Positions 1 to 64,000 of a DNA stretch of 64,000 nucleotides are shown here, one piece after another (positions within the stretch are counted from its first letter, which is position 1; each line of letters opens with the position of its first letter). Source of the DNA: an uncultured Alistipes sp. GTDB taxonomy: Bacteria; Bacteroidota; Bacteroidia; Bacteroidales; Rikenellaceae. The notes beneath the pieces were generated by a model. It was not told the DNA's origin and did no database searches. It saw only the letters and a list, made by a program, of their open reading frames with translations. A program made the position numbers and the translations under genes. Where the stretch lies: assembly GCA_947177225.1 (NCBI GenBank), contig CAMWTS010000007.1:2778-66777 (forward strand), read 5' to 3'.

Positions 1-264
1 GCGATAGACCGTCTGTCTATCCTGGCATTGAAGATATATCATATGCACGAGGAGGTTATCCGCAAGGACGTCGACCTGGCTCATATCGAAGCGTGCCGCA
101 AGAAGCTCGATACGCTGCTTTCGCAGCAGGTCGATCTGTCGACAGCCATCGAGGAGCTTATCGAAGATATCGAAGCCGGCCGCAAGTACATGAAGACATA
201 CAAGCAGATGAAGATGTACAACGATCCTTCGCTCAACCCCGTGCTCTATGGCAATAAGCAGTAG
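1..264 (+). CDS. DUF4254-like protein, 5'-truncated by the window edge
   Basis: Frame is open from base 1 (AIDRLSILALKIYHMHEE...KTYKQMKMYNDPSLNPVLY). The C-terminus resembles the DUF4254 proteins that precede GT9 genes in Bacteroidetes. Confidence 0.65.
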   Translation, partial: AIDRLSILALKIYHMHEEVIRKDVDLAHIEACRKKLDTLLSQQVDLSTAIEELIEDIEAGRKYMKTYKQMKMYNDPSLNPVLYGNKQ

Positions 265-1279
265 GCGGTTGCCGCGTCATATACTTCTGGTGCGTTTGTC
301 GGCATTGGGCGATGTTGCGATGTTGCCTCATGCCGTGCGCGCTTTTCAACAGGCCTATCCCGATGTGCGCGTCACGGTGTTGACGCGACCGTTTCTTCGT
401 CCTCTGTTCGACGGTGCAGATGTCGATTTTCTGATGGCCGACACGCAGGGCGAGCACAAGGGCATAAAGGGCATATGGCGTCTGTCGCGCGAGGTGAAGG
501 CTCTCGGCGTCGATGCCATAGCCGATACTCACGGCGTGTTGCGTTCGCGTCTGTTGTGCATGTTCGCAAGAGTGCGCGGCATTCGCTTTCGCGGCATACG
601 CAAAGGCCATGTCGAGAAGTGGTTTCGTATGGGGTATAGCCGTGACGGAGCCATTCCGCTGAAACATACGGTGGTGCGTTATTGCGATGCGATACGTCGG
701 CTGGGATTTCGCTTCGCCGATCCTCTGCCGCCCGTTAAGCCTGCGCTGGCAAACCCTATGGGTGAGAAGCGCGGTGTTTGGGTAGGCTTCGCGCCATTTT
801 CGGCGCACGACGGCAAGACCTATCCTGCCGATATGCGTGAGGAGTTGGTAGCACTGCTGAGCAGTCGTTATGATCGCGTGTTTATCCATAGCGGCGGCGG
901 TCAGGAGGCGGCGTTCGCCGAGCAGATGGAGCGTCTCTATCCTAATGTGACGGCATTGTGGGGCAAGGTGAAACTCTCGCAGGAGCGCGATCTCATATCG
1001 CATCTGGATTGTGTCGTGTCGATGGATTCGCTGGTGATGCACATGGCCTCTCTCGTTGCCACACCTGTGGTCTCGATATGGGGTGCAACGCATCACGAGT
1101 TCGGTTTCCTCGGCTACGGCTGCGATACTGAGGGTATCTTGGAGGAGGACATGCCGTGCCGCCCGTGTTCGGTCTACGGCAATCGCAAATGCAAATACGG
1201 CGACTATCGTTGCCTTCGCGCCATAACGCCGGAGATGGTTGCCGACAGAGTGGAGACCATATTGGCAAAGAACAGATAA
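248..1279 (+). CDS. Glycosyltransferase family 9 (ADP-heptose:LPS heptosyltransferase-like)
   Basis: ILLVRLSALGDVA N-terminus, DSLVMHMA, PVVSIWGAT and CRPCSVYGNRKC are typical GT9 motifs. Confidence 0.9.
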   Translation: MAISSRRLPRHILLVRLSALGDVAMLPHAVRAFQQAYPDVRVTVLTRPFLRPLFDGADVDFLMADTQGEHKGIKGIWRLSREVKALGVDAIADTHGVLRSRLLCMFARVRGIRFRGIRKGHVEKWFRMGYSRDGAIPLKHTVVRYCDAIRRLGFRFADPLPPVKPALANPMGEKRGVWVGFAPFSAHDGKTYPADMREELVALLSSRYDRVFIHSGGGQEAAFAEQMERLYPNVTALWGKVKLSQERDLISHLDCVVSMDSLVMHMASLVATPVVSIWGATHHEFGFLGYGCDTEGILEEDMPCRPCSVYGNRKCKYGDYRCLRAITPEMVADRVETILAKNR

Positions 1280-1304
1280 TCGGTACGCAAAACGATATAA
1301 ACGA

Positions 1305-1335
1305 CAAGGCGTCATCTCCCGAAGATGACGCCTTG
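1305..1335. terminator. Hairpin between convergent GT9 and nfnB genes
   Basis: 13-bp perfect inverted repeat caaggcgtcatct/agatgacgccttg. Confidence 0.7.
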
Positions 1336-1363
1336 CGCTTTTCGGCCGGTGCTGTACCGACAG

Positions 1364-2752
1364 TTATTTCCCTTTGATGTATTCGTCGATGGCCTTGGCC
1401 GAACGACGTCCGGCACCCATGGCAAGGATTACCGTTGCGGCACCCGTTACAGTGTCGCCGCCGGCAAAGACGCCCTTGCATGAGGTCGCGCCGTTGTCGT
1501 CGGCCTCGATGCAGCCGCGACGGTTGACCGCAAGTCCCTCTGTTGTCGATGCTATTAGCGGATTGGGCGATGTGCCCAGTGCCATTATTACCACGTCGCA
1601 ATCGATCTCGAAATCCGAGCCTTCGACCACTACGGGCGAGCGTCGTCCGCTTTGATCGGGCTCGCCGAGTGTCATCTGCACGCAGCTTATGCCTTTCACC
1701 CAACCGTTGTCGTCGGCAAGAATGCGCGTGGGGTTGGTCAGCATGCGAAACTCTATGCCCTCCTCGCGGGCGTGGTGCACCTCCTCGACGCGTGCCGGCA
1801 ACTCGGCCTCGCTGCGTCGGTAGACTATGACGGCCTCCGCTCCCAGGCGCTTGGCTGTGCGCACTGCGTCCATGGCCACATTGCCGCCGCCTACGACCAC
1901 CACTTTGCGGCCTACGTAAACCGGAGTGTCGGAGGTCGAAGGATCGTATGCTCCCATCAGGTTGACGCGCGTGAGGAACTCGTTGGCCGAGAATACGCCG
2001 TTGAGGTTTTCGCCCTCGATGCCCATGAAGCGCGGCAGACCTGCGCCCGAGCCGACGAATACGGCGTCGTAGCCCTCGTTGTCGAGAAGCTCGTCGATGG
2101 TGAGTGTGCGTCCTATGATAACGTCGGTCTCGAACTCCACGCCGAGCCGGCGCAATGAGTCGATCTCGCGCTCGACGATCTTATGTTTCGGCAGTCGGAA
2201 CTCGGGTATGCCGTATACCAGCACACCGCCCAGCTTGTGCAATGCCTCGAATACTTTCACTTTGTAGCCCATGGCAGCCAGGTCGCCGGCACATGCCAGT
2301 CCCGACGGACCGCTGCCCACTACGGCCACCTTGCGGCCGTTCCACTGCGGAATATCGATCTGTGTCTGTGTCTGGGCGATCTTCCAGTCGCCGACGTAGC
2401 GTTCGAGTTTGCCTATGGCCACCGGCTCGCTCTTTATGCCCAATATGCACGATCCTTCGCACTGCGTCTCCTGCGGGCATACGCGGCCGCATATGCTCGG
2501 CAGCAGCGAGTCGCGCGATATGATTCGGGCTGCGGCAGCCTCGTCGCCGCTCGCGAGTGCAGAGATGAAATCGGGTATGGCAATGCCTACGGGGCACGCC
2601 GCCACGCATCGCGGATTCTTGCAATTCAGGCATCGGCTGGCTTCGAGCAGCGCCTCTTCGCGGTCGTAGCCGTAACAAACCTCTTCGAAATTGGCCGCTC
2701 TCTTTGCGGGATCTTGTTCACGCACGGCCACGCGTGCTATCTTATTCGCCAT
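1364..2752 (-). CDS. nfnB: NADPH-dependent glutamate synthase beta-chain-like flavoprotein (GltA/GltD family), the NfnB subunit of NfnAB
   Basis: CLNCKNPRCVAACP and GRVCPQETQCEGSC Fe-S motifs, GSGPSG and GGGNVA Rossmann motifs, FAGGD. Likely start MANKI at 2752 overlaps the nfnA stop. Confidence 0.85.
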   Translation of the reverse strand: MANKIARVAVREQDPAKRAANFEEVCYGYDREEALLEASRCLNCKNPRCVAACPVGIAIPDFISALASGDEAAAARIISRDSLLPSICGRVCPQETQCEGSCILGIKSEPVAIGKLERYVGDWKIAQTQTQIDIPQWNGRKVAVVGSGPSGLACAGDLAAMGYKVKVFEALHKLGGVLVYGIPEFRLPKHKIVEREIDSLRRLGVEFETDVIIGRTLTIDELLDNEGYDAVFVGSGAGLPRFMGIEGENLNGVFSANEFLTRVNLMGAYDPSTSDTPVYVGRKVVVVGGGNVAMDAVRTAKRLGAEAVIVYRRSEAELPARVEEVHHAREEGIEFRMLTNPTRILADDNGWVKGISCVQMTLGEPDQSGRRSPVVVEGSDFEIDCDVVIMALGTSPNPLIASTTEGLAVNRRGCIEADDNGATSCKGVFAGGDTVTGAATVILAMGAGRRSAKAIDEYIKGK

Positions 2753-3602
2753 AACAGTTGCATTTATGTCTCTCCAATGCGCTCTTTTCCTGTGTGCGAT
2801 ACATCGACTGGCGGCGCATGGCCTCGTCGAAATCGACTTCATAACCGTTGAACTCGGGGCCGTCGACGCATGTGAAGAGTGTGCGTCCGCCTACGCTCAC
2901 ACGGCATGCTCCGCACATGCCGGTGCCGTCGACCATCAGTGCGTTGAGCGATACGGTCACAGGCAGCGAATAGTTGCGTGCGGTGAGTGTTACGAACTTC
3001 ATCATTATCATCGGTCCTATGGCCACGCACTCGTCGTAGTGCTCGCCGCGCTCCTCTATAAGATCCTTCATGACGGCTGTTACCATACCCTTGAAGCCCT
3101 CCGATCCGTCGTCGGTAGCTATGTAGAGGTTGGTGGCCACACGCCGCATGTCGTCGGTGTAGATGAGCATGTCCCGTGTCTTGGCACCTATTATGACATC
3201 GCACTGCACGCCGTGCTCCGAGAGCCACTTGACCTGCGGATAGACGGGCGCCGTGCCAACGCCGCCGGCAACGAACAGATAACGGCGGCGGCGCAACTCC
3301 TCGATGGGCATGCGGACGAACTCCGAAGGTTGCCCGAGCGGTCCGGCGAAGTCGGCAAGACATTCGCCCACGCCCAAGGAGCATATCTTTTGCGTCGATA
3401 CGCCGATGGTTTGGGTTACGATGGTGACGCTCCCTTCATGGGTGTCGTAGTCGGCGATGGTGAGCGGAATGCGCTCTCCGCCCTCATCGGCGCGCACGAT
3501 GACGAACTGACCCGGCAGGGCTGCCCGTGCCACTCGCGGCGCAGACACACGCATAAGGCAGATACTGTCGGCCAGTATGCGTTTCTCTAAAATCTCAAAC
3601 AT
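2742..3602 (-). CDS. nfnA: Sulfide/dihydroorotate dehydrogenase-like FAD/NAD-binding protein (NfnA)
   Basis: PGQFVIV, ERIPLTIAD, GGVGTAP and MVDGTGMCGACRV...CVDGPEF ([2Fe-2S]) motifs; lies directly upstream of the GltA-like gene. Confidence 0.85.
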   Translation of the reverse strand: MFEILEKRILADSICLMRVSAPRVARAALPGQFVIVRADEGGERIPLTIADYDTHEGSVTIVTQTIGVSTQKICSLGVGECLADFAGPLGQPSEFVRMPIEELRRRRYLFVAGGVGTAPVYPQVKWLSEHGVQCDVIIGAKTRDMLIYTDDMRRVATNLYIATDDGSEGFKGMVTAVMKDLIEERGEHYDECVAIGPMIMMKFVTLTARNYSLPVTVSLNALMVDGTGMCGACRVSVGGRTLFTCVDGPEFNGYEVDFDEAMRRQSMYRTQEKSALERHKCNCYGE

Positions 3603-3640
3603 TTCAAATTTTTCGTTTCAAATATCTTTTTTGTTCCTCA

Positions 3641-4732
3641 CTATTTAAGTATAGCGTTGACCCTCAGCGTCTGCATCGGGTGTTTAGGATCGTCGGTTAT
3701 CAGAAACAGGCGTGCCACATACGCTCCGTCGCATCCGACTTTCGATGGCGAGAACTCCACCGTGAAGAGTCGGCTCTGCCCCGGGGCGATGGTCGTATCG
3801 TTGTCGATGACGCATCTGATGGCATCGCTGTTGACCTCGGCCTTGCGTATGGTCAGCGGTGTCTGCCCCGTGTTGCGCACCTCGAACGAGCGACGTTCGG
3901 GGCGGCCTGCACGATTTACCTCACCAAATTTAATAATATTTATCGGAATCTCTATGCTCGGAGCCGAAATATCGTCCGTATCGTCGAAATTATCTACCGC
4001 TATGGCATGCGTCGAGAGCAGTGTCTGCGACGGGGTGCCGTCGACGATGACGCGAAGTACGTCCTCCAAGGTACCGTATCGCGAGCTGTTTTCGGCCAGA
4101 CGATAGCGCAGAACGATGTCGCCCGAACCGTGAGGCGCAACGGGCGTGTCATACTCCACACGCAAGGCTCCCGATACGATCGTGGGCGATATGCGTACGA
4201 CGATCGTGCGGTCGGAGTGGTTGACGTAGCCTATGCGCGTCTCGACACTTTTGCCGTGCTCGACATATGCGAATGCGTGGAAGTTGCTTTCGAGCCGCAG
4301 ACCGCCGCCCATGTCGAACGGGTATATCTCCTCGATGCTCTTCTGCCGCGGCATCACGCGTCCGGCAATGTGCAGCTTGGTATCCTTGTTCGAGTCGGAT
4401 ACTCTGACGAATATGTCGCGATCGATGCGTCCCGGGCGATTCATAGGGTCGTAGCGTATCTCCAAGTTGAATGTTTCGCCGGCGGCGATGGGCTTGCGCT
4501 CGAAATATGGGGTGGTGCAGCCGCACGAGGTCATCACCTCCAAGACTACGACCGGTTCGCTGCCGGTGTTGCGAGCCTGGAACAGGGCGGCGACCGCACC
4601 GCCGTCCTCTTTGATGTCTCCGTAGTCGAAAGTCGTCTGCGAGAATTGCAGTTTGCTTTGCGCGGCAAGTCTCGGTTGCGGTATTGCCACGATGCCTAAA
4701 AGGCATATTATATATGGTATAAATCGTTTCAT
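3641..4732 (-). CDS. DUF1573 repeat (Ig-like) exported protein
   Basis: Signal peptide; FDYGDI...NTGSEPVVV...TSCGCT...IAAGE and FGEV...NTGQTPLTI...IAPGQS are DUF1573-like repeats. Confidence 0.8.
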   Translation of the reverse strand: MKRFIPYIICLLGIVAIPQPRLAAQSKLQFSQTTFDYGDIKEDGGAVAALFQARNTGSEPVVVLEVMTSCGCTTPYFERKPIAAGETFNLEIRYDPMNRPGRIDRDIFVRVSDSNKDTKLHIAGRVMPRQKSIEEIYPFDMGGGLRLESNFHAFAYVEHGKSVETRIGYVNHSDRTIVVRISPTIVSGALRVEYDTPVAPHGSGDIVLRYRLAENSSRYGTLEDVLRVIVDGTPSQTLLSTHAIAVDNFDDTDDISAPSIEIPINIIKFGEVNRAGRPERRSFEVRNTGQTPLTIRKAEVNSDAIRCVIDNDTTIAPGQSRLFTVEFSPSKVGCDGAYVARLFLITDDPKHPMQTLRVNAILK

Positions 4733-4818
4733 CGACTACAAAGTTACATTAAACTTATATTTTTTGATGTTTTTTGTAATTTTTTTGTGAAAAATTTTGC
4801 AGATTAAAAAATATGCCC

Positions 4819-4826
4819 TATATTTG
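4819..4826 (+). promoter_or_regulatory. Bacteroidetes -7 promoter box for tRNA-Asn
   Basis: TATATTTG matches TAnnTTTG, about 30 nt upstream of the tRNA. Confidence 0.7.
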
Positions 4827-4856
4827 CACTCCGAAAACGATAAGGTTCTTTCAAAT

Positions 4857-4930
4857 GCCTGAATAGCTCAGTTGGTTAGAGCACATGACTGTTAATCATG
4901 GGGTCCTAGGTTCAAGTCCTTGTTCAGGCG
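4857..4930 (+). tRNA. tRNA-Asn(GTT)
   Basis: Cloverleaf: GCCTGAA/TTCAGGC acceptor, CATGA-CT GTT AA-TCATG anticodon arm, TTCAAGT T-loop; one U-U pair in the T stem. Confidence 0.95.
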
Positions 4931-5102
4931 CTTATATGCGCAGGGTTGCATTGGGTGCAATTTGCGACGAGTGCGAGGGTAGAGATATTCTTGCGGATAA
5001 TGGAAGACGCGGCCGAGCATCAGCGAAGGCTGTTTGTCGAGGCTCTTAAAAAATTATCTAAAAAAAATCGTCGAAAAATTTGCAAGTTCAAAAATTTTGA
5101 AT

Positions 5103-5110
5103 TACCTTTG
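5103..5110 (+). promoter_or_regulatory. Bacteroidetes -7 promoter box for tRNA-Val
   Basis: TACCTTTG, 23 nt upstream of the tRNA. Confidence 0.7.
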
Positions 5111-5133
5111 CAGTCCCAAAGCATATGAAAAAC

Positions 5134-5208
5134 GGGAGCTTAGCTCAGCTGGTTCAGAGCGTCTGCCTTACAAGCAGAGGGTCGGGGGTTCGAATCCCTC
5201 AGCTCCCA
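5134..5208 (+). tRNA. tRNA-Val(TAC)
   Basis: GGGAGCT/AGCTCCC acceptor, TCTGC-CT TAC AA-GCAGA anticodon arm, TTCGAAT T-loop. Confidence 0.96.
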
Positions 5209-5684
5209 CACTTAAACGGAAACGATTGAAAGCAATTTCAATCGTTTTTTTTGTTTTGTGTCCGTCACAATCGAGCTTGTTCCGTCCTCAAATCAAAAAA
5301 TACGCCTTGTTTCACTCGGCTTTCCGTTGGGGCAGCGAGCTATTCGAAATAGTATCTGGGTTGCGAGAATGATATATGTTTTTATTTCAGCGGTATTCTC
5401 GCTACGGCTTCGCCGTTCGAATCCCTCAGCTCCCACACTTAAACGGAAACGATTGAAAGTAATTTCAATCGTTTTTTTGTTTTGTGTCCGTCACAATCGA
5501 GCTTGTTCCGTCCTCAAATCAAAAAATACGCCTTGTTTCACTCGGCTTTCCGTTGGGGCAGCGAGCTATTCGAAATAGTATCTGGGTTGCGAGAATGATA
5601 TATGTTTTTATTTCAGCGGTATTCTCGCTACGGCTTCGCCGTTCGAATCTCTCAGCTCCCACACTTAAACGGAAACGATTGAAA
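5188..5684 (+). repeat. Tandem ~227-bp repeat (2 full copies plus a 44-bp partial), each starting with the tRNA-Val 3' end
   Basis: Units start at 5188, 5415 and 5641 with gttcgaatc(c/t)ctcagctcccacacttaaacggaaacgattgaaa. Copies differ by a few bases (gcaa/gtaa loop, T8/T7). Confidence 0.92.
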
Positions 5685-5827
5685 TTGTGCATTGCGCGAA
5701 ACGAAGTATCGACGAGCGTTGTGCGCGATGCCGGTCGGGCAACGAGGGGTTAATGCCGGATATGTGGTTTGATGCAGCCTGCAAATTCGGACAGATACGC
5801 AAGTATGCCGTTATGGGCGGGCGTCGT

Positions 5828-6469
5828 CTACAAACGTCCGATGTTTAAGATGTCGACCGAAGGAGCCGTGCCGAGCGGGAGCATGGCGTTGACAAGATAT
5901 GCTCGGGTTATTCCGTATCGGTTGCCGGGCAGTATGTCGTCGGGTGTGAGATCGGCAGGGATTACACGTCCGCTTTCGATCAGATGGGTTGCCATTACGC
6001 CGCGAAGCAGCGGTCGCGAAGGGGTGAGCAGTTTGTCGCCCGCTTGAAAGACAAGATTGGAATAGGTTGTATCCGTGACCAGTCCGTCTTTGACTATTAT
6101 CACTGCGTCGGCACTGCCGCGCCGCTCTGCCAGAAGATCGAGCGTGGTGCGGTCGGAGAATTTAAGATGGTAGTCGATCGTTCCGCCGTCGACGAGTTGC
6201 AACGATTCGACTCTTTTGGGCGTATAAGGTTCGAACTCTACGGAACGTATGGCAATATCGTATGTTATGCGGCATTTTACGGTCATGCCGCGCATATTCT
6301 CAGGTACGGGCGCGAGCCAGTCGCCGATATCTTCGCACGATGTGCCGTACAGTTCGCGGCATGTGCGCTCCATGCGCTGACGGTGCAACCCGATCAGATG
6401 ATATCGCCCCTGGCACCATCTGACGGTCTCGATACATGACGGTTGCAGAGCTGTCATAGCGGCAGGCAT
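5828..6469 (-). CDS. pabC: Aminotransferase class IV family, probable 4-amino-4-deoxychorismate lyase
   Basis: IETVR...HRQRMERT, YHLKFSDR, VTDTTYSNLVF and LLRGVM motifs; immediately downstream of pabB. Start uncertain (6469 or 6457). Confidence 0.8.
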   Translation of the reverse strand: MPAAMTALQPSCIETVRWCQGRYHLIGLHRQRMERTCRELYGTSCEDIGDWLAPVPENMRGMTVKCRITYDIAIRSVEFEPYTPKRVESLQLVDGGTIDYHLKFSDRTTLDLLAERRGSADAVIIVKDGLVTDTTYSNLVFQAGDKLLTPSRPLLRGVMATHLIESGRVIPADLTPDDILPGNRYGITRAYLVNAMLPLGTAPSVDILNIGRL

Positions 6470-7446
6470 ACTTTGGTCAATGCTTCCCGGTACTCCTCTT
6501 CGCAGCGGCTGTTGACCGTGATACCGCCGCCGCTGTGAAAATATAATGCACCGTCATCTGCGCGCTGAATGCAGCGTATCATAACGGCAGTATCCATCGT
6601 CTTGCCGTCGAAGAGTCCGAATACGCCGGTATACCAGCCGCGCGGCGACTCTTCCGCATTGCGAATGAGCTGCACCGTCGCCTGCTTCGGCGCTCCGGTA
6701 ATGCTGCCGGCAGGCAGCAACGGCAGGATCGTGTCGCCGAAATCATACTCCCTACCCTGCGGCAGCACTCCGCTGATCTCGGAGCTGGTTTGAAGTATGG
6801 TTCTGTCGGCAGCCGATATTCGCTCCACATATCTGAACCTCTCGACTGCGACGTTTTCGGCTATCGAGTTCAGGTCGTTGCGCATGAGATCGACTATGGT
6901 GTAATGCTCGCACAGCTCTTTGTAGTCGTTCAATAACACCGACTCCGCATCATCGACCGACGCATCTATCGTCCCTTTCATCGGGAAGGTCGATATGCGG
7001 CCTCCGCTGATTCGGACGAACGGCTCCGGAGAGAAACAGACGAACTCGTCGCCGATCAATATTTTGTAGGGAGCCTTGGCTGCGACGAACAGCTCCTTCA
7101 ACGAAGAGCCGCACTCCACCTCGGTGCGCATCGTAAGATTGGTCAGAAACGAATCGCCGTGCATCAGTCCTTTCATCACCGTGTCGAACATTGTCTCGTA
7201 GTCGGCATATGCGACCTGCCTGGCAACTGAGATGTCGGGTATAGGCGCACTCTCAGACTTGTGCATTATGTTGCCTTTGCCATGTATCTCCCATAAAATA
7301 TCCCGACAGTTCGACGGATCGTCTCTGATGAATCCGTGCCGACCTTCGAAGTCGATGCCCCATATGAAAGGGGTGCCGCTGCGCCCCATGGTGTTCATGC
7401 GTTCGCGCAGCTCCTCGCGCGAGATTGTCGGGAATAGCTGTTTCAT
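6454..7446 (-). CDS. pabB: Aminodeoxychorismate synthase component I
   Basis: SPEPFV, PMKGTI, KELCEHYTIVDLMRNDL, PAGSITGAPK, GWYTGVFG and SGGGIT chorismate-binding motifs. Confidence 0.9.
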   Translation of the reverse strand: MKQLFPTISREELRERMNTMGRSGTPFIWGIDFEGRHGFIRDDPSNCRDILWEIHGKGNIMHKSESAPIPDISVARQVAYADYETMFDTVMKGLMHGDSFLTNLTMRTEVECGSSLKELFVAAKAPYKILIGDEFVCFSPEPFVRISGGRISTFPMKGTIDASVDDAESVLLNDYKELCEHYTIVDLMRNDLNSIAENVAVERFRYVERISAADRTILQTSSEISGVLPQGREYDFGDTILPLLPAGSITGAPKQATVQLIRNAEESPRGWYTGVFGLFDGKTMDTAVMIRCIQRADDGALYFHSGGGITVNSRCEEEYREALTKVCLPL

Positions 7447-7544
7447 ATCGCAAATTTATACGAAATAATCGAATGAATAGGCAATAAAGATTAAATTTGC
7501 AGACCGGAGAACGAACAAATATAAAAATAATAAGGGTATATCAC

Positions 7545-8153
7545 ATGCGACTGCTGATAATCGATAATCACGATTCGTTTGTCTACAACATCGTAGGACT
7601 GCTGAGAGATTGCATTCGGCGCGGCGAGGTGTCGTTGTCATGGACAATCGAGAAAAACGATGCCGTCTCTTTCGACCGGCTCCACGAATACGATGCGCTG
7701 ATACTCTCGCCCGGACCGGGACTCCCGTCTGAGGCCGGCTCTCTGATGAGAGTCATCGACCTTTGCGCCGGCACGAAACCCATGCTTGGAATATGTCTCG
7801 GCTGTCAGGCCATAGCGGAGTATTTCGGCGCATCGCTCCGACATCTCGACCGTCCGCGCCACGGACATCTGTCGCATTTGACCGGTATCGATTCAGACGA
7901 TGAGCTGATGGGGGTGTTTGCCGGTCGGGACGTTGCGGTGGGACGCTACCACTCGTGGGTGGTCTCCGATGAGTCATTGCCGACACAGATACTGGTGGGA
8001 GCGCGAGATGAAGAGGGCAACATAATGTCGCTTCGTCATGTGTCGCTGCCCATCTTCGGCACTCAGTTCCACCCGGAAAGCATTGTCAGCGGCTGCGGTA
8101 TCGACATCATGGAGCGATTCCTCTCGATAGTGTCGTCGCGGCAGAGGCAGTGA
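7545..8153 (+). CDS. pabA: Aminodeoxychorismate/anthranilate synthase component II (class I glutamine amidotransferase)
   Basis: IIDNHDSFVYN, LSPGPGLP, LGICLGCQ, GRYHSWVV and QFHPESI. Start MRLLII at 7545. The pabA (rather than trpG) call rests on context. Confidence 0.8.
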   Translation: MRLLIIDNHDSFVYNIVGLLRDCIRRGEVSLSWTIEKNDAVSFDRLHEYDALILSPGPGLPSEAGSLMRVIDLCAGTKPMLGICLGCQAIAEYFGASLRHLDRPRHGHLSHLTGIDSDDELMGVFAGRDVAVGRYHSWVVSDESLPTQILVGARDEEGNIMSLRHVSLPIFGTQFHPESIVSGCGIDIMERFLSIVSSRQRQ

Positions 8154-8191
8154 GCAATCCGAGTGAGGCATATCCGCCGGTTGAGGCGTAT

Positions 8192-8224
8192 GAATAAGGC
8201 AGGTCGGAAAGGCCTGCCTTATTC
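8192..8224. terminator. Hairpin between convergent pabA and beta-galactosidase genes
   Basis: 12-bp inverted repeat gaataaggcagg/cctgccttattc. Confidence 0.7.
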
Positions 8225-8248
8225 GTCATTCGTGATGCGGCTCTTCCG

Positions 8249-11200
8249 CTACCTGAGCGGGCGGAGCATGAATGTGAAACGATAGTCGTCGTAGGGCAGC
8301 GTATGCTCCTCGCGGGGCAGTGCGTTCCAGCTGTTGACGCAGCCCACGCCCTGCTGTTTCAGATCGAAGTTGACATAGGTGCACCCGTCTTTTTCGAGTT
8401 CGGGGAAGTGTTTGGCCGAGACGGGCGACATGATGTCGATGCTTTCGGGCGAGTAGGGTATGGCCGAGGCGGAGAAGTGTTTGTCGGAGCGTATCTCCAA
8501 TCCGCGGCCTGCGCTGTCGCGTATTTGCCACCAGCGCAGTGCGCAGTGGGTTCCCGACTCCTGCGGACGCACGTAGAGCGGGTAGAACTGTTCGTCGACA
8601 CTCTGCACGTAATGACCGATGCGTGCTCCGCTGAGACGGTCGCAATAGTTCTCGAAAGGACCTGCACCATAGAATTCCACCGTATCGAACATCGACGGCA
8701 TGGCCATGGTCATGCCGAAACGCATCAGTTTTTTGATATCGGTGCGGCTCTTGTCGGCAGTCATGCTTTCGGTTGCGATCACCTCGCCGCCGGGACAAAT
8801 GCGATAGGTCATCTCCAATGCGGCTCCCGTCTCTACGATGATATATGCAGCTGTGGCGACTATGTCGCTGCCTTCGCGGTCGATAGCGAACGATTGCAGC
8901 TGCGGCTCGACATTGCGCCATGCAAACCAGTTGTGCGAGGTGTTGTGCCTGGCTCCGTCGTCATTGTCTACGGGCGCGCGGTAGAAGCTGGGACGCAGTG
9001 CCGAGCATAGCATCTCGATGCCGTCGTATCGGTAGCCGGCGATGAAGCCGTCCGAGCCGAACTCCACCCGGAAACGGTCGCCCGTGACCGTGTGCGAGTC
9101 GAGCCTGAGTGCGCCGGCTTCGGCTGCCGTTGCGCCGAAGTGTGCCGCCATATCGCAGCTCTTCACCTCGATCTGATCGTAAGCTACTTCGTAGCCCGCT
9201 TGCAGCAGTGCGTCGCGACGTTTGAGCGTGTAGGAGAGGTCGAGCAGAATCTCGTCGCCAGCCAGAGCGTCGATGTCGGCCGCCGTGTAGCCGAGCGATA
9301 CGACGGCAGTCTGTTGCGGTGCCACGTCGAGATGCTCCACCGTGCCGCTCATGGCAGCCGCACCGTCGACGAGCAGTTGCCAGTGGAGACGGTATTTCGA
9401 CAGATCGATGAAAAAGTTCTCATTGAAGATCTCCACACGGCCGTTGCGCACGTCGTGGTCGCGGGTGAGTATGTTGCGCTGCTGATATTTCACCTCGTAT
9501 GCTCCCGGGTGCCAGTCGCGGTTGGGTGCCACCACTCCGTTGCAGTTGAAGGTGCCGTCCGAGGCGTCGTATTCGTTGTAGTCGCCGCCGTAGCGATAGG
9601 TCAGTATGCCCGTCGCCGGATCGCGGTAGGCCAGAGCCTGATCGGCGAAGTCCCAGATGAAGCCTCCCTGATAGGCCGGATATTTGCGCACCAGATCCCA
9701 ATACTCCTTGAAGCCGCCCAGCGAGTTGCCCATGGCGTGAGCATATTCGCACTGAATAAGCGGCCGCGACGGATTGCCCGAAGCGTATTGCCGGCAGTAA
9801 TCGTAGCCTGCGTACATCGGGCAGTAGATGTCGGTGTCGAAGTCGGTCTCTGCGCGTTCGTATTGCACCGGTCGGCTCTTATCGTAGCTCTTGATCCACT
9901 CGTAGCACTTGTAGAAGTTGTGACCGTTGCCGGCCTCGTTGCCCATGCTCCAAATGATGATCGAGGGGTGGTTGTAATCGCGCATCACCATGCGTTGGTT
10001 GCGGGCGAGGTGAGCTGCGAGATAATCCTCTCTTGCTGCGAGCGTCCTCTCTGCGTAACCCATGCCGTGCGATTCGATGTCGGCCTCGTCGACGAGATAG
10101 ATGCCGTAGATGTCGCACAGGTCGTACCACAGCGGGGCGTTGGGGTAGTGACACGTGCGCACGGCATTGAAGTTGAGTCGTTTGATAGTCTCGATGTCAT
10201 TGACCATATCCTCGCGCGTTAGGTAGTAACCCGTGTTGGGGTTCATCTCGTGGCGGTTGACTCCCTTGATATATATCGGACGGCCGTTGACCAGCAGCTG
10301 TCCTCCGGCTATCTCCACCTTGCGGAATCCGACGTTGAATCCCGTGGCCTCGACGATCTGTTTGCCGTCCGATGCTGCGACGCTCAGACGGTAGAGGTTG
10401 GGCTCTTCGGCACTCCATTTGCGCGGTGCCGCCACCTCGAAGCGTGTCTTGACACTGCCGCCGTCCACCGGACAGTTGCGCTCGCAGATGGTGTTGCCCT
10501 CAGAATCGACCAGACGCAGTGCCACGCTGCGTATGCCGCGCGTTGTGCCGATTTCGATGTCGAGCAGGCCGTCGGTGCAGCCGTTTACAAGGTCGGGCGT
10601 GAGTTTTATGTCGGTCATGCGACGCTTGTCGCGTGAGTAGATATAGCAGTCGCGGCCTATGCCCGTCATGTGCCAGAAGTCCTGATCTTCGAGATAGGAG
10701 CCGTCGCACCAGCGCATGATACGCATGGCGAAGAGGTTCTTCTCTCCGCACTTCACGTATCGCGTTATGTCGAATTCAGCCTCCAATTTGCTGTCTTCGC
10801 TGTAACCCACTTCGCGCCCGTTGACCCAGAGCGTGAGGTTGGAGGTCGCCGATCCGATATGGACGAAAATGTCGCGCCCCTTCCATTCGGCCGGCACCTC
10901 TATCTCCCGAAGATACGAACCTACGTGGTTCTGCTCCACGGGAACATAGGGCGGATTGTCGGCGAAGAACTTGTGCCAGGGGTATGGTATGTTGGTGTAG
11001 ACAGGATCGCCATAGCCGTTCATCTCCCACATTCCCGGTACGGGCATCGTGCCCCATGACGAGGTGTCGAAGCCCGGACGGTAGAACATTTCGGGTTGCT
11101 CGGCAGGGGTGTCAGCCCAGTGGAACTGCCACACTCCGCCTATGGAGCGATACTGCGGCGACGAACGGAAGTCGCTGATATATTGCACCTCGTCGACGGT

Positions 11201-11335
11201 AGGGTAGACTATGAAGCTCGACCGCATCGGTAGCCTTCCCACTTCGAAGATGTTGGGGTCGAGCCATCTTTCGGTCTGTGCCGTGGCCGACGTGCATATC
11301 AGCAGCGCACATAATAACAGTTTAGCAGGTTTCAT
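8249..11335 (-). CDS. lacZ: Beta-galactosidase, GH2 (LacZ-type), exported
   Basis: Signal peptide; GVNRHE, NAVRTCHYP, WSMGNE (acid/base), CEYAHAMGNS (nucleophile), GGFIWD; Bgal small-chain C-terminus. Confidence 0.92.
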   Translation of the reverse strand: MKPAKLLLCALLICTSATAQTERWLDPNIFEVGRLPMRSSFIVYPTVDEVQYISDFRSSPQYRSIGGVWQFHWADTPAEQPEMFYRPGFDTSSWGTMPVPGMWEMNGYGDPVYTNIPYPWHKFFADNPPYVPVEQNHVGSYLREIEVPAEWKGRDIFVHIGSATSNLTLWVNGREVGYSEDSKLEAEFDITRYVKCGEKNLFAMRIMRWCDGSYLEDQDFWHMTGIGRDCYIYSRDKRRMTDIKLTPDLVNGCTDGLLDIEIGTTRGIRSVALRLVDSEGNTICERNCPVDGGSVKTRFEVAAPRKWSAEEPNLYRLSVAASDGKQIVEATGFNVGFRKVEIAGGQLLVNGRPIYIKGVNRHEMNPNTGYYLTREDMVNDIETIKRLNFNAVRTCHYPNAPLWYDLCDIYGIYLVDEADIESHGMGYAERTLAAREDYLAAHLARNQRMVMRDYNHPSIIIWSMGNEAGNGHNFYKCYEWIKSYDKSRPVQYERAETDFDTDIYCPMYAGYDYCRQYASGNPSRPLIQCEYAHAMGNSLGGFKEYWDLVRKYPAYQGGFIWDFADQALAYRDPATGILTYRYGGDYNEYDASDGTFNCNGVVAPNRDWHPGAYEVKYQQRNILTRDHDVRNGRVEIFNENFFIDLSKYRLHWQLLVDGAAAMSGTVEHLDVAPQQTAVVSLGYTAADIDALAGDEILLDLSYTLKRRDALLQAGYEVAYDQIEVKSCDMAAHFGATAAEAGALRLDSHTVTGDRFRVEFGSDGFIAGYRYDGIEMLCSALRPSFYRAPVDNDDGARHNTSHNWFAWRNVEPQLQSFAIDREGSDIVATAAYIIVETGAALEMTYRICPGGEVIATESMTADKSRTDIKKLMRFGMTMAMPSMFDTVEFYGAGPFENYCDRLSGARIGHYVQSVDEQFYPLYVRPQESGTHCALRWWQIRDSAGRGLEIRSDKHFSASAIPYSPESIDIMSPVSAKHFPELEKDGCTYVNFDLKQQGVGCVNSWNALPREEHTLPYDDYRFTFMLRPLR

Positions 11336-11473
11336 ATAATTCAGGCAATTTATACGTTTTAGTCATATTGTGTAAAGATATGCAAAAAAACGTTAATTGC
11401 CAAGCACTTTTATGCAAAGCGCCCCGATCATGAAACGATCGGGACGCTTCGGTCGGTGCCGGCGCCAGCGATT

Positions 11474-12547
11474 CTACTGCTGGCGGAAAGCCTCGGTGAA
11501 GAACTCGGCTATTCGGTCGAACGGTATCACATCGAGATTGTCGTATAGATCGGTGTGGTCGGCACCCTGAATTATCATCAGCTCCTTGTTCTGTCCTGTA
11601 AGACGTTTGCGGGCGTCCTCGCTGAAATAGCGCGAGTGCGCCTCCGATCCGTGGATCAACAGTACGGCACTGCGAATCTCGTCGATATAGCTCATTATGG
11701 GCATGTTGATGAATGCCAGAGCTGCCGTTGCAAGTTTGCCGCCGTTGGAGTTGGGCGACCGGTGGTGGTATCCGCGCGAGGTTTTGTAGTATGCGTGATA
11801 CCGCTTTACGAAATCGGGGGCATCGTCAGGTACGGGATCGATCACCCCGCCGTCGCGTCCGCTGTCGCCGTTGCGATACTCCTCCGTGCGCTGCTCGTTG
11901 AGCCGGCGGCGCAACTCGTAACGGTCGTCGGCGGTCATCGAGTCGAAATATCCGTTGGCATTCACGCGGCTCATGTCGTACATGGTGGAGGTCACCGTCG
12001 CCTTTATGCGCGGATCGTTGGCTGCGGCATTGAGGGCGAATCCGCCCCAGCCGCATATGCCGATGATGCCTATGCGCTCGGGATCTGCGTCGTCGCGCAT
12101 CAGCAGACAGTCTGACGCCGCGCTGAAATCGTCGGTGCTGATCTCGGGCGAGGTGAGGTAGCGCGGAGTGCCGCCGCTCTCGCCGTAAAACGACGGATCG
12201 AACGCTATTGTGAGAAAACCTCGCTCGGCAAGCGTCTGTGCGTAGAGCCCCGACACCTGCTCCTTGACGGCTCCGAACGGGCCGCAGACGGCGATGGCCG
12301 GCAACCGTCCCTCTGTACCCTTGGGCTTGTAGAGGTCGGCCGCAAGCGTGATGCCGTAACGGTTGTGAAAAGTTATCTTCGAGTGTTCTACCTTGTCGTT
12401 CTGCGGGAATGTCTTGTCCCATTCGCTGTTCAGTACAGATGTATCCATGTCGTATATTATGTTTTGTTGCGGTTGTCGTGCCGCAGCGGCGGCGAGGCCG
12501 AATGCGAGGCCGATGGCTGCGACGGTCAATCTCTTTAACTGTTTCAT
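11474..12547 (-). CDS. Alpha/beta hydrolase (YcjY/dienelactone hydrolase-like), exported
   Basis: Signal peptide; GPFGAVKEQ, AFDPSFYGESGG, GICGWGG nucleophile elbow, HTDLYD. Confidence 0.85.
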   Translation of the reverse strand: MKQLKRLTVAAIGLAFGLAAAAARQPQQNIIYDMDTSVLNSEWDKTFPQNDKVEHSKITFHNRYGITLAADLYKPKGTEGRLPAIAVCGPFGAVKEQVSGLYAQTLAERGFLTIAFDPSFYGESGGTPRYLTSPEISTDDFSAASDCLLMRDDADPERIGIIGICGWGGFALNAAANDPRIKATVTSTMYDMSRVNANGYFDSMTADDRYELRRRLNEQRTEEYRNGDSGRDGGVIDPVPDDAPDFVKRYHAYYKTSRGYHHRSPNSNGGKLATAALAFINMPIMSYIDEIRSAVLLIHGSEAHSRYFSEDARKRLTGQNKELMIIQGADHTDLYDNLDVIPFDRIAEFFTEAFRQQ

Positions 12548-12560
12548 GCGTATTGGTTTC

Positions 12561-13379
12561 CTAATCGAGTTTACCGTACACCTCGTCGGTTACCGGTTCG
12601 AGCCACACGTTCTGAGTCTCTTCTCCCGGCACCGAGAATGCCAGATGTGCGAACCAGCTGTCGCTTGCCGCGCCGTGCCAGTGTTTTACGTTGGCCGGAA
12701 TATGGATCACCGTGCCGGGCAGGATCTCCACAGCCTCCTGTCCCTCCTGCTGGTACCAGCCGCGTCCGGCCACGCCGATGAGCATCTGTCCTCCTCCGCT
12801 CGAAGCCTTGTGTATGTGCCAGTTGTTGCGGCAGCCCGGCTCGAACGTGACATTGGCGACTGTCACCTGCTCCGATGATATGGGTGCCAGATAGCTTTTG
12901 CCGGTGAAGTATTGTGCGTAAGCCGTATTGGGCTCGCCGATGGGGAATATCATCTCGCGCTCGAATTCGGCCTTGGCATCGTCGGAGTCCGTCGGTTCTT
13001 CGTTCCATACGTCTTTGGCCAGACGGAATGCCGCCCACGCCTTGGGCCAGCCGGCATAGAATGCCGCATGAGTGATTATCTCGGCTATCTCGGTGCGGGT
13101 GATGCCGTTCTGTTTGGCATTTTGCAGGTGGTGGAGCAGCGATGAGTCGGTGATGCCCTGACTTATCAGTGCCGTGACGGTGACCACGCTGCGGTCGCGC
13201 AGACTGAGCAGGTCGTTGCGGCTCCACTCCTCTCCGAAGAGCACATCGTCGTTTAGACGTGCGAATTCCGGTGCGAACTCGCCGAGCGCATCGCGGCCGG
13301 CGGTCTGAATGATTTTTTGCTGTGCCATTGCAGGTAGAGTTATGATTGTTGCAGTAAGTAGTAAAATAGCTTTTTTCAT
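12561..13379 (-). CDS. Carboxymuconolactone decarboxylase (CMD) plus cupin fusion protein
   Basis: N-half DVLFGEEWSR...RDRSVVTVTAL...HAAFYAGWP; C-half FEPGCRNNWHIH...HWHGA. Start MKKAILL at 13379. Confidence 0.85.
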   Translation of the reverse strand: MKKAILLLTATIITLPAMAQQKIIQTAGRDALGEFAPEFARLNDDVLFGEEWSRNDLLSLRDRSVVTVTALISQGITDSSLLHHLQNAKQNGITRTEIAEIITHAAFYAGWPKAWAAFRLAKDVWNEEPTDSDDAKAEFEREMIFPIGEPNTAYAQYFTGKSYLAPISSEQVTVANVTFEPGCRNNWHIHKASSGGGQMLIGVAGRGWYQQEGQEAVEILPGTVIHIPANVKHWHGAASDSWFAHLAFSVPGEETQNVWLEPVTDEVYGKLD

Positions 13380-13589
13380 AGCCTGTGTTTTAGTATCGTT
13401 TGACATATGCAAAGTTACAACCGTTTTCGTGGCTGTCATGTAAACGTTTTACGGTTGGATCTACCATTTTTACGGAATCGTCCGCCGCAGCCGGTTGCGG
13501 CGGCGGTTGCCGGCTGCATATAAAGACTTGGGCGGGCGATGCCGTATCGCTTTTCGCGAAAAATATTTGGTGTATTGAAAAATAATATC

Positions 13590-13597
13590 TATATTTG
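13590..13597 (+). promoter_or_regulatory. -7 promoter box for tRNA-Leu
   Basis: TATATTTG, 23 nt upstream of the tRNA. Confidence 0.7.
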
Positions 13598-13620
13598 CAC
13601 ACCAATTCGGAAGAATTGAT

Positions 13621-13704
13621 GCCCAGATGGCGGAATCGGTAGACGCGCTGGTCTCAAACACCAGTAGGTTCACCCCTGTGCCGGTTCGACCCCGGCTCTG
13701 GGTA
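13621..13704 (+). tRNA. tRNA-Leu(CAA); integration target
   Basis: GCCCAGA/TCTGGGT acceptor, CTGGT-CT CAA AC-ACCAG anticodon arm, long variable arm, GCCGG-TTCGACC-CCGGC T arm. Confidence 0.95.
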
Positions 13705-13705
13705 C
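13692..13705 (+). repeat. attL core (tRNA side)
   Basis: ccggctctgggtac; 13 of 14 bases match 30710-30723. Confidence 0.85.
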
Positions 13706-13710
13706 TATGG

Positions 13711-13751
13711 AAAAACCTCAAATGATTACTAATGAATCATTTGAGGTTTTT
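13711..13751 (+). terminator. Element-supplied terminator downstream of tRNA-Leu
   Basis: 17-bp perfect inverted repeat aaaaacctcaaatgatt/aatcatttgaggttttt. Confidence 0.75.
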
Positions 13752-13762
13752 GTTCTATTCGG

Positions 13763-13785
13763 TGTGTCCGCAATTTGTCCGCATT
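13763..13785 (+). repeat. 23-bp direct repeat, left copy (putative integrase arm-type site)
   Basis: tgtgtccgcaatttgtccgcatt, identical to 30562-30584; contains two TGTCCGCA units. Confidence 0.8.
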
Positions 13786-13882
13786 CTCTGTACAATCGAA
13801 AATTTTTTCAAAAAAGTCTGAATTACAGAAATGATTTCCTTTACCGAAAAGGAGCAGGAACCTGATAGCATAAAGATAAATC

Positions 13883-14578
13883 TTACATCATGAATCGCTC
13901 AAGGCGCTCTTTCCAGCGCCGCCAGTCGGGCATCTCGGTTTCGAGCAGGGAAAAGAAGGCTGCGGTATGGTCGGGATGCAGTAGATGGCACATTTCATGC
14001 GTAATGACATATTCAATGCAGGGCCGCGGCGCCTTGATCAATTCTGTATTCAGAATAATTTTCCCTTGGGGGGTGCAGCTGCCCCAGCGATTTTCCATCT
14101 CCTGAACATAGAGTGAAGCCGGTGCAACTCCGTACCGTGCAAATCGGGAAATAATAGGCTCCGCATACTCGGCGAACTTGAGTTTGGCGTGTTCGCGGTA
14201 CCAGGACTTCATCAATTCCCGGGCCTTGTCCGGAGAGGTGCATACCACTTCGAAGCAGCGCCCTTTGTAGCGGACGCTGTTGACCTTGCCTGCGGATACC
14301 CGGAGTAGAAACTGTTTCCCCAGGTAGTAATGCGACTCTCCGCTGACATACCGTTTTTCCGGACTCCGGGCCCCGAAATCCTTAAAATAGGACTGCTGCC
14401 GAAGAATCCACGGCGCCCGTTTATAGAGTTTCTGTTCGATAACCTCTTCCGGCGTCCCTTCCGGAACCAGCAGAACGACCTCGCCGGATGGATATACCTT
14501 GATTCCGAGTGTCCGGCGGGCGGAAAAGAGCACGCTGTAGGGAATCGTCTTTTTCCCGTAGACGAATATTCGCTGCAT
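13883..14578 (-). CDS. M48/YgjP (DUF45) metallopeptidase-like protein associated with type I RM
   Basis: RWGSC and EYVITHEMCHL (HExxH) motifs. Start ATG overlaps the hsdR stop (TGATG at 14580-14576). Confidence 0.88.
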   Translation of the reverse strand: MQRIFVYGKKTIPYSVLFSARRTLGIKVYPSGEVVLLVPEGTPEEVIEQKLYKRAPWILRQQSYFKDFGARSPEKRYVSGESHYYLGKQFLLRVSAGKVNSVRYKGRCFEVVCTSPDKARELMKSWYREHAKLKFAEYAEPIISRFARYGVAPASLYVQEMENRWGSCTPQGKIILNTELIKAPRPCIEYVITHEMCHLLHPDHTAAFFSLLETEMPDWRRWKERLERFMM

Positions 14579-17500
14579 CACCGGACCCATTTTTGAGCCA
14601 CGTCGACCGCTTGGTCGATGATGGCATCCATGTCATCGAAGGTCATCGACAGATCATACTTGCGTTTGACTTCGTCGATCAGATAGTCCTCGATGTCGAG
14701 CTTCATCATGCCGACCAGCCGGTCCTTGAGCGGCCAGTCGACAATGAGCGTCCCCTTCTCGAAGATGTGCTGACGAATGATGGCGTCGATCTGATTGGCT
14801 GTGTCGAGTGCGATTTGCGTCAGGTCGAGCCCCTGTTCGGGCTTTATGACCGCCTTGTAGACCTCCAGGCTCAATCCGAAGTAGGCCCGCGCGGCGTTGT
14901 TTTCCTTCAGTATGTCGGGGATCTCGCTGTCGGTATGATTCAGCACCTTGTTCATCAGGTCCGAAACCTGGGCCAAATACTCTGCTTCGTCGATTCGTCC
15001 TTGTTCGTACTGCAAAATAGTCTCCTTAAGCATCTGCGAGAACTTTTTGTAGAAAGCCGGATCGGTATCCATGTTCTCGGTGATGTACTTGGCCGTTCGC
15101 GAGGCAATCGTATCGGCCTTAGCTGCTTTTCCCGAGATCTTCTCTACCTCTTCTGCAAATCGCTCCTTGTCGAAGATATTTACAAGGTCTGTGATGATCC
15201 GCACCTCGCCACTTTCGATATGCGTATCGATCAACTTCTGAATCTGCCCTTCGTATTGTTTGTAATCGACTGTGTCGGAGTAGCGCTCTTGCACGGCATT
15301 GCGCAGCTTGAGGAAGAAGGCCAGATCGCTCTTGTATCGCTCGACGAGCTCTTGAGGCGTGTTTTTGTGAAACCCGATCGAAGAAAGCGCTACTTTCAGC
15401 GTTTGGGCATAGACCCGCAACTTCTCATAGAAAAGCGTACGACGGTCTTCCTCGCGCAGGATGTTACCGAAGGCCTCGAAGTCAGTCGTATTGCGCACTT
15501 CCTTGAAAAGGTCCCATACTTCGGCATGCCGCTGGGGTAACTTGCCTATCTCCTCTGCGATATCCGTAAATGTTCCCTCAAGGTCTTCCTGATCGAAATC
15601 AGTGTAGAGCTCCAGCGCAGAATTGAGCGAGCCCAATACGCCGTAGTAGTCGATAATGTACCCGAACTCCTTGCCATCGCAGACGCGATTGACGCGGGCG
15701 ATAGCTTGCAGGAGCGTGTGGTCCTTCAATTTGCGGTCGAGATAGAGCACTGTGTTGCGAGGCTCGTCGAATCCTGTCAGGAGTTTGTCCACGACGATGA
15801 TGATCTCCGGCTTATCGCTGTTCTTGAAGCGGTTAATAATGTTCGTCTCGTATTTTTTTGCGGTACCGTGCTCGTCCATCATGCGCTTCCAGAAGGCCAT
15901 CTCCACGTTCGTGGTCTCTCCGAACGCCTCGTCTTCGCCTTCGCGGGTGTCGGGCGAAGTGATGAGTACCTCCGACGAGACGATTCCGATTTCGTCGAGA
16001 TACTGCTTGTAGAAAATTGCGATGTGTTTGCGCGGAGCCACCAGTTGCGCCTTGAATTTCGACCCCTGCCAGTTCTCCTTGAAATGCTGCGAAATGTCCC
16101 ACGCAATGGCATAGATGCGTTGCTGCGTCTGGTTGAGCTGATCCGCACGGCTGAATTTCTTCTTCATGTCGGCCCGCTGGGCGTCGCTCATCCATCCGCA
16201 AATCTTGTCGAAATAGCGGTCGATCGTCTCCTCGTGCACCACCTGCGGCACCATGCGCCCCTCGTAGAGCAACGGCACGACCGCCTTGTCCGCCACGGCC
16301 TGATCCACGGTGTAGATCGGTTGGATGATGCCGCCGAACTTTCGGGCCGTGTTCTTCTCCTTCTTCATCAACGGCGTGCCGGTCATGGCGATGAAGCAGG
16401 CATTCGGAAGCGTCTTCTCCATCTTGATGCCCATCTCGCCGTACTGGCTGCGGTGCCCCTCGTCGATCAGCACAAAGATGTTGGGATCGGTCAACGGGGT
16501 GCGGATGCCGCGCACGGCCGTCTCGAACTTGTTGATAATCGTCGTGATGACAGCGTCACTCTTGCTGTTGAGCAGTTCGACGAGCTTGCTCCCCGTCGTG
16601 GCGTTCTCGACGCGAATCTGACATTTGCGGAATGTTCCCGTAATCTGCCGGTCGAGGTCCGTGCGGTCGGTCACGAGGATGATTTTCGGGTTGCGAATCT
16701 CTTTGTCGAGGATGATGGCCTGCGCCAGCATCACCATCGTCAGCGACTTGCCGCTTCCCTGCGTGTGCCAGATGACTCCGCCGCGCCGCCGCCCGCCCTC
16801 GATGTGGCGCATGCGCCGCATCGTCTGTCGCACGGCAAAATACTGCTGATAACGCGCCACCTTCTTGATGCCGTCGTCGTAGAGCGTGAAGCCGTACATC
16901 AGCTGCAACAGCCGTTCGGGCCGGCAGAGGTTGTAGAGGTATTCGTCCTGCGCCGATGGGGTGACTGGCTGCTTGTAAAGCTCCTCGAAGTTGCGGCGCA
17001 CATAGCCGAACCGCCCCCCGAAGAGTTTGTCGTCCAACAGCGGCTCGTTGACCACCCGTTCCAGCTCCTGCCAGTAGCGGCGTTTTTCGTCGCTGTCGGC
17101 AAATTGTTCGCGCCATCGGGCCCAAAATTTTTCAGGTGTGGCCGTTGTGGCGTAACTGCCCTCCTGGCGGTTGATGGCCAGCAGCAGCGTTGAGTAGAGG
17201 TATAACGAGCGAATGCCGTCGGCCTTCTGGTTGCGGAGGTGCTGCGAAATAGCCTGCTCGATGGAGTCCTTCACGTCGGGACGTTTGCACTCGATCACGC
17301 AAAGCGGAATGCCATTCACGAAGAGCACGATATCGGGCCGATAGGTGCCGATCGTCCCCGTGCGGCTGACGGCGAACTCCTCCGTGACGTGGAAGACATT
17401 GTTGCGAATGTCTTTCCAGTCAATGTACTGCATCACGAAACTCTTGCGGTCGCCATCGACGATCTGCTCGAGGGTCTTTCCGAAGGTAAGCAGGTCGTAG

Positions 17501-17790
17501 ACCGTCTGCGAAGCCTCCATAAACCCTTCGTCCATCGGGATGTTGCGCAGGGCCTCGATTCCGGCCGTAATGTTCTGCTCGGAAAATACGGTGGTCCGCG
17601 TCGAGCTGACTTGCACGACGTTGATATCTGCCAGCTGCTTGCGCAGCACGGGTTCGAGCAGCACGTTGGCGACGCTCCCGCCGCGCAGAGCCAGCGCCTC
17701 ATCGGGTGTGAGGTATGTGTAACCGAGCTTTTCGAGCATCAGTAGTGCAGGAATCTGGCTGATATGGTCTTCTTTGAAGGAGATGGACAT
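14578..17790 (-). CDS. hsdR: Type I restriction endonuclease subunit R
   Basis: RPDIVLFVNGIPLCVIECK nuclease motif, HTQGSGKS Walker A, IDEGHRS, MTGTP, DKLLTGFD and QAIARVNR helicase motifs. Confidence 0.96.
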   Translation of the reverse strand: MSISFKEDHISQIPALLMLEKLGYTYLTPDEALALRGGSVANVLLEPVLRKQLADINVVQVSSTRTTVFSEQNITAGIEALRNIPMDEGFMEASQTVYDLLTFGKTLEQIVDGDRKSFVMQYIDWKDIRNNVFHVTEEFAVSRTGTIGTYRPDIVLFVNGIPLCVIECKRPDVKDSIEQAISQHLRNQKADGIRSLYLYSTLLLAINRQEGSYATTATPEKFWARWREQFADSDEKRRYWQELERVVNEPLLDDKLFGGRFGYVRRNFEELYKQPVTPSAQDEYLYNLCRPERLLQLMYGFTLYDDGIKKVARYQQYFAVRQTMRRMRHIEGGRRRGGVIWHTQGSGKSLTMVMLAQAIILDKEIRNPKIILVTDRTDLDRQITGTFRKCQIRVENATTGSKLVELLNSKSDAVITTIINKFETAVRGIRTPLTDPNIFVLIDEGHRSQYGEMGIKMEKTLPNACFIAMTGTPLMKKEKNTARKFGGIIQPIYTVDQAVADKAVVPLLYEGRMVPQVVHEETIDRYFDKICGWMSDAQRADMKKKFSRADQLNQTQQRIYAIAWDISQHFKENWQGSKFKAQLVAPRKHIAIFYKQYLDEIGIVSSEVLITSPDTREGEDEAFGETTNVEMAFWKRMMDEHGTAKKYETNIINRFKNSDKPEIIIVVDKLLTGFDEPRNTVLYLDRKLKDHTLLQAIARVNRVCDGKEFGYIIDYYGVLGSLNSALELYTDFDQEDLEGTFTDIAEEIGKLPQRHAEVWDLFKEVRNTTDFEAFGNILREEDRRTLFYEKLRVYAQTLKVALSSIGFHKNTPQELVERYKSDLAFFLKLRNAVQERYSDTVDYKQYEGQIQKLIDTHIESGEVRIITDLVNIFDKERFAEEVEKISGKAAKADTIASRTAKYITENMDTDPAFYKKFSQMLKETILQYEQGRIDEAEYLAQVSDLMNKVLNHTDSEIPDILKENNAARAYFGLSLEVYKAVIKPEQGLDLTQIALDTANQIDAIIRQHIFEKGTLIVDWPLKDRLVGMMKLDIEDYLIDEVKRKYDLSMTFDDMDAIIDQAVDVAQKWVR

Positions 17791-17799
17791 AATTAAAGA

Positions 17800-18435
17800 T
17801 TATAAACTATCCCAGACAGTTGCAAAACTATGTGCTTCACCTTGTAACAAGGGAAGCTCTTTTAAGTCGTGGTCTTTTTTTACATGGAATTTATTTCTGC
17901 GAACATCCAAGATGGCAAATTTAATTTCAGGTTCTTTCATTTTGCTTCTTAATTGCATTTCCATCAAGGTGAGTATTTGATCTGCTTGGGCTTTTTTCAA
18001 GGCATCATCCTTAAAATATAACTTTACGATGTAGAAGTTTGAAGTCCCATCCTTTTTCTTCTCTTCCAGACCAATCTCTGGATTGACGGTAATGACAATG
18101 TTCCCTATCTTCCAATCTTTTTTAGGAGGTTTAATCCATTCGAACTGTTTTCTGCCTAAAAATTTTTTATATCCTGTAACAATTTCTGGGTAGCATTTTC
18201 TCTTTTTCTCATCTGTTAGATCTTCGAGGACTTTATCGAGGATATCCTTACCCTGTTTTTTCTTATGTAAATTGATAATTGCGGTTCGAATCGCCTTGTA
18301 AAAGTCCATATAAGGTTCATATTCGGGTCGCTCCTTGATTGCTTTTACATGATTCTGTTTAGCGGTTCCCATTTTGTTGACAAAACCAACGAAGTCTGTC
18401 AAACTGATTTCAATTTTTTCAGCCATAATATACAT
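17800..18435 (-). CDS. Uncharacterised basic ~210-aa protein, possibly restriction-endonuclease-like fold
   Basis: Intact AT-rich ORF between DUF2188 and hsdR; VNPEIGL...IVKLYFK...AILDVRR pattern. Likely start MAEKI at 18426. Confidence 0.7.
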   Translation of the reverse strand: MYIMAEKIEISLTDFVGFVNKMGTAKQNHVKAIKERPEYEPYMDFYKAIRTAIINLHKKKQGKDILDKVLEDLTDEKKRKCYPEIVTGYKKFLGRKQFEWIKPPKKDWKIGNIVITVNPEIGLEEKKKDGTSNFYIVKLYFKDDALKKAQADQILTLMEMQLRSKMKEPEIKFAILDVRRNKFHVKKDHDLKELPLLQGEAHSFATVWDSL

Positions 18436-18446
18436 TTTTAGAATTA

Positions 18447-18686
18447 TTATTTTTTGTCTTTAGGAGGACACGGATCGTTGCCGTGACTGTCCGGATTTTG
18501 GATTCGGCCATCTCTTCCGTGAGGAATTAGTTCGGCGCCATCATTACGTGCCTTTTGTCTCGCCCAATCCATTGCATCTTGTTTTCTTTCAAAATGCTTG
18601 GAGGCTCGTTCTGCATTGTTGTTTTTTGCGTCCCAACCACCCCTGCCAGAGTTTGGAACTATATGAATTTCTTTACGTTTTGCCAT
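18447..18686 (-). CDS. DUF2188 family protein
   Basis: HIVPN..GGW..K...AERAS..F..KQDA...AR..A.....EL..HGRDGRIQ..DSHGNDP pattern. Confidence 0.85.
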   Translation of the reverse strand: MAKRKEIHIVPNSGRGGWDAKNNNAERASKHFERKQDAMDWARQKARNDGAELIPHGRDGRIQNPDSHGNDPCPPKDKK

Positions 18687-18702
18687 AGTTGTAAAAATTT
18701 AG

Positions 18703-19968
18703 TTAGCTTTTCACTCGTTTTTTGCCGGAGAGGAGTTGTTGCATAAGGCCCCGTTTCTGACGGCGAAGTCGTTCGAGCTTCTCTTTGGCCAGCTCAATCT
18801 CGCGGTCGGCCGCGGTCAACACCTCCGCAATAGCATTTTGCTCAGAGAAAGACGGAATAGTAACTTGAAGTTTTGCCAAATCTTTTTGATAAATATGTAC
18901 TACGGAATGTCCTTGCCCGTATGTAGCCTTTTGAGCATTTACAGGAGCGGAATTTAAGCAATAAGAAAGAACCAAACTGTTTATTTCTATTTCTATGCTT
19001 GGGTTAAAAATAATGATATCACCTCCCGCATATGCTATATCATTGTCGATGAAAGCAACACATTTTCCTATATCTTCCAGAGTTTCTCCTGAACCGGTAA
19101 AAAGAATGGCTCCTTGTGTGATTTTTTTACTCGCTGCTGCAGTTTCATCGTCAATATATGATGTGAATTTTTTTATTACAAAGTAGTGCTTTGTATATAT
19201 TTCTCCATATGTAATCGCTTTGTTTCCTGTATTTCTAATACTCTCTTTGGGCACTCCATACCCTTTGTCAAACTTTCCGATTTTTCCCAATTTAACTTTT
19301 TGCCAGGGTTCGGAGAAACCGGGGAGACGGAGTTTGGCGGAGAGGAGACGCTGCATCAAGCCGCGTTTCCGCAGGGCGAATTTTTCAATCAGCTGCATCT
19401 GCTTTTCAATCGCCTCATCCCATACGCCCAATACCTCCGCAATCTTCCGCTGCTCCGCTAGGGGCGGAACAGCAATTTTTACTCTTTTCAAATCGCTGGT
19501 GCTAATACTGGCTTGATTGACAGCGGGCTTCGCTATTACTTGAGCCATATGCCGCATATGTTCAGTTAGCAACGTATAATATAAATATTGCTTATCAAGG
19601 CAATCGTTGGCTCTAAGCAAAAGCAGGTTCATACCATGATAAATTTCTTGATCACCTTTGTAATAAGCAACCTTCCCGATTTGAGACAGACTATTTATGT
19701 GGCTATACAGGATGTCGCCTTTTTGCATTCTGAAGGTTTCATATCCACTTTCATTGGGGATATATCCGACCTTCGCATAATTTATTTCTCCTGTAGAAAT
19801 GGTTTCGATACGAGTAACAGGAATCCCACAAGTGATGGAGACATCATATGTAAGACCATTGGTACATCTCGAAAGGAGATCGCCTAAAAATTTCACCTCC
19901 CACTCCTGCGGAATAATCCCCAGCGCCGTCGCCTTATAACCTTGTGGTAGGTCGGTATCGTGTGTCAT
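18703..19968 (-). CDS. hsdS: Type I RM specificity subunit S (two TRDs)
   Basis: LGIIPQEWEV, PPLAEQRKIAEVL...KRGLMQRLL and PSFSEQNAIAEVL...KRGLMQQLLSGK conserved helices. Likely start MTHDT at 19968 (ORF track gives 19989). Confidence 0.93.
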   Translation of the reverse strand: MTHDTDLPQGYKATALGIIPQEWEVKFLGDLLSRCTNGLTYDVSITCGIPVTRIETISTGEINYAKVGYIPNESGYETFRMQKGDILYSHINSLSQIGKVAYYKGDQEIYHGMNLLLLRANDCLDKQYLYYTLLTEHMRHMAQVIAKPAVNQASISTSDLKRVKIAVPPLAEQRKIAEVLGVWDEAIEKQMQLIEKFALRKRGLMQRLLSAKLRLPGFSEPWQKVKLGKIGKFDKGYGVPKESIRNTGNKAITYGEIYTKHYFVIKKFTSYIDDETAAASKKITQGAILFTGSGETLEDIGKCVAFIDNDIAYAGGDIIIFNPSIEIEINSLVLSYCLNSAPVNAQKATYGQGHSVVHIYQKDLAKLQVTIPSFSEQNAIAEVLTAADREIELAKEKLERLRRQKRGLMQQLLSGKKRVKS

Positions 19969-19982
19969 TGCAGTAATTGGCT

Positions 19983-20711
19983 TTACCATGTTTTTTCAAA
20001 TCGGAACTGAAGAATTCCTCCCAGTATGTTGTTAAGATTCACTTTATCGACACTATATATGCCGGCTGGAACCGATTGCCTGATCTTGTCCAACTTGTTG
20101 TAGGTTTCCTCGGAGATCGGGGAAGAATCCAGATAGTAGACCGAATGGTCAATGTGGTACACGTCTTGATACTTGATAGCTATTAAGTCGGACTCACGGA
20201 CTATTACGGAAGTCATGTAGGGCAACTTGGGTATTAACTTGTCGCTATGAACAAGGCTATTCCATATTTTTGACGTGATTTCATGTAACTTGGTTCGGTC
20301 TTCTTCCACAAACGAGCATTTGGCAACGACCCCATCCAATTCCTCCTGACAGCGACAATTCTTATATATATTGATAGGACAACAATATACGAAGTTCTTT
20401 AACCCGCCTTGGAGAAACATGGAGGATTGTACATAGATCATCGAGCCGATGCTAAACTCGATGGGGCGATTCAATTTCGCGCCACTGTTGCAAATATCCA
20501 TGTGATCCTTCTCCCGTTTGAAGAAAAACAGAGGTTGGTGTTCCATTTGTTGGATTTTCAGCTTTTCTTGTTCCAATGTGTGCTGCTCCTGTTGAAGTTT
20601 ATGTTGCTTGCAAAGTACGATTGCAGTAACAATAGCTGTGAACAGGGAACTAATGCCAAGAATGATATTTCCGATGTCACCCCATGTCGAAAGAGTTGTG
20701 TCATGACTCAT
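19983..20711 (-). CDS. Uncharacterised single-pass membrane protein inserted between hsdM and hsdS
   Basis: N-terminal hydrophobic helix (IILGISSLFTAIVTAIVL), Q/E-rich coiled coil, then a beta-rich domain; AT-rich. Confidence 0.75.
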   Translation of the reverse strand: MSHDTTLSTWGDIGNIILGISSLFTAIVTAIVLCKQHKLQQEQHTLEQEKLKIQQMEHQPLFFFKREKDHMDICNSGAKLNRPIEFSIGSMIYVQSSMFLQGGLKNFVYCCPINIYKNCRCQEELDGVVAKCSFVEEDRTKLHEITSKIWNSLVHSDKLIPKLPYMTSVIVRESDLIAIKYQDVYHIDHSVYYLDSSPISEETYNKLDKIRQSVPAGIYSVDKVNLNNILGGILQFRFEKTW

Positions 20712-20801
20712 AGCGAAATTATCTTTATATTTTCATTGTCTCGATGGTTGGCTATTTCAAATGAAGCAGGTGTTTGGTTCTCATCTTGTATGATTCAATC
20801 C

Positions 20802-22328
20802 TTAAAATCCTAACTCCTTCAAATAACCCTCCATTCGGACATGTACTTCTGCGAGCTCCGTCTCCAGCGCATCGATCTCCCGCTGTATGGCCGCAATGTC
20901 GATTTCGGGCTCCTCCTCGAAGGTATCGACGTAACGCGGAATGTTGAGGTTATAGTCGTTGTCGGCAAGCTCCTTGCGCCGGGCGACATAGGCATAACGC
21001 TCCTCGACGACACCCTGTGCGAGTTCACCCTTTGCAAAGCGGCGGTAGGTCGTAACGATGTGGTCAATGTCCTCCTTGCGCAGCCGGTTCTGGTTCTTGC
21101 CATTCTCGAACTCGCGGCTGGCGTCGATGAAGAGTACGTCGGTCGTTATCTTGGCCTTATTGAAGATGGCGATGGCAGCCGGAATGCCCGTTCCGTAGAA
21201 GAGATTGGCAGGGAGTCCGATGATGGCTTCGATGAGATTCTCCTCGACGGTCTGCTGGCGGATTTTCCCCTCGCTGGCTCCGCGGAACAGCACGCCATGG
21301 GGAACGACGACGCCCACTTTACCGTGTTCGTTGGCCACTTCGAGCATGTGGCAGATGAAGGCCCAGTCGCCCTTGCTCTTGGGCGGAATGCCGCGCCAGA
21401 AGCGGTTATAGGGATCGTCGGCCGCCTCGTCGGCGCCCCATTTCTCGAGCGAAAAGGGCGGATTGGCCACGACGGTGTCGAACTTCATCAGCGTGTCGCC
21501 CTCCTTGAGTTTCGGGTTGCGCAGCGTGTCGCCCCAGCGGATCGTGGCGCTGTCGAAACCATGAAGTAGCATGTTCATCATGGCCAGCGCCCAGGTGCTG
21601 CCGTTGAGCTCCTGACCGTAAAGCGAAAAATTGTCCGATCCTACCTCGCGCCCCGCTTTGATGAGCAGCGAACCCGACCCGCACGTTGGGTCGCAGATGC
21701 GCGAGCCAGGGGCACTCTTGGTCAGCTGGGCCAGCAGCGTGGAGACCTCCTTCGGTGTGAAGAACTCTCCGGCCTTCTTCCCAGCATCGCTGGCGAACTT
21801 CTCGATGAGGAACATGTAAGCATCGCCGATGACGTCGTTGTTCTCGAGATGCGACTCGTCGAATTGCAGCTGTTCGTCCGAAAAGTCGATAAGCAGTTGT
21901 TTCAAGCGGGTGTTGCGCTCCTTGGTTTCGCCAAGGTTGCTGCTGTTGAAACTAATGTTGCGGAAGATGCCGCTGCCGTCCTCGCTGCTCAGTTTTTCGC
22001 GGTTGGCAAATTCGAGGTCAGCCAGCGCAATGTCGATCAACTCGCCGATATTGGTTTCGTTGCGGTGCTCATAGAGGTAGTCGAACGAACTATTATCGGG
22101 AACCTGGAACCGCTCGCGGCGCATGGCCCGCCGGGCACGCTCCGCATCGCCATCGTAGCGCTGGAGGTACTCCTTGTATTTCGCCTTGCTGACGTCGCTG
22201 ACGTACTTCAGGAACAGCATCGTGAGGATGTAGTCCTTGTACTGGCTGGGGTCGATGACGCCTCGAAAGGTGTCGCAGGCTTTCCATACGACTTTGTTAA
22301 TCTCTTCCTGTGTAACTTTATCGTTCAT
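20802..22328 (-). CDS. hsdM: Type I RM methyltransferase subunit M (m6A)
   Basis: VWKACDTFRG N-terminus, GEFFTP, DPTCGSGSLL (motif I), VANPPF (motif IV), YNLNIPRYV. Confidence 0.96.
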   Translation of the reverse strand: MNDKVTQEEINKVVWKACDTFRGVIDPSQYKDYILTMLFLKYVSDVSKAKYKEYLQRYDGDAERARRAMRRERFQVPDNSSFDYLYEHRNETNIGELIDIALADLEFANREKLSSEDGSGIFRNISFNSSNLGETKERNTRLKQLLIDFSDEQLQFDESHLENNDVIGDAYMFLIEKFASDAGKKAGEFFTPKEVSTLLAQLTKSAPGSRICDPTCGSGSLLIKAGREVGSDNFSLYGQELNGSTWALAMMNMLLHGFDSATIRWGDTLRNPKLKEGDTLMKFDTVVANPPFSLEKWGADEAADDPYNRFWRGIPPKSKGDWAFICHMLEVANEHGKVGVVVPHGVLFRGASEGKIRQQTVEENLIEAIIGLPANLFYGTGIPAAIAIFNKAKITTDVLFIDASREFENGKNQNRLRKEDIDHIVTTYRRFAKGELAQGVVEERYAYVARRKELADNDYNLNIPRYVDTFEEEPEIDIAAIQREIDALETELAEVHVRMEGYLKELGF

Positions 22329-22884
22329 CTTTATATATTTTTGTTAATTTATAATCGGTGATTTGCCGGCAGCGCTCAGCAATGGCCTTGTAGAGGGCCT
22401 GTTCGCGGTGATGCAGGCGGGTGAGGGCAATGCAGGCCTGCTGCCGTTCCAGCGGGGGAAGCGGGATCTCGAATTCCTCAAGGTCCGCTTTGCTTAGCGA
22501 GGTAATAGCCGACCCTTGGGCCTGAGCCGTCAGCAGCTGCCGGGTGGATGGCAGGTTGAGAAATCCGCAGAGGTATTCGGGCAGGATGCGCGACGGGTCG
22601 TTGATTCGGATAATCAGAAACGAGGGTGAAGCCACGCATGGTCCGAACTGGGTGGGTGCGATTGTGCAGAAATTCTTGCCACCCTTGGCAGCAAGTAGCA
22701 GATCGTTAGCCGTCAGCAAATGGTGTGCAGCCTTGTGGTTGATTGTGGTTGTCGGTCGGACGGTTGAACGAATGTTACCCTCCTCGTCGAAATCGTTCAC
22801 CTGAAGGTAGCAGGTGTCGGGCGAAGGGCTGCTTTTTAGGTAAACTCCCGTCTGAATAGTAGCAATATTTCCGAGTTTTATCAT
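22318..22884 (-). CDS. Half-size (single-TRD) HsdS-like protein
   Basis: MIKLGNIATIQTG, one TRD, YLCGFLN...AQGSAITSLSKADLEEFEIPLPPLERQ conserved helix; overlaps the hsdM start. Confidence 0.85.
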   Translation of the reverse strand: MIKLGNIATIQTGVYLKSSPSPDTCYLQVNDFDEEGNIRSTVRPTTTINHKAAHHLLTANDLLLAAKGGKNFCTIAPTQFGPCVASPSFLIIRINDPSRILPEYLCGFLNLPSTRQLLTAQAQGSAITSLSKADLEEFEIPLPPLERQQACIALTRLHHREQALYKAIAERCRQITDYKLTKIYKDER

Positions 22885-22906
22885 TTTTTATTTAATAATC
22901 TCGCTA

Positions 22907-22914
22907 CAAATATA
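22907..22914 (-). promoter_or_regulatory. -7 promoter box of the RM operon
   Basis: Minus-strand TATATTTG, 22 nt upstream of the half-HsdS start. Confidence 0.65.
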
Positions 22915-23061
22915 TCCACTTCTTTTTGAAAGACCAATAATTTGCAGAAAAAAATATCAGTACGTCGCCTACAATATATATATATATATATTGACGTCGT
23001 GTAGAATTCGTAATGACTATTAATGCCCAAACTTCTATTCATCCTAATAAAGCTCATGTTT

Positions 23062-24399
23062 TCACCTTTTTCTGTTGTATTCCAACCGAACGGAATGATG
23101 TAATCTTTCCGCCTGCTCTCTAAACCATCTGACAATAGGTATCCCGTCGATTTTAAGGCCGAATTTGCAGCTATTGTTTTCATCGGGTAAAATCCGTGCG
23201 ATTACATTTTCGGCCTTGAATTGCTTTCGGTGCATTTCGGAATAGAGCGTACCGCTGTATTTGAGCGGTTTGCCTCCAATAAGCGTTTCCGTCTGCTCGT
23301 CGTTGAATCCGACCTTGCGGCAAAGTTCGTCCATGCGCAGCATCTCGCGGAAACGGGGAAACCATGTCAGCGCCTTGCGACCGACCGATTGAAGAAAAGA
23401 CAAATCTTTTTCGTATTGTTTCTTCATGTTCGCGGTTTCCGTCACGTGCCGCGCCTGCATTGTCGTCAGTTCCCGCCTATGTTCGCTTTGCATGGTCTGA
23501 ATCTTCGTTTGCAGAATCTCTATCGTTTCATCGCGCGCGGCAACCTCTTGCCGCAGCGCTCCGATTTCCTGCTCCTGCCGCTTGATTTTCGACGTGCCGA
23601 TCATTGCCCCGATACCGTCGAGGATGGTTGTACCCACCTCAGCGGCGGAGTTTTTCAGTTTCTCGGTTTTCAATTCACCTTTTACCGCCTTCAGTTCCGC
23701 CTCCACCTGTTCTTTGTCGATTCGGGCTTTCTCCGCCTCCCGCTTCTGCTTGGCGATGATGTAATCCGTCAGTTCCAGATGCTCGCGCCCTGTCAACTCT
23801 TTCGCCGTGCCGCGCTCCATGCCGAGTGCGTCGGCGAGTATGGTCTGCATTTCGCTCATATCCTGCGGTGTGAGCTTGCAGGACTTTCCCGTATCGTGAT
23901 TCATCCAGTCCCATACGATATGAGCATGGTAGTTCGGCTTCCATGAGGTTTTGTCATTGGGTATTCCGTAGTGCCCCTCGTCGCGGTGGATGAAGATTTG
24001 CAGCGGGGTAATGCCCCAACGCTTACGGCATAACTCTCCGTATCGTTGCAGCTGTTCCATCGTCGTGTCTGCCTTGCAGACCACGACACCCTCCTTAATT
24101 GGTGTGCTTCCGCGCACGGTAACGGTTTTTCCTGTCTTCTTGTTCAGGCGTGTGCGGTCTTTGGTCTGCATTGCCCGCCCTGTCTTCGTCTTAACCATCT
24201 CGCCGAGATACTTGTAATATTCCCGCAGCGACACGCCCTCGATTTGTGGCGACACCCACATTTCGTTGCCGTCCATAAGGTCGGTGCGCAGGTAGATATT
24301 TTCTTTGTTGATATGGGCGAGGTATTGGGGTGTCCGCCTGTTATGCGCCTCGCTTTGCCCGATGTTGCACGGGCGTATGTTGTCCGATGTCTTTGCCAT
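23062..24399 (-). CDS. MobV/Mob_Pre family relaxase (mobilisation protein)
   Basis: N-terminal SEAHNRR, IFIHRDEGH and NYHAHIVWD (3H) motifs; long coiled-coil C-half. Confidence 0.88.
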   Translation of the reverse strand: MAKTSDNIRPCNIGQSEAHNRRTPQYLAHINKENIYLRTDLMDGNEMWVSPQIEGVSLREYYKYLGEMVKTKTGRAMQTKDRTRLNKKTGKTVTVRGSTPIKEGVVVCKADTTMEQLQRYGELCRKRWGITPLQIFIHRDEGHYGIPNDKTSWKPNYHAHIVWDWMNHDTGKSCKLTPQDMSEMQTILADALGMERGTAKELTGREHLELTDYIIAKQKREAEKARIDKEQVEAELKAVKGELKTEKLKNSAAEVGTTILDGIGAMIGTSKIKRQEQEIGALRQEVAARDETIEILQTKIQTMQSEHRRELTTMQARHVTETANMKKQYEKDLSFLQSVGRKALTWFPRFREMLRMDELCRKVGFNDEQTETLIGGKPLKYSGTLYSEMHRKQFKAENVIARILPDENNSCKFGLKIDGIPIVRWFREQAERLHHSVRLEYNRKR

Positions 24400-24561
24400 A
24401 ATCTTTGATTGCTATAAGTGGGTTGGGGGCTTGGGGCGATGCCCCAAGCGGAGTTTCCAAAGAGAGGGTCACTCTTTGGTCGGGTTGCATAGGGCTGAAA
24501 GCCCTTGCCGGGTCGAGGACGGAGCCTTCGTGGGACGGGGCGAAGCCCAGCCCCTCGGGAG

Positions 24562-24608
24562 AGCCCACAACTACGAAAGCGAAGCGTGTAGTTATAGTGG
24601 GCTATAAC
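24562..24608. promoter_or_regulatory. Putative oriT of MOBV type
   Basis: Nested inverted repeats agcccac/gtgggct, aactac/gtagtt and gttatag-tggg-ctataac, upstream of the relaxase. Confidence 0.7.
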
Positions 24609-24692
24609 AAGGCAAGCCTTGTGGTTTGTGCGGCTCCCTCTGGGTTGCAGCTGCTTTTTATTCTTCCCTCTATTCGTTCGATGTCTGCGACG

Positions 24693-25655
24693 TTACAACT
24701 TGCAACCACGCGACCGCCTATGTTCTTTCACGGGACGATGACTGCGCAGATAATCGTTCAGATCGTTGTGCGTCCGATAGTGCACAGATTGGTCTGAGAG
24801 GTTGCGGCATGCCTCTTTCAATTCAGAGGTCGCCTTTCGCCCCGCCTCGTCATTGTCGAGGTAGGTATAAACCTGTTCGTGCGACGCGATGAACGGAACG
24901 ACTTTGGCAAGGTTCGTTACCGAGTTCAGCACGGCGATATTGTGCGGCGGGTTCGGGTTGCGCTTGAGCGTCAGAAACGAAAGGTAGTCCGTAAATCCCT
25001 CAAAAACGAGGCACGTCGGATAATCGCCGCGTCGGGTCGTCGGGGCTTTCGAGGCGCAGTCCTTGAAATAGCGGTTGCGCAGCTCCCACCCTCCGGCATC
25101 GTTTCGGAATCCGACGGCGAAATAGGATTTGTCCGCCACGCGATAATGCACCTCCGAACAATGCACCCGCGCCGTATCGAGGTCGATGCACCGCGCCATG
25201 AGGTAGTCAAGCAAGGCAGGATTTTCCAGCATCCGCACCCTCTCGACGATAATTGAGGGTGGACGCTGCGGGGCAGGATTCTTTCCGATGAACCGGCGTT
25301 GCGGAGCGAGAGCAGAGCAATTTTGAATTGCTCTACCGAGCCGCGAGGAGGAAAAGCCCGAAGGGCTTAAAGGAGAAACGGACATCCCGCCGATGTGTCG
25401 TTCCAGCCGCCGCATGGCCTCCCCTGCGTCGCACTGCTCTAATCGCATTATAAGGTCTATAATAGAGCCGCCTGTGCCCAGCCCGAAATCATACCATAGA
25501 TTCTGCATATAATCTACCTTGAAGCTCGGCGAATGTTCCTCACGAAGCGGTGAAAGATAAAGACCGTATCGCGGATTGTCTTTAACCGGGGGCAAGCCTT
25601 GTTCGGCGAGGTAGGCCCGAATCGAAATCTGTTTTATCTGTTGAATGTTGCTCAT
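24693..25655 (-). CDS. DnaG-like primase (CHC2 zinc finger plus Toprim), NBU PrmN-like
   Basis: SPLREEHSPSFKVD...WYDFGLGTGGSIIDL; VFEGFTDYLSF and YLDNDEAG Toprim motifs. Confidence 0.85.
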   Translation of the reverse strand: MSNIQQIKQISIRAYLAEQGLPPVKDNPRYGLYLSPLREEHSPSFKVDYMQNLWYDFGLGTGGSIIDLIMRLEQCDAGEAMRRLERHIGGMSVSPLSPSGFSSSRLGRAIQNCSALAPQRRFIGKNPAPQRPPSIIVERVRMLENPALLDYLMARCIDLDTARVHCSEVHYRVADKSYFAVGFRNDAGGWELRNRYFKDCASKAPTTRRGDYPTCLVFEGFTDYLSFLTLKRNPNPPHNIAVLNSVTNLAKVVPFIASHEQVYTYLDNDEAGRKATSELKEACRNLSDQSVHYRTHNDLNDYLRSHRPVKEHRRSRGCKL

Positions 25656-25663
25656 CTTTTTTT

Positions 25664-25844
25664 GTAAGTTTGTTGAAAAGTCTTCGCAATATTCAGTGAA
25701 ATAGAAAGTTATATATCTTACGTCATTCTTACACTCGATTTCAGTTGTTAGAGCGTAAGTATTTGTTAGACGTAGTAAGAGTTTTTGTAAGATATGTAAG
25801 TCATTAAGAATAAAAGATCTATATTTCTATCCTTACACTCTTAC
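25664..25844. repeat. Cluster of nine GTAAG/CTTAC motifs in an AT-rich spacer (iteron-like)
   Basis: Copies start at 25664, 25717, 25728, 25755, 25775, 25787, 25796, 25832 and 25840. Confidence 0.7.
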
Positions 25845-25847
25845 ATA

Positions 25848-27068
25848 CTATATGATCGAATCGCACCGCAACAGTTCTTCAAGCAGTTCGCGTGCTACTG
25901 TGTAGACTCTTGCAGTCTTACTCTCCTGCCTTGTTATTTCACCGTTATAGGCAATCGTGTAGCGTTGGTAATAGGTCGGCGGCGCGGGCGACAGCCGCCA
26001 ATTTTCCGAAAGAATCCGCCGCACGGTCGGATGGTCCGAACGGATACCGCGTACCTCCAGCATATTCACCATATCGCTCACGTCGAAGCGATACTCCGCA
26101 AGAGCCTCGGCGTCCATAATGTCGCGGACAATCGACAACATCTCTGCCTCGGTCTTGCTCCGATTGTAGTGAATGATCCGCCGCAAGGCGTCTGTCGCCA
26201 GCAAGCGCGGAGCAAACCACATGCGGCTCTCCTCACAGGTGGACAGTTCACGATGAAGCAGGAAGAACAAGAATCCCGGCAACTCGCGCCGCATATCGGC
26301 AAGCAGGTTTTGATTGTCATGCGTCAGCGGCGGCACACGCCGCACCCAATAGCGTGTTTCTCCGGCTTCGATCAGAACGGGATTGCGCTCATTGTTGGAA
26401 CAAAGAACAAACTTGCCGAAAAACTCCACCTCCCGACGGTCGCGCCCTTTTGCTTCGGCCTTGTAGCTCCGTGCGGTCGAAAGGTTCTTGATCCGTTCGG
26501 AATCTTCCCGACGGTTTAGCAGTACCTCGTCTACGCAGACCAGCAGTTTACCCGTCCAGTCGTCGTTGAACTGCGAACGGAAATCCTCGTTGGTATTGAA
26601 CGTCACGTTGCCCTCGAAGATCAGCTTTAGAAAATTGAGAAAGGTAGTCTTGCCTGTATTCCGCTCGCCGGACACCAGCAATACGATCGGCAGACGTTGC
26701 AGCGGACGTAGATAGAGCAGTTGGAGATAATCCAATCCCAGTTCGATCTGCTCGCCGAAAATATGACAGAGAAAGTCCCGGATATGCAGAAACTCACCCT
26801 CGGCAGGCACGGTCGAAATCGGTTCGTAACGGTTCAGAAAGCCGTTAATCTCTCGGCAGTAGTCGGTATGGCTCGGAATGGTACAGAAACCGTCGTACTT
26901 CGGCACTTGTGCGATATAATCCTTGCCATAGTCTTGGCGCAAGGTTTCTACGTTCCACGGAATCAATGTTTCGAGGCTCCGACCGTTGCTCAACGGCATA
27001 AGCACCCGTTTGAGTATTGTTGTACCCACACGCAGATATGGAATCTGTTCTTTTTCATCGACTTTCAT
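25848..27068 (-). CDS. Primase-helicase family P-loop NTPase (DUF5906/D5-like, SF3-type)
   Basis: SGERNTGKTTF Walker A, LVCVDEV Walker B, FVLCSNNE motif C. Likely start MKVDE at 27068. Confidence 0.82.
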   Translation of the reverse strand: MKVDEKEQIPYLRVGTTILKRVLMPLSNGRSLETLIPWNVETLRQDYGKDYIAQVPKYDGFCTIPSHTDYCREINGFLNRYEPISTVPAEGEFLHIRDFLCHIFGEQIELGLDYLQLLYLRPLQRLPIVLLVSGERNTGKTTFLNFLKLIFEGNVTFNTNEDFRSQFNDDWTGKLLVCVDEVLLNRREDSERIKNLSTARSYKAEAKGRDRREVEFFGKFVLCSNNERNPVLIEAGETRYWVRRVPPLTHDNQNLLADMRRELPGFLFFLLHRELSTCEESRMWFAPRLLATDALRRIIHYNRSKTEAEMLSIVRDIMDAEALAEYRFDVSDMVNMLEVRGIRSDHPTVRRILSENWRLSPAPPTYYQRYTIAYNGEITRQESKTARVYTVARELLEELLRCDSII

Positions 27069-27363
27069 CTCGCCCTCCTTTCTTTCCGGTGCGTATCGCT
27101 TCGACATCCTCGCGTCTGTAACGTTTCCGTCCACCGAACGGATAGGACTTGATATACCCGGTTTTCTCCCAGCACCAAAGTGTCGAAGAGTCGATTTTTA
27201 GAAGAGCCAATACTTCCTTGCGCGACAGAAATTCTTCGGTCGTTTGTTCTTGTGCGGCAGGTTTTGCGCCTTTTGCCGCTTCGTTGAGAATCGTTCTCAA
27301 ATCGTCGAGTGTCACCGTCACGCTGACATTTGCTCCCGACCCCAATAAATCCCTTAAACTCAT
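27055..27363 (-). CDS. Excisionase-like helix-turn-helix protein (HTH_17/MerR-like)
   Basis: FLSRKEVLALLKIDSSTLWCWEKTGYI...GGRKRYRREDV. Likely start MSLRDLL at 27363. Confidence 0.82.
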   Translation of the reverse strand: MSLRDLLGSGANVSVTVTLDDLRTILNEAAKGAKPAAQEQTTEEFLSRKEVLALLKIDSSTLWCWEKTGYIKSYPFGGRKRYRREDVEAIRTGKKGGRDESR

Positions 27364-27428
27364 AATCGAAAATTTTAGGTTAAACATGGATTCGCTGTTT
27401 TCGTCCAATCGGAACCGGGGCAAATAAA

Positions 27429-27482
27429 ACGGGAGATTTCTCGGAGAACAAAAATACTCGTTATCTCCTTGAAATCTCCCGT
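27429..27482. promoter_or_regulatory. Nested stem-loop upstream of the excisionase-like gene
   Basis: acgggagatttc/gaaatctcccgt with an inner ggaga/tctcc pair. Confidence 0.5.
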
Positions 27483-27504
27483 AAATATCTTTTTGGGGCG
27501 GTTG

Positions 27505-28227
27505 TCAGCGGTCGTGCTCGGCCATATATTGGGGAATATCCGTTATGTTGGAAATGATGAATTGCCGTGTCTGCGGGGAGTAGAGTTTCCCTTTGATATA
27601 AGAATCTTCCAACTCGGCAAGCGGAACAAATGCGGATTTCAGCCACGGCACTACCTCCTGTTTCGGTCGTCCGAAATAGTGTGCCATGTTCCATCCGAAA
27701 TGGAATAGATCGGCATTTTTCAACTTTTGCGGACGGATAGTTGGAAGTTCCGTCCCTTCGGATTCCTGCAACGCATAATACTCGATGTAGCGATCGAGCC
27801 GCACAAGTTCATCGGAAGTGACGTAAGGGCCTACCTCTCTATGCGCATAACGTCGAAACAATTCGATCTGTTTTTTCTGTCGTTCGATGAATCGTTTGTC
27901 AGCTTCCTGTTTGATATGCTCGATGTCTTTCTCTGAAATATTGTCGGCAGGTTCGATGATTCCCGACTCAGCGGTTGGCAGATTTTTTCCGGCAATCTTC
28001 GGGAAAATCTTGTCGGCCACAAAATCCGCCACGCTGGAAAATGCCGCCATGACGGTCAGATAGAATATCATGCAGATACCCATCACGATTATGAAAACGA
28101 GATTCGCTGTGCCTGTATCCGCGCCTTTCGCCAAGATTACCAATCGCGCAACCATAGACACGAGCAACCCGACGACAACGACTATCGCCAGTAGAATCAC
28201 ATAACTGTTAATCTTGCGGAAATCCAT
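27505..28227 (-). CDS. Membrane-anchored hypothetical protein typical of NBU/CTn-like elements
   Basis: Two N-terminal hydrophobic helices, C-terminal LFHFGWNMAHYFG motif; lies between integrase and excisionase. Confidence 0.7.
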   Translation of the reverse strand: MDFRKINSYVILLAIVVVVGLLVSMVARLVILAKGADTGTANLVFIIVMGICMIFYLTVMAAFSSVADFVADKIFPKIAGKNLPTAESGIIEPADNISEKDIEHIKQEADKRFIERQKKQIELFRRYAHREVGPYVTSDELVRLDRYIEYYALQESEGTELPTIRPQKLKNADLFHFGWNMAHYFGRPKQEVVPWLKSAFVPLAELEDSYIKGKLYSPQTRQFIISNITDIPQYMAEHDR

Positions 28228-28231
28228 CTCG

Positions 28232-29038
28232 CTATTTCAGTAGTTTTCTTTCGTCTCCGCTCTCCAATACCTGCATCTGCTGAATGGCTATTCGATTGAG
28301 CTTAACAAGCCGTTCACTCTGCGGCATCTTTTGATCGATGAATACGGCATTGAGATTCTCCATGTTGGACAAACAAATCAACTCGTTGATGGTGGCATAA
28401 TCGCGGATATTGCCTTTCAGATCGGGATTCTGTTCACGCCACATCTTCGCGGTTCTGCCGAACATGGCAACGTTCAGCACGTCGGCTTCATTGGCATAGA
28501 TGATGCTTGCCTGCTTCGCGGTCACTTCGGCGGGAATCAGGTTCTGTTTGATAGCGTCGGTATGAATGCGGTAATTGATCTTGGACAGTTCGCGTTTGGC
28601 ACTCCAGCCGAGCTGCTTCTGCTCCTCTTCCTTTAACCGCTGGAATTCCTTGACTATATACAACTCGAACTCTACGGAAATCCAGCTCGCAAACTTGAAC
28701 GCAATATCCTTGTGGGCATAGGTTCCGCCATAACGCCCCGATTTGGAAACAATGCCGATTGCGTTCGTCGTATTGATCCATTTCTGCGGCGACAAGGTAA
28801 AGGCATTCAGCCCGGCTTCCTTTCTAAACCCCTCGAATTCGAGGGGTTTGAAATCCGAATTATACAAACTCTCCCAAATTCCGAGATACTCGATTGTATT
28901 CCGGTTGCGCAACCAGTTGCCGATCACTGCATTCGGTTCGTCGCTCTTGTATCGAGCTATATCCGTCAGGCAGATATAGTCGTTCGTATTGACCGATATA
29001 ATCGTAACGTTCGTGTCTTTTACCGTAATCTTTGCCAT
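28232..29038 (-). CDS. KilA-N domain DNA-binding protein
   Basis: DYICLTDIAR...NWLRNRNTIEYLGIWE...SKSGRYGGTYAHKDIAFKFASWIS. Confidence 0.9.
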   Translation of the reverse strand: MAKITVKDTNVTIISVNTNDYICLTDIARYKSDEPNAVIGNWLRNRNTIEYLGIWESLYNSDFKPLEFEGFRKEAGLNAFTLSPQKWINTTNAIGIVSKSGRYGGTYAHKDIAFKFASWISVEFELYIVKEFQRLKEEEQKQLGWSAKRELSKINYRIHTDAIKQNLIPAEVTAKQASIIYANEADVLNVAMFGRTAKMWREQNPDLKGNIRDYATINELICLSNMENLNAVFIDQKMPQSERLVKLNRIAIQQMQVLESGDERKLLK

Positions 29039-29106
29039 ATTCGTATTGTCTTAATTGCAAATATACATTAACATTTTGATTTTTAGAAATTATCGAGCGT
29101 TCATCT

Positions 29107-30507
29107 CTATTCCAGAAATCCGATCATCTCGCGCTTCATATCGTCGTCGATATTTCGGTAACGGGCGAAAGCCCGGCTTCCCTCTTTATGACCGCTTAAT
29201 GCACCGACCATATTCGGGTCTTTGACCTTTTTATAGATGTTGCCGATGAACGTGCGGCGCGCCATATGCGACGATGCCACCTCGCATATCGGTTTTTGCA
29301 CCTCCTCCCGTGTCCGCTGGTCCGGTACGGTAATGATCCGGTTCAGTCCGGCGAGCCGAAAAGCCTCTTTGATCTTGCGATTGTAATGTTGTTCTGTCGA
29401 AAACGGGAAAAGGCTTTCGCGCCCTTCCTCGCGGTATTTGTCGATCAGTGCAATAGCCGTTTGGCTTAACGGGACACGGATGGTTATCGGGCGATCTTCT
29501 TTCGTCTTTCTTTGGATATATTCGATCGAATCGCCAATGATATTCCGATAGGTCATTTTGAACAAATCGCTGACGCGACACCCTATGAAGCAGTGAAAGA
29601 TGAAAATATCCCGCTGTATTTCGACTTCCGTATTGTTGGATAAATCGGCCTCGAACAGTTTGGTTCTCTCTTCATTGGTAATGTAGATCGGGGTTCCGTA
29701 AACGATTTCGCCGATGGTAAAATGTTTGAACGGATTGTTCGTCGTATGTCCGTTGTCGATAGCCCATAGGACAAACGCCCGGAAACGGGTCAGCATATCG
29801 GCAACCGTATTCAGCCCTCGCAATTTGGGCATACCTTTCGGAATCTCGTTGCCATCATCGTCCAATACAGGAGGACGTTTTCGTGTCGGAGTTTTGACTG
29901 CGACTTTCGCGGAATAGGGATATTGTTCGTATATCTCAGGATGGCTCAGAAATACAGATTGTTCATCGAACAGGAATGTCTCAATTTGTCCTAGTAACTG
30001 CGATGTAAGGGTTGTGAACGAAAGCGCGAACCCTCGGCTCTCCTCCACCTGCTTGTATAGCTCGAAACGGTGTAGGCAGCGTACCAGCACCCGAAAGTTT
30101 TTCAATCGATTTTCGGACAACTTGTGGGTGGCAAGGTAAATATCTATTACGTCGAAAAAGGACTTTTCGTGTTCTTTCTTCGCTTTGGTCGGTTTGTGGA
30201 ACCGCTTGACGACACCTTGCATATATTCGCGCGTTATGACAGATTTGTCCAATGCGGTATTGATTTCCTGCTCCAGTAGGTCGGTCAAGGCTTTGAGTCT
30301 GGAACGCTTCTCCAAAAGCTGGCCGCGCTCCTCGCCTTGAATCAGCGGAATGTTGATATCGTTCTTTTTGCCCCAGCGTTTGCGGTCAATCCATATTCCA
30401 GAACCGATACGCAAACGGATATCACGCGAAACATAAAGCCGCAGGTTGATTTCCGATTCTCCCGCGCTGTTGGTCGTCCTACCGATGTAGTAGTTCGTCT
30501 GTGCCAT
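29107..30507 (-). CDS. Tyrosine integrase, NBU IntN-like
   Basis: GCRVSD (R), RKTK (K), SHMARR (HxxR), SGHK (H) and ARYR (Y) catalytic motifs; N-terminal arm-binding region. Start at 30507 fits the promoter box at 30526-30533. Confidence 0.93.
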   Translation of the reverse strand: MAQTNYYIGRTTNSAGESEINLRLYVSRDIRLRIGSGIWIDRKRWGKKNDINIPLIQGEERGQLLEKRSRLKALTDLLEQEINTALDKSVITREYMQGVVKRFHKPTKAKKEHEKSFFDVIDIYLATHKLSENRLKNFRVLVRCLHRFELYKQVEESRGFALSFTTLTSQLLGQIETFLFDEQSVFLSHPEIYEQYPYSAKVAVKTPTRKRPPVLDDDGNEIPKGMPKLRGLNTVADMLTRFRAFVLWAIDNGHTTNNPFKHFTIGEIVYGTPIYITNEERTKLFEADLSNNTEVEIQRDIFIFHCFIGCRVSDLFKMTYRNIIGDSIEYIQRKTKEDRPITIRVPLSQTAIALIDKYREEGRESLFPFSTEQHYNRKIKEAFRLAGLNRIITVPDQRTREEVQKPICEVASSHMARRTFIGNIYKKVKDPNMVGALSGHKEGSRAFARYRNIDDDMKREMIGFLE

Positions 30508-30525
30508 ACCTCGATTTCTTTGTTT

Positions 30526-30533
30526 CAAAGGTA
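30526..30533 (-). promoter_or_regulatory. -7 promoter box for the integrase
   Basis: Minus-strand TACCTTTG. Confidence 0.65.
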
Positions 30534-30561
30534 TGTAAATTCACGAATACACGCAACTTTT

Positions 30562-30584
30562 TGTGTCCGCAATTTGTCCGCATT
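30562..30584 (+). repeat. 23-bp direct repeat, right copy (putative arm-type site)
   Basis: Identical to 13763-13785. Confidence 0.8.
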
Positions 30585-30709
30585 TTCAGAAAACTGCGAA
30601 AATTCCATTCTTGCCAGCCCCAATAAATACAATTGCTATATATTGATATATAAACTATTATGGTTTATTTTCGATTTATAGTGTTTGCGTGGTTTTTGGC
30701 TTTTCAATA

Positions 30710-30723
30710 CCGGCTCCGGGTAC
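30710..30723 (+). repeat. attR core
   Basis: ccggctccgggtac; one T-to-C difference from the tRNA copy. Confidence 0.85.
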
Positions 30724-30725
30724 AG

Positions 30726-30755
30726 ATCGGGAAACAGAATGCTCTGTTTCCCGAT
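30726..30755 (+). terminator. Probable original tRNA-Leu terminator, displaced by integration
   Basis: 13-bp inverted repeat atcgggaaacaga/tctgtttcccgat followed by a T-tract, 2 nt after attR. Confidence 0.75.
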
Positions 30756-30833
30756 TTTCTTTTTGTTGCTGTTGAAGACGGTATGGAGCGCGCCGCAGGG
30801 TTTAAATCCTTATGCGGGCTTGATTTCGGGACG

Positions 30834-31580
30834 CTACTGTTCGCCCGTGCGATTGTAGATGAAGCGTGCCAGGCCGTAGACGTAACGGCGGAAGCCCGGA
30901 CGATAGGCCAGAAGGCGGCGGAACCACTCCATATGGCGGGAGAGGGTTTGTACGACGACTCCCACGTAGATCATGGCGAAGAGTGTGCCGACGCCGATTA
31001 TATGCCACTGCCATGACCCGAAAAAGGCGTAGCAGGCGATAACGCCCAGCAATACCAGCGATATGTCGACGCATATTTTTACTTTCGGGAAAGCTATGCC
31101 CGTCACGCGGCTGACTGCAACGGGAAATCCCTCGCCGGGCATGGTAACGCTGCCGCAGCACACCTCCAATGCGATGCCTGCACCGAGAATCGTACAGCCG
31201 GCCACCTGTGCGGCGATCTGCTGCCATAGAGCTTCGGGGACGAGCCACGAGGTGAGTTGCATGTTGACATCGATCAGAGCTCCGAAAAAGAAGCCTATGA
31301 CGAGCTGGAACAGCTGCACCCACTCGAAACGGCGGCGCAACACGGCGATCTGCCCGAAGACGAGTATGAAATTCATTATATAGGTGTATTGCCCTATGCT
31401 CAGAGCCGGTACCATCGACTCGCGGCCGGCACTCTCGAAGACGTAGGGGAGTACGCTTATGACGCTCGAACCCAGCATCGACCGCACGCAAACGGCGACG
31501 CCGACTGTCATTACGAACAACGAAAAAAGCAGCAGCAGATGCTGCCAGCAAAACGGGATAATCTTATCTTTCATCTTCAC
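30834..31580 (-). CDS. YczE/YyaS/YitT family membrane protein
   Basis: Multiple TM helices; LGSSVISVLPY, SIGQYT, QLVIGFFFGALID, GVGTLF. Confidence 0.85.
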   Translation of the reverse strand: MKMKDKIIPFCWQHLLLLFSLFVMTVGVAVCVRSMLGSSVISVLPYVFESAGRESMVPALSIGQYTYIMNFILVFGQIAVLRRRFEWVQLFQLVIGFFFGALIDVNMQLTSWLVPEALWQQIAAQVAGCTILGAGIALEVCCGSVTMPGEGFPVAVSRVTGIAFPKVKICVDISLVLLGVIACYAFFGSWQWHIIGVGTLFAMIYVGVVVQTLSRHMEWFRRLLAYRPGFRRYVYGLARFIYNRTGEQ

Positions 31581-31604
31581 TGCACTCTGTTTGGCGCAGC
31601 AAAT

Positions 31605-33422
31605 TTACGAAAAATATTCGATGATTGCGCGCGCCTTGGCAGCACCGACCACCTCGGCGAGCTGCTGCTCGGAGGCTGCGCGTACGGCCGACAGCGTTCG
31701 GAAATGGCGCATGAGTGCCGTCACGCTCTTTTCGCCGATGCCCGGAATATGACTCAGCTCGCTGTCGATGAATGCTTTGCTGCGTTTCTGGCGGTGGAAG
31801 GTGATGCCGAAACGGTGTGCTTCGTCGCGTATGTGGCACACGACCTTCAACGGTTCGCCCGTGCGGCTGAGATAGTAGGGCATGGGGTCGTCGGGGAAGA
31901 ATATCTCCTCGATGCGCTTTGCCAGACCCACGATCGGCACGCGGCCGGCGATACCCAGTTCGCACAACACGCCGTATGCGCTCGACAGTTGTCCCTTGCC
32001 GCCGTCGACGATTATCAGATCGGGCAGCTCGGCACCCTCGTCGAGCAGGCGCGAATAGCGGCGGCGCACAATCTCGCGCATCGAGGCGAAGTCGTCGATG
32101 CCGACCACCTCCTTGATGTTGAAGTGCCGATACTCCTTGCGGGACGGCTTGCCGTCGCGGAATACGACGCACGATGCCACTGGGTTGGTGCCTTGCAGGT
32201 TGGAGTTGTCGAAACACTCTATGTGCCGCGGCTGATGCGACAGATGCAGCTCCTTCTGCATGGCGTTCATCAGACGTTCGGTGTGCCGTTCCGGATTTTT
32301 GATTTCGAGATTCTTCATCGCCTCGGCACGATATATACGCGCGCTTTTCAGCGAGAATTCGAGCAGTTCCGCCTTTTCGCCGCGCTTGGGTATGGTGAAG
32401 GTCACGCCGTCGAAGAGCAGTGCCGCCGTCGGCATCACGGGTACTATTACCTCGCGCGACAGCTCGCCGGCGATGGTCTCGACGATATGGCTTATGGCGG
32501 CCGAGAGCAGATCCTCGTCGGCGGTATCCACACCGGTCGACATGCGCACCGTCTGCACGGCCACTATCGAGCCGTGACGCAGGCGCAGGAAATTGCAGTA
32601 GGCCACGTCGTCGTCGACAAGCAGCGAGAATACGTCGCAGTCGACTATGCGGGCGCTGACTATAACCGAGCGGGACTGATAGTTGTCGAGTGCCGCAAGC
32701 CGCGACTTGCAGCGCTGTGCGGCTTCGAACCGAAGCTCTTCGGCTGCCCGCATCATCTCCTGCTCGATGTGTCGGCGTACGGGGCGCAGGTCGCCTTTGA
32801 GTATCGATTGCACCAGCGATATGCTCTGGGCATACTCCTGCTCGCTCTGCGCTCCGATGCACGGAGCCTTGCAATTGCCGAGATGATATTGCAGACAGAC
32901 GCTGTAACGTCCGCGCGCGATGGCCGATGGCGATAGGTTGAGCTTGCACGTGCGCAGCGGTATCACCTCGCGTATGAATTCGAGCAGTGCGTGCTGGGCA
33001 GATATCGATCCGTATGGGCCGTAATATTGAGAGCCGTCGCGCACCAGCCGCCGTGTCGATTGCACGCGAGGAAACGGCTCTTTGCGAACAACGATCCACG
33101 GATATGTCTTGTCGTCTTTGAGGAGTATGTTGTAGCGTGGTTGCAGACTCTTGATAAGCGAGTTTTCGAGCAGCAGCGCGTCCTGCTCCGATCCTACCAC
33201 TATGTGGCGTATCTCGACTATTTGTTTGACCATCACGCGCACCTTGGCCGAATGGTCGCGGCTCTGCACGAAGTATGACGATACGCGGCGGCGCAGCGAT
33301 TTGGCCTTGCCCACGTAGATGATCGTGCCGTTCTTGTCGACGAACTGGTAGACGCCGGGCGAGAGCGGCAGCATCTCCACCTGCCGTTTGAGCGATTGCA
33401 ATATGTCGTCCGAATGGTTCAT
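31605..33422 (-). CDS. uvrC: Excinuclease ABC subunit C
   Basis: PGVYQF...IYVGKAKSLRRRVSSYF GIY-YIG domain, HIECFDNS, PDLIIVDGGKGQL, C-terminal HhH. ATG at 33422. Confidence 0.96.
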   Translation of the reverse strand: MNHSDDILQSLKRQVEMLPLSPGVYQFVDKNGTIIYVGKAKSLRRRVSSYFVQSRDHSAKVRVMVKQIVEIRHIVVGSEQDALLLENSLIKSLQPRYNILLKDDKTYPWIVVRKEPFPRVQSTRRLVRDGSQYYGPYGSISAQHALLEFIREVIPLRTCKLNLSPSAIARGRYSVCLQYHLGNCKAPCIGAQSEQEYAQSISLVQSILKGDLRPVRRHIEQEMMRAAEELRFEAAQRCKSRLAALDNYQSRSVIVSARIVDCDVFSLLVDDDVAYCNFLRLRHGSIVAVQTVRMSTGVDTADEDLLSAAISHIVETIAGELSREVIVPVMPTAALLFDGVTFTIPKRGEKAELLEFSLKSARIYRAEAMKNLEIKNPERHTERLMNAMQKELHLSHQPRHIECFDNSNLQGTNPVASCVVFRDGKPSRKEYRHFNIKEVVGIDDFASMREIVRRRYSRLLDEGAELPDLIIVDGGKGQLSSAYGVLCELGIAGRVPIVGLAKRIEEIFFPDDPMPYYLSRTGEPLKVVCHIRDEAHRFGITFHRQKRSKAFIDSELSHIPGIGEKSVTALMRHFRTLSAVRAASEQQLAEVVGAAKARAIIEYFS

Positions 33423-33567
33423 CACCACAAAGATACAGCAAAAAAGGCGACAATATATCCTCCGTGTCGAACTATTGTTGGATACGGGGTAGATAAATGA
33501 TGCAAGTTGCGGTATATTTATAAAATAATTATTACTTTTGCCGGAAACTATAATCTGTTATCGTTCA

Positions 33568-34944
33568 ATGAAGAAACTTCTCGTCTCGTTCTTTTCGGTC
33601 ATATCCGTTCTCGGTGTTTCGGCTCAGGATATGACAGCCTATTTCGTCGAGGGATCGACATTCCGTTCGCAGCTCAATCCTGCATTGGCACCTCTGAAAG
33701 GATATATCAATATTCCGCTTGTCGGAAGCATTCAGGCCGGAGTCAACGGCAATATTCCGATAGGCGCACTGCTGTTCGACAACGGCGGCAGTCTGACCCC
33801 GTTTACCGATAGCGGAATATCGGCCGAGGCCGTGCTCGGACGGCTCTCTGCCAACAACGATCTTAACATCGGCAGCCGCATAGGATTGATCGGATTAGGT
33901 AGATATACGAGCAAGGGGCATTCGTTCTGGTCGTTCGATCTCGCGCTCAACATCGATGCCGAGATCAATGCTCCGCGCGAGCTGTTTTCGTTCTTGAAAG
34001 GCGGTGAGGCAGCAGACATACGCGATTTGCATGTGTCGCTGAAAAGCTATGCTGATGTCTCGTTCAACTACTCGTTCCGTGTGGCTCCGTGCCTGTATCT
34101 GGGCTTGCGTGCCAAGTTCGTCTCAGGCCTGCTGGGAGCCGATTTCGCGCTCGACCGCTTCGATGTGTCTGTCGGTTCCGAGCGTTGGTATGCCGACGTT
34201 GCCGGCAGTATCGAGATGAACGGCATCAGCGAGGAGCTGCAACCGGGCGATTGCATATACCTGGACGAGCTGACCGATTATATCGATCTGTCGAGCCTTG
34301 CCCGTCCGGCAGGTTACGGCGGTGCGATCGATATCGGCGCCACCTACGATCTCACCGGCTGGCTGCAACTCTCGGCTTCGGTCAACGATCTGGGCTTTGT
34401 CAAGTGGGGCAACGGCAGCACGCGCCGGTTCACGTTCGAGCAGAGCGTGTCGTCCGACGACATATCCATTGTCGACGGCAAGATCGAGTATCCCGAAGAT
34501 ATAAACTTTGATGGCGTGCAACTGAATGTCGTCGAGGGTTCGGGTTCGACGCAGCGTCTGACCACACGCATCAACGTCGGTGCGGATTTCGAACTGCTCG
34601 ACCACCGCTTGGGCTTCGGTGTGCTGTATAATGCCCGTATATGTCCCAACAAGACCTATCACACGCTGATGGGATCGGTCAACATTCACCCGCTGCGCTG
34701 GATAGGACTTACGGCGGCATATTCGGTTATCGACAACAAGGCGGGAGCAGTGTCGTTTGCTCTGAACATATGTCCGAGCTGGATCAACCTCTATGTGGCC
34801 ACCGACGTTTTGCTCGGCAGTCATGTAGGATATATGATTCCCGATCGCGGCTCCAAGGCCAATGTCACATTCGGCCTGGCTATTCCCATGGGACGCTGGG
34901 GCGCACGACGATTCAACACTCACCGCTCGCGCGGATATTTGTAA
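33568..34944 (+). CDS. DUF5723 family outer-membrane protein
   Basis: Signal peptide; FRSQLNPALAP, GGAIDIGATY, SASVNDLGFVKW; beta-barrel-like alternation. Start MKKLL at 33568. Confidence 0.8.
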   Translation: MKKLLVSFFSVISVLGVSAQDMTAYFVEGSTFRSQLNPALAPLKGYINIPLVGSIQAGVNGNIPIGALLFDNGGSLTPFTDSGISAEAVLGRLSANNDLNIGSRIGLIGLGRYTSKGHSFWSFDLALNIDAEINAPRELFSFLKGGEAADIRDLHVSLKSYADVSFNYSFRVAPCLYLGLRAKFVSGLLGADFALDRFDVSVGSERWYADVAGSIEMNGISEELQPGDCIYLDELTDYIDLSSLARPAGYGGAIDIGATYDLTGWLQLSASVNDLGFVKWGNGSTRRFTFEQSVSSDDISIVDGKIEYPEDINFDGVQLNVVEGSGSTQRLTTRINVGADFELLDHRLGFGVLYNARICPNKTYHTLMGSVNIHPLRWIGLTAAYSVIDNKAGAVSFALNICPSWINLYVATDVLLGSHVGYMIPDRGSKANVTFGLAIPMGRWGARRFNTHRSRGYL

Positions 34945-35147
34945 TGATGTCGCACTGGGCACGCACTCCTGATCGCCGGATCGGGACGTAGTGTTTGCGT
35001 GTGCCGGTCTGTGCCGCGATCGATTTTTTTTCGGGCGGAGGATATTGCGAATAAGATTTTTTTGACTACTTTTGCCCGTCCGCCGATTCTGCCGGACGGG
35101 CAAATTTTGTTGTATAGAGCATAAATAGCTCTCCTAAATTATTATTT

Positions 35148-38100
35148 ATGAAGTACTTGTTTCTTCAAGTGCTGTTGCTGCTCGCAGTGGTGAGCGGCAC
35201 ATATGCACAGGTTACGACCTCATCTGTGGGCGGTCGTATTACGGACCATGAGTCCAACCCTTTGATCGGCGTCAGCGTTACGGCCGTTCATCAACCATCG
35301 GGCACGCGCTACGGCGTGGCTACCGATCTATCCGGACAATATACCATTACTGGCATGCGTGTGGGCGGACCATACCTCGTTACGATCAGCTATGTGGGCT
35401 ACACTACGGTCGAGGTAGGCGACATCGAGCTGCTGCTGGGCGAGAGCCGCCGTATCGATGCGGCTATGGAGCCGTCGCTGATGATCGATGCTGTTTTCGT
35501 CACGGCCGACGATACGCAGGGCTTGCAGCATGGCAGCGGCAGCAGCTTCCGTGCCGATAAAATAGCCTCCATGCCAACCATATCACGCTCGATATACGAC
35601 ATTACGCGGCTCTCGCCTCTTACGGGTTCGCCCAAGGCCGGAGGCGTGACTATCGCCGGTGCCAGCACTCGCTACAATTCGTTCAAGATCGACGGCGTTG
35701 TCAGCGACGATGTTTACGGTCTCGGCACAACGGGCATGACCGGTTCGCTGACGCAGGCCAATCCCATACCGCTCGATGCCATCGAGCAGATCCGCGTTTC
35801 TGTGGCGCCGTTCGATGTGCGTGAGGGCGGATTCACCGGCGGTGGAATCAATGCCGTTACTAAGGCCGGCGACAATACGCTGCGCGGTTCGGCCTATGCC
35901 TATTACAACGATCAGAACTTCTACGGCACCACGCCCGGCAGCGATGTCGCGGTGCGCGAGAAGCTGTCGAGCCAGACCACGCAGATCTATGGCGTGTCGT
36001 TGTCGGGACCTGTCGTGCGCGACAAACTGTTCTTCTTCGTCAATGGCGAGTATAATCGCAACGTAATACCGTCGGCCTATCACCCCGGCGAGGCGGGTTC
36101 GGCCGTCACGGCCGAACAGGCTCGTGTCATAGGCGATAAATATGCCGAGCTTACCGGCTGGAACAGCGGCGGCTACGGCCGTCATGATGCACCTGCCATG
36201 TCGGGAGCTTTCATTGCGCGTCTCGATTGGAATATCGATTCGACGCATCACATGTCGCTGCGCTACAACATGCTGCATGCCGATAAGAACGACACCTCCA
36301 ACTCGTCGCAATACTTCTATTTCACCGGAGCCGAGTACACCAATATCAACCGCATGCACTCGCTGGTAGCCGAGCTTAATTCGACATTTTCGTCGTGGAG
36401 CAATATCCTCCGCGCAGGCTATACCTATCTGCGCGACGGTCGCGAGACGGAGCGTCTGCTGCCGGCGGTAATCATCACCGGTACCGGAGCGTCTTCTAAC
36501 GGTACGACTGTGCTGGGAACAAACCAGTATGCCGGTCAGAACATGCTAAAACAGAACATATTCATCATATCCGACAATGCCAGCATCTATCTTGGCGACC
36601 ACACGCTGACCGTCGGCACCCACAACGAATTCTATACGGCCGACAACCTCTATCTGAGCAATGCTGCCGGCACATATACATACTCTTCGATCGACGATTT
36701 CCTTGCCGAGGGCGACGGTCTCGGAGCGCACGCTTCGCAATATGCCTACAACTACTTCATCGATCGCAGCGGCTCGGCGGCCAAATTGTCGAGTGCGCAG
36801 CTGAGTCTGTATGTGCAGGACAACTGGCGCCGCGGCGATCTGTCGCTTACCTACGGTCTGCGACTCGACATGCCGCTTCTGTTCTCGTCGCCGCGCACCA
36901 ACGATGCCTTCAACAGCAGCAGCTTTGCCGAGAAATACGGCGTGCGTACGGGCGACGTGCCGCGTGCGCAGGTGTTGTTGTCGCCGCGTGTGGGTTTCAC
37001 GTGGCATCACGGCGATCTTATGCTGCGTGGCGGTGCCGGCGTATTTACCGGCAGCGTACCGTTCGTATGGCTCAACAACTGCTACCAGAATACCGGTCTT
37101 ACGCAGTTCGGTTTGACGGTCAATGATCCCTCTCAAACACCCGCATTCAGTCTTACCCCCTCGCAGCAGGGTGTGGTGGGCAACCCATCGATCGATGTCG
37201 TCGACAAGGATTTCCGCTTCCCGCAGGTGTTCCGTGCCAACCTGGCTGCCGAATACGATCTCAGCGGCTGGAAGTTCTTGGTCGAGGGACTCTACACCAA
37301 GGGCATCAACAATGTCGTTTACCGCAATCTGGTGGCCGAGCAGCAGGGGCTGTGCCTGTTTATGGCCGATACCGATTCGCCGTCGGCTCCCTACTATACG
37401 TCGGATACGGGCGACTACTCGGCGGTATATCGTCTGTCGAATACCCGTCGCGGTCATTCGTGGTCGGTTTCCGGACGCGTTGAGCGCAACTTCCCATTCG
37501 GTTTGAGTTTGATGGCCGCTTACGCATATTCGCAATCGAAGAGCGTCAACGACGGCATTTCGGCTCAGGGATCGAGCAACTGGGGACGCACCTATGCCGT
37601 CGACTCAAACTCTCCCGATCTGTCGTACTCGGTCTACGATTTCCCCCACAAGGTGGTGGCCATGGTCTCATATACGCGCCGTTACGGATTGTTCGGCACA
37701 ACAGTTACACTGGTCTACGACGGCCATTCGGGCGAACGCTACTCGATGACCTATGCCCGCGGCCGCGTCGATGAAAACGGAGATACCTATCGCGGCAATA
37801 CACTTATGTATATACCCACGCGCGAGGAGATGACGCGTACGCTCTGGGCAGATGCCACATCGCAGCAGGCGTTCGAGGAGTATATCGAGGCCGACGACTA
37901 CCTGCGGTCGCACCGCGGCAGCTTTGCCGGGCGCAACTCGCATCTTCTGCCGTTCGAGCATCGGCTCGATCTGCATGTGGCGCAGGCGTTCTATTTCAAC
38001 CGTCGCGATTCGCGTCGTGTGGAGCTGAGTCTCGATATCATCAATTTGGGCAATCTGATCGACCGCAGCTGGGGTGCCTCCTACCTGACGAGCAACTGGT

Positions 38101-38243
38101 CGCTGTCGCCGGTCACCGTGACTGAGTTGCAGGCCGTCGATGGCGGCTATCGTCCGGTCTACAAGTTTACGGGTGCGTCTCCCACGCGCGACGACATACT
38201 CTCGCGCTGGCATATGCAGCTTGGAGTGAGAGTGGTGTTCTGA
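35148..38243 (+). CDS. TonB-dependent receptor, Oar-like, with an N-terminal carboxypeptidase-regulatory-like domain
   Basis: Signal peptide, GRYTI..MRVGGPY, IPLDAIEQI, GGFTGGGINAVTKAG plug region, C-terminal QLGVRVVF. Confidence 0.88.
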   Translation: MKYLFLQVLLLLAVVSGTYAQVTTSSVGGRITDHESNPLIGVSVTAVHQPSGTRYGVATDLSGQYTITGMRVGGPYLVTISYVGYTTVEVGDIELLLGESRRIDAAMEPSLMIDAVFVTADDTQGLQHGSGSSFRADKIASMPTISRSIYDITRLSPLTGSPKAGGVTIAGASTRYNSFKIDGVVSDDVYGLGTTGMTGSLTQANPIPLDAIEQIRVSVAPFDVREGGFTGGGINAVTKAGDNTLRGSAYAYYNDQNFYGTTPGSDVAVREKLSSQTTQIYGVSLSGPVVRDKLFFFVNGEYNRNVIPSAYHPGEAGSAVTAEQARVIGDKYAELTGWNSGGYGRHDAPAMSGAFIARLDWNIDSTHHMSLRYNMLHADKNDTSNSSQYFYFTGAEYTNINRMHSLVAELNSTFSSWSNILRAGYTYLRDGRETERLLPAVIITGTGASSNGTTVLGTNQYAGQNMLKQNIFIISDNASIYLGDHTLTVGTHNEFYTADNLYLSNAAGTYTYSSIDDFLAEGDGLGAHASQYAYNYFIDRSGSAAKLSSAQLSLYVQDNWRRGDLSLTYGLRLDMPLLFSSPRTNDAFNSSSFAEKYGVRTGDVPRAQVLLSPRVGFTWHHGDLMLRGGAGVFTGSVPFVWLNNCYQNTGLTQFGLTVNDPSQTPAFSLTPSQQGVVGNPSIDVVDKDFRFPQVFRANLAAEYDLSGWKFLVEGLYTKGINNVVYRNLVAEQQGLCLFMADTDSPSAPYYTSDTGDYSAVYRLSNTRRGHSWSVSGRVERNFPFGLSLMAAYAYSQSKSVNDGISAQGSSNWGRTYAVDSNSPDLSYSVYDFPHKVVAMVSYTRRYGLFGTTVTLVYDGHSGERYSMTYARGRVDENGDTYRGNTLMYIPTREEMTRTLWADATSQQAFEEYIEADDYLRSHRGSFAGRNSHLLPFEHRLDLHVAQAFYFNRRDSRRVELSLDIINLGNLIDRSWGASYLTSNWSLSPVTVTELQAVDGGYRPVYKFTGASPTRDDILSRWHMQLGVRVVF

Positions 38244-38473
38244 CGCCGCATCTCGCCGTGGCGGTGACGTAATATCGGCGTAAGCCGACAGGCTGCCTGT
38301 CTGTTTTTGCGGGGCGATTCGATGATTTGTCATCGGGTCGCCCCGATTTTGTCGATTGAAAAAGTTCGATTTCTCGCACTTTTTCCCGCCTCGGCATAGT
38401 TCGAACAAGTTCGGCACTGCCCTCGGCTTAATGAAAAAGTTGTTTTATTTGTTGTATTGTCTGTAAATTTTTA

Positions 38474-38481
38474 TACCTTTG
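38474..38481 (+). promoter_or_regulatory. -7 promoter box in front of the cobalamin riboswitch
   Basis: TACCTTTG immediately 5' of the riboswitch P1 helix. Confidence 0.7.
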
Positions 38482-38485
38482 TCTT

Positions 38486-38666
38486 CGCTTAGGTTCTCCG
38501 CAGGCTGCGCAAGCCTGCATGAGATTAAAAGGGAAACGGGTGTGAATCCCGTACAGTTCCCGCTGCTGTAATTTCCGAAATGGATTTGCGACACTCTAAG
38601 CCACTGACTCTTGCTTTGAGTTGGGAAGGCGTCGCAACCGGAATAAGTCAGAAGACCTGCCGAGCG
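38486..38666 (+). ncRNA. Cobalamin (B12) riboswitch
   Basis: aaaagggaaacgggtgtgaatcccgtacagttcccgctgctgtaa core, gccactg...tgggaaggc, and a 3' B12 box aagtcagaagacctgcc; P1 cgcttaggt/acctgccgagcg. Confidence 0.92.
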
Positions 38667-38858
38667 ATTGTAACGAGATTCGTGCCTGCGGTGAACGGGA
38701 CGGTCGGAGACTTTTTAGTTTCACGGATATACTTTATGTCGGAAGATGTCGGGGCGCATGGAGTGCGTCGTCGATAGCCGAAGCGGGGTAGTCGGAGGTA
38801 GGTTTCTCGTCGCGAACAGTAACTTTTTTAACAAACATTAGTATAAAAAATTTACGCG

Positions 38859-41216
38859 ATGAAAAAACTTCTGACTATTGTTGTCTGCACGTTTGCGCTT
38901 GCTGCGTGTCAGTACGATGACAGCGAATTGCGGCAGTCGATAGGCGATCTGACGGATCGTGTCGAGGCCATCGAAGGCTCGGTGGGCAGTCTCAATTCGC
39001 AGATTTCCACTATCCGCGAGTGTCTCGATGCACTCTCGGCCGGAAAGGTGATAATGAAGGTAACCCCGACCGATGCCGGCTACGATCTCACCATGAGCGA
39101 CGGTTCGGTCATCTCGATTCTGAACGGCCGCGACGGCGACAAGGGCGAGCCGGGAGACAAGGGCGATGCGGGTGACAAGGGTGATACCGGTGCCGCCGGC
39201 GAGCCCGGCCATACACCCGTTATCGGTGTTAAGCAGGATAGCGACGGTCTCTACTACTGGACTGTCGACGGTGAGTGGCTTGTCGACGGCGAAGGCAATC
39301 AGGTGCTTGCCGAGGGTCGCAACGGATCGGACGGCCAGACCGGACATACGCCTGTCATAGGTGCTGCCAAGGACGACGACGGAGCATATTACTGGACTGT
39401 CGACGGCGAGTGGCTCGTCGACGGCGAGGGCAACAAGATCAAGGCTTCGGCGGAGGATGCGGCAGAGTCGTTGTTTGCGAGCGTGGTCGAGCGCGACGAT
39501 GCGGTTGTCATCACGCTGACCAGCGGAACTGTGCTGACACTGCCCAAACTGACCGATGCCGCCATAGAGTGGGTCGATGATGCCGACTACAACTCATACT
39601 ACGGCGACAGTCAGCCGATAAAGATCAATACCGAAAATATCATCTCGGCTACGGTTACGGCTCCTTACGGTTGGACGGCATCGGTCAATCTCACCAAGGG
39701 CGAGGTCAACGTTACGGCTCCCTGGGTGGATCTCGATGTCGAGTATGATGGTTACATCTCGGTTATCGCCGTTACGAAGAGCAACGTTCCCGTGACCATT
39801 TCCAAGCGTGTGACCACGAGCTACGATATCACCGATGCCGCCAAGGCGCACGATCTTCTGCTCAATGTCATACCCGAATATGCCTCGGCGGCCAATCCGT
39901 TCAATGCCGTGTTCAATATCACCGAGCCGCAGAACTCGTATTGCAATGTGGCCATGACCTCTCTGACGGCCGATGCCGTACCTACGGTGACGTTCAACTT
40001 CATGCAGGGCGGTACGGGTCAGGTCAACATAGGCTCGTCGTCGATGACTTATTCTGGCGAGATCTATATTAATATAGGTGAGGGGTACGAGCTGACCATG
40101 AGCGGCAATATCAACTGCCCCAAGGGTTCGGTTATTCTCTCAGGCCGTTACAACGCCTCGTTCGGTCCCTATTGCGGTTTGTGCTTCATCACCGAGGGTT
40201 CTTACGTAAAGCAGTTCAATTTCCGATACAATACCGTCAAGCTCATCAACTGCGGTACGATCGATACGCTCAATGTAACCGTTACGGCCGAGGCTGTCAA
40301 CTACGGTACGATAGTCAACATCATCGACAACAACGACCGTCTGACGATTGTTCCGGTGCGCAACATGTCGAAATCATCGTCGAAGTTCATATCGAAGGTC
40401 ATCGAGTTCAACCCTGCACCGGGTCAGTACGGTTCGGGCAACTACTCTTCGCAGAGTGCGGCTCAGGGCATCGTGGGCAAGAGCGGTATGGTGTCGCTGG
40501 GTATGTTCGGCGGTTATATCGTCTTCCAGTTCGACCACTCGATCATAAATCTGCCCGGAACGGACTTCGTCATAGGCGGTAACCCTATGGCTACGTCTGC
40601 CGAGCCGGGAGCCGTCATGGTATCGTTCGATGCCAACGGCAACGGCATTGCCGACGACGAGTGGTATGAGTTGAAGGGCAGTCTCTACGATGCTCCGGAG
40701 ACAGTGCACGACTACTCGGTGACCTATCGCAAAGATACCGATAACAACTGCATACGCTGGACGGACAATCAGGGCGAGGAGGGTACCATCTCATGGAACG
40801 GTGCCAACAAGTCGCTTGCGTGGTGGCCTAAGGATAATCTCTCGGACGAATATACGCTTACGGGCAACAAGCTGGGAATCGTCACCATGTGGAACGCTTC
40901 GGATCTGTTGCAGGGACTGACCTACGGTTATGCCGACGTGCTCACCGACGACTACAATACGGTCATCGGCGGTGACAACGACACCAAGGGCAACAAGTTC
41001 GACATCTCGTGGGCTGTCGACAAGGACGGCAATCCGGTGAAGCTGCTGGCTGTCGATTTCATCAAGGTCTACAACCCGGTATTCGCCATCGACCACAACT
41101 ATCCGTCTTTCAACGAGGTGTCTACCGAGGTGTGCAAAGGCGTGTCGTTGACACCCGCCAATCTGCCTGCCCTTATGAGCGGCATCGGCGACTGGCAGAA
41201 CGGATCATCATTCTAA
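38859..41216 (+). CDS. Surface lipoprotein: coiled coil, collagen-like repeat, PL29-N/DUF4988-like repeats and a C-terminal 'cell surface protein' (BtuH-like) domain
   Basis: Lipobox FALAAC; 10 GXY triplets; two YYWTVDGEWLVDGEGN repeats; C-domain KVIEFNPAPGQY...SLGMFGGYIVFQFDH...AEPG...DDEWYELKGS. Confidence 0.8.
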   Translation: MKKLLTIVVCTFALAACQYDDSELRQSIGDLTDRVEAIEGSVGSLNSQISTIRECLDALSAGKVIMKVTPTDAGYDLTMSDGSVISILNGRDGDKGEPGDKGDAGDKGDTGAAGEPGHTPVIGVKQDSDGLYYWTVDGEWLVDGEGNQVLAEGRNGSDGQTGHTPVIGAAKDDDGAYYWTVDGEWLVDGEGNKIKASAEDAAESLFASVVERDDAVVITLTSGTVLTLPKLTDAAIEWVDDADYNSYYGDSQPIKINTENIISATVTAPYGWTASVNLTKGEVNVTAPWVDLDVEYDGYISVIAVTKSNVPVTISKRVTTSYDITDAAKAHDLLLNVIPEYASAANPFNAVFNITEPQNSYCNVAMTSLTADAVPTVTFNFMQGGTGQVNIGSSSMTYSGEIYINIGEGYELTMSGNINCPKGSVILSGRYNASFGPYCGLCFITEGSYVKQFNFRYNTVKLINCGTIDTLNVTVTAEAVNYGTIVNIIDNNDRLTIVPVRNMSKSSSKFISKVIEFNPAPGQYGSGNYSSQSAAQGIVGKSGMVSLGMFGGYIVFQFDHSIINLPGTDFVIGGNPMATSAEPGAVMVSFDANGNGIADDEWYELKGSLYDAPETVHDYSVTYRKDTDNNCIRWTDNQGEEGTISWNGANKSLAWWPKDNLSDEYTLTGNKLGIVTMWNASDLLQGLTYGYADVLTDDYNTVIGGDNDTKGNKFDISWAVDKDGNPVKLLAVDFIKVYNPVFAIDHNYPSFNEVSTEVCKGVSLTPANLPALMSGIGDWQNGSSF

Positions 41217-41237
41217 CGGTAAAAAATGTACAAAGCA

Positions 41238-43073
41238 ATGAAAAGATACATCATATACGCCCTGCTCGGCTGTGCGCTCGTGCTCGGCAGCTGTGCAAAA
41301 GATTTCGATACCGATTCTCCTGCTCCCGTCGTTCCCGACAACCAGGAGGGCATAATACCTATGTCGCTCACCATGTCGGGCGAGCAGGCGGCAACGCGTA
41401 CCGATATGGTCGGCAACCGCGTACTGTGGAACGAGAACGATCGTCTGGGTATATTTTCGCCCGAAGCCTACTACGAGTGGAAGATGTCGTTCTTGCCCGA
41501 CAACCTCTATTACAACAATCCGGTCAACAACGTCTGCATGGAGATCGGGTCGGGAGCCGGATCGGCAGCCGCTACGTTCAAGATATCGTCAGTTTATGAG
41601 GGCGATACACCCGAATACACCGGTCGCTGGGGCTGGAACACCAAGAGCGAGCAGCTCAATTTCTACATGTATTATCCCTATCAGGAGGCGGCCAAGGCTG
41701 CTACCAAGCCCACGGCTCTGCCCTTTACGCTGCCTTCGGCTCAGAAGCAGAGCGGATCGGACAATACAGGCCGTTTCTCGGAGTACGATCTGGTATATGC
41801 CTCTACCGTGCTCGATCTGCCGGCCGAGGCTGCCGACAAGTCGGTCATAGAGGATAATCTGATATTCGATTTCGACCACGCTTTCGCCGTGTTGAAGATT
41901 ACGGTCGGCAACTACACGGCCGGTGCCGCCACGGTCACCGGAGTACGCCTCGCATCGGGTGATGGTCAGCCTTTGGCCGGCAACTTCACTCTCGACCTTA
42001 CCACGGGCAGCCTGACATCGGGACAGACGATCGATGCTTCGGGTGCTGTTGTCGAGGGTGTGTCGTCAAGTTCTGTGACTACGACCTTCGACGAGGGTGT
42101 AGAGGTTGCGCGTTACCAGTCGGCCGTATTGTATCTGTTCGTCAATCCGGTCGATCTCACCGCCACCGATACCAATGTGCTGACCGTCTATACTACCGAC
42201 GGTTACCAGCAGTTCGCGTTCAAGGCTTCGCGTGCCTTCGAGCCGGGCAAGATCTACACGCGCTCGCTTACGGTGCGCGAGTTGGAGACTTATCCGACGG
42301 CTACGCTCGATTTCGAGAGTGTCGATGCCAAGTATCTTGCCGGTCAGACATCGTATGGCGCCAACCTCTATAATGCCGAGAAGGACAAAACATCTTACGA
42401 GGGCGACCAGTTCATATCATACACCGATCCTGCAACGGGTCTTGTGATAGGCATCAACGACTACAACGATACTTATGTCACCATGTCGACCTACAAGAGC
42501 TTCTTCGGCGGCGGCCTGGCCATATCGCAGTGGAACGACATGACGCAGAACAGCTATCTCAACCAGTGCAGCGTATATTGCAAAGACGCTTCGACGGGCA
42601 AGGGCGGCGCCGACGGTTCGTCGACATTCGCCGTGGCCTACGGCTACGACGACGGCAGCGCATACAGCACCGACAACCGTTCGTCGTTCTACTTCGCCGA
42701 GGCGGGACGCGAGGCTGTCATATCGTCGCTCTGCGTATGCAATACCACCTATGTCCATCTCTGCCTGAAAGACGGCAACAGCTTCTCGACACCTATGTCT
42801 TACGACAAGAACGACTACTTCCGCGTGACGTTTACGGGTATCGACGCCGCAGGCGCCCAGACTGGCAGTGTGGCATACTATTTGGCCGATTTTCGCACGG
42901 AGTCTGCTCCCGGCATAGCCGAGGGCTGGAACAAGGTCGACCTCTCGCCGCTGGGCAGCGTGCACAAGGTCGTTATCAATTTCGAGGGCAGCGACAGCGG
43001 TGAGTATGGGCTTAATACGCCGGCTTACTGCGCAATAGATAATATCGAAGTGCGATTTACTTCGGTAGAGTAA
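41238..43073 (+). CDS. Fimbrillin (type V pilin)-like lipoprotein fused to a C-terminal DUF4465 (BtuJ-like) domain
   Basis: Lipobox LVLGSC; AATR-TDM...W.ENDRLGIF and FDHAFAVLKITV fimbrillin motifs; C-domain ATLDFE...NTTY...YYLADFR...GWNKVDLSPLG...GLNTPAYCAIDNI. Confidence 0.82.
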   Translation: MKRYIIYALLGCALVLGSCAKDFDTDSPAPVVPDNQEGIIPMSLTMSGEQAATRTDMVGNRVLWNENDRLGIFSPEAYYEWKMSFLPDNLYYNNPVNNVCMEIGSGAGSAAATFKISSVYEGDTPEYTGRWGWNTKSEQLNFYMYYPYQEAAKAATKPTALPFTLPSAQKQSGSDNTGRFSEYDLVYASTVLDLPAEAADKSVIEDNLIFDFDHAFAVLKITVGNYTAGAATVTGVRLASGDGQPLAGNFTLDLTTGSLTSGQTIDASGAVVEGVSSSSVTTTFDEGVEVARYQSAVLYLFVNPVDLTATDTNVLTVYTTDGYQQFAFKASRAFEPGKIYTRSLTVRELETYPTATLDFESVDAKYLAGQTSYGANLYNAEKDKTSYEGDQFISYTDPATGLVIGINDYNDTYVTMSTYKSFFGGGLAISQWNDMTQNSYLNQCSVYCKDASTGKGGADGSSTFAVAYGYDDGSAYSTDNRSSFYFAEAGREAVISSLCVCNTTYVHLCLKDGNSFSTPMSYDKNDYFRVTFTGIDAAGAQTGSVAYYLADFRTESAPGIAEGWNKVDLSPLGSVHKVVINFEGSDSGEYGLNTPAYCAIDNIEVRFTSVE

Positions 43074-43105
43074 TGTTTTATAGAGTTTTTTAAGTTGAAG
43101 TGAGA

Positions 43106-43144
43106 GGGCGGGAGACTGCATGGACGGTCTCCCGCCCGATTTTT
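43106..43144 (+). terminator. Terminator of the riboswitch operon
   Basis: 11-bp inverted repeat gggcgggagac/gtctcccgccc followed by T5. Confidence 0.75.
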
Positions 43145-43292
43145 ACGAGGCCTCGCCGGCTGTCGAGATGTGCCGGTCGTGGGCTGTCTTCTCCGATTTA
43201 TGAAAGATTGTTGATAAAAAGTCGGAGAACTGCGGTAGCGGGTCTCTTTATTTGTCTACTTTTGTGGGCAACATAATATAAAACCCGTTGCT

Positions 43293-44768
43293 ATGTCTTT
43301 TATCGATGAAAGGGTACAGTCGACAGGTCTCACATTCGACGATGTGTTGCTCGTACCGGCCTATTCAGAGGTTCTGCCCAGAGAAGTAAACGTTGCAGGC
43401 CGTTTCTCTCGCAATATCCGACTCAATATCCCGATAGTATCGGCGGCCATGGATACCGTGACCGAGGCTCCGCTGGCCATAGCCCTTGCGCGCGAGGGCG
43501 GCATAGGAGTCATTCACAAGAACATGTCCATTGCCCAGCAGGCGGCACATGTGCGCCGCGTCAAGCGAGCCGAGAGCGGCATGATCTACGATCCGATCAC
43601 CATAACCAAAGACCATACGGTGGGCGACGCGCTCGACCTGATGCGGGAGAACAAGATCGGCGGCATACCGGTTGTGGCCGACGACAACCGCCTGATCGGC
43701 ATCGTCACCAACCGCGACCTCAGGTTCCAGCGCGACATGGATCGCCCGATCGAGGAGGTAATGACATCGCACAACATTGTGACCACTCACAACACCGAAT
43801 TGAAAAACGCAGCCGACGTGCTGTTGCAGAATAAGATCGAAAAGCTGCCCGTCATAGACGACAAGGGACATCTGATCGGTCTTATTACGTATAAGGACAT
43901 TACCAAGTTGCAGGACAATCCCAATGCCTGCAAGGACTCCAAGGGACGTCTTCGTGTGGCGGCAGGCATCGGCATAACGCCCGATGCGATGGATCGTGTG
44001 GCGGCATTGGTGGCCGAGGAGGTCGACGCTGTTGTGCTCGACTCGGCTCACGGCCACTCGAAGGGCGTCGTAACGCTGCTGCGCAGCATCAAGGAGGCTT
44101 ATCCTTCTCTCGATGTCGTCGTTGGCAACATAGCCACGGCCGAGGCCGCCCGTTATCTTATCGACAATGGTGCCGACGGTATCAAGGTGGGTATAGGTCC
44201 GGGTTCGATCTGCACCACGCGTATCATCGCCGGTGTGGGCGTTCCGCAGCTGTCGGCTATCTACGATGCGGCATCGGTGGCCAGGAGCAGCGGCATACCC
44301 GTGATTGCCGACGGCGGATTGCGCTATTCGGGCGATATAGTGAAGGCGCTGGCCGCAGGCGGCGACTCGGTGATGATAGGATCGATGTTTGCCGGCGTTG
44401 AGGAGTCGCCGGGTGAAACCATCATATACAACGGCCGTAAGTTCAAGGCGTATCGCGGCATGGGTTCGATCGACGCCATGAAGGCCGGTTCGGCCGACCG
44501 TTATTTCCAGAAGGGTGCCGAGGGCAATATCAACAAACTCGTGCCCGAAGGTATCGTCGGTCGCGTCCCGTTCAAAGGTTCGCTTGCTGAGACCGTATAT
44601 CAGCTCGTGGGCGGCATACGTGCCGGCATGGGTTACTGCGGTGCAGCCGATATCGGATCGTTGCAGCGTGCGCGTTTCATTCGCATTACTGGCAGCGGCG
44701 TGACGGAGAGCCACCCCCACGACATAACCATCACCAGCGAGACCCCCAACTACTCGCGCGGCGAATAG
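43293..44768 (+). CDS. guaB: IMP dehydrogenase (with CBS pair)
   Basis: [37 protein letters not shown]. Confidence 0.97.
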
Positions 44769-44837
44769 AGTTTAAGCGGAGCATGGTCTGTGGGTCACGC
44801 TCCGCTTAAAGTATAATGCAGAAACAATATACTATAT

Positions 44838-46367
44838 ATGACAGAGAAAATATTGATAATCGATTTCGGGTCGCAGTATACGCAGCTCATCGCTCGCCGC
44901 ATACGCGAGATGCAGGTATATTGCGAGATACACCCGTTCAACAATCTGCCGGAGCTGGACGACTCGGTGCGTGGCGTTGTGCTTTCGGGCAGCCCCTCGT
45001 CGGTGCGCGACGCGGCTGCTCCGCGCATTGCGCTCGACAGTATCAAAGGTCGTCTGCCTCTGTTGGGCGTCTGCTACGGTGCCCAGTATCTGGCTCACTT
45101 CTACGGCGGCCGTGTCGAGCCTTCGCCCAGTCGTGAATATGGCCGTGCGCAGATGAAGGTGCGCGAGACGGGTGACGAACTGATGCAGGGGCTCTCTCTC
45201 GGTTCGCAGGTGTGGATGTCGCATGGCGATACCATAACCGCCATACCCGACCGCTACCGCATCATAGCTTCGACCGACGATGTCAGCGTGGCTGCATATC
45301 GCATCGAGGGCGAACAGACGTGGGGCATACAGTTCCACCCTGAGGTATACCACTCGCAGGAGGGTGCAAAGATTCTGAAAAACTTCGTGGTGGGCATCTG
45401 CGGTTGCAGCTGCTCGTGGACTTCGGAGAGTTTCGTGGAGTCTACGGTCGCGGAGTTGCGCGAGAAGCTGGGCGACGACCGTGTCGTGCTGGGTCTTTCG
45501 GGCGGTGTCGATTCGTCGGTTGCAGCCATGTTGCTGCATAAAGCCATCGGCGAACGGCTCTATTGCATTTTCGTCGATTCGGGACTGCTGCGCAAGAATG
45601 AGTTTGCGGAGGTGTTGGAGTCGTACCGCGGCATGGGGCTGAATGTGCGCGGTGTCGATGCTTCGGCTAAGTTCCTCGGCGATCTGGCAGGTGTAACAGA
45701 CCCCGAACGCAAGCGCAAGATCATAGGCCGCGACTTCGTCGAGGTGTTCAACGAGGAGGCGCAGCGCATAGAGAATGTCAAGTGGCTGGCGCAGGGCACC
45801 ATATACCCCGATGTGGTGGAGTCGGCCAAAGTCAACGGTACGGCTGTGGTAATCAAGTCGCACCACAATGTTGGCGGTTTGCCCGAAAAGATGCACTTGA
45901 AAGTGGTCGAGCCGCTTCGTCTGCTGTTCAAGGACGAGGTGCGCCGCGTAGGTCGCTCGATGGGTATGAGCGAGACTCTCATAGGTCGTCACCCGTTCCC
46001 CGGGCCAGGACTTGCGATACGCATCTTGGGCGAGGTTACACCGGAAAAGGTCGATATACTGCAACGCGTCGACAAAATCTATATCGATACGCTTCGCAGC
46101 GAGGGGCTCTACGACAAGATCTGGCAGGCCGGAGCTATCCTGCTGCCTGTGCAGAGTGTCGGCGTGATGGGCGACGAACGCACCTACGAGAGCTGCGTGG
46201 CTCTGCGCGCCGTCACTTCCACCGACGGCATGACGGCCGACTGGGTGCATATCCCCTATGAGGTGCTTGCACGCCTGTCGAACGAGATCATCAACAAGGT
46301 GCGCGGCGTCAACCGCGTAGTCTACGACATCTCCTCAAAACCGCCCGCAACCATCGAGTGGGAGTAA
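44838..46367 (+). CDS. guaA: GMP synthase (glutamine-hydrolysing)
   Basis: [52 protein letters not shown]. Confidence 0.97.
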
Positions 46368-46437
46368 CTGAAACGCCGGCTGTCCGCAAACAGGACAGCC
46401 GGCTGTGTTTTCGGCAGTTCAGATGTCTTAGGTTCGA

Positions 46438-46572
46438 TTACTCGTAGTATTCGATAGTTTGCTCCGTTAAAAGTGCGATGCCATAATTATATGTTTGCGT
46501 GATCCTGACGGGATTTTCATAAGAGTCGTATTCATATGTGTATTCCGTCAGATTGCCGTGATATGCCCGCTC
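46438..46572 (-). pseudogene. Probable orphan C-terminal gene remnant (YD/DUF4595-like YTYEYD tail)
   Basis: ...GNLTEYTYEYDSYENPVRITQTYNY...EYYE* reads like a real C-terminus. Upstream it runs into REP-like repeats with no credible start. Confidence 0.45.
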
Positions 46573-46766
46573 TGTCATTCTGAGGAGTGCGGCACGCACG
46601 ATGTGAGAATCTCGGTTTTGGGCGATGTATACATTCTGTTCGGCAACCGCATTCCCGGCCGTGAGACTCCCACGTCGCAACAGTGTTGCTCCTCGGAGTG
46701 ACAGACGTGCGACCTTGTCTTCCACAATCGGATTCTTCGCTGCGTTACACTGCGTTCAGAATGACA
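46573..46766. repeat. Cluster of three REP-like palindromic units bounded by TGTCATTCTGA inverted ends
   Basis: Unit 1 at 46573-46613 and unit 2 at 46663-46703 are inverted 41-bp copies; unit 3 is at 46730-46766. Confidence 0.75.
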
Positions 46767-46922
46767 TATTGTGCCGCGCCATTCGAGCATAAGCGAGAAA
46801 TCCGTGTGCGATTATCTCCATCGTCATATCGCTATGGTTGAGGTATGTATATTAAAAAAAAGAGTGCGCCGCGAATATCGGCACACTCTCTTGTTGTCCT
46901 GAGTCGGAACGATCCGCCCCAA

Positions 46923-47864
46923 TTATTTGTTCTGCGACAGATCGGCGATGGCCTTCTGTGCAATGGCCACCTTGTCGCCGGCAGTTACCTTTTTCATCAC
47001 CTCGATGGTCTTCTCGGGATTGTTCTTGCTGTTGTAGGCCATACCCAGCAGATAGTAAACATCGCTCTTGTCCTCCTCGGTGGGCTGAACGGCGGCAGCC
47101 TCCTCGGCCAGCTCGATCACCTTGTTGTAGTCCTTCTTGCCGAGGTATGCCTGCAAAGCGATCTTCTTGCCCAGAGCCTCGTTGTCGAGCTGCTCGGCCA
47201 TGGCGATGATGCCGTCGTAGTCGTTTGCCATCTGCAACTTGGCAACCTCGTTGTTGGTGTAGAGGCTCATCTTTGCGCGAGCCTCGGCGATAGCCTCGCC
47301 GTATTTGGTCTCGGGCAGTTTCTCGATATCGGCGCAGATGGCCATACCCTCCTGGTAACGGTCGCTCTTGAAGTAGCTCTCGGCAAGGTTCAGTGCCATG
47401 TCCGTATTGCGGGGGTTAGCCTCGTATCCCTTCGAGAATACCTCGATGGCCGTAGCGTAGTCGCCCGAATTGAATGCGTCGGCACCCTGGGCCTGATATA
47501 CGTTGGCAATGGTCTGCTTGGCCTTGGCGGCGGCACGGGCGTTGTCGTAGAGCTCGGCCATGTCGGCAGCCTGCTGCAAGTTGGTCAGAGCCTCCTCATA
47601 GTTGCCGGCAGCGGCGGCAGCCGTACCCATGTTCTGATAGCATACGGGGATAAAGGTCTTCGACTTGGCCACGATACCCTGCACCGTAGCGTCTTCCGAA
47701 TCGATACCCTCGTCTACAACCTTGTTGAACAGATCCAGGGCTTCGGTGTAATTCTTGGCTTTTGCGGCAGTCACCGCTTCATTGAACGTGGTCACTATCT
47801 CAGACTGTGCGAAGAGCGACACCGAAAACAGAAGCGCAGCCGCGCTTAAAAATAATCTTTTCAT
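46923..47864 (-). CDS. Exported tetratricopeptide repeat protein
   Basis: Signal peptide MKRLFLSAAALLFSVSLFA; helical repeats (GNYEEALTNLQQA, GDYATAIEVFSKG). Confidence 0.85.
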   Translation of the reverse strand: MKRLFLSAAALLFSVSLFAQSEIVTTFNEAVTAAKAKNYTEALDLFNKVVDEGIDSEDATVQGIVAKSKTFIPVCYQNMGTAAAAAGNYEEALTNLQQAADMAELYDNARAAAKAKQTIANVYQAQGADAFNSGDYATAIEVFSKGYEANPRNTDMALNLAESYFKSDRYQEGMAICADIEKLPETKYGEAIAEARAKMSLYTNNEVAKLQMANDYDGIIAMAEQLDNEALGKKIALQAYLGKKDYNKVIELAEEAAAVQPTEEDKSDVYYLLGMAYNSKNNPEKTIEVMKKVTAGDKVAIAQKAIADLSQNK

Positions 47865-47950
47865 AATCGTATGTTTCAATTTTTAGGATTTACGATATAA
47901 ATCTATATAAGTGCAAATTTAAACTTTTTTTTTCATATTTCAAAACACCG

Positions 47951-48394
47951 TCACCTCAGTGCGGTGAAAAAACTGTTCATCAGCGACTCGCACTCCTCGG
48001 CCAGAATCCCCGTCGAGAGTTGCGTGCGCGGGTGCAGCACCCTCTCCGAGTAGGTCGAATAGCCGCGTTTGGCATCGGCCGCGCCGTAGACCACACGTCC
48101 GATCTGGCTCCAAGCCAATGCTCCGGCACACATTATGCACGGCTCTACGGTCACATAAATCGTGCAATCTTTCAGATACTTGCCTCCGAGCGTCGACATG
48201 GCTGCCGTCAGTGCCTGCATCTCGGCGTGGGCGGTTGCGTCGCAGAGAGTCTCGACCATGTTGTGCCCGCGTCCCACGATTCGCTCGCCGGCCACTATCA
48301 CCGCACCTATGGGTACCTCCTGCATGTCGAACGCTTTTTGCGCCTCGTTTAGTGCCATGCGCATGAATTTTTCGTCGCGCTGTCTCTGATCCAT
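47951..48394 (-). CDS. tadA: tRNA adenosine deaminase / nucleoside deaminase
   Basis: EVPIGAVIV, HAEM, TVEPCIMCAGA zinc motifs. Confidence 0.9.
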   Translation of the reverse strand: MDQRQRDEKFMRMALNEAQKAFDMQEVPIGAVIVAGERIVGRGHNMVETLCDATAHAEMQALTAAMSTLGGKYLKDCTIYVTVEPCIMCAGALAWSQIGRVVYGAADAKRGYSTYSERVLHPRTQLSTGILAEECESLMNSFFTALR

Positions 48395-48493
48395 AAAAAT
48401 ATCGATTGAAAATAACGGCTATCTTGTAAAAAATAGCTAACTTTGTCAGTTGCAAAGATAGAAAAAATAGAGTAAAACCTAAATAATATTCTT

Positions 48494-50251
48494 ATGTACA
48501 GGACTCACACTTGCGGAGAGCTTCGTCTCTGCAATGTCAATCAGACGGTTACCCTCGCCGGTTGGGTGCAGAAGGTGCGCAATCTGGGTGCCATGACCTT
48601 TTTCGATCTGCGCGACCGTTACGGTCTGGTGCAGGTCGCCGTCGAGGAGCACTCGTCGGCTGACGTGCGCGAGGCTGCCGCCTTGCTCGGCCGCGAATAT
48701 GTCGTGCAGGTGACGGGTCGCGTCATCGAGCGTGCCTCGAAGAATCCCAAGATGCCCACGGGCGAGATAGAGATCGCTGCCGAGCAGATTACGGTGCTCA
48801 ATCGTGCTCAGACTCCGCCGTTCACCATCGAGGAGAACTCCGACGGAGGCGACGATCTTCGCATGAAGTATCGTTACCTCGATCTTCGCCGTCCGCCGTT
48901 GCAGCGTGCCATGATACTGCGCCATCGCATGGCTCAGGCCGTCCGCACGTTCCTCGACAGGGAGGGATTCCTCGAAATAGAGACTCCCTATCTGATAAAG
49001 TCGACCCCGGAGGGTGCGCGCGACTTTGTGGTGCCGAGCCGCATGAATCCCAATCAGTTCTATGCGTTGCCGCAGTCGCCGCAGACATTGAAGCAGTTGC
49101 TGATGGTGGCCGGTTACGATCGCTATTTCCAGATCGTGCGCTGTTTCCGCGACGAGGATCTGCGTGCCGACCGTCAGCCCGAATTCACGCAGATCGACTG
49201 CGAGATGTCGTTCGTCGAGCAGGAGGACGTATTGGAGATCTTCGAGCGTTGGGCGAAACACATGTTCCGCGAGGTGCTCGGCATAGAGTTCTCTGAGCCG
49301 TTCCGCCGCATGCCGTGGATCGAGGCCATGGAGAAATACGGATCGGACAAGCCCGATGTGCGTTTCGGCATGGAGTTCGCCGACCTGACCGACCTGGCTC
49401 ACGGGCACGATTTCGTCGTATTCGACTCGGCCGACTACGTAGTGGGCTTCGCTGCTGAGGGTTGCGCCGGATATACGCGCAAGCAGATCGACGAACTCAC
49501 CGAGTTTGTCAAGCGTCCTCAGGTGGGAGCCAAGGGTCTTGTATGGATCAAGTTGGAGGCCGGCGGCAATATCAAGTCGTCGATCGACAAGTTCTTCTCG
49601 GCCGACGATCTTCGCAAGATGGCCGAGCGTACGGGTGCCAAGGAGGGCGATATGATACTGGTGCTGTGCGGCGAGAAGTTCAAGACTCTCTCGCAGCTCT
49701 GTACTTTGCGTTTGGAAGTGGCGCAGCGTCTGGGTCTGCGCGATCCCAAGAAGTTCGCTCCGCTGTGGGTGGTCGACTTCCCGATGTTCGAGTGGGACGA
49801 AGAGACGCAGCGTTTCTACGCTATGCACCACCCGTTCACCTCGCCGAAGCCCGAAGATGCCCGCTTCTTCGATACGGGCGAGCTGGGCAAGATGCGCGCC
49901 AATGCCTACGACTTCGTCTGCAACGGTACGGAGATCGGCGGCGGTTCTATACGTATCCACTCGTCGGAGTTGCAGGGCAAGGTGTTCTCGGCTTTGGGCT
50001 TTACGCCCGAGCAGGCCGAGGAGCAGTTCGGCTTCCTGATGAACGCATTTAAGTTCGGTGCGCCTCCCCATGGAGGTCTGGCTTTCGGTTTCGACCGTCT
50101 GTGCTCGCTGTTCGGCGGTTCGGACTCTATCCGCGACTATATCGCATTCCCGAAGAACAATGCCGGCCGCGATGTGATGCTCGATGCACCGTCGGCCATC
50201 GACACAGCTCAGCTCGACGAGCTTTACCTATCGCTCAAAGAGGTGGAATAG
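48494..50251 (+). CDS. aspS: Aspartate--tRNA ligase
   Basis: [50 protein letters not shown]. Confidence 0.98.
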
Positions 50252-50538
50252 ATCTGTATATTCATATGATAACTACGGGGTCGCATATCTTGTGCGACCC
50301 CGTATCGTTTTTGTCGTCATGGGTGTATATTCATTTTGTGGATAGATATGAAAAAATCTCGGAAAAATTAACGTCATGACTTCGAACAACTTTGGAAAGA
50401 GAAAAAAATAGATTATATTTGTGAGAATTTATACTCGTTTGCAGCTGTTTGACTGACGAATCGTCACAAAATGCGGGCGGGTAAGAGTGTGCGGATTGAA
50501 AAAACGATAATTACAAAATATTAAAAACCGAATAGACT

Positions 50539-51153
50539 ATGGAAAACAACAAACTGCAAGAGCTTACTCAAAAGCTCTACAACGACGGCTTGGAGAAGGG
50601 TCGTGCCGAGGCCGATGCGCTCGTTTCGGAGGCTCGTCAGCAGGCCGCAAAGATCGTTTCGGAGGCTAAGGCCGAGGCCGAGGCACTGGTCAAGGCCGCT
50701 GAGGCACGTTCGAAGGACATCGAGAAGAACACCATGACGGAGATCACTCTGGCGGGTCGTCAGGCCGTAGCCAAGATCAAGACCGAGCTTGCCGAGGCCG
50801 TCATCATGAAGTCGACGGGCAAGGCTGTTGAGGGTGCTGTGCTCGATGCCGCATTCATCAAGGACATGCTGCTTGCAGTAGCCAAGAACTGGTCGTCGTC
50901 ATCGTCGGACATCTCGCTTGCTGCGCTCCTTCCGGAGGCTCAGCGTGCCGGTCTCGACGCTGCCATGCAGGCCAGTGCCAAGGAGCTGCTCGACGCAGGT
51001 GTCGAGGTCGGCTACTCGGCCGAGGTCAAGAACGGCTTCAAGGTGGGTGCCAAGCAGGGCGGCTACTATATCTCGTTTACCGACGAGAGTTTCGATGCTC
51101 TGTTGAAGGAGTATCTGCGCGACAAGGTTGCCAACATGCTGTTCAACGAGTAG
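50539..51153 (+). CDS. ntpE: V-type ATP synthase subunit E
   Basis: KLQELTQKLYNDGLEKG coiled coil; first gene of the V-ATPase operon. Confidence 0.85.
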   Translation: MENNKLQELTQKLYNDGLEKGRAEADALVSEARQQAAKIVSEAKAEAEALVKAAEARSKDIEKNTMTEITLAGRQAVAKIKTELAEAVIMKSTGKAVEGAVLDAAFIKDMLLAVAKNWSSSSSDISLAALLPEAQRAGLDAAMQASAKELLDAGVEVGYSAEVKNGFKVGAKQGGYYISFTDESFDALLKEYLRDKVANMLFNE

Positions 51154-51156
51154 GCT

Positions 51157-51993
51157 ATGTTCTCCAAGAATTATTATTGTCTGGTAGCCGGGTTGCGCGA
51201 ATGGACCCTCGACGCCGATACCAAAGGTTTCGACGCCAAGGCCATCGTCGGGGAGATACTCGAAGATCTGTCGGCCGGCGATGCCGAGGCCGTGCGCCTT
51301 CTGCATACCGGTTACGACTGTCAGAATATCATCGCCCGTCGTGAGGGACGCACCTATCACAATCCGCTGGGCAACCTTTCGCCCGACCAGGTGGAAGAGG
51401 TTCTCGGCGGCCGATACGATGCGCTGCCCCGATCGCTGGCTGCCGTTATGGCGGCTTATGCCGATCCGGAGGGCGAGCACGCCGAGTCGATAGATGTCGA
51501 ATCGCGTTTCGAGAAGAGTCTCTTCGAAGCATATTATGCCGAGCTTGCCGCATCGAAGTGCCGTTTCCTCAGGGAGTGGGGCGCATTCGACCGCAATCTG
51601 CGCAACATCGCCGCTGCGGTGGCAGCACGTGTCGCGTCGCGTCCTATCGACGAAGTCGTGGTCGGTTCGGGCGATGTGGTGGAGCAACTCGTACGTTCGT
51701 CGGCAGCCGACTTCGGCCTGCGCGGCGAGCTGCCTTATATCGATTCCGTCATTACGGCCATAGCCGACGAGAGCGATCTGGTGGAGAAAGAGCACAAGAT
51801 CGATCTCATACGCTGGAATCAGGCAGATGAACTTAGTGTGTTCGACTATTTCAACATCAACACCATACTCTCTTATATCGTCAAGGTGGACATCGTGGCG
51901 CGTTGGAGCGTGCTCAGCCCCGAAAAAGGCCGCCAGATGCTCGATCGCCTGATGAGCGAGCTGGACGCAAAGGAACTTGTGAATAAACAATAA
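51157..51993 (+). CDS. DUF2764 family protein (probable V-ATPase subunit C equivalent)
   Basis: YYCLVAGL N-terminus, FLREWGAFDRNLRNI; sits between subunits E and A. Confidence 0.8.
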   Translation: MFSKNYYCLVAGLREWTLDADTKGFDAKAIVGEILEDLSAGDAEAVRLLHTGYDCQNIIARREGRTYHNPLGNLSPDQVEEVLGGRYDALPRSLAAVMAAYADPEGEHAESIDVESRFEKSLFEAYYAELAASKCRFLREWGAFDRNLRNIAAAVAARVASRPIDEVVVGSGDVVEQLVRSSAADFGLRGELPYIDSVITAIADESDLVEKEHKIDLIRWNQADELSVFDYFNINTILSYIVKVDIVARWSVLSPEKGRQMLDRLMSELDAKELVNKQ

Positions 51994-52008
51994 AACTACG
52001 ATAAACTG

Positions 52009-53766
52009 ATGAAAACAACAGGACGTGTTAACGGCATTATCTCAAACATCGTGATCGTCAAGGCCGACGGTGCGGTGGGTCAGAACGAGATATGCCATGT
52101 ATATTGCGGCACGACCCGCATGATGGCCGAGGTCATCAAGGTTATAGGCGATGAGGCCTATGTGCAGGTGTTCGACAGTACGCGTGCGTTGAAGATCGGC
52201 GATCGGGTGGAGTTCGAGGGTCATATGCTCGAAGCCACGCTCGCACCGGGTCTTCTGTCGCGCAACTACGACGGTCTGCAAAACGATTTGGAGAAGATGG
52301 ACGGTCTGTTCATCGCTCGCGGATCGATCACCGATCCCATCGACTTCGAGAAGAAATGGGAGTTCAAGCCCCTTGCCAATGTCGGCGACAAGGTGACTGC
52401 CGGCGCATGGCTGGGCGAGGTGCAGGAGCAGTGGGTGCCCCACAAGATCATGGTGCCCTTCATCATGCAGGGCAACTATACGGTAAAGTCGCTTGCTGCC
52501 GCAGGCGAATACAAAGTGACCGATACGATCGCCACGCTGGCCGATTCGGACGGTAACGAGTATCCGGTGACAATGGTGCAGAAGTGGCCGGTGAAGCAGG
52601 CTGTCCGCTGCTTTGCGGAGAAGCCGCGTCCGTCGCGCGTGATGGAGACCGGTGTACGTGCCATCGATACGTTCAATCCCCTGGCCGAGGGCGGTACGGG
52701 ATTTATCCCCGGTCCGTTCGGTGCGGGCAAGACTGTGTTGCAGCACGCCATATCGAAGCAGGCCGATGCCGATATCATCATCATGATCGCATGCGGCGAG
52801 CGTGCCAACGAGGTGGTGGAGATCTTCGCCGAGTTCCCCGAACTGGTCGACCCCCACACCGGTCACAAACTCATGGAGCGTACGATCATCATCTGCAACA
52901 CTTCGAACATGCCCGTCGCCGCGCGTGAGGCTTCGGTATATACGGGTATGACCATCGGCGAATACTATCGTTCGATGGGCTTGAAGGTGCTGGTTATGGC
53001 CGACTCGACGTCGCGTTGGGCACAGGCTCTGCGCGAGATGTCGAACCGTTTGGAGGAGTTGCCCGGACAGGACGCCTTCCCGATGGACCTCTCGGCTATC
53101 ATCTCGAATTTCTACGCCCGTGCCGGTCTGGTGAAGCTCAATAACGGCCATACGGGTTCGGTGACGTTCCTCGGTACGGTGTCGCCCGCCGGCGGTAACC
53201 TCAAAGAGCCGGTTACGGAGTCGACCAAGAAGGCTGCGCGCTGCTTCTATGCTCTGTCGCAGGGACGCGCCGACTCGAAACGCTATCCGGCGATCGACCC
53301 GTTGGAGTCGTATTCGAAGTATCTGGAATATCCCGAGGTGCGCGAGTATCTCGACGAGCATATCGAGAAGAACTGGGTCGATGCCGTCTACGAGGGCAAG
53401 ACCATCGTTCAGCGCGGTAAGGAGGCCAACGACCAGATCAACATTCTGGGTGACGACGGCGTGCCTACGGAGTATCACGAGCGTTTCTGGAAGAGCGAGC
53501 TGATCGACTTCGTCATATTGCAGCAGGACGCATTCGATGCCATCGATGCCAACTGTCCCACCGAGCGTCAGAAGATGATGTACAAGATGGTGCTCGACAT
53601 ATGTCGCAAGAATTTCGATTTCGCCGACTTCGAGGAGTGCTCTCAGTATTTCAAGTCGCTGATAAACCTGTTCCGTCAGATGAACTATTCGGAGTGGCAG
53701 AGCGAGAAGTTCGAGGATTACCGTCGCCAGATCGAGAAGTTCGTAAACGAAAAATCGGCTAAATAA
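52009..53766 (+). CDS. ntpA: V-type ATP synthase subunit A
   Basis: GPFGAGKT Walker A, CGERANE, ADSTSRWAQALRE. Confidence 0.96.
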   Translation: MKTTGRVNGIISNIVIVKADGAVGQNEICHVYCGTTRMMAEVIKVIGDEAYVQVFDSTRALKIGDRVEFEGHMLEATLAPGLLSRNYDGLQNDLEKMDGLFIARGSITDPIDFEKKWEFKPLANVGDKVTAGAWLGEVQEQWVPHKIMVPFIMQGNYTVKSLAAAGEYKVTDTIATLADSDGNEYPVTMVQKWPVKQAVRCFAEKPRPSRVMETGVRAIDTFNPLAEGGTGFIPGPFGAGKTVLQHAISKQADADIIIMIACGERANEVVEIFAEFPELVDPHTGHKLMERTIIICNTSNMPVAAREASVYTGMTIGEYYRSMGLKVLVMADSTSRWAQALREMSNRLEELPGQDAFPMDLSAIISNFYARAGLVKLNNGHTGSVTFLGTVSPAGGNLKEPVTESTKKAARCFYALSQGRADSKRYPAIDPLESYSKYLEYPEVREYLDEHIEKNWVDAVYEGKTIVQRGKEANDQINILGDDGVPTEYHERFWKSELIDFVILQQDAFDAIDANCPTERQKMMYKMVLDICRKNFDFADFEECSQYFKSLINLFRQMNYSEWQSEKFEDYRRQIEKFVNEKSAK

Positions 53767-53775
53767 GCAAGCAGT

Positions 53776-55095
53776 ATGACAACACGTGCATTTCAGAAAG
53801 TATATACAAAGATAGACAACATTACCAAAGCCACCATCACGCTGCGTGCCACGGGGGTGGGTAATGACGAGCTGGCCACCGTCGGAGGTCGCCTGGCTCA
53901 GGTAGTAAAGATCATGGGCGAGAACGTCACCTTGCAGGTATTCTCCGGCACCGAGGGTCTGTCGACCGACTCGGAGGTGGTATTCCACGGCGAACCGCCC
54001 AAGTTGCGCGTATCGGACGCCCTTGCCGGACGCTTCTTCAACGCCTATGGCGAACCGCTCGAAGGCGGTGAGCAGATCGAGGGCGAGGCGCGCGAGATCG
54101 GCGGCCCGACGGTGAATCCGTTCCGCCGTATTCAGCCGTCGGAGCTTATCGCTACGGGTATCGCCGGTATCGACCTCAACAATACGATCGTGTCGGGTCA
54201 GAAGATTCCGTTCTTCGCCGATCCCGATCAGCCCTACAACGCCGTTATGGCCAACGTGGCACTGCGTGCCAAGGCCGACAAGATCATATTGGGCGGTATG
54301 GGTCTGACCAACGACGACTTCCTCTACTTCAAACACGTATTCGAGAACGCCGGTGCGCTGGACCGTATCGTATCGTTCGTCAACACGACCGACAATCCTC
54401 CCGTCGAGCGTCTGCTGGTGCCCGATATGGCACTGACTGCGGCCGAGTACTTCGCTGTCGACAAGGGCGAGAAGGTGCTGGTGCTGCTGACCGACATGAC
54501 GCTCTATGCCGATGCCCTGGCCATCGTCTCTAACCGTATGGATCAGATTCCCTCGAAGGACTCGATGCCCGGCTCGCTCTACTCGGATCTTGCCAAGATC
54601 TACGAGAAGGCCGTGCAGCTGCCCAACGGCGGTTCGATAACGATCATTGCCGTGACGACGCTTTCGGGCGGCGACATCACCCACGCCATTCCCGATAACA
54701 CGGGTTACATCACCGAGGGTCAGCTGTTCCTGCGCAACGACTCCGATACGGGTAAGGTTATCGTCGACCCGTTCCGTTCGCTGTCGCGTTTGAAGCAGCT
54801 CGTTATCGGCAAGAAGACTCGCGAGGATCACCCGCAGGTGATGAATGCCTGTGTGCGTCTCTACGCCGACGCTGCCAATGCCAAGACCAAGTTGGAGAAC
54901 GGTTTCGATCTGTCGGACTACGACGAGCGTGCCTTGAAGTTCGCGCGCGACTACTCGGAGAGACTGCTGGCCATCGATGTCAATATCGATATCGACGAGA
55001 TGCTCGACACGGCATGGCGACTCTTCGCCGAGTACTTCTCCAAGGAGGAGGTTGCCATCAAGCAGGCTCTTATCGACAAATACTGGAAAGCATAA
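53776..55095 (+). CDS. ntpB: V-type ATP synthase subunit B
   Basis: SGQKIPFF, LTDMTLYADAL, HAIPDNTGYITEGQ, SLSRLK. Confidence 0.95.
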   Translation: MTTRAFQKVYTKIDNITKATITLRATGVGNDELATVGGRLAQVVKIMGENVTLQVFSGTEGLSTDSEVVFHGEPPKLRVSDALAGRFFNAYGEPLEGGEQIEGEAREIGGPTVNPFRRIQPSELIATGIAGIDLNNTIVSGQKIPFFADPDQPYNAVMANVALRAKADKIILGGMGLTNDDFLYFKHVFENAGALDRIVSFVNTTDNPPVERLLVPDMALTAAEYFAVDKGEKVLVLLTDMTLYADALAIVSNRMDQIPSKDSMPGSLYSDLAKIYEKAVQLPNGGSITIIAVTTLSGGDITHAIPDNTGYITEGQLFLRNDSDTGKVIVDPFRSLSRLKQLVIGKKTREDHPQVMNACVRLYADAANAKTKLENGFDLSDYDERALKFARDYSERLLAIDVNIDIDEMLDTAWRLFAEYFSKEEVAIKQALIDKYWKA

Positions 55096-55104
55096 CGCAA
55101 CGAT

Positions 55105-55716
55105 ATGGCAATCAAATTTCAATATAACAAGACTTCGCTCGGCGAATTGGGCAAGCAGCTCAAAATGCGCCAGAAGGCACTCCCTACCATCAAGAGCAAG
55201 GAGAGTGCCCTGCGCACCGAGGTCAAACGGGCGAAGGACTCGGCTCAGGCTCTGCGCCGTGAGTTGGATTCGGTTTTGGCCGAATACGACTACATGGTCA
55301 GACTGTGGGGAGAGTTTGATTGTACACTTATCCGCATCGAGGACGTCGAACTGACGACCCAGAAGATTGCGGGCGTGCGGACGCCTGTCCTCAAAGATAT
55401 AGTCTACGATGAAAAACCCTACGATCTGTTTTCGTCGCCGGTGTGGTATGCCGACGGCGTGGCCATACTCAAACGTCTGTCGCGTCTGGGTATCGAGTTC
55501 GAGGTTTACAATCGCAAGACCGAACTGCTGGACTTCGCCCGCCGCAAAACCACTCAGAAGGTGAACCTCTACGAAAAGGTGCAGATACCCGGTTACGAGG
55601 ACGCCATACGTAAGATCAAGCGATTTATGGAGGACGAGGAGAACCTCTCTAAATCGGCTCAGAAGATTGTCAAAACACGTCAACAGCAGCAGGCCGTGGA
55701 GGGGTCGGACAAATGA
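55105..55716 (+). CDS. ntpD: V-type ATP synthase subunit D
   Basis: LPTIKSKESALR...KTTQKVNLYEKVQIP. Confidence 0.92.
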   Translation: MAIKFQYNKTSLGELGKQLKMRQKALPTIKSKESALRTEVKRAKDSAQALRRELDSVLAEYDYMVRLWGEFDCTLIRIEDVELTTQKIAGVRTPVLKDIVYDEKPYDLFSSPVWYADGVAILKRLSRLGIEFEVYNRKTELLDFARRKTTQKVNLYEKVQIPGYEDAIRKIKRFMEDEENLSKSAQKIVKTRQQQQAVEGSDK

Positions 55717-57566
55717 TTTCTAAGATGACACGCTACGACTTCGTCCTGTATGGAGCACAGGCCGAAGATTTCATCGAGCAGTTGCGTCAACTGGGTCTGG
55801 TCGACATAACGACTACGGGCTGGGAGCCGTCGGAGCAGGATCGCGGTATTCTGACCGATATCGATGCCCACGTCAAGGCCGTCGATTTCCTCGGAGCATT
55901 CTCCAAGAGCGAGGCTTTCGATGCGTCGGCCAAGCCTTATGGCTCGGCGCAAGAGGCTTTTGCCGTCTATATGAAGGCGCAGGCCGACCGTGCCGCTCTT
56001 GTGCAGGAGATCGCCCGCGTCGAGAAGCAGCGCGACGAGGTGGAGCCTTGGGGTCGTTTCTCGGCCGACGAGGTGGCGGCACTTGCAGCCAAGGGCGTGG
56101 TGTTGCGATACTTTACGGCACAGTCGTCGACTTTCGACAAATCGTTCGACAGCTGGTCGGCCGACTACACTCTGACCGAGATCAACCGCACGGCTTCTGC
56201 CGTCTACTTCGTTGTCGTGGCACGTCCCGATACGGAGATCGAACTCGATGCGCAGGAGGTGAAGCTGCCGGCGATGGACCATGTTGCCCTCGATGCTGAG
56301 ACGGCACGCCTTCGTTCGTCGCTCGATGCTCTGAACGGGATATTCTCTCGCTGCGCCCGATCGATCGACATGATCGAGACCGATACGTGTGCTCTCAAAG
56401 AGCGTCTGCAAGGCTTGAAGGTCGATCGCACGGCACGTCGCGAGGCCGATGGCGAGTTGATGATAATGGAGGGCTGGGCTGAGGCCGAAACCTCCGAGAG
56501 AGTCGACAAGATGTTGGAGGAGTATCCCAATGTGGTCTACCTTAAACGCGATGCCGGCCTCGACGACGATGCACCCGTCAAGTTGAAGAACAACCGCTTT
56601 ACGCGTCTGTTCGAGTTGATCGGTGCAATGTACGCTCTGCCCAAATACGGTACGATGGACCTCACGCCGTTCTTCGGTCCGTTCTATATGCTCTTCTTCG
56701 CCATCTGTCTGGCCGATGCCGGTTACGGACTGGTGTTGCTGGCATTGGGTATAGGATTGCTTATGAAGGGTGGCGAGAAGATGCGCCAGGCAGCATGGCT
56801 GTCGGTGGTCTGCTCGGCCGCTACGGTGGCTTTCGGTTTCTATGCCAACTCGTTCTTCGGCATGGAGATCTCGACCGTGCTGCCGGGAGTGAGATTCCTC
56901 AACTTCGGTGAAGATTTCTTCTCGATCTCTCTGGCCATAGGCGTTGTGCAGATATTGTTGGGTATGATCCTCAACATCTATCTGAAAACCAAGCTATTCG
57001 GCTTTACTTCTACTTTCGGTACGTTGGGCTGGTTCCTCGTGCTGACGGCTGGCTGCATATCGGTAGGACTGCCGATGCTCAACGAGAACTGGGTTATTCC
57101 GTGGTTCACCACCTCGTCGCCGGCATTCATGGCCGTGGCAGGCATCGGCCTGGTGCTGATGCTGTTGTTGAACAACGTCCGCCGCAATCCGCTCATCAAT
57201 CTGGGTGCCGGTTTGTGGGACGCATACAACAACATCACCGGTCTGTTGAGCGATGTGTTGAGCTATATCCGTCTGTTTGCCATAGGCTTGTCGGGCGGTG
57301 TGCTGGCACAGGTATTCAACTCTCTGGGTCTGGGTCTGACCGGATTGTCGGAGGGTGTCGAAGGTATGGACTGGTGGGTCGTGGCGATGAAGGTTGTCGG
57401 AGCCTCGTGCATATTGCTTATAGGTCACGGTATCAATCTGTTCATGTCGGCCATATCGTCGTTCGTACACCCGATGCGTCTGACGTTCGTCGAGTTTTAT
57501 AAGAATGCCGGATTCGAGATGAGCCAACGCTCGTTCGAACCGTTGCAGAAATTAAAAAATAAGTAA
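55713..57566 (+). CDS. ntpI: V-type ATP synthase subunit I
   Basis: FFAICLADAGYG, DVLSYIRLFAIGL, HPMRLTFVEFY. Confidence 0.93.
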   Translation: MISKMTRYDFVLYGAQAEDFIEQLRQLGLVDITTTGWEPSEQDRGILTDIDAHVKAVDFLGAFSKSEAFDASAKPYGSAQEAFAVYMKAQADRAALVQEIARVEKQRDEVEPWGRFSADEVAALAAKGVVLRYFTAQSSTFDKSFDSWSADYTLTEINRTASAVYFVVVARPDTEIELDAQEVKLPAMDHVALDAETARLRSSLDALNGIFSRCARSIDMIETDTCALKERLQGLKVDRTARREADGELMIMEGWAEAETSERVDKMLEEYPNVVYLKRDAGLDDDAPVKLKNNRFTRLFELIGAMYALPKYGTMDLTPFFGPFYMLFFAICLADAGYGLVLLALGIGLLMKGGEKMRQAAWLSVVCSAATVAFGFYANSFFGMEISTVLPGVRFLNFGEDFFSISLAIGVVQILLGMILNIYLKTKLFGFTSTFGTLGWFLVLTAGCISVGLPMLNENWVIPWFTTSSPAFMAVAGIGLVLMLLLNNVRRNPLINLGAGLWDAYNNITGLLSDVLSYIRLFAIGLSGGVLAQVFNSLGLGLTGLSEGVEGMDWWVVAMKVVGASCILLIGHGINLFMSAISSFVHPMRLTFVEFYKNAGFEMSQRSFEPLQKLKNK

Positions 57567-57602
57567 AATAAACAATAACAATTAAAAACTAATCAAACAA
57601 TT

Positions 57603-58163
57603 ATGAGCACAGCAATTATTTTGGCTTATGTGGGTGTGGCCTTGATGGTAGGTCTTTCGGGCGTTGCATCTGCAATCGGTACCGCAACGTGCGGTATGGC
57701 GTCGGTAGGCGCAATGAAGAAGAACGGTGGAGCATTCGGTAGCTACATGATCCTCTCGGCACTTCCTGGTTCGCAGGGTCTCTACGGCTTCGTTGGCTAT
57801 TTCATGGTCAGCGGCCTTATTACCGACAACATCTCGCTTCTGGCAGGTGCCGGTATCTTCGGTGCAGGTTTGCTGATGGGTCTTGTCTGCCTGTTGTCGT
57901 CGTATTTCCAGTCTAAGGTCTGCGCCAATGGTATCGCAGCTATCGGCAATGGTCACGACGTGATGGGTAAGACCCTGATCCTCGCTGCATTCCCTGAGCT
58001 GTACGCTATCTTGGCAGTTGCCGCAACGTTCCTTATCTCAGGTGCCGTAGCACCTCAGGCAGGTGAAGTTGCCGCAGCCGACCAGAACAAGGTGGAGGTT
58101 GTCGAGAATGCTCCCGCAGCAGACACGACGGCTGATATTGCATATGTCGAGGTAAACGAATAG
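57603..58163 (+). CDS. ntpK: V-type ATP synthase subunit K (4-TM proteolipid) with an acidic C-terminal tail
   Basis: ALPGSQGLYGF, YFQSKV and AFPELYA motifs; about 37 extra residues after TM4. Confidence 0.92.
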   Translation: MSTAIILAYVGVALMVGLSGVASAIGTATCGMASVGAMKKNGGAFGSYMILSALPGSQGLYGFVGYFMVSGLITDNISLLAGAGIFGAGLLMGLVCLLSSYFQSKVCANGIAAIGNGHDVMGKTLILAAFPELYAILAVAATFLISGAVAPQAGEVAAADQNKVEVVENAPAADTTADIAYVEVNE

Positions 58164-58179
58164 TATTGTTTATATCTAA

Positions 58180-58223
58180 AAGAAGCATGCCTGGCGGATT
58201 GTTGCCGGGCATGCTTCTTTTTT
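58180..58223 (+). terminator. V-ATPase operon terminator
   Basis: aagaagcatgcctggc/gccgggcatgcttctt followed by a T-tract. Confidence 0.8.
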
Positions 58224-58427
58224 GGGTGCACGATTGTTTCTGTGCTATGATGAAAATGGGGATAACGTGCCGTGTGGATCGTATGGGAAATGCGTGCGCT
58301 GCGAATAAAAAGCAAGGAGCGGCTTTGCAGCAGCTCCTTTTTATTTGTGCCACCCCGGCCTTTTTATTTGTGCCGGCCATAGGGAAGGCTCAGTCCATGT
58401 TTGTAACGACGCTTCTTGCTGTCGCTC

Positions 58428-59786
58428 TCAGACGATCTCTTCGCCGAAGAGTGTGGCCGACGAGCAGCCCGTGATGCGTACTCTGACGTAGTCGCCGATG
58501 TTGTGATTGCCCCGATCGAAGACCACCATCTTGTTTTGCGATGTGCGTCCCGACAACTGCGACTCGCTTCGCTTGGAGGTGCACTCCACCAATATCTCGA
58601 ACTCCTTGCCGATGTCGCGGCGGTTGCTCTGTTCCGAGAGTGTGTTTTGCAACTCGATGATCTCTGTCAGACGTCGCGTCTTGACCTCCTCGCTGATGTC
58701 GTCTTTGAGATGACGATGGGCGAAGGTGCCTGGACGTTCCGAATATTTGAACATGTAGGCGAACTCGTAGCCCACTTCGCGCATCAGCGACAGTGTCTGC
58801 ATGTGCTCCTCTTCCGTCTCGCCCGAAAAACCTGCGATCAGATCGGTCGATATGGCGCAGTCGGGCATGTAGCGACGAATGGCTGCCACGCGGTCGAGAT
58901 ACCACTCGCGCGTGTATTTGCGATTCATGCGTTCGAGCATCGTGCTTGCTCCCGATTGTGCCGGCAGATGAATGGCGCGGCAGATATTGGGCATCGAAGC
59001 CATGGTTTCGAGCAGACGGTCGCTCATATCCTTGGGGTGAGAGGTGGCGAATCGTACTCGCAGCAGCGGTGAGATTGCGGCCACACGACGCAGCAGCTCA
59101 GGGAAATCCACGTCGCCGGTGCGATAGGAGTTGACGTTCTGACCCAGCAGTGTCACTTCGCGATAACCGTTGTCGAACAACTCTCTGGCCTCGGCCACGA
59201 TGGTCTCTGCATCGCGACTGCGCTCTATGCCGCGCGTGTAGGGTACCACGCAGTATGAACAGTAGTTGTTGCAGCCGCGCATGATGGCGATGAATGCGCT
59301 CACTCCGTTGCGGTCGAGTCTGACGGGCGAGATCTCGGCGTAGGTCTCCTCGCGCGAGAGCATCACATTGACGCCCTTGCCTCCCGACTCGGCATCGCGC
59401 ACGAGCGACGGCAGATCGCGGTAGGCATCGGGACCTGCCACGACGTCCACTCCGTAATCGCCTTCGACGAGTTTCTCTTTCAGGCGTTCGGCCATACAGC
59501 CGATTATGCCCACTATGAGCGATGGCTTGCTCTTGCGCAGACGTCGCATTTCGCTCAGACGTCCCCATATGCGCTGCTCGGCGTTGTCGCGTATCGAGCA
59601 GGTGTTTATCAATATTACATCGGCCTCTCCGATACTGTCGGTATAGACGTATCCCTCTCTCTGCATGATCGATACGACGATCTCCGAGTCGCCGACATTC
59701 ATCTGGCAGCCGTAGGTCTCGATAAAGAGTTTGCGTCCGTCGCCGACAACAGGACGGAGCGTGTTGACTGATATGTTTTGTGTCAT
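58428..59786 (-). CDS. miaB: tRNA-2-methylthio-N6-dimethylallyladenosine synthase
   Basis: ETYGCQMN, NTCSIRDNAE, GCNNYCSYCVVP radical SAM motif, C-terminal TRAM domain. Confidence 0.96.
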   Translation of the reverse strand: MTQNISVNTLRPVVGDGRKLFIETYGCQMNVGDSEIVVSIMQREGYVYTDSIGEADVILINTCSIRDNAEQRIWGRLSEMRRLRKSKPSLIVGIIGCMAERLKEKLVEGDYGVDVVAGPDAYRDLPSLVRDAESGGKGVNVMLSREETYAEISPVRLDRNGVSAFIAIMRGCNNYCSYCVVPYTRGIERSRDAETIVAEARELFDNGYREVTLLGQNVNSYRTGDVDFPELLRRVAAISPLLRVRFATSHPKDMSDRLLETMASMPNICRAIHLPAQSGASTMLERMNRKYTREWYLDRVAAIRRYMPDCAISTDLIAGFSGETEEEHMQTLSLMREVGYEFAYMFKYSERPGTFAHRHLKDDISEEVKTRRLTEIIELQNTLSEQSNRRDIGKEFEILVECTSKRSESQLSGRTSQNKMVVFDRGNHNIGDYVRVRITGCSSATLFGEEIV

Positions 59787-59809
59787 GTCGATTTTTTTGA
59801 TTCAAACGG

Positions 59810-60829
59810 TTACTCCACCTGCAACGCATCGTCCTTGGGGAAGGGCTTGAAGCCCTCGCCGAAGGTGTCGTAGGCATCGGTCACCACCACGAATGCGCGC
59901 GGGTCGATCTCGCGTATCTTGCGCTGCACGTTCTTGACTTCGTTGCGGCTTACGACGAGGAATATCATCTCCTTTTCGTTTTTCGAATACATGCCGTGAG
60001 CCTTGATGTAGGTTGCGCTGCGATCCATTTCGCCTATGATGTATTCGCGGAACTCCTCGCTATGGAAGTCGCTAATGATGAATAGCAGTTTGTCGTACGA
60101 CGCACCGTCGATGGTAAAGGCCAGAACTCGCGAGTTGACGAATATCGCCACGAGCGAGTACAACGACAGCAGCCAGCCCTCGGGTTCGCTGTCGCCGCTT
60201 ACGCCCACACCGAAGCCGATGACGACCAGACCGCATAACACTACGAATGCATCGGCGGCCAATACGCCGTTGGAGAACTTTATTTTAAGGAATTTGTGAA
60301 GCAGCAGTGCCACGATGTCGGTGCCGCCCGTGGTGGCGTTATTGCGTACTACGATACCCACGCCGATGCCGCTCAATACGCCTCCGAATATGGCTGCAAG
60401 CATCAGATGGTCGCTCAGATCGATCACGCCGCCCATCAGCTGTGCCGGATCGAGTGCCTCCAATGCTTCGGGAGTGGGGTAGGCCAGCGACGACATGATG
60501 TTCATTATACCCGGTGTGATGAGTGCGGCAAATAGAGTGCGGCCGCCGAACTTACCGCCGAAGATGATGATGGCCGTTATGAGCAGCGGGACGTCGAACA
60601 TGTAGCCGAACGTACCGACCTGTATGCTCGGAAAGAGATTGTGCAATACCAGTCCCATGCCGTAGACGCCGCCCGGAACGATATTGTAGGGGTTGATGAA
60701 CAATGCGAATGCTGCTGCCAGAACGATGCAGCCGAAAACGATCGATATGATCGATGCCCACCAGTGCCAATCTCTCAGCGACTCCTTTACGGGGGTGATT
60801 ATTTTGCCGTTGATATCCATGTGTATCAA
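59810..60829 (-). CDS. YitT family membrane protein (DUF2179 C-terminus)
   Basis: PGGVYG, ATTGGTDIVA, IDPRAFVVV. Confidence 0.88.
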   Translation of the reverse strand: MIHMDINGKIITPVKESLRDWHWWASIISIVFGCIVLAAAFALFINPYNIVPGGVYGMGLVLHNLFPSIQVGTFGYMFDVPLLITAIIIFGGKFGGRTLFAALITPGIMNIMSSLAYPTPEALEALDPAQLMGGVIDLSDHLMLAAIFGGVLSGIGVGIVVRNNATTGGTDIVALLLHKFLKIKFSNGVLAADAFVVLCGLVVIGFGVGVSGDSEPEGWLLSLYSLVAIFVNSRVLAFTIDGASYDKLLFIISDFHSEEFREYIIGEMDRSATYIKAHGMYSKNEKEMIFLVVSRNEVKNVQRKIREIDPRAFVVVTDAYDTFGEGFKPFPKDDALQVE

Positions 60830-61100
60830 TGTGTTTGTATGTAAATTTTAAGGTCTCTCCGCCATTCGGGTTACCAAAGATATAAAATTATTTCCGATTT
60901 CGTGCGTTTATATATTGAAAAAGTGATACGGCAAGGCGCGGGTTTGCCCACTGTCGATGATGAATGCGGTGTCGGATACGATTGTTCCGGCGAAAATTAG
61001 GGGCGAAAAGTTTCGGCGTTGGCAAAATCTTGTTATCTTTGCAATAAATATGCCTTGTGGGACACTGATTTATAATATTGAAATTTAAAATATCGACTCT

Positions 61101-61781
61101 ATGGGTTCTTGGGACGTTCAAACATATTATTGTGCTATAACACTGATGATTATCGCCTATCTGCTCGGGTCTATACCCAGTGCGGTGTGGATAGGCAAGA
61201 AATATTACGGGATCGATATCCGCGAGCATGGCAGTAAAAATGCCGGTACGACCAACATGCTGCGCGTATTGGGCAAGCGCGCCGCTCTGCCCGTCTTCGC
61301 CATCGACTATTTCAAGGGATTTGTGGCGGTGATGCTGATCTCGATCATGAATTACGACGACACGATCAATCAGGCGTGGCTTATCAATCTGAAAATTATA
61401 GCCGTATTCGCAGTGGTGCTGGGGCATATATTTCCCGTCTTCGCAGGTTTCAAGGGCGGCAAGGGTGTGGCGACGCTGATCGGTGCCATTACGGGTATCT
61501 ATCCTCCTATCGTGCTGTTGTGTTTCGGCATATGGTTTCTGGTGCTGATGATATGGCACTATGTGTCGCTGGCCTCGATGGTGGCAGGCTGCTGTTTTCC
61601 GGTGTTGGTGATGGTGTTCTCAACTATGACCTACAACCCTGCGGCTCCTCTGCTCTCGGTGCCTTTCATAGTCTTTTCGTGGGTTGTGGCCATATTGCTC
61701 GTATGGACTCACCGCAAAAATATCGAGCGCCTGCGTGCCGGAACCGAGTCGAAGATCTATCTTTGGCGTCCCAAGCAGTAG
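61101..61781 (+). CDS. plsY: Glycerol-3-phosphate acyltransferase
   Basis: YLLGSIP, GSKNAGTTN, GHIFPV..GFKGGKGVAT, HRKNIERL. Confidence 0.95.
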   Translation: MGSWDVQTYYCAITLMIIAYLLGSIPSAVWIGKKYYGIDIREHGSKNAGTTNMLRVLGKRAALPVFAIDYFKGFVAVMLISIMNYDDTINQAWLINLKIIAVFAVVLGHIFPVFAGFKGGKGVATLIGAITGIYPPIVLLCFGIWFLVLMIWHYVSLASMVAGCCFPVLVMVFSTMTYNPAAPLLSVPFIVFSWVVAILLVWTHRKNIERLRAGTESKIYLWRPKQ

Positions 61782-61803
61782 GCTTTGTGCAGCGGACGAA
61801 ATT

Positions 61804-61839
61804 AAAATGTCGGGATTCAGCAATGAATCCCGACATTTT
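61804..61839. terminator. Bidirectional terminator between plsY and tdk
   Basis: 16-bp perfect inverted repeat aaaatgtcgggattca/tgaatcccgacatttt. Confidence 0.8.
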
Positions 61840-61870
61840 TTTTCGCGCGAAGTCTTTTTCTGCACGCGGT

Positions 61871-62446
61871 CTATCTGTTCTCCTGCTCTTTGAGGCGGTC
61901 GAAACAGTGGCGGCAGATGGGCTCGTATGAGTCCTGCGCTCCAAGCAGCACCTGCTTCTCGTCGGCCGTGAGACGGTGAGAGTGATGTGCCAGGTCGCCG
62001 CAACGCACACATATCGCATGTACTTTGGTGACATATTCGGCCGTAGCCATCAGTGCCGGCATAGGACCGAAAGGCTTGCCGGTGTAGTCCATGTCGAGTC
62101 CGGCCACAATGACTCTAACGCCGCGACCGGCCAGCTGACGGCACACTTCGACTATGCTGTCGTCGAAGAATTGCGCTTCGTCGATACCTACTACCTCCAC
62201 GTCGGTCGACATCAGCAATATGTTTTGCGGCGATTCGACCGGTGTCGAGTGTATGGCATTGGCATCGTGCGAGACGACATCTTCGTCGGAGTAGCGCACG
62301 TCTATCATAGGTTTGAATATCTCCACTCTCTGATTGGCGAACTGCGCGCGTTTCATGCGTCGTATCAGCTCCTCGGTCTTGCCCGAAAACATCGAGCCGC
62401 AGATCACCTCGATCCACCCTTTCTGCTTGTTGTTCTCTAAAAACAT
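61871..62446 (-). CDS. tdk: Thymidine kinase
   Basis: [22 protein letters not shown]...YEPICRHC. Confidence 0.96.
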
Positions 62447-62491
62447 CGTTGATAATATCTCTTGTAAAAACGTTTTGCGGTTGTCTGTGTG

Positions 62492-63811
62492 CTACAATGC
62501 GCACTCGTCGATGCGCTCGATGCGTGCTCCCAGAGCGTTCAGTCGGCCGTCGATGTTGCGGTAGCCGCGATCGATCTGCTCGATGTTCTGTATTATGCTC
62601 GTTCCGTCGGCGCTCATGGCTGCGATCAGCAGAGCCACGCCGGCGCGTATGTCGGGAGATGTCATCTTGGTCGCACGCAGCTGTATGCGGTGGTCATGGC
62701 CTATGACTGTGGCTCGATGCGGGTCGCAAAGTATGATCTGTGCACCCATGTCTATGAGCTTGTCGACGAAGAACAGACGGCTTTCGAACATCTTCTGGTG
62801 GATCAGCACTGCGCCTTTGGCCTGAGTGGCTACGACCAGAAATATCGACAGCAGGTCGGGCGTGAGTCCCGGCCACGGAGCGTCGGCTATGGTCATTATC
62901 GAACCGTCGATGAAACTCTCTATGCTGTAATTGTCCTGCTGCGGAATGTAGATGTCGTCGCCGCGCTGCTCGAAGCGTATGCCCATGCGGGCGAACTGAG
63001 CCGGTATGATGCCCAGATTGTCGTATGATACGTTCTTTATGGTCAGCTCCGAGCGGTTCATGGCGGCCATGCCGATGAAGCTGCCGACCTCGATCATGTC
63101 GGGCAACATGGTGTGCTCCGTGCCGCCGAGTTCGCGCACGCCGTCGATCGTCAGAAGATTGGAGGCTATGCCCGATATGCGTGCACCCATGCGGTTGAGC
63201 ATGCGGCACAACTGCTGTATGTATGGCTCGCAGGCGGCGTTATAGATCGTCGTGCGACCTTCGGCCATCACGGCTGCCATGACGATGTTGGCCGTACCGG
63301 TTACCGAGGCCTCGTCGAGCAGCATGTAGGTGCCTTTGAGCTTGCGCCCCTCGACCGAATAGAACTCCTCGCCCGCATCGAAATTGAACGAGGCTCCGAG
63401 CTTCTGGAATCCCAGAAAGTGGGTGTCGAGACGTCGCCGGCCGATCTTGTCGCCGCCGGGCTTGGGCATATAACCCACACCGAAGCGTGCCAGCAGCGGA
63501 CCGATCATCATCACCGAGCCGCGCAGACGGCGGCAGCGGCGGTGGTAGTCGGAGCTGCGCAGGTAGTCGAGGTCGATATGTTCGGCACACAGCGAGTAGC
63601 TGTCGTCCGAGAGACGTTTGACGCGCACGCCCATGGCGGCCATCAACTCTATGAGCTGTACTACGTCGACAATGTCGGGAACGTTGTGCACAACGACCTC
63701 TTCGGGCGTCAGCAGTGCGGCGCATAATATTTGAAGTGCCTCATTCTTTGCGCCCTGAGGCGTGATCTCACCATGAAGACGGTGTCCGCCTTCGACCTTG
63801 AACAGTGCCAT
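62492..63811 (-). CDS. murA: UDP-N-acetylglucosamine 1-carboxyvinyltransferase
   Basis: GAKNEALQIL, PGGDKIGRR (Asp at the catalytic Cys position), SVTGTANIVMAA, PDIRAG, IDRGY. Confidence 0.95.
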   Translation of the reverse strand: MALFKVEGGHRLHGEITPQGAKNEALQILCAALLTPEEVVVHNVPDIVDVVQLIELMAAMGVRVKRLSDDSYSLCAEHIDLDYLRSSDYHRRCRRLRGSVMMIGPLLARFGVGYMPKPGGDKIGRRRLDTHFLGFQKLGASFNFDAGEEFYSVEGRKLKGTYMLLDEASVTGTANIVMAAVMAEGRTTIYNAACEPYIQQLCRMLNRMGARISGIASNLLTIDGVRELGGTEHTMLPDMIEVGSFIGMAAMNRSELTIKNVSYDNLGIIPAQFARMGIRFEQRGDDIYIPQQDNYSIESFIDGSIMTIADAPWPGLTPDLLSIFLVVATQAKGAVLIHQKMFESRLFFVDKLIDMGAQIILCDPHRATVIGHDHRIQLRATKMTSPDIRAGVALLIAAMSADGTSIIQNIEQIDRGYRNIDGRLNALGARIERIDECAL

Positions 63812-64000
63812 AATCCTGAAATTTTATCCTAAGATACGAAAAACTCGGCGCAAAAGCAAACATTATCTGCAACTTTGCCCGTAAAGTGGTATCCAAGGCG
63901 AAGCCAAAGGTAGTAAAATATGGCGTAGGGTCAAATATTTTTAGGCGGAAGTTTTCAACAATCCTTGCGGGGCAATCTCCGGTGAAGATGGCGGCTGAGC

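Follow-up and report, generated by a model that had tools for sequence, protein, structure and literature searches.

Competition for cobamides shapes gut communities, and the Bacteroidota field surface B12 binders (BtuJ, BtuH and BtuG) as a relay that precedes BtuB. In the canonical btu loci of Bacteroides, a cobalamin riboswitch controls an operon that contains btuB, encoding Plug and TonB-dependent barrel domains, and btuG, encoding a DUF5074 propeller, with btuH and btuJ as accessory genes. BtuH and BtuJ are surface B12 binders that feed BtuG and BtuB (PMC8941943; bioRxiv 10.1101/2025.07.01.662609; PMC13398666; PMC13616437), and over 80% of btuH homologues are found in an operon with btuB (PMC8941943). 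The BtuH paradigm is BtuH2 (BT1956; structure 7BIZ), which contacts the nucleotide loop of its ligand through Q333 and N399 (PMC8941943). Its domain family, to which the C-terminal domain of BtuG1 (BT1490; 8BLW) also belongs, already shows variable N-terminal modules (PKD, beta-propeller or none). BtuJ1 and BtuJ2 (BT1491 and BT1957; PF14717; 9FCT, 9QPM, 9I2L and 9HMU) measure about 230-300 aa and have one domain only, which folds as an augmented jellyroll, and BtuJ2 forms hydrogen bonds with B12 through Y73, Y75, Y167, N208, N291 and Y295 (PMC13616437).

Here, we describe a unit of two lipoprotein genes from an uncultured gut Alistipes, located in a stretch of DNA of 64 kb that was analysed as a whole and that we call the window. 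This unit shares the regulatory logic and the protein families of the canonical btu loci, from which it differs by being a free-standing pair of accessory genes without a transporter. It is probably a cobalamin-riboswitch-repressed accessory module of the Btu cobamide uptake system of Bacteroidota, whose two stalked heads would relay cobamides to a BtuBG complex encoded elsewhere.

The two-gene unit and its riboswitch

The unit is made, in this order, of a promoter motif, a riboswitch, gene 1, gene 2 and a terminator (Table 1). The promoter was searched for in the whole window with the two-box pattern of Bacteroidota, TTTG-N17-23-TAnnTTTG, which gave 7 matches for 0.54 expected from shuffles, and 4 of these 7 can be placed before a called feature, namely three tRNAs and the riboswitch that begins at 38473. 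The match of the unit combines a TTTG -33 box, a 22-nt spacer and a TAccTTTG -7 box (38474-38481) that sits at the aptamer's 5' edge. At the other end, the terminator-like hairpin has a 13-bp stem containing 10 G-C, followed by GATTTTTACG (-34 kcal/mol, z -3.4).

Table 1. Features of the two-gene unit and of its upstream boundary, in window coordinates; amino acid positions of gene 2 follow the 611-aa numbering.
Feature	Position	Strand	Basis
Oar-type TonB-dependent receptor, 1031 aa, upstream of the unit	35148-38243		CarboxypepD_reg + OMP_b-brl_4
Two terminator-like hairpins, upstream boundary, outside the unit	38287-38301, 38310-38345	+	Hairpin search
Bacteroidota-type promoter motif	38448-38481	+	Pattern search; consensus match only
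Cobalamin riboswitch aptamer, RF00174	38473-38678	+	cmscan, Rfam
180-nt leader / expression platform	38679-38858	+	MFE fold, terminator scan
Conserved post-aptamer box CCTGCGGTGAACGGG	38685-38699	+	Pattern CCTGCGGNGAACGGG across fetched loci
Gene 1, 785-aa lipoprotein, stalk + BtuH-type head	38859-41216	+	ORF, Pfam, PDB matches
Gene 1 aa 22-60, heptad coiled coil	38922-39038	+	Read from sequence
Gene 1 aa 90-119, collagen-like run, 10 G-X-Y triplets	39126-39215	+	Script count
Gene 1 aa 120-235, DUF4988 repeats (TPVIGxxxDxDGxYYWTVDGEWL, twice)	39216-39563	+	Pfam PF16378
Gene 1 aa 236-503, family-specific Ig-like domain + beta-rich middle	39564-40367	+	AF2, Foldseek
Gene 1 aa 504-764, BtuH-type cobamide-binding domain	40368-41150	+	phmmer, profile, Foldseek
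Gene 1 aa 765-785, family-specific C-terminal tail, GxGxWxNGSSF-COOH	41151-41213	+	Orthologue alignment
Gene 2, 611-aa lipoprotein, type V pilin fold + BtuJ head	41238-43073	+	ORF, Pfam, AF2
Gene 2 aa 39-357, fimbrillin/type V pilin-fold module	41352-42308	+	Foldseek, Pfam
Gene 2 aa 393-606, DUF4465/BtuJ-type B12-binding jellyroll	42414-43055	+	Pfam, phmmer, profile, Foldseek
Intrinsic-terminator-like hairpin + T-run, end of the unit	43106-43147 (hairpin 43106-43137)	+	Consensus match only

The riboswitch is matched over the full length of the Rfam model (1-189) with 96.8 bits (E 6.7e-23) for a gathering score of 31.5, the B12 box AGUCAGAAGACCUGCC being aligned, and this is the sole RF00174 match of the window. 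Downstream of the aptamer lies a conserved box that is probably part of the expression platform. Its exact pattern is found once per locus in 15 pair-carrying loci and in 0 of 78 other fetched loci, and it starts 5-9 nt past the Rfam match where measured. As for the leader, no terminator-like site was found between 38679 and 38858, and the MFE fold pairs 38807-38814 (UCGUCGCG) with 38855-38862 (CGCGAUGA) in a predicted helix that buries the start codon of gene 1. An equivalent CGUUGUG/CAUGAUG pairing can be seen by inspection in the leader of a related locus (L001). Since the leader is devoid of terminator and the AUG lies inside a predicted helix, the riboswitch is probably a translational OFF switch. 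The association is constant, as a riboswitch precedes gene 1 in 12 out of 12 related loci scanned, with the particularity that in one of them (L007) it precedes a short ORF that replaces gene 1.

The original prediction, made from the sequence alone, had read the locus as a promoter, a full cobalamin riboswitch, two lipoprotein genes and a terminator, and this reading is borne out from 38448 to 43137, the promoter and the terminator as consensus matches only. It had also stated that the transcript contains no btuB, btuG or btuFCD and that the upstream receptor is Oar-type and lies ahead of the riboswitch. ORFs and Pfam agree on both points, none of these btu genes being detected within the unit, and the scanned ORFs of the 64 kb window include neither btuB nor btuG. 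The unit thus does not have the composition of a canonical btu locus, in which btuB and btuG share one riboswitch operon.

Could the pair then serve the adjacent Oar-type receptor as an unconventional cobamide importer? This receptor is indeed directly upstream of the pair in the window and in two related loci (L001, L002), and farther upstream in L008/L009. However, we consider this very unlikely. Two terminator-like hairpins, located between the receptor gene and the promoter, and then the promoter-riboswitch itself separate the receptor from the pair, so that it is outside the control of the riboswitch. In L008/L009, four called genes stand between them (five in L009), and the receptor is not beside the pair in L014, L089, L092 or in any of the loci with a full btu operon that are described below, which carry a normal 683-aa BtuB with Plug and barrel instead. 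The adjacency looks like lineage-specific synteny.

BtuH-type and BtuJ-type heads

Both proteins begin as lipoproteins. In gene 1, the lipobox LAAC is followed by QYDDSE, with C17, Y19, D20 and D21 invariant in the family, and in gene 2, the lipobox LGSC is followed by AKDFD, with an invariant C19. For gene 2, an alternative ATG at 41226 would give 615 aa, while the start at 41238 is favoured by the orthologues and by the database gene call. Because the acidic residues that follow the lipidated Cys are of the export type, both lipoproteins would be flipped to the cell surface. For gene 1, this combination of lipobox and acidic lipoprotein export signal, from which exposure is predicted, together with riboswitch control, is a feature shared with the BtuH2 family. 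Gene 2, likewise, has in common with BtuJ1 and BtuJ2 that it is a lipoprotein placed behind a B12 riboswitch.

The C-terminal globular domain of gene 1 is homologous to residues about 315-593 of BtuH2 (7biz: phmmer 2.7e-31, profile 8.1e-49, Foldseek 3.7e-16) and to the C-terminal domain of BtuG1 (8blw_B: phmmer 5.6e-32, profile 3e-53, Foldseek 4e-13). We compared it to the B12 contacts of BtuH2 (Q333, N399, F401, H476, Y510, W511, W577 and L578). The phosphate/ribose contacts Q333 and N399 correspond to Q523 and N575, neither of which varies within the family. The Ca-site motif DANGNGxxDDEWYEL is also kept in gene 1, and F401 is a Met in gene 1 and a Phe in its orthologues. On the corrin side, in contrast, H476 is replaced by Lys and W577 by Ser, and the loop that carries Y510/W511 is shortened and aligns poorly. 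As several of these corrin-side contacts are not conserved, cobamide binding is less certain for gene 1 than for gene 2.

The head of gene 2 matches PF14717 almost end to end (profile 3-176 of 176; 2.6e-46, 158.6 bits for a cut-off of 25) and shares the augmented beta-jellyroll of the BtuJ proteins. Indeed, it is related to BtuJ2 (9i2l) by phmmer (6.5e-23) and profile (3.5e-35), and its AF2 model (pLDDT 82 for the protein and about 85-95 for the head) is superposed by Foldseek on the same structure with an E of 7e-20, a target TM of 0.80 and an rmsd of 3.2. Five of the six hydrogen-bonding residues of BtuJ2 are identical (Y73, Y167, N208, N291 and Y295), Y75 being an Ala, and all of 17 orthologues retain the residues that correspond to Y73, N291 and Y295. 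Thus, the B12-binding-type heads announced by the original prediction were recovered by sequence as well as by structure comparison, and both follow, C-terminally, a long non-catalytic module, which agrees with the end-of-stalk position that it had claimed.

The loss of H476, W577 and the Y510/W511 loop in gene 1 could also mean that one head or both now recognise a different ligand (for instance another tetrapyrrole, or proteins loaded with corrinoid) or serve as adhesins, the riboswitch then only co-regulating them in step with the need for B12. We give this little credence, since gene 2 retains five of six BtuJ2 contact residues, all eight divergent DUF4465 proteins tested bound B12 (PMC13398666), and the pair is under riboswitch control in every case and, in one lineage, shares an operon with btuG, btuH and btuB.

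Display stalk or fibre

What sets both proteins apart from their relatives is what stands in front of the heads. In gene 1, it is a module of about 500 aa composed of a coiled coil, a collagen-like run, DUF4988 and an Ig/beta-rich region, unlike the N-terminal modules of the BtuH family, and this arrangement before a BtuH head is not mentioned in the papers searched. The coiled coil has 11 heptad positions (L24 I28 L31 V35 I38 V42 L45 I49 I52 L56 L59) and is modelled by AF2, with low confidence, as a single long helix; the model is poor outside residues 240-500. A second G-X-Y run of 4 triplets follows at aa 153-164, the Pfam Collagen score (21.4 bits) staying under its cut-off of 27.2, and the orthologues have 3-11 triplets at varying positions in what is the least conserved segment of the protein (0.36). 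The DUF4988 match is strong (6.9e-29). Residues 1-94, coiled coil included, match the N-terminus of the BT3328-family profile, and the gene 1 profile also matches residues 4-185 of the GH98 structures 9h6f/g/h (E 2.4e-17). The middle region, with a pLDDT mostly of 80-93, gives generic Ig/cadherin-like matches only in Foldseek, and an exhaustive search of 1.84 billion proteins returned only 5 representatives at E<1e-30.

Residues 1-235 of gene 1 correspond to the DUF4988 module, or 'PL29 family lyase N-terminal domain', whose coiled coil, short collagen run and DUF4988 recur in over 200 lipoproteins of Bacteroidales that carry unrelated heads. These heads are LRR, BACON, Big_2, lyase or hydrolase domains, whereas the cargo is here a B12-binding domain. 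The function and the oligomeric state of this module are not described in any paper found; the stalk of gene 1 would probably be trimeric. The N-terminal part of gene 1 is a generic display stalk and not a polymer.

Gene 2 differs from BtuJ1 and BtuJ2 by an added module of about 320 aa with the two-domain FimA/Mfa-type fold. It is recognized by Pfam (Mfa_like_1, 8.7e-15, 55.8 bits for a cut-off of 27), and the comparison with Mfa/Fim pilin structures that had been proposed as a check matched the type V pilin fold (3t2l 1.8e-12, then 4k4k, 3ufi, 4eps, Mfa4, FimA, Mfa3 and Mfa2). The lipoprotein signal is followed by a first strand (39-48) and by a T53-R54-T55 motif at a putative cleavage site, in which T53 and T55 are invariant and R54 is present in 16 of 17 orthologues and a K in the remaining one. 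The pilin-fold module is conserved as much as the head (0.68 vs 0.67), and this level, together with the kept Arg motif, is read from the alignment as a constraint that exceeds what a passive spacer needs.

Gene 2 could accordingly be compared to the type V tip pilins (BovFim1C, i.e. BACOVA_04982 (4eps), the DGR-diversified BfrT/BunT and Mfa3-5 of P. gingivalis), with which it shares the lipobox, the first strand with its conserved Arg at the place of the pilin cleavage site, the two-domain fold and a globular ligand-binding domain at the C-terminal end, although the head is a predicted cofactor-binding jellyroll and not a lectin-like adhesin. It would then be a true tip pilin, cut at R54 as Bacteroides cleaves BfrT at R43 (bioRxiv 10.1101/2024.11.15.621889), that loses its lipid anchor and takes in its groove a donor strand, supplied by the tail of gene 1 or by a stalk pilin whose gene lies elsewhere, carrying the BtuJ head to the tip of a fibre. 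The tail of gene 1 is disordered, conserved in the orthologues and otherwise unexplained. W779 and the C-terminal F/L are kept across 15 orthologues. The tail is an addition relative to the BtuH2 family, and the four other proteins with a BtuH domain whose sequences were read to the C-terminus lack it. However, tip pilin genes usually lie at the ends of anchor-stalk operons, and the unit, the scanned ORFs of the window and the region up to 10 kb from the pair in each related locus contain no other pilin-family gene, stalk or anchor. Many Mfa_like_1 lipoproteins are, besides, not known to polymerise, and the Arg motif of gene 2 is a feature of the whole family. A true tip pilin is thus unlikely. 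The same low probability applies to the fibres that could be built with it, namely a minimal two-component type V-like fibre or a conventional pilus, encoded elsewhere, that gene 2 would cap. In the former, gene 1 would provide a base that is anchored by its lipid and probably trimeric, its tail would insert into the groove of the R54-cut gene 2, and the BtuJ head would be stacked past the BtuH head in a riboswitch-induced cobamide relay through the capsule. If true, either form would make it the first type V pilus to capture a nutrient or a cofactor. The 'pilus or fibre system' of the original prediction thus finds no support, the stalk of gene 1 being a generic display module and gene 2 having no stalk or anchor pilin genes nearby in the ORFs and loci scanned.

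The conserved Arg of gene 2 would also free the protein from its lipid, and both proteins could be mainly shed, through this cleavage or by packaging in outer-membrane vesicles, as scavengers or hoarders that withhold cobamides from competitors, instead of acting in a direct surface relay. BtuH2 was found in supernatant fractions (PMC8941943), B12-binding lipoproteins of B. thetaiotaomicron are reported to be incorporated into extracellular vesicles (PMC12751083), and BtuJ1 has been proposed as an extracellular reservoir. Nothing in the sequence separates shedding from surface retention, but long stalks fit anchored display best, and we find the shedding scenario rather improbable.

A probable detachable module of the Btu system

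The riboswitch-gene 1-gene 2 module was found in about ten further sequence-distinct Alistipes-type loci. Five of them form one lineage, the Alistipes putredinis group, and there the module is the first part of an operon in which btuG (DUF5074), a PKD_3 BtuH gene and btuB come next (L004, L006, L010, L011 and L091; in L010, btuG is visible and then the contig ends, and in the other four, btuB and btuG are directly downstream of the orthologous pair). These sister-lineage loci are canonical btu loci except for the two extra stalked genes at their 5' end. Because of this linkage, the pair belongs to the known Btu system, of which it is a detachable accessory module and no separate invention. The module stands alone in four other genomic contexts, the window's included, where gene 1, unlike a typical btuH, is outside a btuB operon. 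The word 'orphan' that had been applied to the unit is therefore right for the window, which is not the case for the sister lineage, and the suggested survey of the unit without btuB leads to the same mixed answer. More widely, full-length relatives of gene 2 form at least 16 other 90%-identity protein clusters, and when 185,579 species genomes were scanned, at least 3 among the top 80 loci carried one. Natural fusions, as judged from their domain content, connect both head types with stalks: the BtuH domain and DUF4465 share one chain in P0246, DUF4988 is fused to DUF4465 in P0018 and P0123, and DUF4988, PKD and the BtuH domain are joined in P0216 and P0220.

We thus favour, for the pair, the following scheme. 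At low intracellular cobamide, the leader would permit the expression of both lipoproteins. On the cell surface, gene 1 would hold its BtuH-type head on the coiled coil, a variable collagen-like spacer, DUF4988 and the Ig-like/beta-rich middle, while gene 2 would hold its jellyroll on the two-domain pilin-fold module. The heads would catch free cobamides away from the outer membrane, plausibly past the capsule, and pass them from BtuJ/BtuH to BtuG and then to BtuB. As the unit is riboswitch-controlled and has no transporter of its own, the cobamides are likely received by a BtuB whose gene lies elsewhere, which agrees with the original prediction, and we assume that the genome of the window encodes this BtuBG transporter.

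BtuH and BtuJ heads are hence also mounted on long display modules in Alistipes, which widens the known architecture space of these binders. The pair behaves as a fixed, riboswitch-controlled unit of inheritance that can join a transporter operon or separate from it. This suggests that reach past the capsule is under selection, and it makes a role of DUF4988 as a generic stalk plausible. Finally, the locus offers a concrete case for asking whether type V pilin folds present nutrient-binding domains and, if the pilin module truly polymerises or docks to gene 1, this would add a new function to those of type V pili.

The riboswitch-controlled unit

On the best-supported reading, the gene 1-gene 2 pair is an accessory module of the Btu relay that a riboswitch represses. 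The two surface lipoproteins would present BtuH-type and BtuJ-type cobamide-binding heads at a distance from the membrane, and would hand the cobamide to BtuG-BtuB; one lineage has the genes for this recipient within the pair's own operon, and the lineage of the window presumably has them at another site. The sequence description of the original prediction (a promoter, a full cobalamin riboswitch, two lipoprotein genes and a terminator) proved correct by Rfam, motif, ORF and hairpin evidence, and the riboswitch is matched by the Rfam Cobalamin model over its full length.

Features of the riboswitch-controlled unit and its borders (window coordinates)
Feature	Position	Strand	Details
Two terminator-like hairpins	38287-38345		Between the Oar-type receptor and the promoter
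Promoter motif TTTG-N17-23-TAnnTTTG	38448-38481		Bacteroidota two-box consensus
Cobalamin riboswitch	38473-38678	+	Rfam model full length, 96.8 bits (gathering score 31.5), E 6.7e-23
Post-aptamer box CCTGCGGNGAACGGG	38685-38699		A few nt past the Rfam aptamer
Gene 1	38859-41216		ORF, 785 aa
Gene 1 C-terminal tail	41151-41213		aa 765-785, 21 residues, …GxGxWxNGSSF
Gene 2	41226-43073		ORF; ATG 41238 (611 aa) preferred by orthologues and database gene call
Terminator hairpin	43106-43147		13 bp, 10 G-C, then T-run; closes the unit

This riboswitch is the sole cobalamin element that Rfam finds in the 64 kb window, and the -7 box of the promoter motif (TAccTTTG, 38474-38481) sits on the 5' edge of its aptamer. 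Though no more than a consensus match, the one at 38448-38481 is a credible promoter, since the motif is enriched in the window (7 observed against 0.54 expected) and placed before tRNA genes, each of the three tRNA genes being closely preceded by one of the other matches. These other six lie at 4796-4826, 5079-5110, 13566-13597 and 50391-50421, and on the minus strand at 47914-47944 and 63905-63935; one match precedes the V-type ATPase genes clustered at 50539-57566.

A scan of the + strand of the leader found no intrinsic terminator, so that transcription attenuation was set aside. Close to the 3' edge of the aptamer, the box CCUGCGGNGAACGGG is exact in 15 of 15 loci carrying the pair (L001-L006, L008, L010, L011, L014 and L089-L093) and in none of 78 other loci, including many with DUF4465 genes; the box may belong to the expression platform as a lineage-specific element. 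The start codon of gene 1 is buried in a predicted 8-bp helix that pairs 38807-38814 with 38855-38862, and an equivalent pairing exists in the related locus L001. Taken with the terminator-free leader, the conserved box and this helix point to a switch acting by translational control.

Upstream of the unit, the 1031-aa receptor is indeed Oar-type (CarboxypepD_reg and OMP_b-brl_4, Pfam) and lies 5' of the riboswitch, as had been described. Downstream of the terminator hairpin come guaB and guaA. The host, an uncultured Alistipes, comes from gut metagenomes; the sequence is present in only three gut-metagenome DNA runs, and a search for RNA sequencing runs gave none. Elsewhere in the window, a likely integrative island (13621-30528) adjoins a tRNA gene (13621-13704) and carries minus-strand genes for type I restriction-modification (hsdR 14578-17790, hsdS 18703-19989, hsdM 20802-22328), a Toprim/zinc-ribbon primase (24693-25655), a DUF5906 protein (25848-27134), a KilA-N protein (28232-29038) and a phage-type integrase (29107-30528). 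Three ORFs have no Pfam match, namely 31564-33453 (-, 629 aa), 46845-47849 (+, 334 aa) and 23062-24399 (-, 445 aa); the first two were also without a match in the NCBIfam scan.

Stalks and heads of the two proteins

Both proteins would be exposed at the surface; in gene 1, the acidic export-type signal QYDDSE comes after the lipobox LAAC, and in gene 2, AKDFD comes after the lipobox LGSC. The gene 1 stalk begins with an Ile/Val-rich heptad coiled coil (eleven hydrophobic positions from L24 to L59, strictly spaced 3-4); residues 90-119 then form ten G-X-Y triplets in unbroken succession, residues 153-164 add another four, and we infer that the protein trimerises. Pfam assigns DUF4988 (6.9e-29), and its Collagen match falls under the cut-off. 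The collagen run has the lowest conservation of any segment (0.36 identity), and among orthologues it shifts position and ranges from 3 to 11 triplets, as would a length-variable spacer. The first ~230 residues form an N-terminal module that is common to more than 200 Bacteroidales proteins, that elsewhere precedes LRR, BACON, Big_2 or enzyme heads, and that NCBI names 'PL29 family lyase N-terminal domain'. The gene 1 family profile matches residues 4-185 of the GH98 structures 9h6f/9h6g/9h6h (E about 3e-17, window 38979-39500), so the DUF4988 module has a solved structure; a literature search by PDB code and keywords found no paper describing it. NCBIfam gave no equivalog for gene 1 or gene 2, its sole match being one of the N-terminus with the BT3328 family, far under the cut-off.

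The AF2 model of gene 1 (mean pLDDT 62.7, from a 15-sequence alignment) is reliable at residues 240-500 only and is poor in the stalk and in most of the BtuH domain. Residues 236-503 are modelled as an Ig-like domain and a beta-rich region, with pLDDT mostly 80-93. This middle region matched no family in Pfam or NCBIfam, and an exhaustive search of 1.84 billion proteins returned its own small family and weak repeat matches only; by these searches, it is specific to the small gene 1 family.

The original prediction of B12-binding-type heads was upheld by Foldseek for both proteins. In gene 1, residues 504-764 are a BtuH-type domain by homology, with matches to BtuH2 (7biz; phmmer 2.7e-31, profile 8e-49) and to the BtuG1 C-domain (8blw_B; 5.6e-32 and 3e-53), and with Foldseek values of 3.7e-16 and 4e-13 despite the poor model. 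The B12 contacts of BtuH2 include Q333, N399 (nucleotide loop), H476, Y510/W511 and W577 (PMC8941943). The first two align with invariant gene 1 residues, Q523 and N575, but H476 is replaced by Lys and W577 by Ser, and the Y510/W511 loop is shorter, so that cobamide binding by gene 1 is likely without being assured. The C-terminal tail that follows is conserved yet poorly modelled (pLDDT below 50). It ends in W-x-x-G-x-x-F/L-COOH in 15 of 15 gene 1 orthologues and in none of four other BtuH-domain proteins whose C-termini were read. The tail might serve for docking or as a donor peptide, or might lie folded against the altered B12 pocket.

Gene 2 carries a fimbrillin-type module (Mfa_like_1, 8.7e-15) followed by DUF4465 (2.6e-46, 158.6 bits; Pfam), and its AF2 model is good (pLDDT 82). 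In Foldseek, the head superposes on BtuJ2 (9i2l: E 7e-20, TM 0.80), as well as on BtuJ1 and a Coraliomargarita DUF4465-B12 complex. Six BtuJ2 residues hydrogen-bond cyanocobalamin (PMC13616437); five of these are identical in gene 2 in pairwise and profile alignments, and three of the five are invariant in 17 orthologues. Since all eight divergent DUF4465 proteins tested bound B12 (PMC13398666), these kept contacts make cobamide binding by gene 2 a well-founded expectation. The N-terminal two-thirds match the Bacteroides type V pilin-fold proteins 3t2l, 4k4k and 3ufi, the tip pilin BovFim1C (4eps), and Mfa4, FimA, Mfa3 and Mfa2 (Foldseek). After the first strand (39-48) comes a T-R-T motif, standing where the pilin maturation site falls, in which T53 and T55 are invariant and R54 is kept in 16 of 17 orthologues. 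Two aromatic-rich segments of the pilin N-terminal domain, GIFSPEAYYEW (aa 71-81) and TGRWGWNT (128-135; together at about 41448-41642 in the window), are nearly invariant in orthologues down to 40% overall identity. This conservation exceeds what would be expected of a passive spacer, and the segments may mark an interaction surface.

Stalk and head modules are shuffled among natural proteins. In related proteins, DUF4988 stalks are joined to an Ig-like domain and DUF4465 (P0018, P0123, P0125) or to PKD and a BtuH domain (P0216, P0220). In one 841-aa protein of Candidatus Symbiothrix sp. (P0246), a BtuH-type domain, DUF4465 and two Fn3 share a single chain, a Rosetta-stone-type argument that the two heads would act together. 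By eye, a putative T9SS sorting signal can be read at its C-terminal end.

Genomic contexts of the pair

Full-length relatives of gene 2 are few: at least 16 other protein clusters at 90% identity, and at least three among the best 80 loci from 185,579 species genomes scanned (among the matches listed, Alistipes putredinis, an uncultured Alistipes and a Marinifilaceae MAG). Wherever there is enough DNA, the two genes neighbour each other in a constant order, and a Cobalamin riboswitch (82-102 bits) lies 5' of the pair in related loci. One locus alone departs from this arrangement, that of the Marinifilaceae MAG (L007), where the riboswitch is followed by a 136-aa ORF (9559-9966) and then gene 2. 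This ORF takes the usual place of gene 1 and bears just a faint likeness (E 0.003) to the gene 1 Ig-like domain; it could be a remnant, or else a small protein of unrelated origin. Even the distant form of gene 1 is a full-length orthologue (38% identity, E 5e-166).

The pair had been called an orphan, a status that dissolves among its relatives. In L004, L006, L010, L011 (A. putredinis) and L091, it heads a longer operon, and their common neighbourhood makes these five loci represent one lineage. After the pair come a DUF5074 propeller (btuG), a PKD_3 protein of ~583 aa, putatively a BtuH2-like gene from its position and PKD repeats, and a 683-aa receptor with Plug and barrel (btuB); the L010 contig stops after btuG, and L011 is frameshifted. 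The recurrence survey that had been proposed found riboswitch and pair without btuB, alone among unrelated genes, in four other contexts: the window with L008/L009; L001-L003; L014 with L089/L090; and L092/L093. In L089, genes for B12-dependent enzymes, methylmalonyl-CoA mutase (two subunits) and methionine synthase MetH, flank the stand-alone pair on either side within 10 kb (815-4816 and 17820-21461).

The Oar-type receptor adjoins the pair in the window lineage only, and several inserted genes part the two in L008/L009, so their adjacency appears to reflect synteny and not function; the receptor was rejected as a partner in view of the intervening terminators, these insertions and its absence at other loci. 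The original prediction had further proposed a cobamide-capturing pilus. Gene content gives this no support, as neither the neighbourhoods of the related loci nor the scanned ORFs of the window showed a gene for a stalk or anchor pilin, and we consider a true B12-capture pilus improbable. The pair joins families that are already published, namely BtuH, whose N-terminal domains vary, and BtuJ, described with a single domain (PMC8941943; bioRxiv 10.1101/2025.07.01.662609; PMC13398666; PMC13616437). In the part of this literature covered by a term search, the words fimbrillin, Mfa and pilus/pilin do not occur, and, by titles and abstracts, none of the literature mentioning DUF4988 concerns the N-terminal module of gene 1. 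The pair thus brings a new architecture to known families inside a known system, and its core function was foreseeable from published work.

Follow-up and report, generated by a model that had tools for sequence, protein, structure and literature searches.

What kind of protein joins a collagen-like, coiled-coil N-terminal region to a C-terminus of the vitamin B12-binding BtuH type is the question raised by ORF 38859-41216 (+) in the window, a stretch of 64,000 nucleotides from an uncultured Alistipes sp. Its product is a lipoprotein of 785 amino acids comprising six parts, namely a lipobox, a heptad helix, G-X-Y triplets, DUF4988 hairpins, an Ig-like and beta-rich portion and a BtuH-type C-terminus (Table 1). 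Each of the elements listed in a first-pass annotation of this DNA was found at its position within the ORF. The AlphaFold2 model of the full-length protein has a pLDDT of 83.5 and a pTM of 0.75, and 15 full-length homologues were used for comparison within the clade. In a gut bacterium resembling Alistipes, the protein likely acts as a BtuH-family surface lipoprotein that scavenges cobamides (vitamin B12), its head probably being carried on a trimeric stalk.

Table 1. Features of the two-gene operon and its upstream region (positions refer to the window).
Feature	Position	Strand	Evidence or remark
Two terminator-like hairpins closing the upstream TonB-dependent-receptor-like gene	38287..38345	+	Two stems, T-runs
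Cobalamin riboswitch aptamer RF00174	38473..38678	+	96.8 bits (gathering score 31.5), full-length model
Candidate promoter box TAccTTTG	38474..38481	+	Matches TAnnTTTG; overlaps the first Rfam bases, 5′ end uncertain
Signal peptide and lipobox LAAC, residues 1-17, lipidated Cys17	38859..38909	+	MKKLLTIVVCTFALAA-C17; C17 invariant
QYDDSE acidic stretch 3′ of the Cys	38910..38927	+	Resembles the Bacteroidota lipoprotein surface-export signal
Heptad-repeat alpha-helix, residues 22-60	38922..39038	+	Strict 4-3 hydrophobic spacing; single helix in AlphaFold2
Trimerisation motif R34-V-E-A-I-E39, Arg(g)-h(a)-x-x-h(d)-Glu(e)	38958..38975	+	In register
Small beta-meander GYDLTMSDGSVISILNG, residues 65-88, part of DUF4988	39051..39122	+	Alignment, model
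Collagen-like run, 10 G-X-Y triplets, residues 90-119	39126..39215	+	KGE and KGD pairs; length-polymorphic
Two GHTPVIG...YYWTVDGEWLVDGEGN beta-hairpin repeats, residues 117-151 and 162-196	39207..39446	+	DUF4988
Second G-X-Y run, 4 triplets, residues 153-164, between the two hairpin repeats	39315-39350	+	
Ig-like beta-sandwich, ~residues 236-320	39564..39818	+	Model strands, Foldseek
Clade-specific domain, helix then beta-solenoid-like stack, residues 321-505	39819..40373	+	Model
BtuH-type cobamide-binding domain (predicted), residues 506-770	40374..41168	+	phmmer, Foldseek, residue mapping
C-terminal tail ...SGIGDWQNGSSF and stop codon	41169..41216	+	W779 and G782 invariant; model confidence low
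Partner gene: Mfa-like (fimbrillin-like) module and DUF4465 (BtuJ-type B12-binding domain, predicted)	41226..43073	+	Starts 9 nt past the stop
Intrinsic-terminator-like hairpin closing the two-gene operon	43106..43137	+	13-bp stem, 10 GC pairs, T-run

The 3′ end of the cobalamin riboswitch lies 181 nt before the start codon, and all nine related loci tested likewise have RF00174 upstream of the BtuH-type gene or of a btu operon. At its 5′ end lies the candidate for the -7 promoter box, which in Bacteroidota has the consensus TAnnTTTG. Upstream of the riboswitch, a 16-bp stem with 10 GC pairs and a 6-bp stem, each with a T-run, would isolate its operon from the TonB-dependent-receptor-like gene. 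Together with the hairpin downstream of the DUF4465 gene, these terminators bound the two-gene unit on both sides. The pairing of the DUF4465 gene with the BtuH-type gene is conserved, since both adjoin in 6 of 6 genomes (the window and L001-L005), and in L005 (A. putredinis) BtuG-like and BtuB-like genes come next after the pair. Unlike known BtuH loci, the operon of the window contains neither btuB nor btuG, and no relatives of these genes were found within the 64 kb using Alistipes queries. Two ORFs of 337 and 636 aa downstream of the pair in L002 showed no similarity to the window ORFs 46845-47849 and 48494-50251.

The first-pass annotation had tentatively named the C-terminal domain, from about position 40380, as BtuH-like. 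Its start was placed at about residue 506 (nt ~40374), and the identity turned out to be correct by sequence and by fold. The proteins compared are those of Bacteroides thetaiotaomicron, i.e., BtuH2 (BT_1956, PDB 7BIZ), BtuH1 (BT_1488) and BtuG1/BtuGH (BT_1490, PDB 8BLW), with the structures assigned according to PMC8941943 and PMC10404256. By sequence, residues 505-764 are similar to BtuH2 (7BIZ_A, chain 215-491, phmmer E 2.7e-31) and to the H-domain of BtuG1 (8BLW_B, chain 391-654, E 5.6e-32). The fold was judged against the globular fold of 7BIZ, which is without other structural homologues. In the Foldseek search the top three matches were 7biz_B, 7biz_A and 8blw_B (E 3.8e-22 to 7e-19), the next one reaching 6e-5, and the low TM-scores are due to the comparison of whole multidomain chains. 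The head very probably belongs to the BtuH family. For the conserved C-terminal tail behind it, which BtuH2 does not have, there is no counterpart inside the 7BIZ and 8BLW matches.

Two domains precede the head. The Ig-like and beta-rich segments described before were recovered, as the Ig-like domain matched the Ig-like domains of cadherin, SraP and Bacteroides SGBP-B (Foldseek, E ~1e-4) and the model contains a beta-rich domain at residues 350-497. The clade-specific domain is modelled with a pLDDT of 90 and a pTM of 0.85. Its best Foldseek match in the PDB has an E of 1.5, with a vague likeness to beta-helical ice-binding proteins, and among 1.84 billion representative proteins there were 14 matches at E <= 1e-3, the five strongest being family members.

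The contact residues of BtuH2 were mapped onto the clade by a mafft alignment, with the roles of the residues in the metal site and the corrin contacts taken from PMC8941943 and PMC13616437. The putative Na/Ca-phosphate site N575, E582, D693, S755 and E757 (N399, E406, D522, S582 and E584 in BtuH2) is invariant in 15 of 15 clade members. Q333 of BtuH2 corresponds to the likewise invariant Q523 and F334 to Y524, a position held by Tyr in 14 members and by Phe in one. Unlike in BtuH2, the corrin wall is rebuilt: Y475 is replaced by Ala, H476 by Asn and W577 by Ser, while Y510 and W511 are deleted, and all five residues are replaced or deleted throughout the clade (15/15). The wider BtuH family does not keep these contacts throughout either: H476 is found in 55, W511 in 39 and W577 in 42 of 74. 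Each BtuH domain sampled outside the clade retains H476, an aromatic residue at 511 or an aromatic residue at 577, or more than one of these. Judged by its sequence, the head is a divergent BtuH. Since the corrin-wall residues are all lost, B12 binding is not guaranteed from homology alone, and the affinity or specificity of the clade head for B12 may differ or be lost.

This loss could indicate that the BtuH-like domain of the clade has changed its ligand, which we consider rather unlikely. It may then bind another corrinoid, such as cobinamide or a cobamide with a different lower ligand, perhaps with the help of residues from the adjoining beta-solenoid-like domain, or it may bind no corrinoid at all and instead act in docking or hand-over with the DUF4465 partner, whose gene is strictly adjacent. 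Among the BtuH domains sampled, the five wall residues are lost in this clade only, and the loss coincides with a middle domain that is found almost nowhere else. The pTM of the full model, reached despite the disordered stalk, could also reflect packing between the head domains. However, the fully conserved Na/Ca-phosphate site and the retained Q333 favour a cobamide bearing the nucleotide loop, and the cobalamin riboswitch is conserved in all nine loci. Furthermore, BtuH2 contacts the lower ligand weakly (PMC8941943), so that changes in the pocket wall need not abolish binding. Binding of a cobamide or corrinoid by the head is quite likely.

At the N-terminus, C17, Y19, D20 and D21 are invariant in the 15 homologues, and BtuH2 has an analogous export signal at C18-E22 (PMC8941943). 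From this signal we infer export of the lipoprotein to the cell surface.

The heptad-like segment reported behind the lipidated cysteine indeed shows the 4-3 spacing, without a break over about five heptads, and forms a helix of 39 residues in the AlphaFold2 model. Hydrophobic residues occupy positions 24, 28, 31, 35, 38, 42, 45, 49, 52, 56, and 59, with I28, V35, V42, I49 and L56 at a and L24, L31, I38, L45, I52 and L59 at d. Ile or Val at a combined with Leu at d is also the classical pattern of dimers. In addition, the helix carries the R-hxxhE trimerisation motif, which is also found in some dimers (PMC3653964). R34 and E39 are invariant, and the motif is present in 15 of 15 clade members as well as in 16 of 16 other coiled-coil DUF4988-type proteins sampled, all without a BtuH head, several of which contain two such motifs 7 residues apart.

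The region downstream of the helix was assigned to DUF4988 (PF16378; 'PL29 family lyase N-terminal domain') with 101.4 bits (Pfam cutoff 30) in two stretches. The second of them covers residues 117-229, and the long G-X-Y run separates both as an inserted segment. The NCBIfam model of the BT3328 hyaluronic acid endo-lyase (NF058554), whose cutoff is 1100, scored 73 bits, and its match was confined to residues 1-94 and the first 92 positions of the model. The G-X-Y run consists of exactly ten unbroken triplets and starts at 39126, as annotated before; the chance of ten in-phase glycines is estimated at ~1e-7 per protein, given a glycine content of 10%. Both annotated GHTPVIG...YYWTVDGEWLVDGEGN repeats were confirmed and lie within the Pfam DUF4988 domain. 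At the DNA level they are seen as a 126-nt direct repeat with 74% identity (39173-39298 and 39308-39433).

The five closest homologues have 9-11 triplets in the long run and two others have 5-6, and no run of at least three triplets was found at that site in 8 of the 15 full-length homologues, the more distant ones. Due to this lack it is not essential to the family, and in these alignments the family does not conserve a long collagen-like run. Where present, the runs vary by whole triplets, so that the phase survives insertions and deletions; a near-identical strain has 12 triplets through an in-frame insertion of 18 nt, which adds two triplets (DKGDAG). Longer G-X-Y runs occur in many DUF4988 proteins. 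The invariant R-hxxhE motif in register and the phase kept through indels make a trimeric stalk more plausible, and on these motifs we rate it as moderately probable that the stalk is a trimer, in which the G-X-Y run would form a triple helix.

Alternatively, the same BtuH-type B12 binder could be a monomer, with DUF4988 as a flexible spacer and the G-X-Y tract as a disordered, slippage-prone linker that tunes its reach. In the monomer model, residues 91-116 of the tract have a pLDDT below 50, which is equally compatible with a disordered linker and with an unmodelled triple helix. The tract contains just two prolines, scores 21.4 bits with Pfam Collagen (PF01391; cutoff 27.2) and ranges from 0 to 12 triplets across homologues and strains. 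Moreover, the sole published view of the DUF4988 N-terminal region is that of a 'spacer' (PMC6994673), and in BtuH2 monomeric PKD domains have the same role (PMC8941943). A disordered linker, however, does not explain why glycine is kept at each third position through repeated indels, nor does a monomer explain an invariant trimerisation motif in register. With its five or so perfect heptads, a lone amphipathic helix of this length near the membrane would be unstable. The monomer is therefore regarded as rather unlikely.

The G-X-Y tract also gave weak matches to the NCBIfam models of SclA, SclB and Lcl (E 3e-5 to 7e-4), which would suit a collagen-like adhesin of the Scl1/Scl2 or Lcl type that is directed at host matrix or at other cells and has only an incidental link to B12. 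With 18-24 bits these matches stay below the cutoffs of 325-500 and are limited to the tract, the protein is without an LPXTG motif, its head is of the BtuH type, and a cobalamin riboswitch lies upstream in each relative tested. An adhesin is hardly credible and this identity was rejected. The best PDB sequence match for the stalk, FibU of phage 80alpha (6V8I; E 0.001-0.009), was rejected as a structural precedent for a trimeric stalk as well, because its collagen-like part is unresolved and only 12 copies were seen, which are described as dimers (PMC7048315). Against viral structures (BFVD), the full model gave weak Ig and tail-fibre matches alone (E >= 1e-4). Collectins and C1q have the same layout of coiled coil, collagen and head. 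Among short fibres of this type, EPclA of E. coli O157 prophages and gp12 of SPP1 are experimentally trimeric (PMC3368898, PMC6316719) and, like the protein described here, combine an alpha-helical trimerisation module with an adjacent short collagen-like run bearing globular heads. Homology to them is limited to G-X-Y, and the Alistipes fibre differs in its lipid anchor and in the predicted ligand of its head, a small cofactor instead of a polymer or capsid.

Based on the trimeric reading, the following mechanism can be proposed. The operon would co-express the lipoprotein and its BtuJ-type (DUF4465) partner, until the riboswitch represses both genes once intracellular cobamide is sufficient. 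After lipid anchoring at Cys17 and export to the cell surface, three chains would most likely assemble in parallel through the DUF4988 module. The resulting stalk, composed of the 39-residue helix with R-hxxhE, the beta-meander, 10 triplets and the hairpins split by 4 triplets, may be ~15-20 nm long or more, as estimated from standard rises per residue, and would bear the Ig-like, the clade-specific beta-solenoid-like and the BtuH-type domains. The latter would grip the cobamide by its nucleotide-loop phosphate via the conserved Na/Ca site and hand it to a BtuG-BtuB transporter whose genes would lie elsewhere in the genome. With three binding sites per fibre, a trimer would provide capacity and reach. 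The avidity that the first-pass annotation had expected from three heads does not hold up, as a small and monovalent ligand allows no meaningful gain.

With BtuH2 the protein shares a C-terminal domain of ~270 aa with the same fold, the conserved Na/Ca-phosphate residues and Q333, the acidic export signal of a lipoprotein (here presumably surface-exposed), a cobalamin riboswitch in front, an adjoining DUF4465 (BtuJ) gene and an N-terminal spacer that keeps the head off the membrane. In known BtuH proteins the spacer consists of three PKD domains or a beta-propeller or is missing, whereas here it is formed by DUF4988, the Ig-like and the beta-solenoid-like domains. A further difference is the probable trimeric state. 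No report of a trimeric BtuH was found in the literature, and the searches returned nothing that links BtuH with coiled coils, collagen or trimers and nothing on the structure or oligomeric state of DUF4988. While the parts are known, the combination of a BtuH head with a coiled-coil and collagen-like stalk and the altered pocket were not found described in the literature searched. The protein is an architectural variant within the known BtuH kind.

In B. thetaiotaomicron, DUF4988 forms the N-terminal ~300 aa of BT3328 (a PL29 lyase) and BT3329 (an SGBP), and a role as a spacer extending the surface proteins has been suggested for it (PMC6994673). Their N-termini have the same lipobox, acidic signal, heptad helix with R-hxxhE, beta-meander, G-X-Y run and PVIG...YW..DG hairpins, but the Alistipes head is predicted to bind cobamides and is neither a lyase nor a glycan binder. 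A DUF4988 stalk of the same type was also found with a DUF4465 head (L059).

Gut communities are shaped by cobamide competition, and in mice B. thetaiotaomicron needs BtuH2 for its fitness (PMC8941943). The accessory B12 binders known to date are from Bacteroides and are monomeric lipoproteins on PKD or propeller scaffolds. The data suggest that Alistipes/Rikenellaceae use another scaffold for the BtuH-type binding domain, one that glycan-binding proteins and lyases also have and that is probably a trimeric stalk of coiled-coil and collagen-like segments. The conserved phosphate-gripping metal site next to a rebuilt corrin wall provides a natural test case for the BtuH residues that set affinity or cobamide selectivity, and also one for the quaternary structure of DUF4988, a widespread 'spacer'. 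Should the protein prove to be a monomer that binds B12 like BtuH2, it would be just another BtuH homologue. A wider proposal, which we put forward tentatively and with some doubt, is that DUF4988 serves the surface lipoproteins of Bacteroidota in general as a trimerising stalk and that the Alistipes composite head could select other corrinoids. Many SGBP-positioned proteins, PL29 lyases and BtuH- or BtuJ-type B12 binders would then be three-headed, lipid-anchored fibres whose length is tuned through slippage of G-X-Y triplets. The composite head, formed by the unique beta-solenoid-like domain and the BtuH domain with its rebuilt corrin wall, could select a set of corrinoids different from that of BtuH1 and BtuH2.

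Finally, flavobacterial DUF4988-PKD-BtuH proteins exist, e.g., P0066 of Flavobacterium plurextorum, so that the concept of this stalk plus a BtuH head is already present in sequence databases. Like the Alistipes protein, P0066 joins DUF4988 at its N-terminus to a head of the BtuH type. It differs in its length of ~520 aa, its PKD linker, the lack of a long G-X-Y run and of the beta-solenoid-like domain, the motif variant RMAQYE (Tyr at d) and a canonical pocket with H476, W511 and W577. P0066 is annotated as 'PL29 family lyase N-terminal domain-containing protein'.

The ORF at 38859–41216 (+) encodes 785 residues and contains every element listed in the first-pass annotation, namely the lipidated Cys, the heptads, ten G-X-Y triplets, two repeats, beta-rich segments and a C-terminal domain. 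Chance hardly accounts for ten in-phase glycines, the estimated probability being ~1e-7 per protein at 10% glycine.

Features of the lipoprotein and its operon (nt, window positions; res., protein residues)
Feature	Position	Remarks
Two terminator-like hairpins	nt 38287–38345	between riboswitch and upstream TonB-dependent-receptor-like gene
Cobalamin riboswitch RF00174	nt 38473–38678	96.8 bits, whole model; ends 181 nt 5′ of start codon
Signal peptide	ends at Cys17	lipobox LAAC, followed by QYDDSE
Heptad hydrophobics	res. 24, 28, 31, 35, 38, 42, 45, 49, 52, 56, 59	strict 4-3 spacing
G-X-Y run 1	res. 90–119, from nt 39126	exactly ten triplets, no break
G-X-Y run 2	res. 153–164	four triplets
Two GHTPVIG...YYWTVDGEWLVDGEGN repeats		same region is a 126-nt direct repeat, 74% identity
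Beta-rich domains	between repeats and C-terminal domain	
C-terminal domain	from ~res. 506	
Partner gene (Mfa-like module + DUF4465)	nt 41226–43073 (+)	begins 9 nt past stop codon of lipoprotein gene
Strong terminator	nt 43106–43137	3′ of partner gene

Residues 505–764 matched 7BIZ_A (E 2.7e-31) and 8BLW_B (E 5.6e-32) in a phmmer search of PDB sequences. The former is BtuH2 (BT_1956) of B. thetaiotaomicron with B12 bound (PMC8941943), the latter BtuG1, which bears a fused BtuH domain (PMC10404256). The full-length AlphaFold2 model, built from a 90-sequence alignment (mean pLDDT 83.5, pTM 0.75), found 7biz_B (3.8e-22), 7biz_A and 8blw_B (7e-19) as its best three PDB matches in Foldseek, the fourth reaching only 6e-5. 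The first-pass identification of the C-terminal domain as BtuH is therefore right, and sequence, fold, riboswitch and synteny all speak for it.

With riboswitch and hairpins on the 5′ side, the partner gene directly downstream and a terminator at the 3′ end, the locus thus forms a two-gene riboswitch operon. The DUF4465 domain of the partner is of the BtuJ (B12-binder) type and matches PDB 9I2L (E 6.5e-23). No relatives of btuB or btuG were found within the 64-kb window. The gene for a 1031-aa outer-membrane protein (CarboxypepD_reg, Plug and OMP_b-brl_4 domains; 35148–38243) has conserved synteny in both L001 and L002; as it lies 5′ of the riboswitch, behind the terminators, it probably stands outside the B12 operon. 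A DUF5723 protein, for which no synteny was seen, is encoded 5′ of it at 33538–34944.

Full-length relatives are present in Alistipes/Rikenellaceae, at the loci L001 (83%), L002 (60%), L003 and L004 (both 46%) and L005 of A. putredinis (37%), and the three sequencing runs containing the window stretch are all labelled gut metagenome. The DUF4465 partner adjoins the gene in the window and in L001–L005; in L005 the pair is followed by BtuG-like and BtuB-like genes. A riboswitch was found 5′ of the BtuH-type gene or btu operon in nine of nine loci tested, one of them from a Chitinophagaceae genome. The homologue at 8001–10422 of L005 (A. putredinis MAG, CP091730.1) does not form one ORF in that assembly; the longest ORF starts from GTG at 8518 and the best tblastn segment spans only residues 126–671, which could reflect a frameshift, a misassembly or a genuine truncation.

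In L059, from another Alistipes MAG, the riboswitch operon (7989–15485) opens with a DUF4988-DUF4465 fusion of 405 aa, followed by PKD-BtuH, DUF5074/BtuG-like, Plug-domain BtuB-like and Lcl_C-domain proteins; L050 and L079 are further Alistipes MAG loci of this kind. The btu locus lies close to guaB in the window and directly 5′ of it in L079; in L050 and L059 the two are no more than a few kb apart, on opposite strands. Therefore, the guaB-linked site seems to carry btu operons of varying content. Proteins with the Lcl C-terminal domain (PF07603) are encoded downstream in two btu-type loci (L002 15359–16000, L059 14103–15485).

Published BtuH2 contact residues (PMC8941943, PMC13616437) were transferred onto a 92-row alignment. 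The Na/Ca site of BtuH2, which holds the nucleotide-loop phosphate, is liganded by N399, E406, D522, S582 and E584 (PMC8941943, PMC13616437). The corresponding N575, E582, D693, S755 and E757 are invariant in all 15 full-length homologues, as is Q523 (BtuH2 Q333), and at F334 the change is a conservative one, to Y524 (14 of the 15 have Tyr, one has Phe). The corrin-wall residues Y475, H476, Y510, W511 and W577 are changed or deleted in 15/15 clade members; outside the clade, no sampled BtuH domain lacks all three of H476, an aromatic at 511 and an aromatic at 577. In the clade this loss co-occurs with a middle domain found almost nowhere else: searched with residues 230–505, a set of 1.84 billion representatives yielded no more than 14 proteins at E ≤ 1e-3, with family members as the strongest five. 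Modeled separately, residues 321–510 (pLDDT 90, pTM 0.85) form a helix and then a beta-solenoid-like stack; the best PDB match of this model in Foldseek did not go below E = 1.5. The head is likely to bind B12, because of the genomic context and the intact phosphate site, but judging by the pocket sequence, affinity and selectivity equal to BtuH2 cannot be assumed. The C-terminal tail ...SGIGDWQNGSSF (residues 771–785, nt 41169–41213) is conserved in 15/15 homologues, with W779 and G782 invariant and a final Phe or Leu. It has pLDDT <50, is without counterpart inside the stretch matched to BtuH2, and might serve as a docking peptide, e.g., towards the Mfa-like module that the co-transcribed gene encodes.

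Residues 1 to ~235 belong to DUF4988 (Pfam; 101 bits, cutoff 30), and residues 1–94 match the N-terminus of the NCBIfam model of BT3328, a PL29 lyase. Ndeh et al. described a conserved ~300-aa N-terminal region, shared by BT3328, BT3329 and further SGBP-positioned proteins, and proposed a spacer (PMC6994673). The PDB sequence search returned no structure of the stalk region, and nothing was found in the literature on the oligomeric state of DUF4988.

Residues 22–60 are a single helix in the AlphaFold2 model, with a positions at 28, 35, 42, 49 and 56 and d positions at 24, 31, 38, 45, 52 and 59. In this register, R34-V35-E-A-I38-E39 is the motif Arg(g)-h(a)-x-x-h(d)-Glu(e), which specifies parallel three-stranded coiled coils, although some dimers have it too (PMC3653964). 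All 15 full-length homologues have R34 and E39 unchanged; the motif occurs in 15/15 clade members and in the 16 other sampled coiled-coil DUF4988-type proteins without a BtuH head, several of which carry it twice, 7 residues apart. Short collagen-like runs beside a trimerisation module belong to experimentally shown trimers in EPclA (PMC3368898) and SPP1 gp12 (PMC6316719). The G-X-Y run varies by whole triplets among homologues (9, 10, 11, 5 and 6), and a near-identical strain in run X2, from another gut metagenome, has 12 triplets instead of ten through an in-frame 18-nt insertion behind 39155 that adds DKGDAG. Thus, Gly at each third position was kept through repeated length changes, which a triple helix needs and a disordered linker does not. 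The 18-nt unit stands twice in the window tract (39135–39170) and a third time in the run X2 strain; the stalk length variation is VNTR-like.

Several points argue against a trimer. At the 90–119 site, the G-X-Y run is absent from eight of the full-length homologues, all more distant, some of which carry 3–5 triplets past the second hairpin; the run is proline-poor and under the Pfam Collagen cutoff; the monomer model has pLDDT <50 across it; and Ile/Val at a with Leu at d is also a classical dimer pattern (PMC3653964). Weighing both sides, we consider a trimer somewhat the better bet; the proposed stalk of trimeric collagen and coiled coil is plausible and better backed than before. The avidity expected of three heads does not apply, B12 being a monovalent ligand; in a trimer the gain would be capacity and reach.

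BtuH heads have been described without extension, on PKD domains or joined to a beta-propeller (PMC8941943, PMC13616437). DUF4988-PKD-BtuH proteins of ~520 aa, frequent in Flavobacteriia and Sphingobacteriia, retain the canonical pocket. With these proteins and the L059 DUF4988-DUF4465 fusion, DUF4988 is a recurrent modular stalk, found under cobamide-binding and glycan-active heads alike. The lipoprotein is one clade-specific elaboration of this stalk: its G-X-Y run is long, an Ig-like and a unique beta-solenoid-like domain are added, and the BtuH pocket is rebuilt. Architecture and pocket are new within a known kind of protein.

Residues 89–139 weakly match an unresolved part of phage 80alpha FibU. 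The PVIG...YYWTVDGEW hairpin motif (39342–39446, residues 160–200) has weak sequence matches (E ~0.06) to N-terminal parts of the GH98 glycoside hydrolase structures 9H6F, 9H6G and 9H6H, which might reveal its fold.

Follow-up and report, generated by a model that had tools for sequence, protein, structure and literature searches.

Sequence and predicted structure point to a cobamide binder with a BtuJ-type head and a type V tip-pilin scaffold in an uncultured Alistipes sp.

The question raised by this locus is whether a protein that joins a pilin-like module to a vitamin-binding head belongs to a pilus or to a system for the uptake of B12. The protein is encoded in a window of 64 kb from an uncultured Alistipes sp. 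(the window is the whole stretch of DNA that was analysed, 64,000 nucleotides). The ORF at 41238-43073, referred to here as gene 2, starts with ATG at 41238, stops at 43071-43073 and codes for a lipoprotein of 611 aa, consisting of a type V pilin-like module and a BtuJ (DUF4465) head. Positions are those of the window, and gene 2, its partner gene 1, their riboswitch and the two hairpins described below are all on the forward strand. An alternative start at ATG 41226, which would add four residues, is disfavoured because the homologues begin with MKRY. An earlier note on this DNA had described the ORF as a fimbrillin fused to a DUF4465/BtuJ-like domain, with tip-pilin architecture and the role of capping a shaft pilin encoded elsewhere. 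The fusion was confirmed by a Pfam scan (PF13149 with 55.9 bits, PF14717 with 158.6 bits), and the motifs quoted were all found where the note had placed them: LGSC with Cys19, AATR/TDM with the Arg54 codon, WNENDRLGIF at aa 64-73 and FDHAFAVLKI at aa 212-221. By sequence and predicted structure the product is a putative cobamide binder in which a BtuJ domain is mounted on a scaffold of the type V tip-pilin kind. The NCBIfam search yielded no model for the fusion protein, and the exact protein of the window was absent from the contig index. The sequencing runs that contain the locus are DNA gut-metagenome runs only.

Signal peptide, lipobox and acidic stretch are encoded at 41238..41318. The lipobox reads LVLGSC (Cys19 at 41292-41294) and is followed by AKDFDTDS, which resembles a surface-export signal of Bacteroidota lipoproteins. 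Cys19 is invariant in the family and a cysteine is found in 77 of 79 wider relatives; D22 is nearly invariant in the family.

The C-terminal part of the protein, aa 354-606 (42297..43055), was assigned to the BtuJ-type augmented β-jellyroll (DUF4465) using Pfam, HMMER, AF2 and Foldseek. PF14717 (IPR027828) covers aa 419-603 with 158.6 bits against a cut-off of 25 (E 2.6e-46). The start of the head near aa 354 (nt 42297) was placed by structure and by alignment with BtuJ2, in agreement with the boundary of about 42300 proposed before. The sequence of BtuJ2 (9I2L) is matched by HMMER to aa 353-605 (E 6.4e-23), with the NTPAY and NTTY motifs in register. In Foldseek the head of the AF2 model, which was built on 15 sequences only and has a pLDDT of 79, is matched to 9I2L (E 1.9e-18, target-normalised TM 0.76-0.79), with BtuJ1 and further DUF4465 structures next in rank; 9FCT, 9HMU, 9QPM and 4JQR are among the matches. 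The HI-loop motif N593-T-P-A-Y597 (43014..43028) contains the B12-binding tyrosine that is conserved across DUF4465 (motif described in PMC13398666, PMC12751083), and T594, P595 and Y597 are invariant in the gene 2 family. A second motif, N502-T-T-Y505 (42741..42752), is aligned by HMMER to NTTY of BtuJ1 and NTSY of BtuJ2; N502, T504 and Y505 are invariant in the family as well. Judging from the conserved motif and a predicted helix at aa 504-512, Y505 is presumably the tyrosine of the DE loop that contacts B12, a role reported in PMC13398666. Binding of B12 has been demonstrated by experiment for eight diverse DUF4465 proteins (PMC13398666). Sequence and model thus support the assignment of the C-terminal domain of gene 2 as a BtuJ-type cobamide-binding jellyroll.

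Ahead of the head lies a fimbrillin-like two-domain pilin module (Mfa_like_1, PF13149) at aa 61-348 (41418..42281), identified by Pfam (55.9 bits against a cut-off of 27, E 8.6e-15) and Foldseek. The fold matches are the JCSG structures 3T2L, 4K4K, 3UFI, 4EPS and 3SY6 of the FimA/Mfa superfamily, and also Mfa2, Mfa3 and Mfa4. A Foldseek probability of 1.0 was obtained for the five JCSG entries and for 5NFI, 5DHM and 5NF4, with two β-sandwich domains of the FimA/Mfa type. An anchor strand (A1/β-1) is predicted at aa 39-49 (IIPMSLTMSGE, 41352..41384), where the AF2 model has a DSSP strand; the mean pLDDT of residues 41-50 is about 78. It is followed by a loop, aa 51-61, with pLDDT below 50 and hence predicted to be disordered, in which Arg54 (codon 41397..41399) forms part of a T-R-T motif, a putative site for an Arg/Lys-specific protease. 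The motif is TRT in 14 of 15 family proteins and TKT in the remaining one, and among diverged relatives (79 representatives with pairwise identity below 50%) the position is always basic, with 44 R and 35 K. A C-terminal donor strand is absent from gene 2 in the family alignment and the AF2 model, in which the chain stops five residues past the last strand of the jellyroll. Because donor strands are lacking at the C-terminus, the stalk and anchor classes of type V pilins, as defined in PMC13655056 and bioRxiv 10.1101/2024.11.15.621889, are excluded and only a terminal (tip) subunit fits. [quoted passage not shown] Alignments and model support the view that the N-terminal part is a genuine pilin module of the FimA/Mfa superfamily with features of the tip type.

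These features raise the possibility that gene 2 encodes a true type V tip subunit, cut at Arg54, with its groove filled by a stalk or adaptor pilin encoded elsewhere, so that a B12 trap would sit on a long filament. Every hallmark of a tip pilin in sequence and fold is present. In the PDB the module has one profile match only, a weak one to the tip pilin BovFim1C (4EPS), in which the TRT...GDQIGLF motif is in register. Pilin operons are numerous in Bacteroidales genomes (bioRxiv 10.1101/2024.11.15.621889). The strictly basic position 54 argues that the module may be processed like a real pilin, which leaves room for a pilus made from genes elsewhere. Against this stands the gene neighborhood. 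Where tip pilins have been characterised, their genes come immediately downstream of those for anchor and stalk (bioRxiv 10.1101/2024.11.15.621889), but stalk or anchor pilin genes (Mfa-, FimA- or Mfa2-type) were found neither in the 64-kb window nor within about 10 kb in the related loci, and for this reason the proposal that the protein caps a shaft pilin was not supported. The nearest relatives of the module, moreover, all have B12 heads and are all found in btu loci.

The genes that consistently accompany gene 2 belong to B12 uptake. A cobalamin riboswitch aptamer (RF00174) at 38473..38678 heads the unit; it is a full-length match to the model with 96.8 bits against a gathering score of 31.5 (E 6.7e-23). 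The riboswitch is followed by gene 1, gene 2 and a terminator. Gene 1 (38859..41216) codes for a lipoprotein of 785 aa with a DUF4988 coiled-coil/collagen-like (Gly-X-Y) fibre, recognized in its N-terminal region by the Pfam models DUF4988 and Collagen, and a BtuH-type B12-binding domain at aa 505-764 (7BIZ BtuH2, E 2.7e-31; 8BLW_B of BtuGH, E 5.6e-32). An intrinsic-terminator-like hairpin at 43106..43147 (13-bp stem with 10 G-C pairs, T run) closes the unit ahead of guaB. A similar hairpin at 38310..38355 (16-bp stem with 10 G-C pairs, T run) ends the gene of a TonB-dependent receptor (35148-38243) and parts it from the riboswitch unit. This receptor was considered as a member of the system and is probably unrelated: it has its own terminator, lies upstream of the riboswitch, is syntenic in close relatives only, has no PDB relative and is of a different type from BtuB. 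BtuB and BtuG are not adjacent to the two-gene unit in the window, a point that weighs against a role of the unit in B12 uptake.

The arrangement is conserved. In each of the ten related loci examined the unit likewise begins with a cobalamin riboswitch, gene 1 is directly upstream of the fusion gene in every locus of the Alistipes type, and the pair is kept across relatives that are 39-100% identical. The conserved neighbors of the fusion gene are B12-uptake genes, and several of the ten loci contain BtuB, BtuG and BtuH. In three loci (L004, L011 and L012) genes for BtuG, a PKD-BtuH and BtuB come after the pair; the order in L016 is riboswitch, BtuB, BtuG, BtuH, Mfa::DUF4465 and Mfa::DUF5074. 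Since the expression of gene 2 is tied to a B12 riboswitch, a distant shaft would need to be co-regulated with it, which counts further against a filament. A tip subunit on a pilus shaft is therefore considered improbable.

The gene 2 product is instead probably an accessory cobamide-capture protein of the Bacteroidota B12-uptake (btu) system that acts as a single terminal unit. Its synthesis would be confined to times of B12 shortage, the condition in which the riboswitch is ON, and after export as a lipoprotein it would be flipped onto the cell surface. There a two-domain module derived from type V pilins would carry, at its outer end, a high-affinity jellyroll of the BtuJ type, so that cobamides could be captured away from the membrane and passed to the co-expressed BtuH-type head and on to BtuG-BtuB. 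The module is predicted to be unable to polymerise alone because it accepts a strand and cannot donate one; it would act singly in the terminal position and would not cap a long pilus with a shaft encoded elsewhere. Attachment may be through its own lipidated anchor strand, which would remain bound even after cleavage at Arg54, or through a strand from an operon neighbor. B12 binding, surface exposure, cleavage at Arg54, the mode of attachment and the hand-off to BtuH and BtuG are all steps that we infer.

A strand from a neighbor could be supplied by gene 1. Its C-terminal tail, GIGDWQNGSSF (41181..41213), has the form W-x-(N/D/G)-(G/A)-x-x-(F/W/L)-COOH, and a tail of this form ends every ORF directly upstream of an Mfa-like gene with a B12 head. 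In a scan of 1420 ORFs the motif was matched by 12, all of which are such partner ORFs. Two-domain Mfa_like_1 pilins have similar C-terminal tails; the tail was absent from the BtuH paralogues of the PKD type and from DUF4988+DUF5074 fibres. Based on these sequence patterns, the tail could be a candidate donor strand that holds the module of gene 2. It may even be that the assembly chemistry of type V pili is re-used as a B12 relay, in which Arg54 is cut and the groove takes the tail of the BtuH fibre, not a shaft pilin; a BtuJ head would then be clipped beside each BtuH head at the end of the collagen-like fibre. This version of the capture model is tentative and, in our estimate, rather unlikely.

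The idea extends to small ORFs of about 35-60 codons that precede many Mfa_like_1 genes with heads, at a distance of 6-85 nt, and make up a large family without annotation. The consensus core is YEPPxIEVVEVxVEKGFADSxxDW/FGxGxW-stop, and neither Pfam nor NCBIfam has a model for these ORFs. An HMM of the core recovers the two small ORFs of L016 (E about 1e-12) and misses the fibre tails of Alistipes and the lipoprotein of 136 aa in L008. Since the fibre tails are missed, the link between tails and small ORFs consists of a short motif only, with homology not demonstrated. Fusion of the L016 small ORFs to the upstream genes by read-through of stop codons was rejected, as two stops lie between them in one of the two cases. 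The small ORFs could encode stand-alone peptides resembling donor strands, or else translational control peptides for the Mfa_like_1 genes.

A simpler account is that the protein is a plain lipid-anchored monomer, in which the pilin module is an inherited spacer comparable to the PKD domains of BtuH2, Arg54 is uncut or its cleavage inconsequential, and the groove is empty. The btu context and the lack of pilin genes in the window and the related loci are consistent with this, as is the presence of the same B12 heads on other stalks, namely PKD domains and the DUF4988 fibre. A monomer, however, would leave the conserved tail of the upstream partner without explanation, and a residue in a predicted disordered loop that is basic in all 79 relatives, with R and K freely interchanged, is hard to explain without a protease site. 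We regard the plain monomer as unlikely, though as a serious alternative. A further possibility is a released scavenger: once cut at Arg54, the protein would part from its lipid anchor and act as a soluble or vesicle-borne B12 binder. A cut behind the anchor strand would sever the sole covalent link to the membrane (by the mechanism in PMC13655056), and the BtuJ proteins of Bacteroides thetaiotaomicron work at a distance on vesicles (PMC13616437). Once cut, however, the anchor strand of a type V pilin remains bound until it is displaced by a donor strand (PMC13655056), and a soluble binder would need to be recaptured; release is very improbable.

Compared with known systems, the capture protein proposed here combines features that otherwise occur apart. 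The closest relatives of its head are BtuJ1 (BT1491) and BtuJ2 (BT1957) of B. thetaiotaomicron (DUF4465/IPR027828; PDB 9FCT, 9QPM, 9I2L), with which it shares the augmented β-jellyroll with NTPAY and NTTY, the lipoprotein nature, control by a B12 riboswitch and the setting in a btu locus. BtuJ1 and BtuJ2 are single-domain proteins (PDB chains of 244-305 residues), whereas gene 2 has about 300 extra N-terminal residues, the pilin module. The BtuJ literature searched contains no mention of fimbrillin, pilin or pilus, nor of a combination of BtuJ with a pilin module. Among pilins, BovFim1C (BACOVA_04982, 4EPS) and the DGR-diversified BfrT, BthT and BunT resemble gene 2 in having a lipobox, an anchor strand (predicted in gene 2), an Arg site (putative in gene 2) and a globular C-terminal head without a donor strand. 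Their genes stand last in operons that also contain anchor and stalk pilins, and the heads are of an adhesive, C-type-lectin-like kind, while gene 2 has a head predicted to bind a vitamin, riboswitch control and no pilin neighbors. Mfa4 and Mfa5, accessory pilins of Porphyromonas gingivalis without donor strands, are likewise terminal subunits that accept a strand and donate none (PMC13655056); unlike gene 2, they are encoded in the mfa operon, matured by gingipains and devoid of a head that binds small molecules. BtuH2 (BT1956, 7BIZ) and BtuK1/BtuK2 provide precedents for the design proposed for gene 2: they are surface lipoproteins that hold a B12 head off the outer membrane on an Ig-like stalk. 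The stalks of these proteins are PKD domains without a processing site (three in BtuH2, one in BtuK; PMC13616437), in contrast to the pilin module of gene 2 with its putative Arg/Lys site.

BtuJ proteins were recognized only in 2025 as the outermost step of the cobamide relay of Bacteroides. Transfer of B12 from BtuJ1 to BtuG2 and BtuH2 has been reported in vitro, and PMC13616437 names the hand-over from BtuJ to BtuH and BtuG among the questions still open. The locus described here points to an Alistipes-centred family in which B12 heads (BtuJ jellyroll, BtuG/K-type propeller, BtuH domain) are recombined with varied stalks (pilin module, PKD domains, collagen-like fibre); fusions of DUF4988 with DUF5074 also exist among these designs. 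In gene 2 the BtuJ head appears to have been placed on a scaffold that normally serves assembly by strand exchange. Should the module be processed and docked to its operon neighbor, this would provide a physical basis for the hand-off from BtuJ to BtuH and, to our knowledge, the first case of type V pilin chemistry serving to capture a nutrient. Even on a conservative reading, 'fimbrillin-like' genes in Bacteroidales would not all encode adhesins, and a family labelled only as 'DUF4465 domain-containing protein' would gain a functional annotation.

A full-length cobalamin riboswitch was identified at 38473-38678 (+) (Rfam, 96.8 bits). Exactly two genes, 21 nt apart, lie between a strong terminator-like hairpin at 38310-38345, which closes the preceding TonB-dependent receptor gene, and a second terminator-like hairpin at 43106-43137, just past the stop codon of the fusion gene (41238-43073 (+)). 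The first gene (38859-41216 (+)) encodes a 785-aa lipoprotein. Its N-terminus carries DUF4988 with Gly-X-Y collagen-like repeats (Pfam), and residues 505-764 form a BtuH B12-binding domain, which matches BtuH2 (7BIZ, E 2.7e-31) and the BtuGH fusion 8BLW_B (E 5.6e-32). The Gly-X-Y repeats are located at aa ~90-118; two YYWTVDGEWL repeats and a stretch without domain assignment (aa ~230-505) come between them and the BtuH domain. Repeats of this collagen-like kind suggest that the fibre is trimeric. To our knowledge, the BtuH proteins so far described are stalkless, PKD-stalked or fused to BtuG; DUF4988 coiled-coil, collagen-like repeats and BtuH domain together are a new BtuH architecture. With the BtuJ domain of the second gene, the unit thus has B12-binding heads of two different kinds, both carried on long N-terminal scaffolds.

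The preceding receptor (35148-38243 (+), 1031 aa) contains CarboxypepD_reg and OMP_b-brl_4 domains with a weak Plug match, and no relative was found in the PDB. It follows a DUF5723 protein gene (33568-34944 (+)), has its own terminator upstream of the riboswitch, and shows synteny with the B12 unit in close relatives only. What looks like an integrated mobile element lies at ~14578-30507 (-) and includes a tyrosine integrase (29107-30507), KilA-N, a DUF5906/VapE-like protein, a Toprim/zinc-ribbon primase and a weak relaxase match. Several of its ORFs (17800-20711) have a third-position GC of 0.37-0.52, far lower than the ~0.7 seen elsewhere.

The ORF of the fusion gene is uninterrupted and its product has 611 aa. 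The motifs by which the earlier note recognized a lipoprotein pilin are all in place: the lipobox LGSC at Cys19, AATR54/TDM with the Arg54 codon at 41397-41399 (+), WNENDRLGIF and FDHAFAVLKI. Its fimbrillin-DUF4465 fusion was confirmed by Pfam, as both domains exceed the curated cut-offs (Mfa_like_1, fimbrillin-like, aa 61-348, 55.9 bits vs 27; DUF4465, aa 419-603, 158.6 bits vs 25); no NCBIfam model matches the protein. Among PDB sequences, aa 353-605 match BtuJ2 (9I2L, E 6.4e-23), and the head also matches BtuJ1 (9FCT, 9QPM, E ~5e-13). An AlphaFold2 model built on the 15-member family alignment has a mean pLDDT of 79 and a pTM of 0.72, with the head mostly above pLDDT 85. Foldseek matched this model to BtuJ2 (E 1.9e-18, target-normalised TM 0.76-0.79), with BtuJ1 and further DUF4465 structures next. 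NTPAY, the HI-loop motif, lies at N593-Y597 (nt 43014-43028 (+)); its Tyr, which makes contact with B12, is kept in 97% of DUF4465 proteins (PMC13398666; PMC12751083). NTTY at aa 502-505 aligns with NTTY of BtuJ1 and NTSY of BtuJ2, and Y505 is the putative B12-contacting Tyr of the DE loop, judging from the motif and a predicted helix at aa 504-512. Residues T594, P595, Y597, N502, T504 and Y505 are invariant in the family alignment. B12 binding was demonstrated by experiment for eight divergent DUF4465 proteins (PMC13398666). The match in sequence and fold and the kept motifs identify the C-terminal half as a cobamide-binding domain of the BtuJ type; together with these tested relatives, they lead us to infer strongly that the protein itself binds B12.

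The pilin-like module has the fold of the FimA/Mfa superfamily, with a Foldseek probability of 1.0 to 3T2L, 4K4K, 3UFI, 4EPS and 3SY6, and likewise to Mfa2, Mfa3 and Mfa4. The sole PDB sequence-profile match, a weak one, is 4EPS (BovFim1C), described as a type V tip pilin that bears a globular head (bioRxiv 10.1101/2024.11.15.621889), whose STRTED...FTQGDQIGLF aligns with TRT...W..D.IGIF of the fusion family. In the model, an 11-residue strand (aa 39-49), the predicted anchor strand, and a disordered loop holding Arg54 (aa 51-61) match the layout of anchor strand and beta1-beta2 loop that defines type V pilins (PMC13655056). The site reads TRT in 14 of 15 family proteins and TKT in the remaining one. 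In a set of 79 representatives whose pairwise identities are below 50%, position 54 is always basic (44 R, 35 K) and Thr-flanked, and Cys19 is kept in 77. Such free exchange of Arg and Lys at an invariantly basic position of a flexible loop looks like an Arg/Lys-specific processing site, and cleavage at R43 of a B. fragilis tip pilin was demonstrated by mass spectrometry. Cleavage of the module at Arg54 is, on balance, slightly favored; that the module is an uncleaved plain spacer is doubtful. In the wider Mfa_like_1 subfamily (P0016-P0100) the C-terminal heads are very diverse, with Fib_succ_major in 21 of the 79 relatives scanned, and LRR, Lcl_C, Peptidase_M64, F5/8 type C and GDSL lipase in others; all of them retain a basic amino acid at the putative cleavage position. 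Given the diverse heads and the kept site, a tip-pilin scaffold plus head looks like a general display platform.

The chain stops five residues past the last jellyroll strand and has no donor strand, so that among the pilin classes only a terminal subunit fits (PMC13655056). Characterised tip pilins are encoded downstream of anchor and stalk genes (bioRxiv 10.1101/2024.11.15.621889), whereas no pilin-family gene was found in the 64-kb window or within ~10 kb around any related locus, using Pfam scans of the neighbours and exported window proteins, precomputed Pfam annotation of the related loci, and a module HMM at E up to 10. The tip-pilin architecture proposed in the earlier note stands as to fold, predicted anchor strand, basic residue 54 and missing donor strand; anchor or stalk genes like those next to characterised tip pilins were not found nearby. 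The same structural features speak for its further proposal that the protein caps a shaft pilin encoded elsewhere; the lack of pilin-family genes speaks against it and makes such a pilus improbable. The protein probably acts as a single terminal unit, tethered by its lipid or by a neighbour and not carried on a long pilus; a released scavenger is more improbable still. With no pilin-family gene nearby, it is filed as tip-pilin-like, not as a demonstrated pilus component: judged by sequence and model, it resembles a tip pilin both in build and in the way it would work.

Under the mechanism that we consider likeliest, the riboswitch would permit expression of both genes when B12 is scarce, and the fusion protein would be lipidated at Cys19. 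The acidic AKDFDTDS after Cys19 resembles the surface-export signal of Bacteroidota lipoproteins, and this likeness makes exposure at the cell surface likely. The BtuJ head would catch cobamides some distance off the membrane and pass them to the BtuH head, and onward to BtuG-BtuB. Transfer of B12 from BtuJ1 to BtuG2/BtuH2 in vitro was reported (PMC13616437).

Each component is known by itself: BtuJ, BtuH, the type V tip pilin and the B12 riboswitch. The BtuJ literature searched makes no mention of a BtuJ head fused to a tip-pilin module, a full-text literature search gave nothing relevant joining fimbrillin with cobalamin and riboswitch, and sequence databases name the relatives only 'DUF4465 domain-containing protein'. 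A word-indexed search found the same two-domain architecture in only 15 clusters (40-100% identity). Scanning one genome per GTDB species gave seven loci (five Alistipes including A. putredinis, one mouse-gut Bacteroidales, one Marinifilaceae), and the window sequence is present in gut-metagenome DNA runs. The BtuH fibre gene lies directly upstream of the fusion gene in every Alistipes-type locus, and a cobalamin riboswitch starts 10 of the 10 related loci examined. In L004, L011 and L012 the gene pair is followed by BtuG (DUF5074), PKD-type BtuH and BtuB. Frameshifts in L012 (A. putredinis MAG CP091730.1, 7541-17009) split the whole btu locus (fibre BtuH, Mfa::BtuJ, BtuG, PKD-BtuH, BtuB) into several ORFs, more likely by assembly error than by pseudogenisation. 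The pilin module alone has 1617 relatives in an exhaustive profile search; only ~16 are close, and these bear DUF4465 or, in P0019, a BtuG/K-type propeller (DUF5074, E 4.9e-58). A P0019 homologue of the same architecture (P0164, 90% identical) is encoded in L016 at 10001-11974, where the order is riboswitch, BtuB, BtuG, PKD-BtuH, Mfa::DUF4465, Mfa::DUF5074; here the module subfamily is fused to a seven-bladed DUF5074 propeller in tandem with the Mfa::DUF4465 gene. DUF5074 heads were also found on DUF4988 fibres. The arrangement is modular: known B12 heads have been recombined onto several kinds of stalk, and carrying B12 heads is the speciality of this subfamily of the pilin module.

Each Mfa-like B12-head gene is immediately preceded by an ORF that ends in a shared short tail, G-phi-(G/D/E)-x-W-x-(N/D/G)-(G/A)-x-x-(F/W/L)-stop. 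This tail was seen in the window, L001, L004, L006, L008, L009, L013, L015 and L016; some of the upstream proteins are non-homologous to each other. BtuH fibres end in GIGDWQNGSSF (window, nt 41181-41213 (+)), GIGGWDNGSSF (L001), GFDSWKDGGTF (L006), GVDGWNNGGNF (L013), GVEGWEDGGSL (L015) and GVEGWTGSTF (L004), an unrelated 136-aa lipoprotein of the Marinifilaceae locus L008 in GLDNWGNANPF, and ORFs of 36 and 41 codons, one ahead of each Mfa-like gene of L016, in ...YPW(D/E)NGGNW. Synonymous codon variation indicates conservation at the peptide level. The regular expression matched 12 of 1420 ORFs in these loci, all 12 being partner proteins, and with a gap of 1-3 residues allowed the pattern matched 6 of 15,799 ORF ends in unrelated loci. 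The tail was not found in PKD-type BtuH paralogues of the same loci or in DUF4988+DUF5074 fibres, and thus tracks the neighbour rather than membership of the BtuH or fibre family. Similar ends are seen in two-domain Mfa_like_1 pilins (...TVTDWITNDGGEVLIN, ...KPWEDDGNDYGGNAS, ...MEDRGTWYS), even without a pilin gene after them, which points to a pilin donor-end motif.

When metagenomes were scanned with related Mfa_like_1 modules, 78 loci were obtained. In L018-L095, 81 small ORFs bear the core YEPPxIEVVEVxVEKGFADSxxD(W/F)GxGxW-stop. The small ORFs have ~35-60 codons; two are located in L016 (7965-8075, 9834-9959). Sixty-four of the 81 sit 6-85 nt upstream of an Mfa-like gene. Upstream DNA was available for 71 Mfa-like genes, and 53 of these are preceded by such an ORF. 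No Pfam or NCBIfam model was found for the small ORFs, they have no signal peptide, and an HMM of their family misses the fibre tails. They could either mimic a donor strand or act as regulatory upstream ORFs; a role in translation, e.g., through arrest or coupling, is no less plausible than one as a donor strand. The small ORFs bear on the working of the whole class of head-bearing fimbrillin-like genes. As to the tail of the upstream ORF, our hypothesis is a strand that would fill the groove of the pilin-like module; BtuJ and BtuH would in that case be clipped side by side at the fibre tip.
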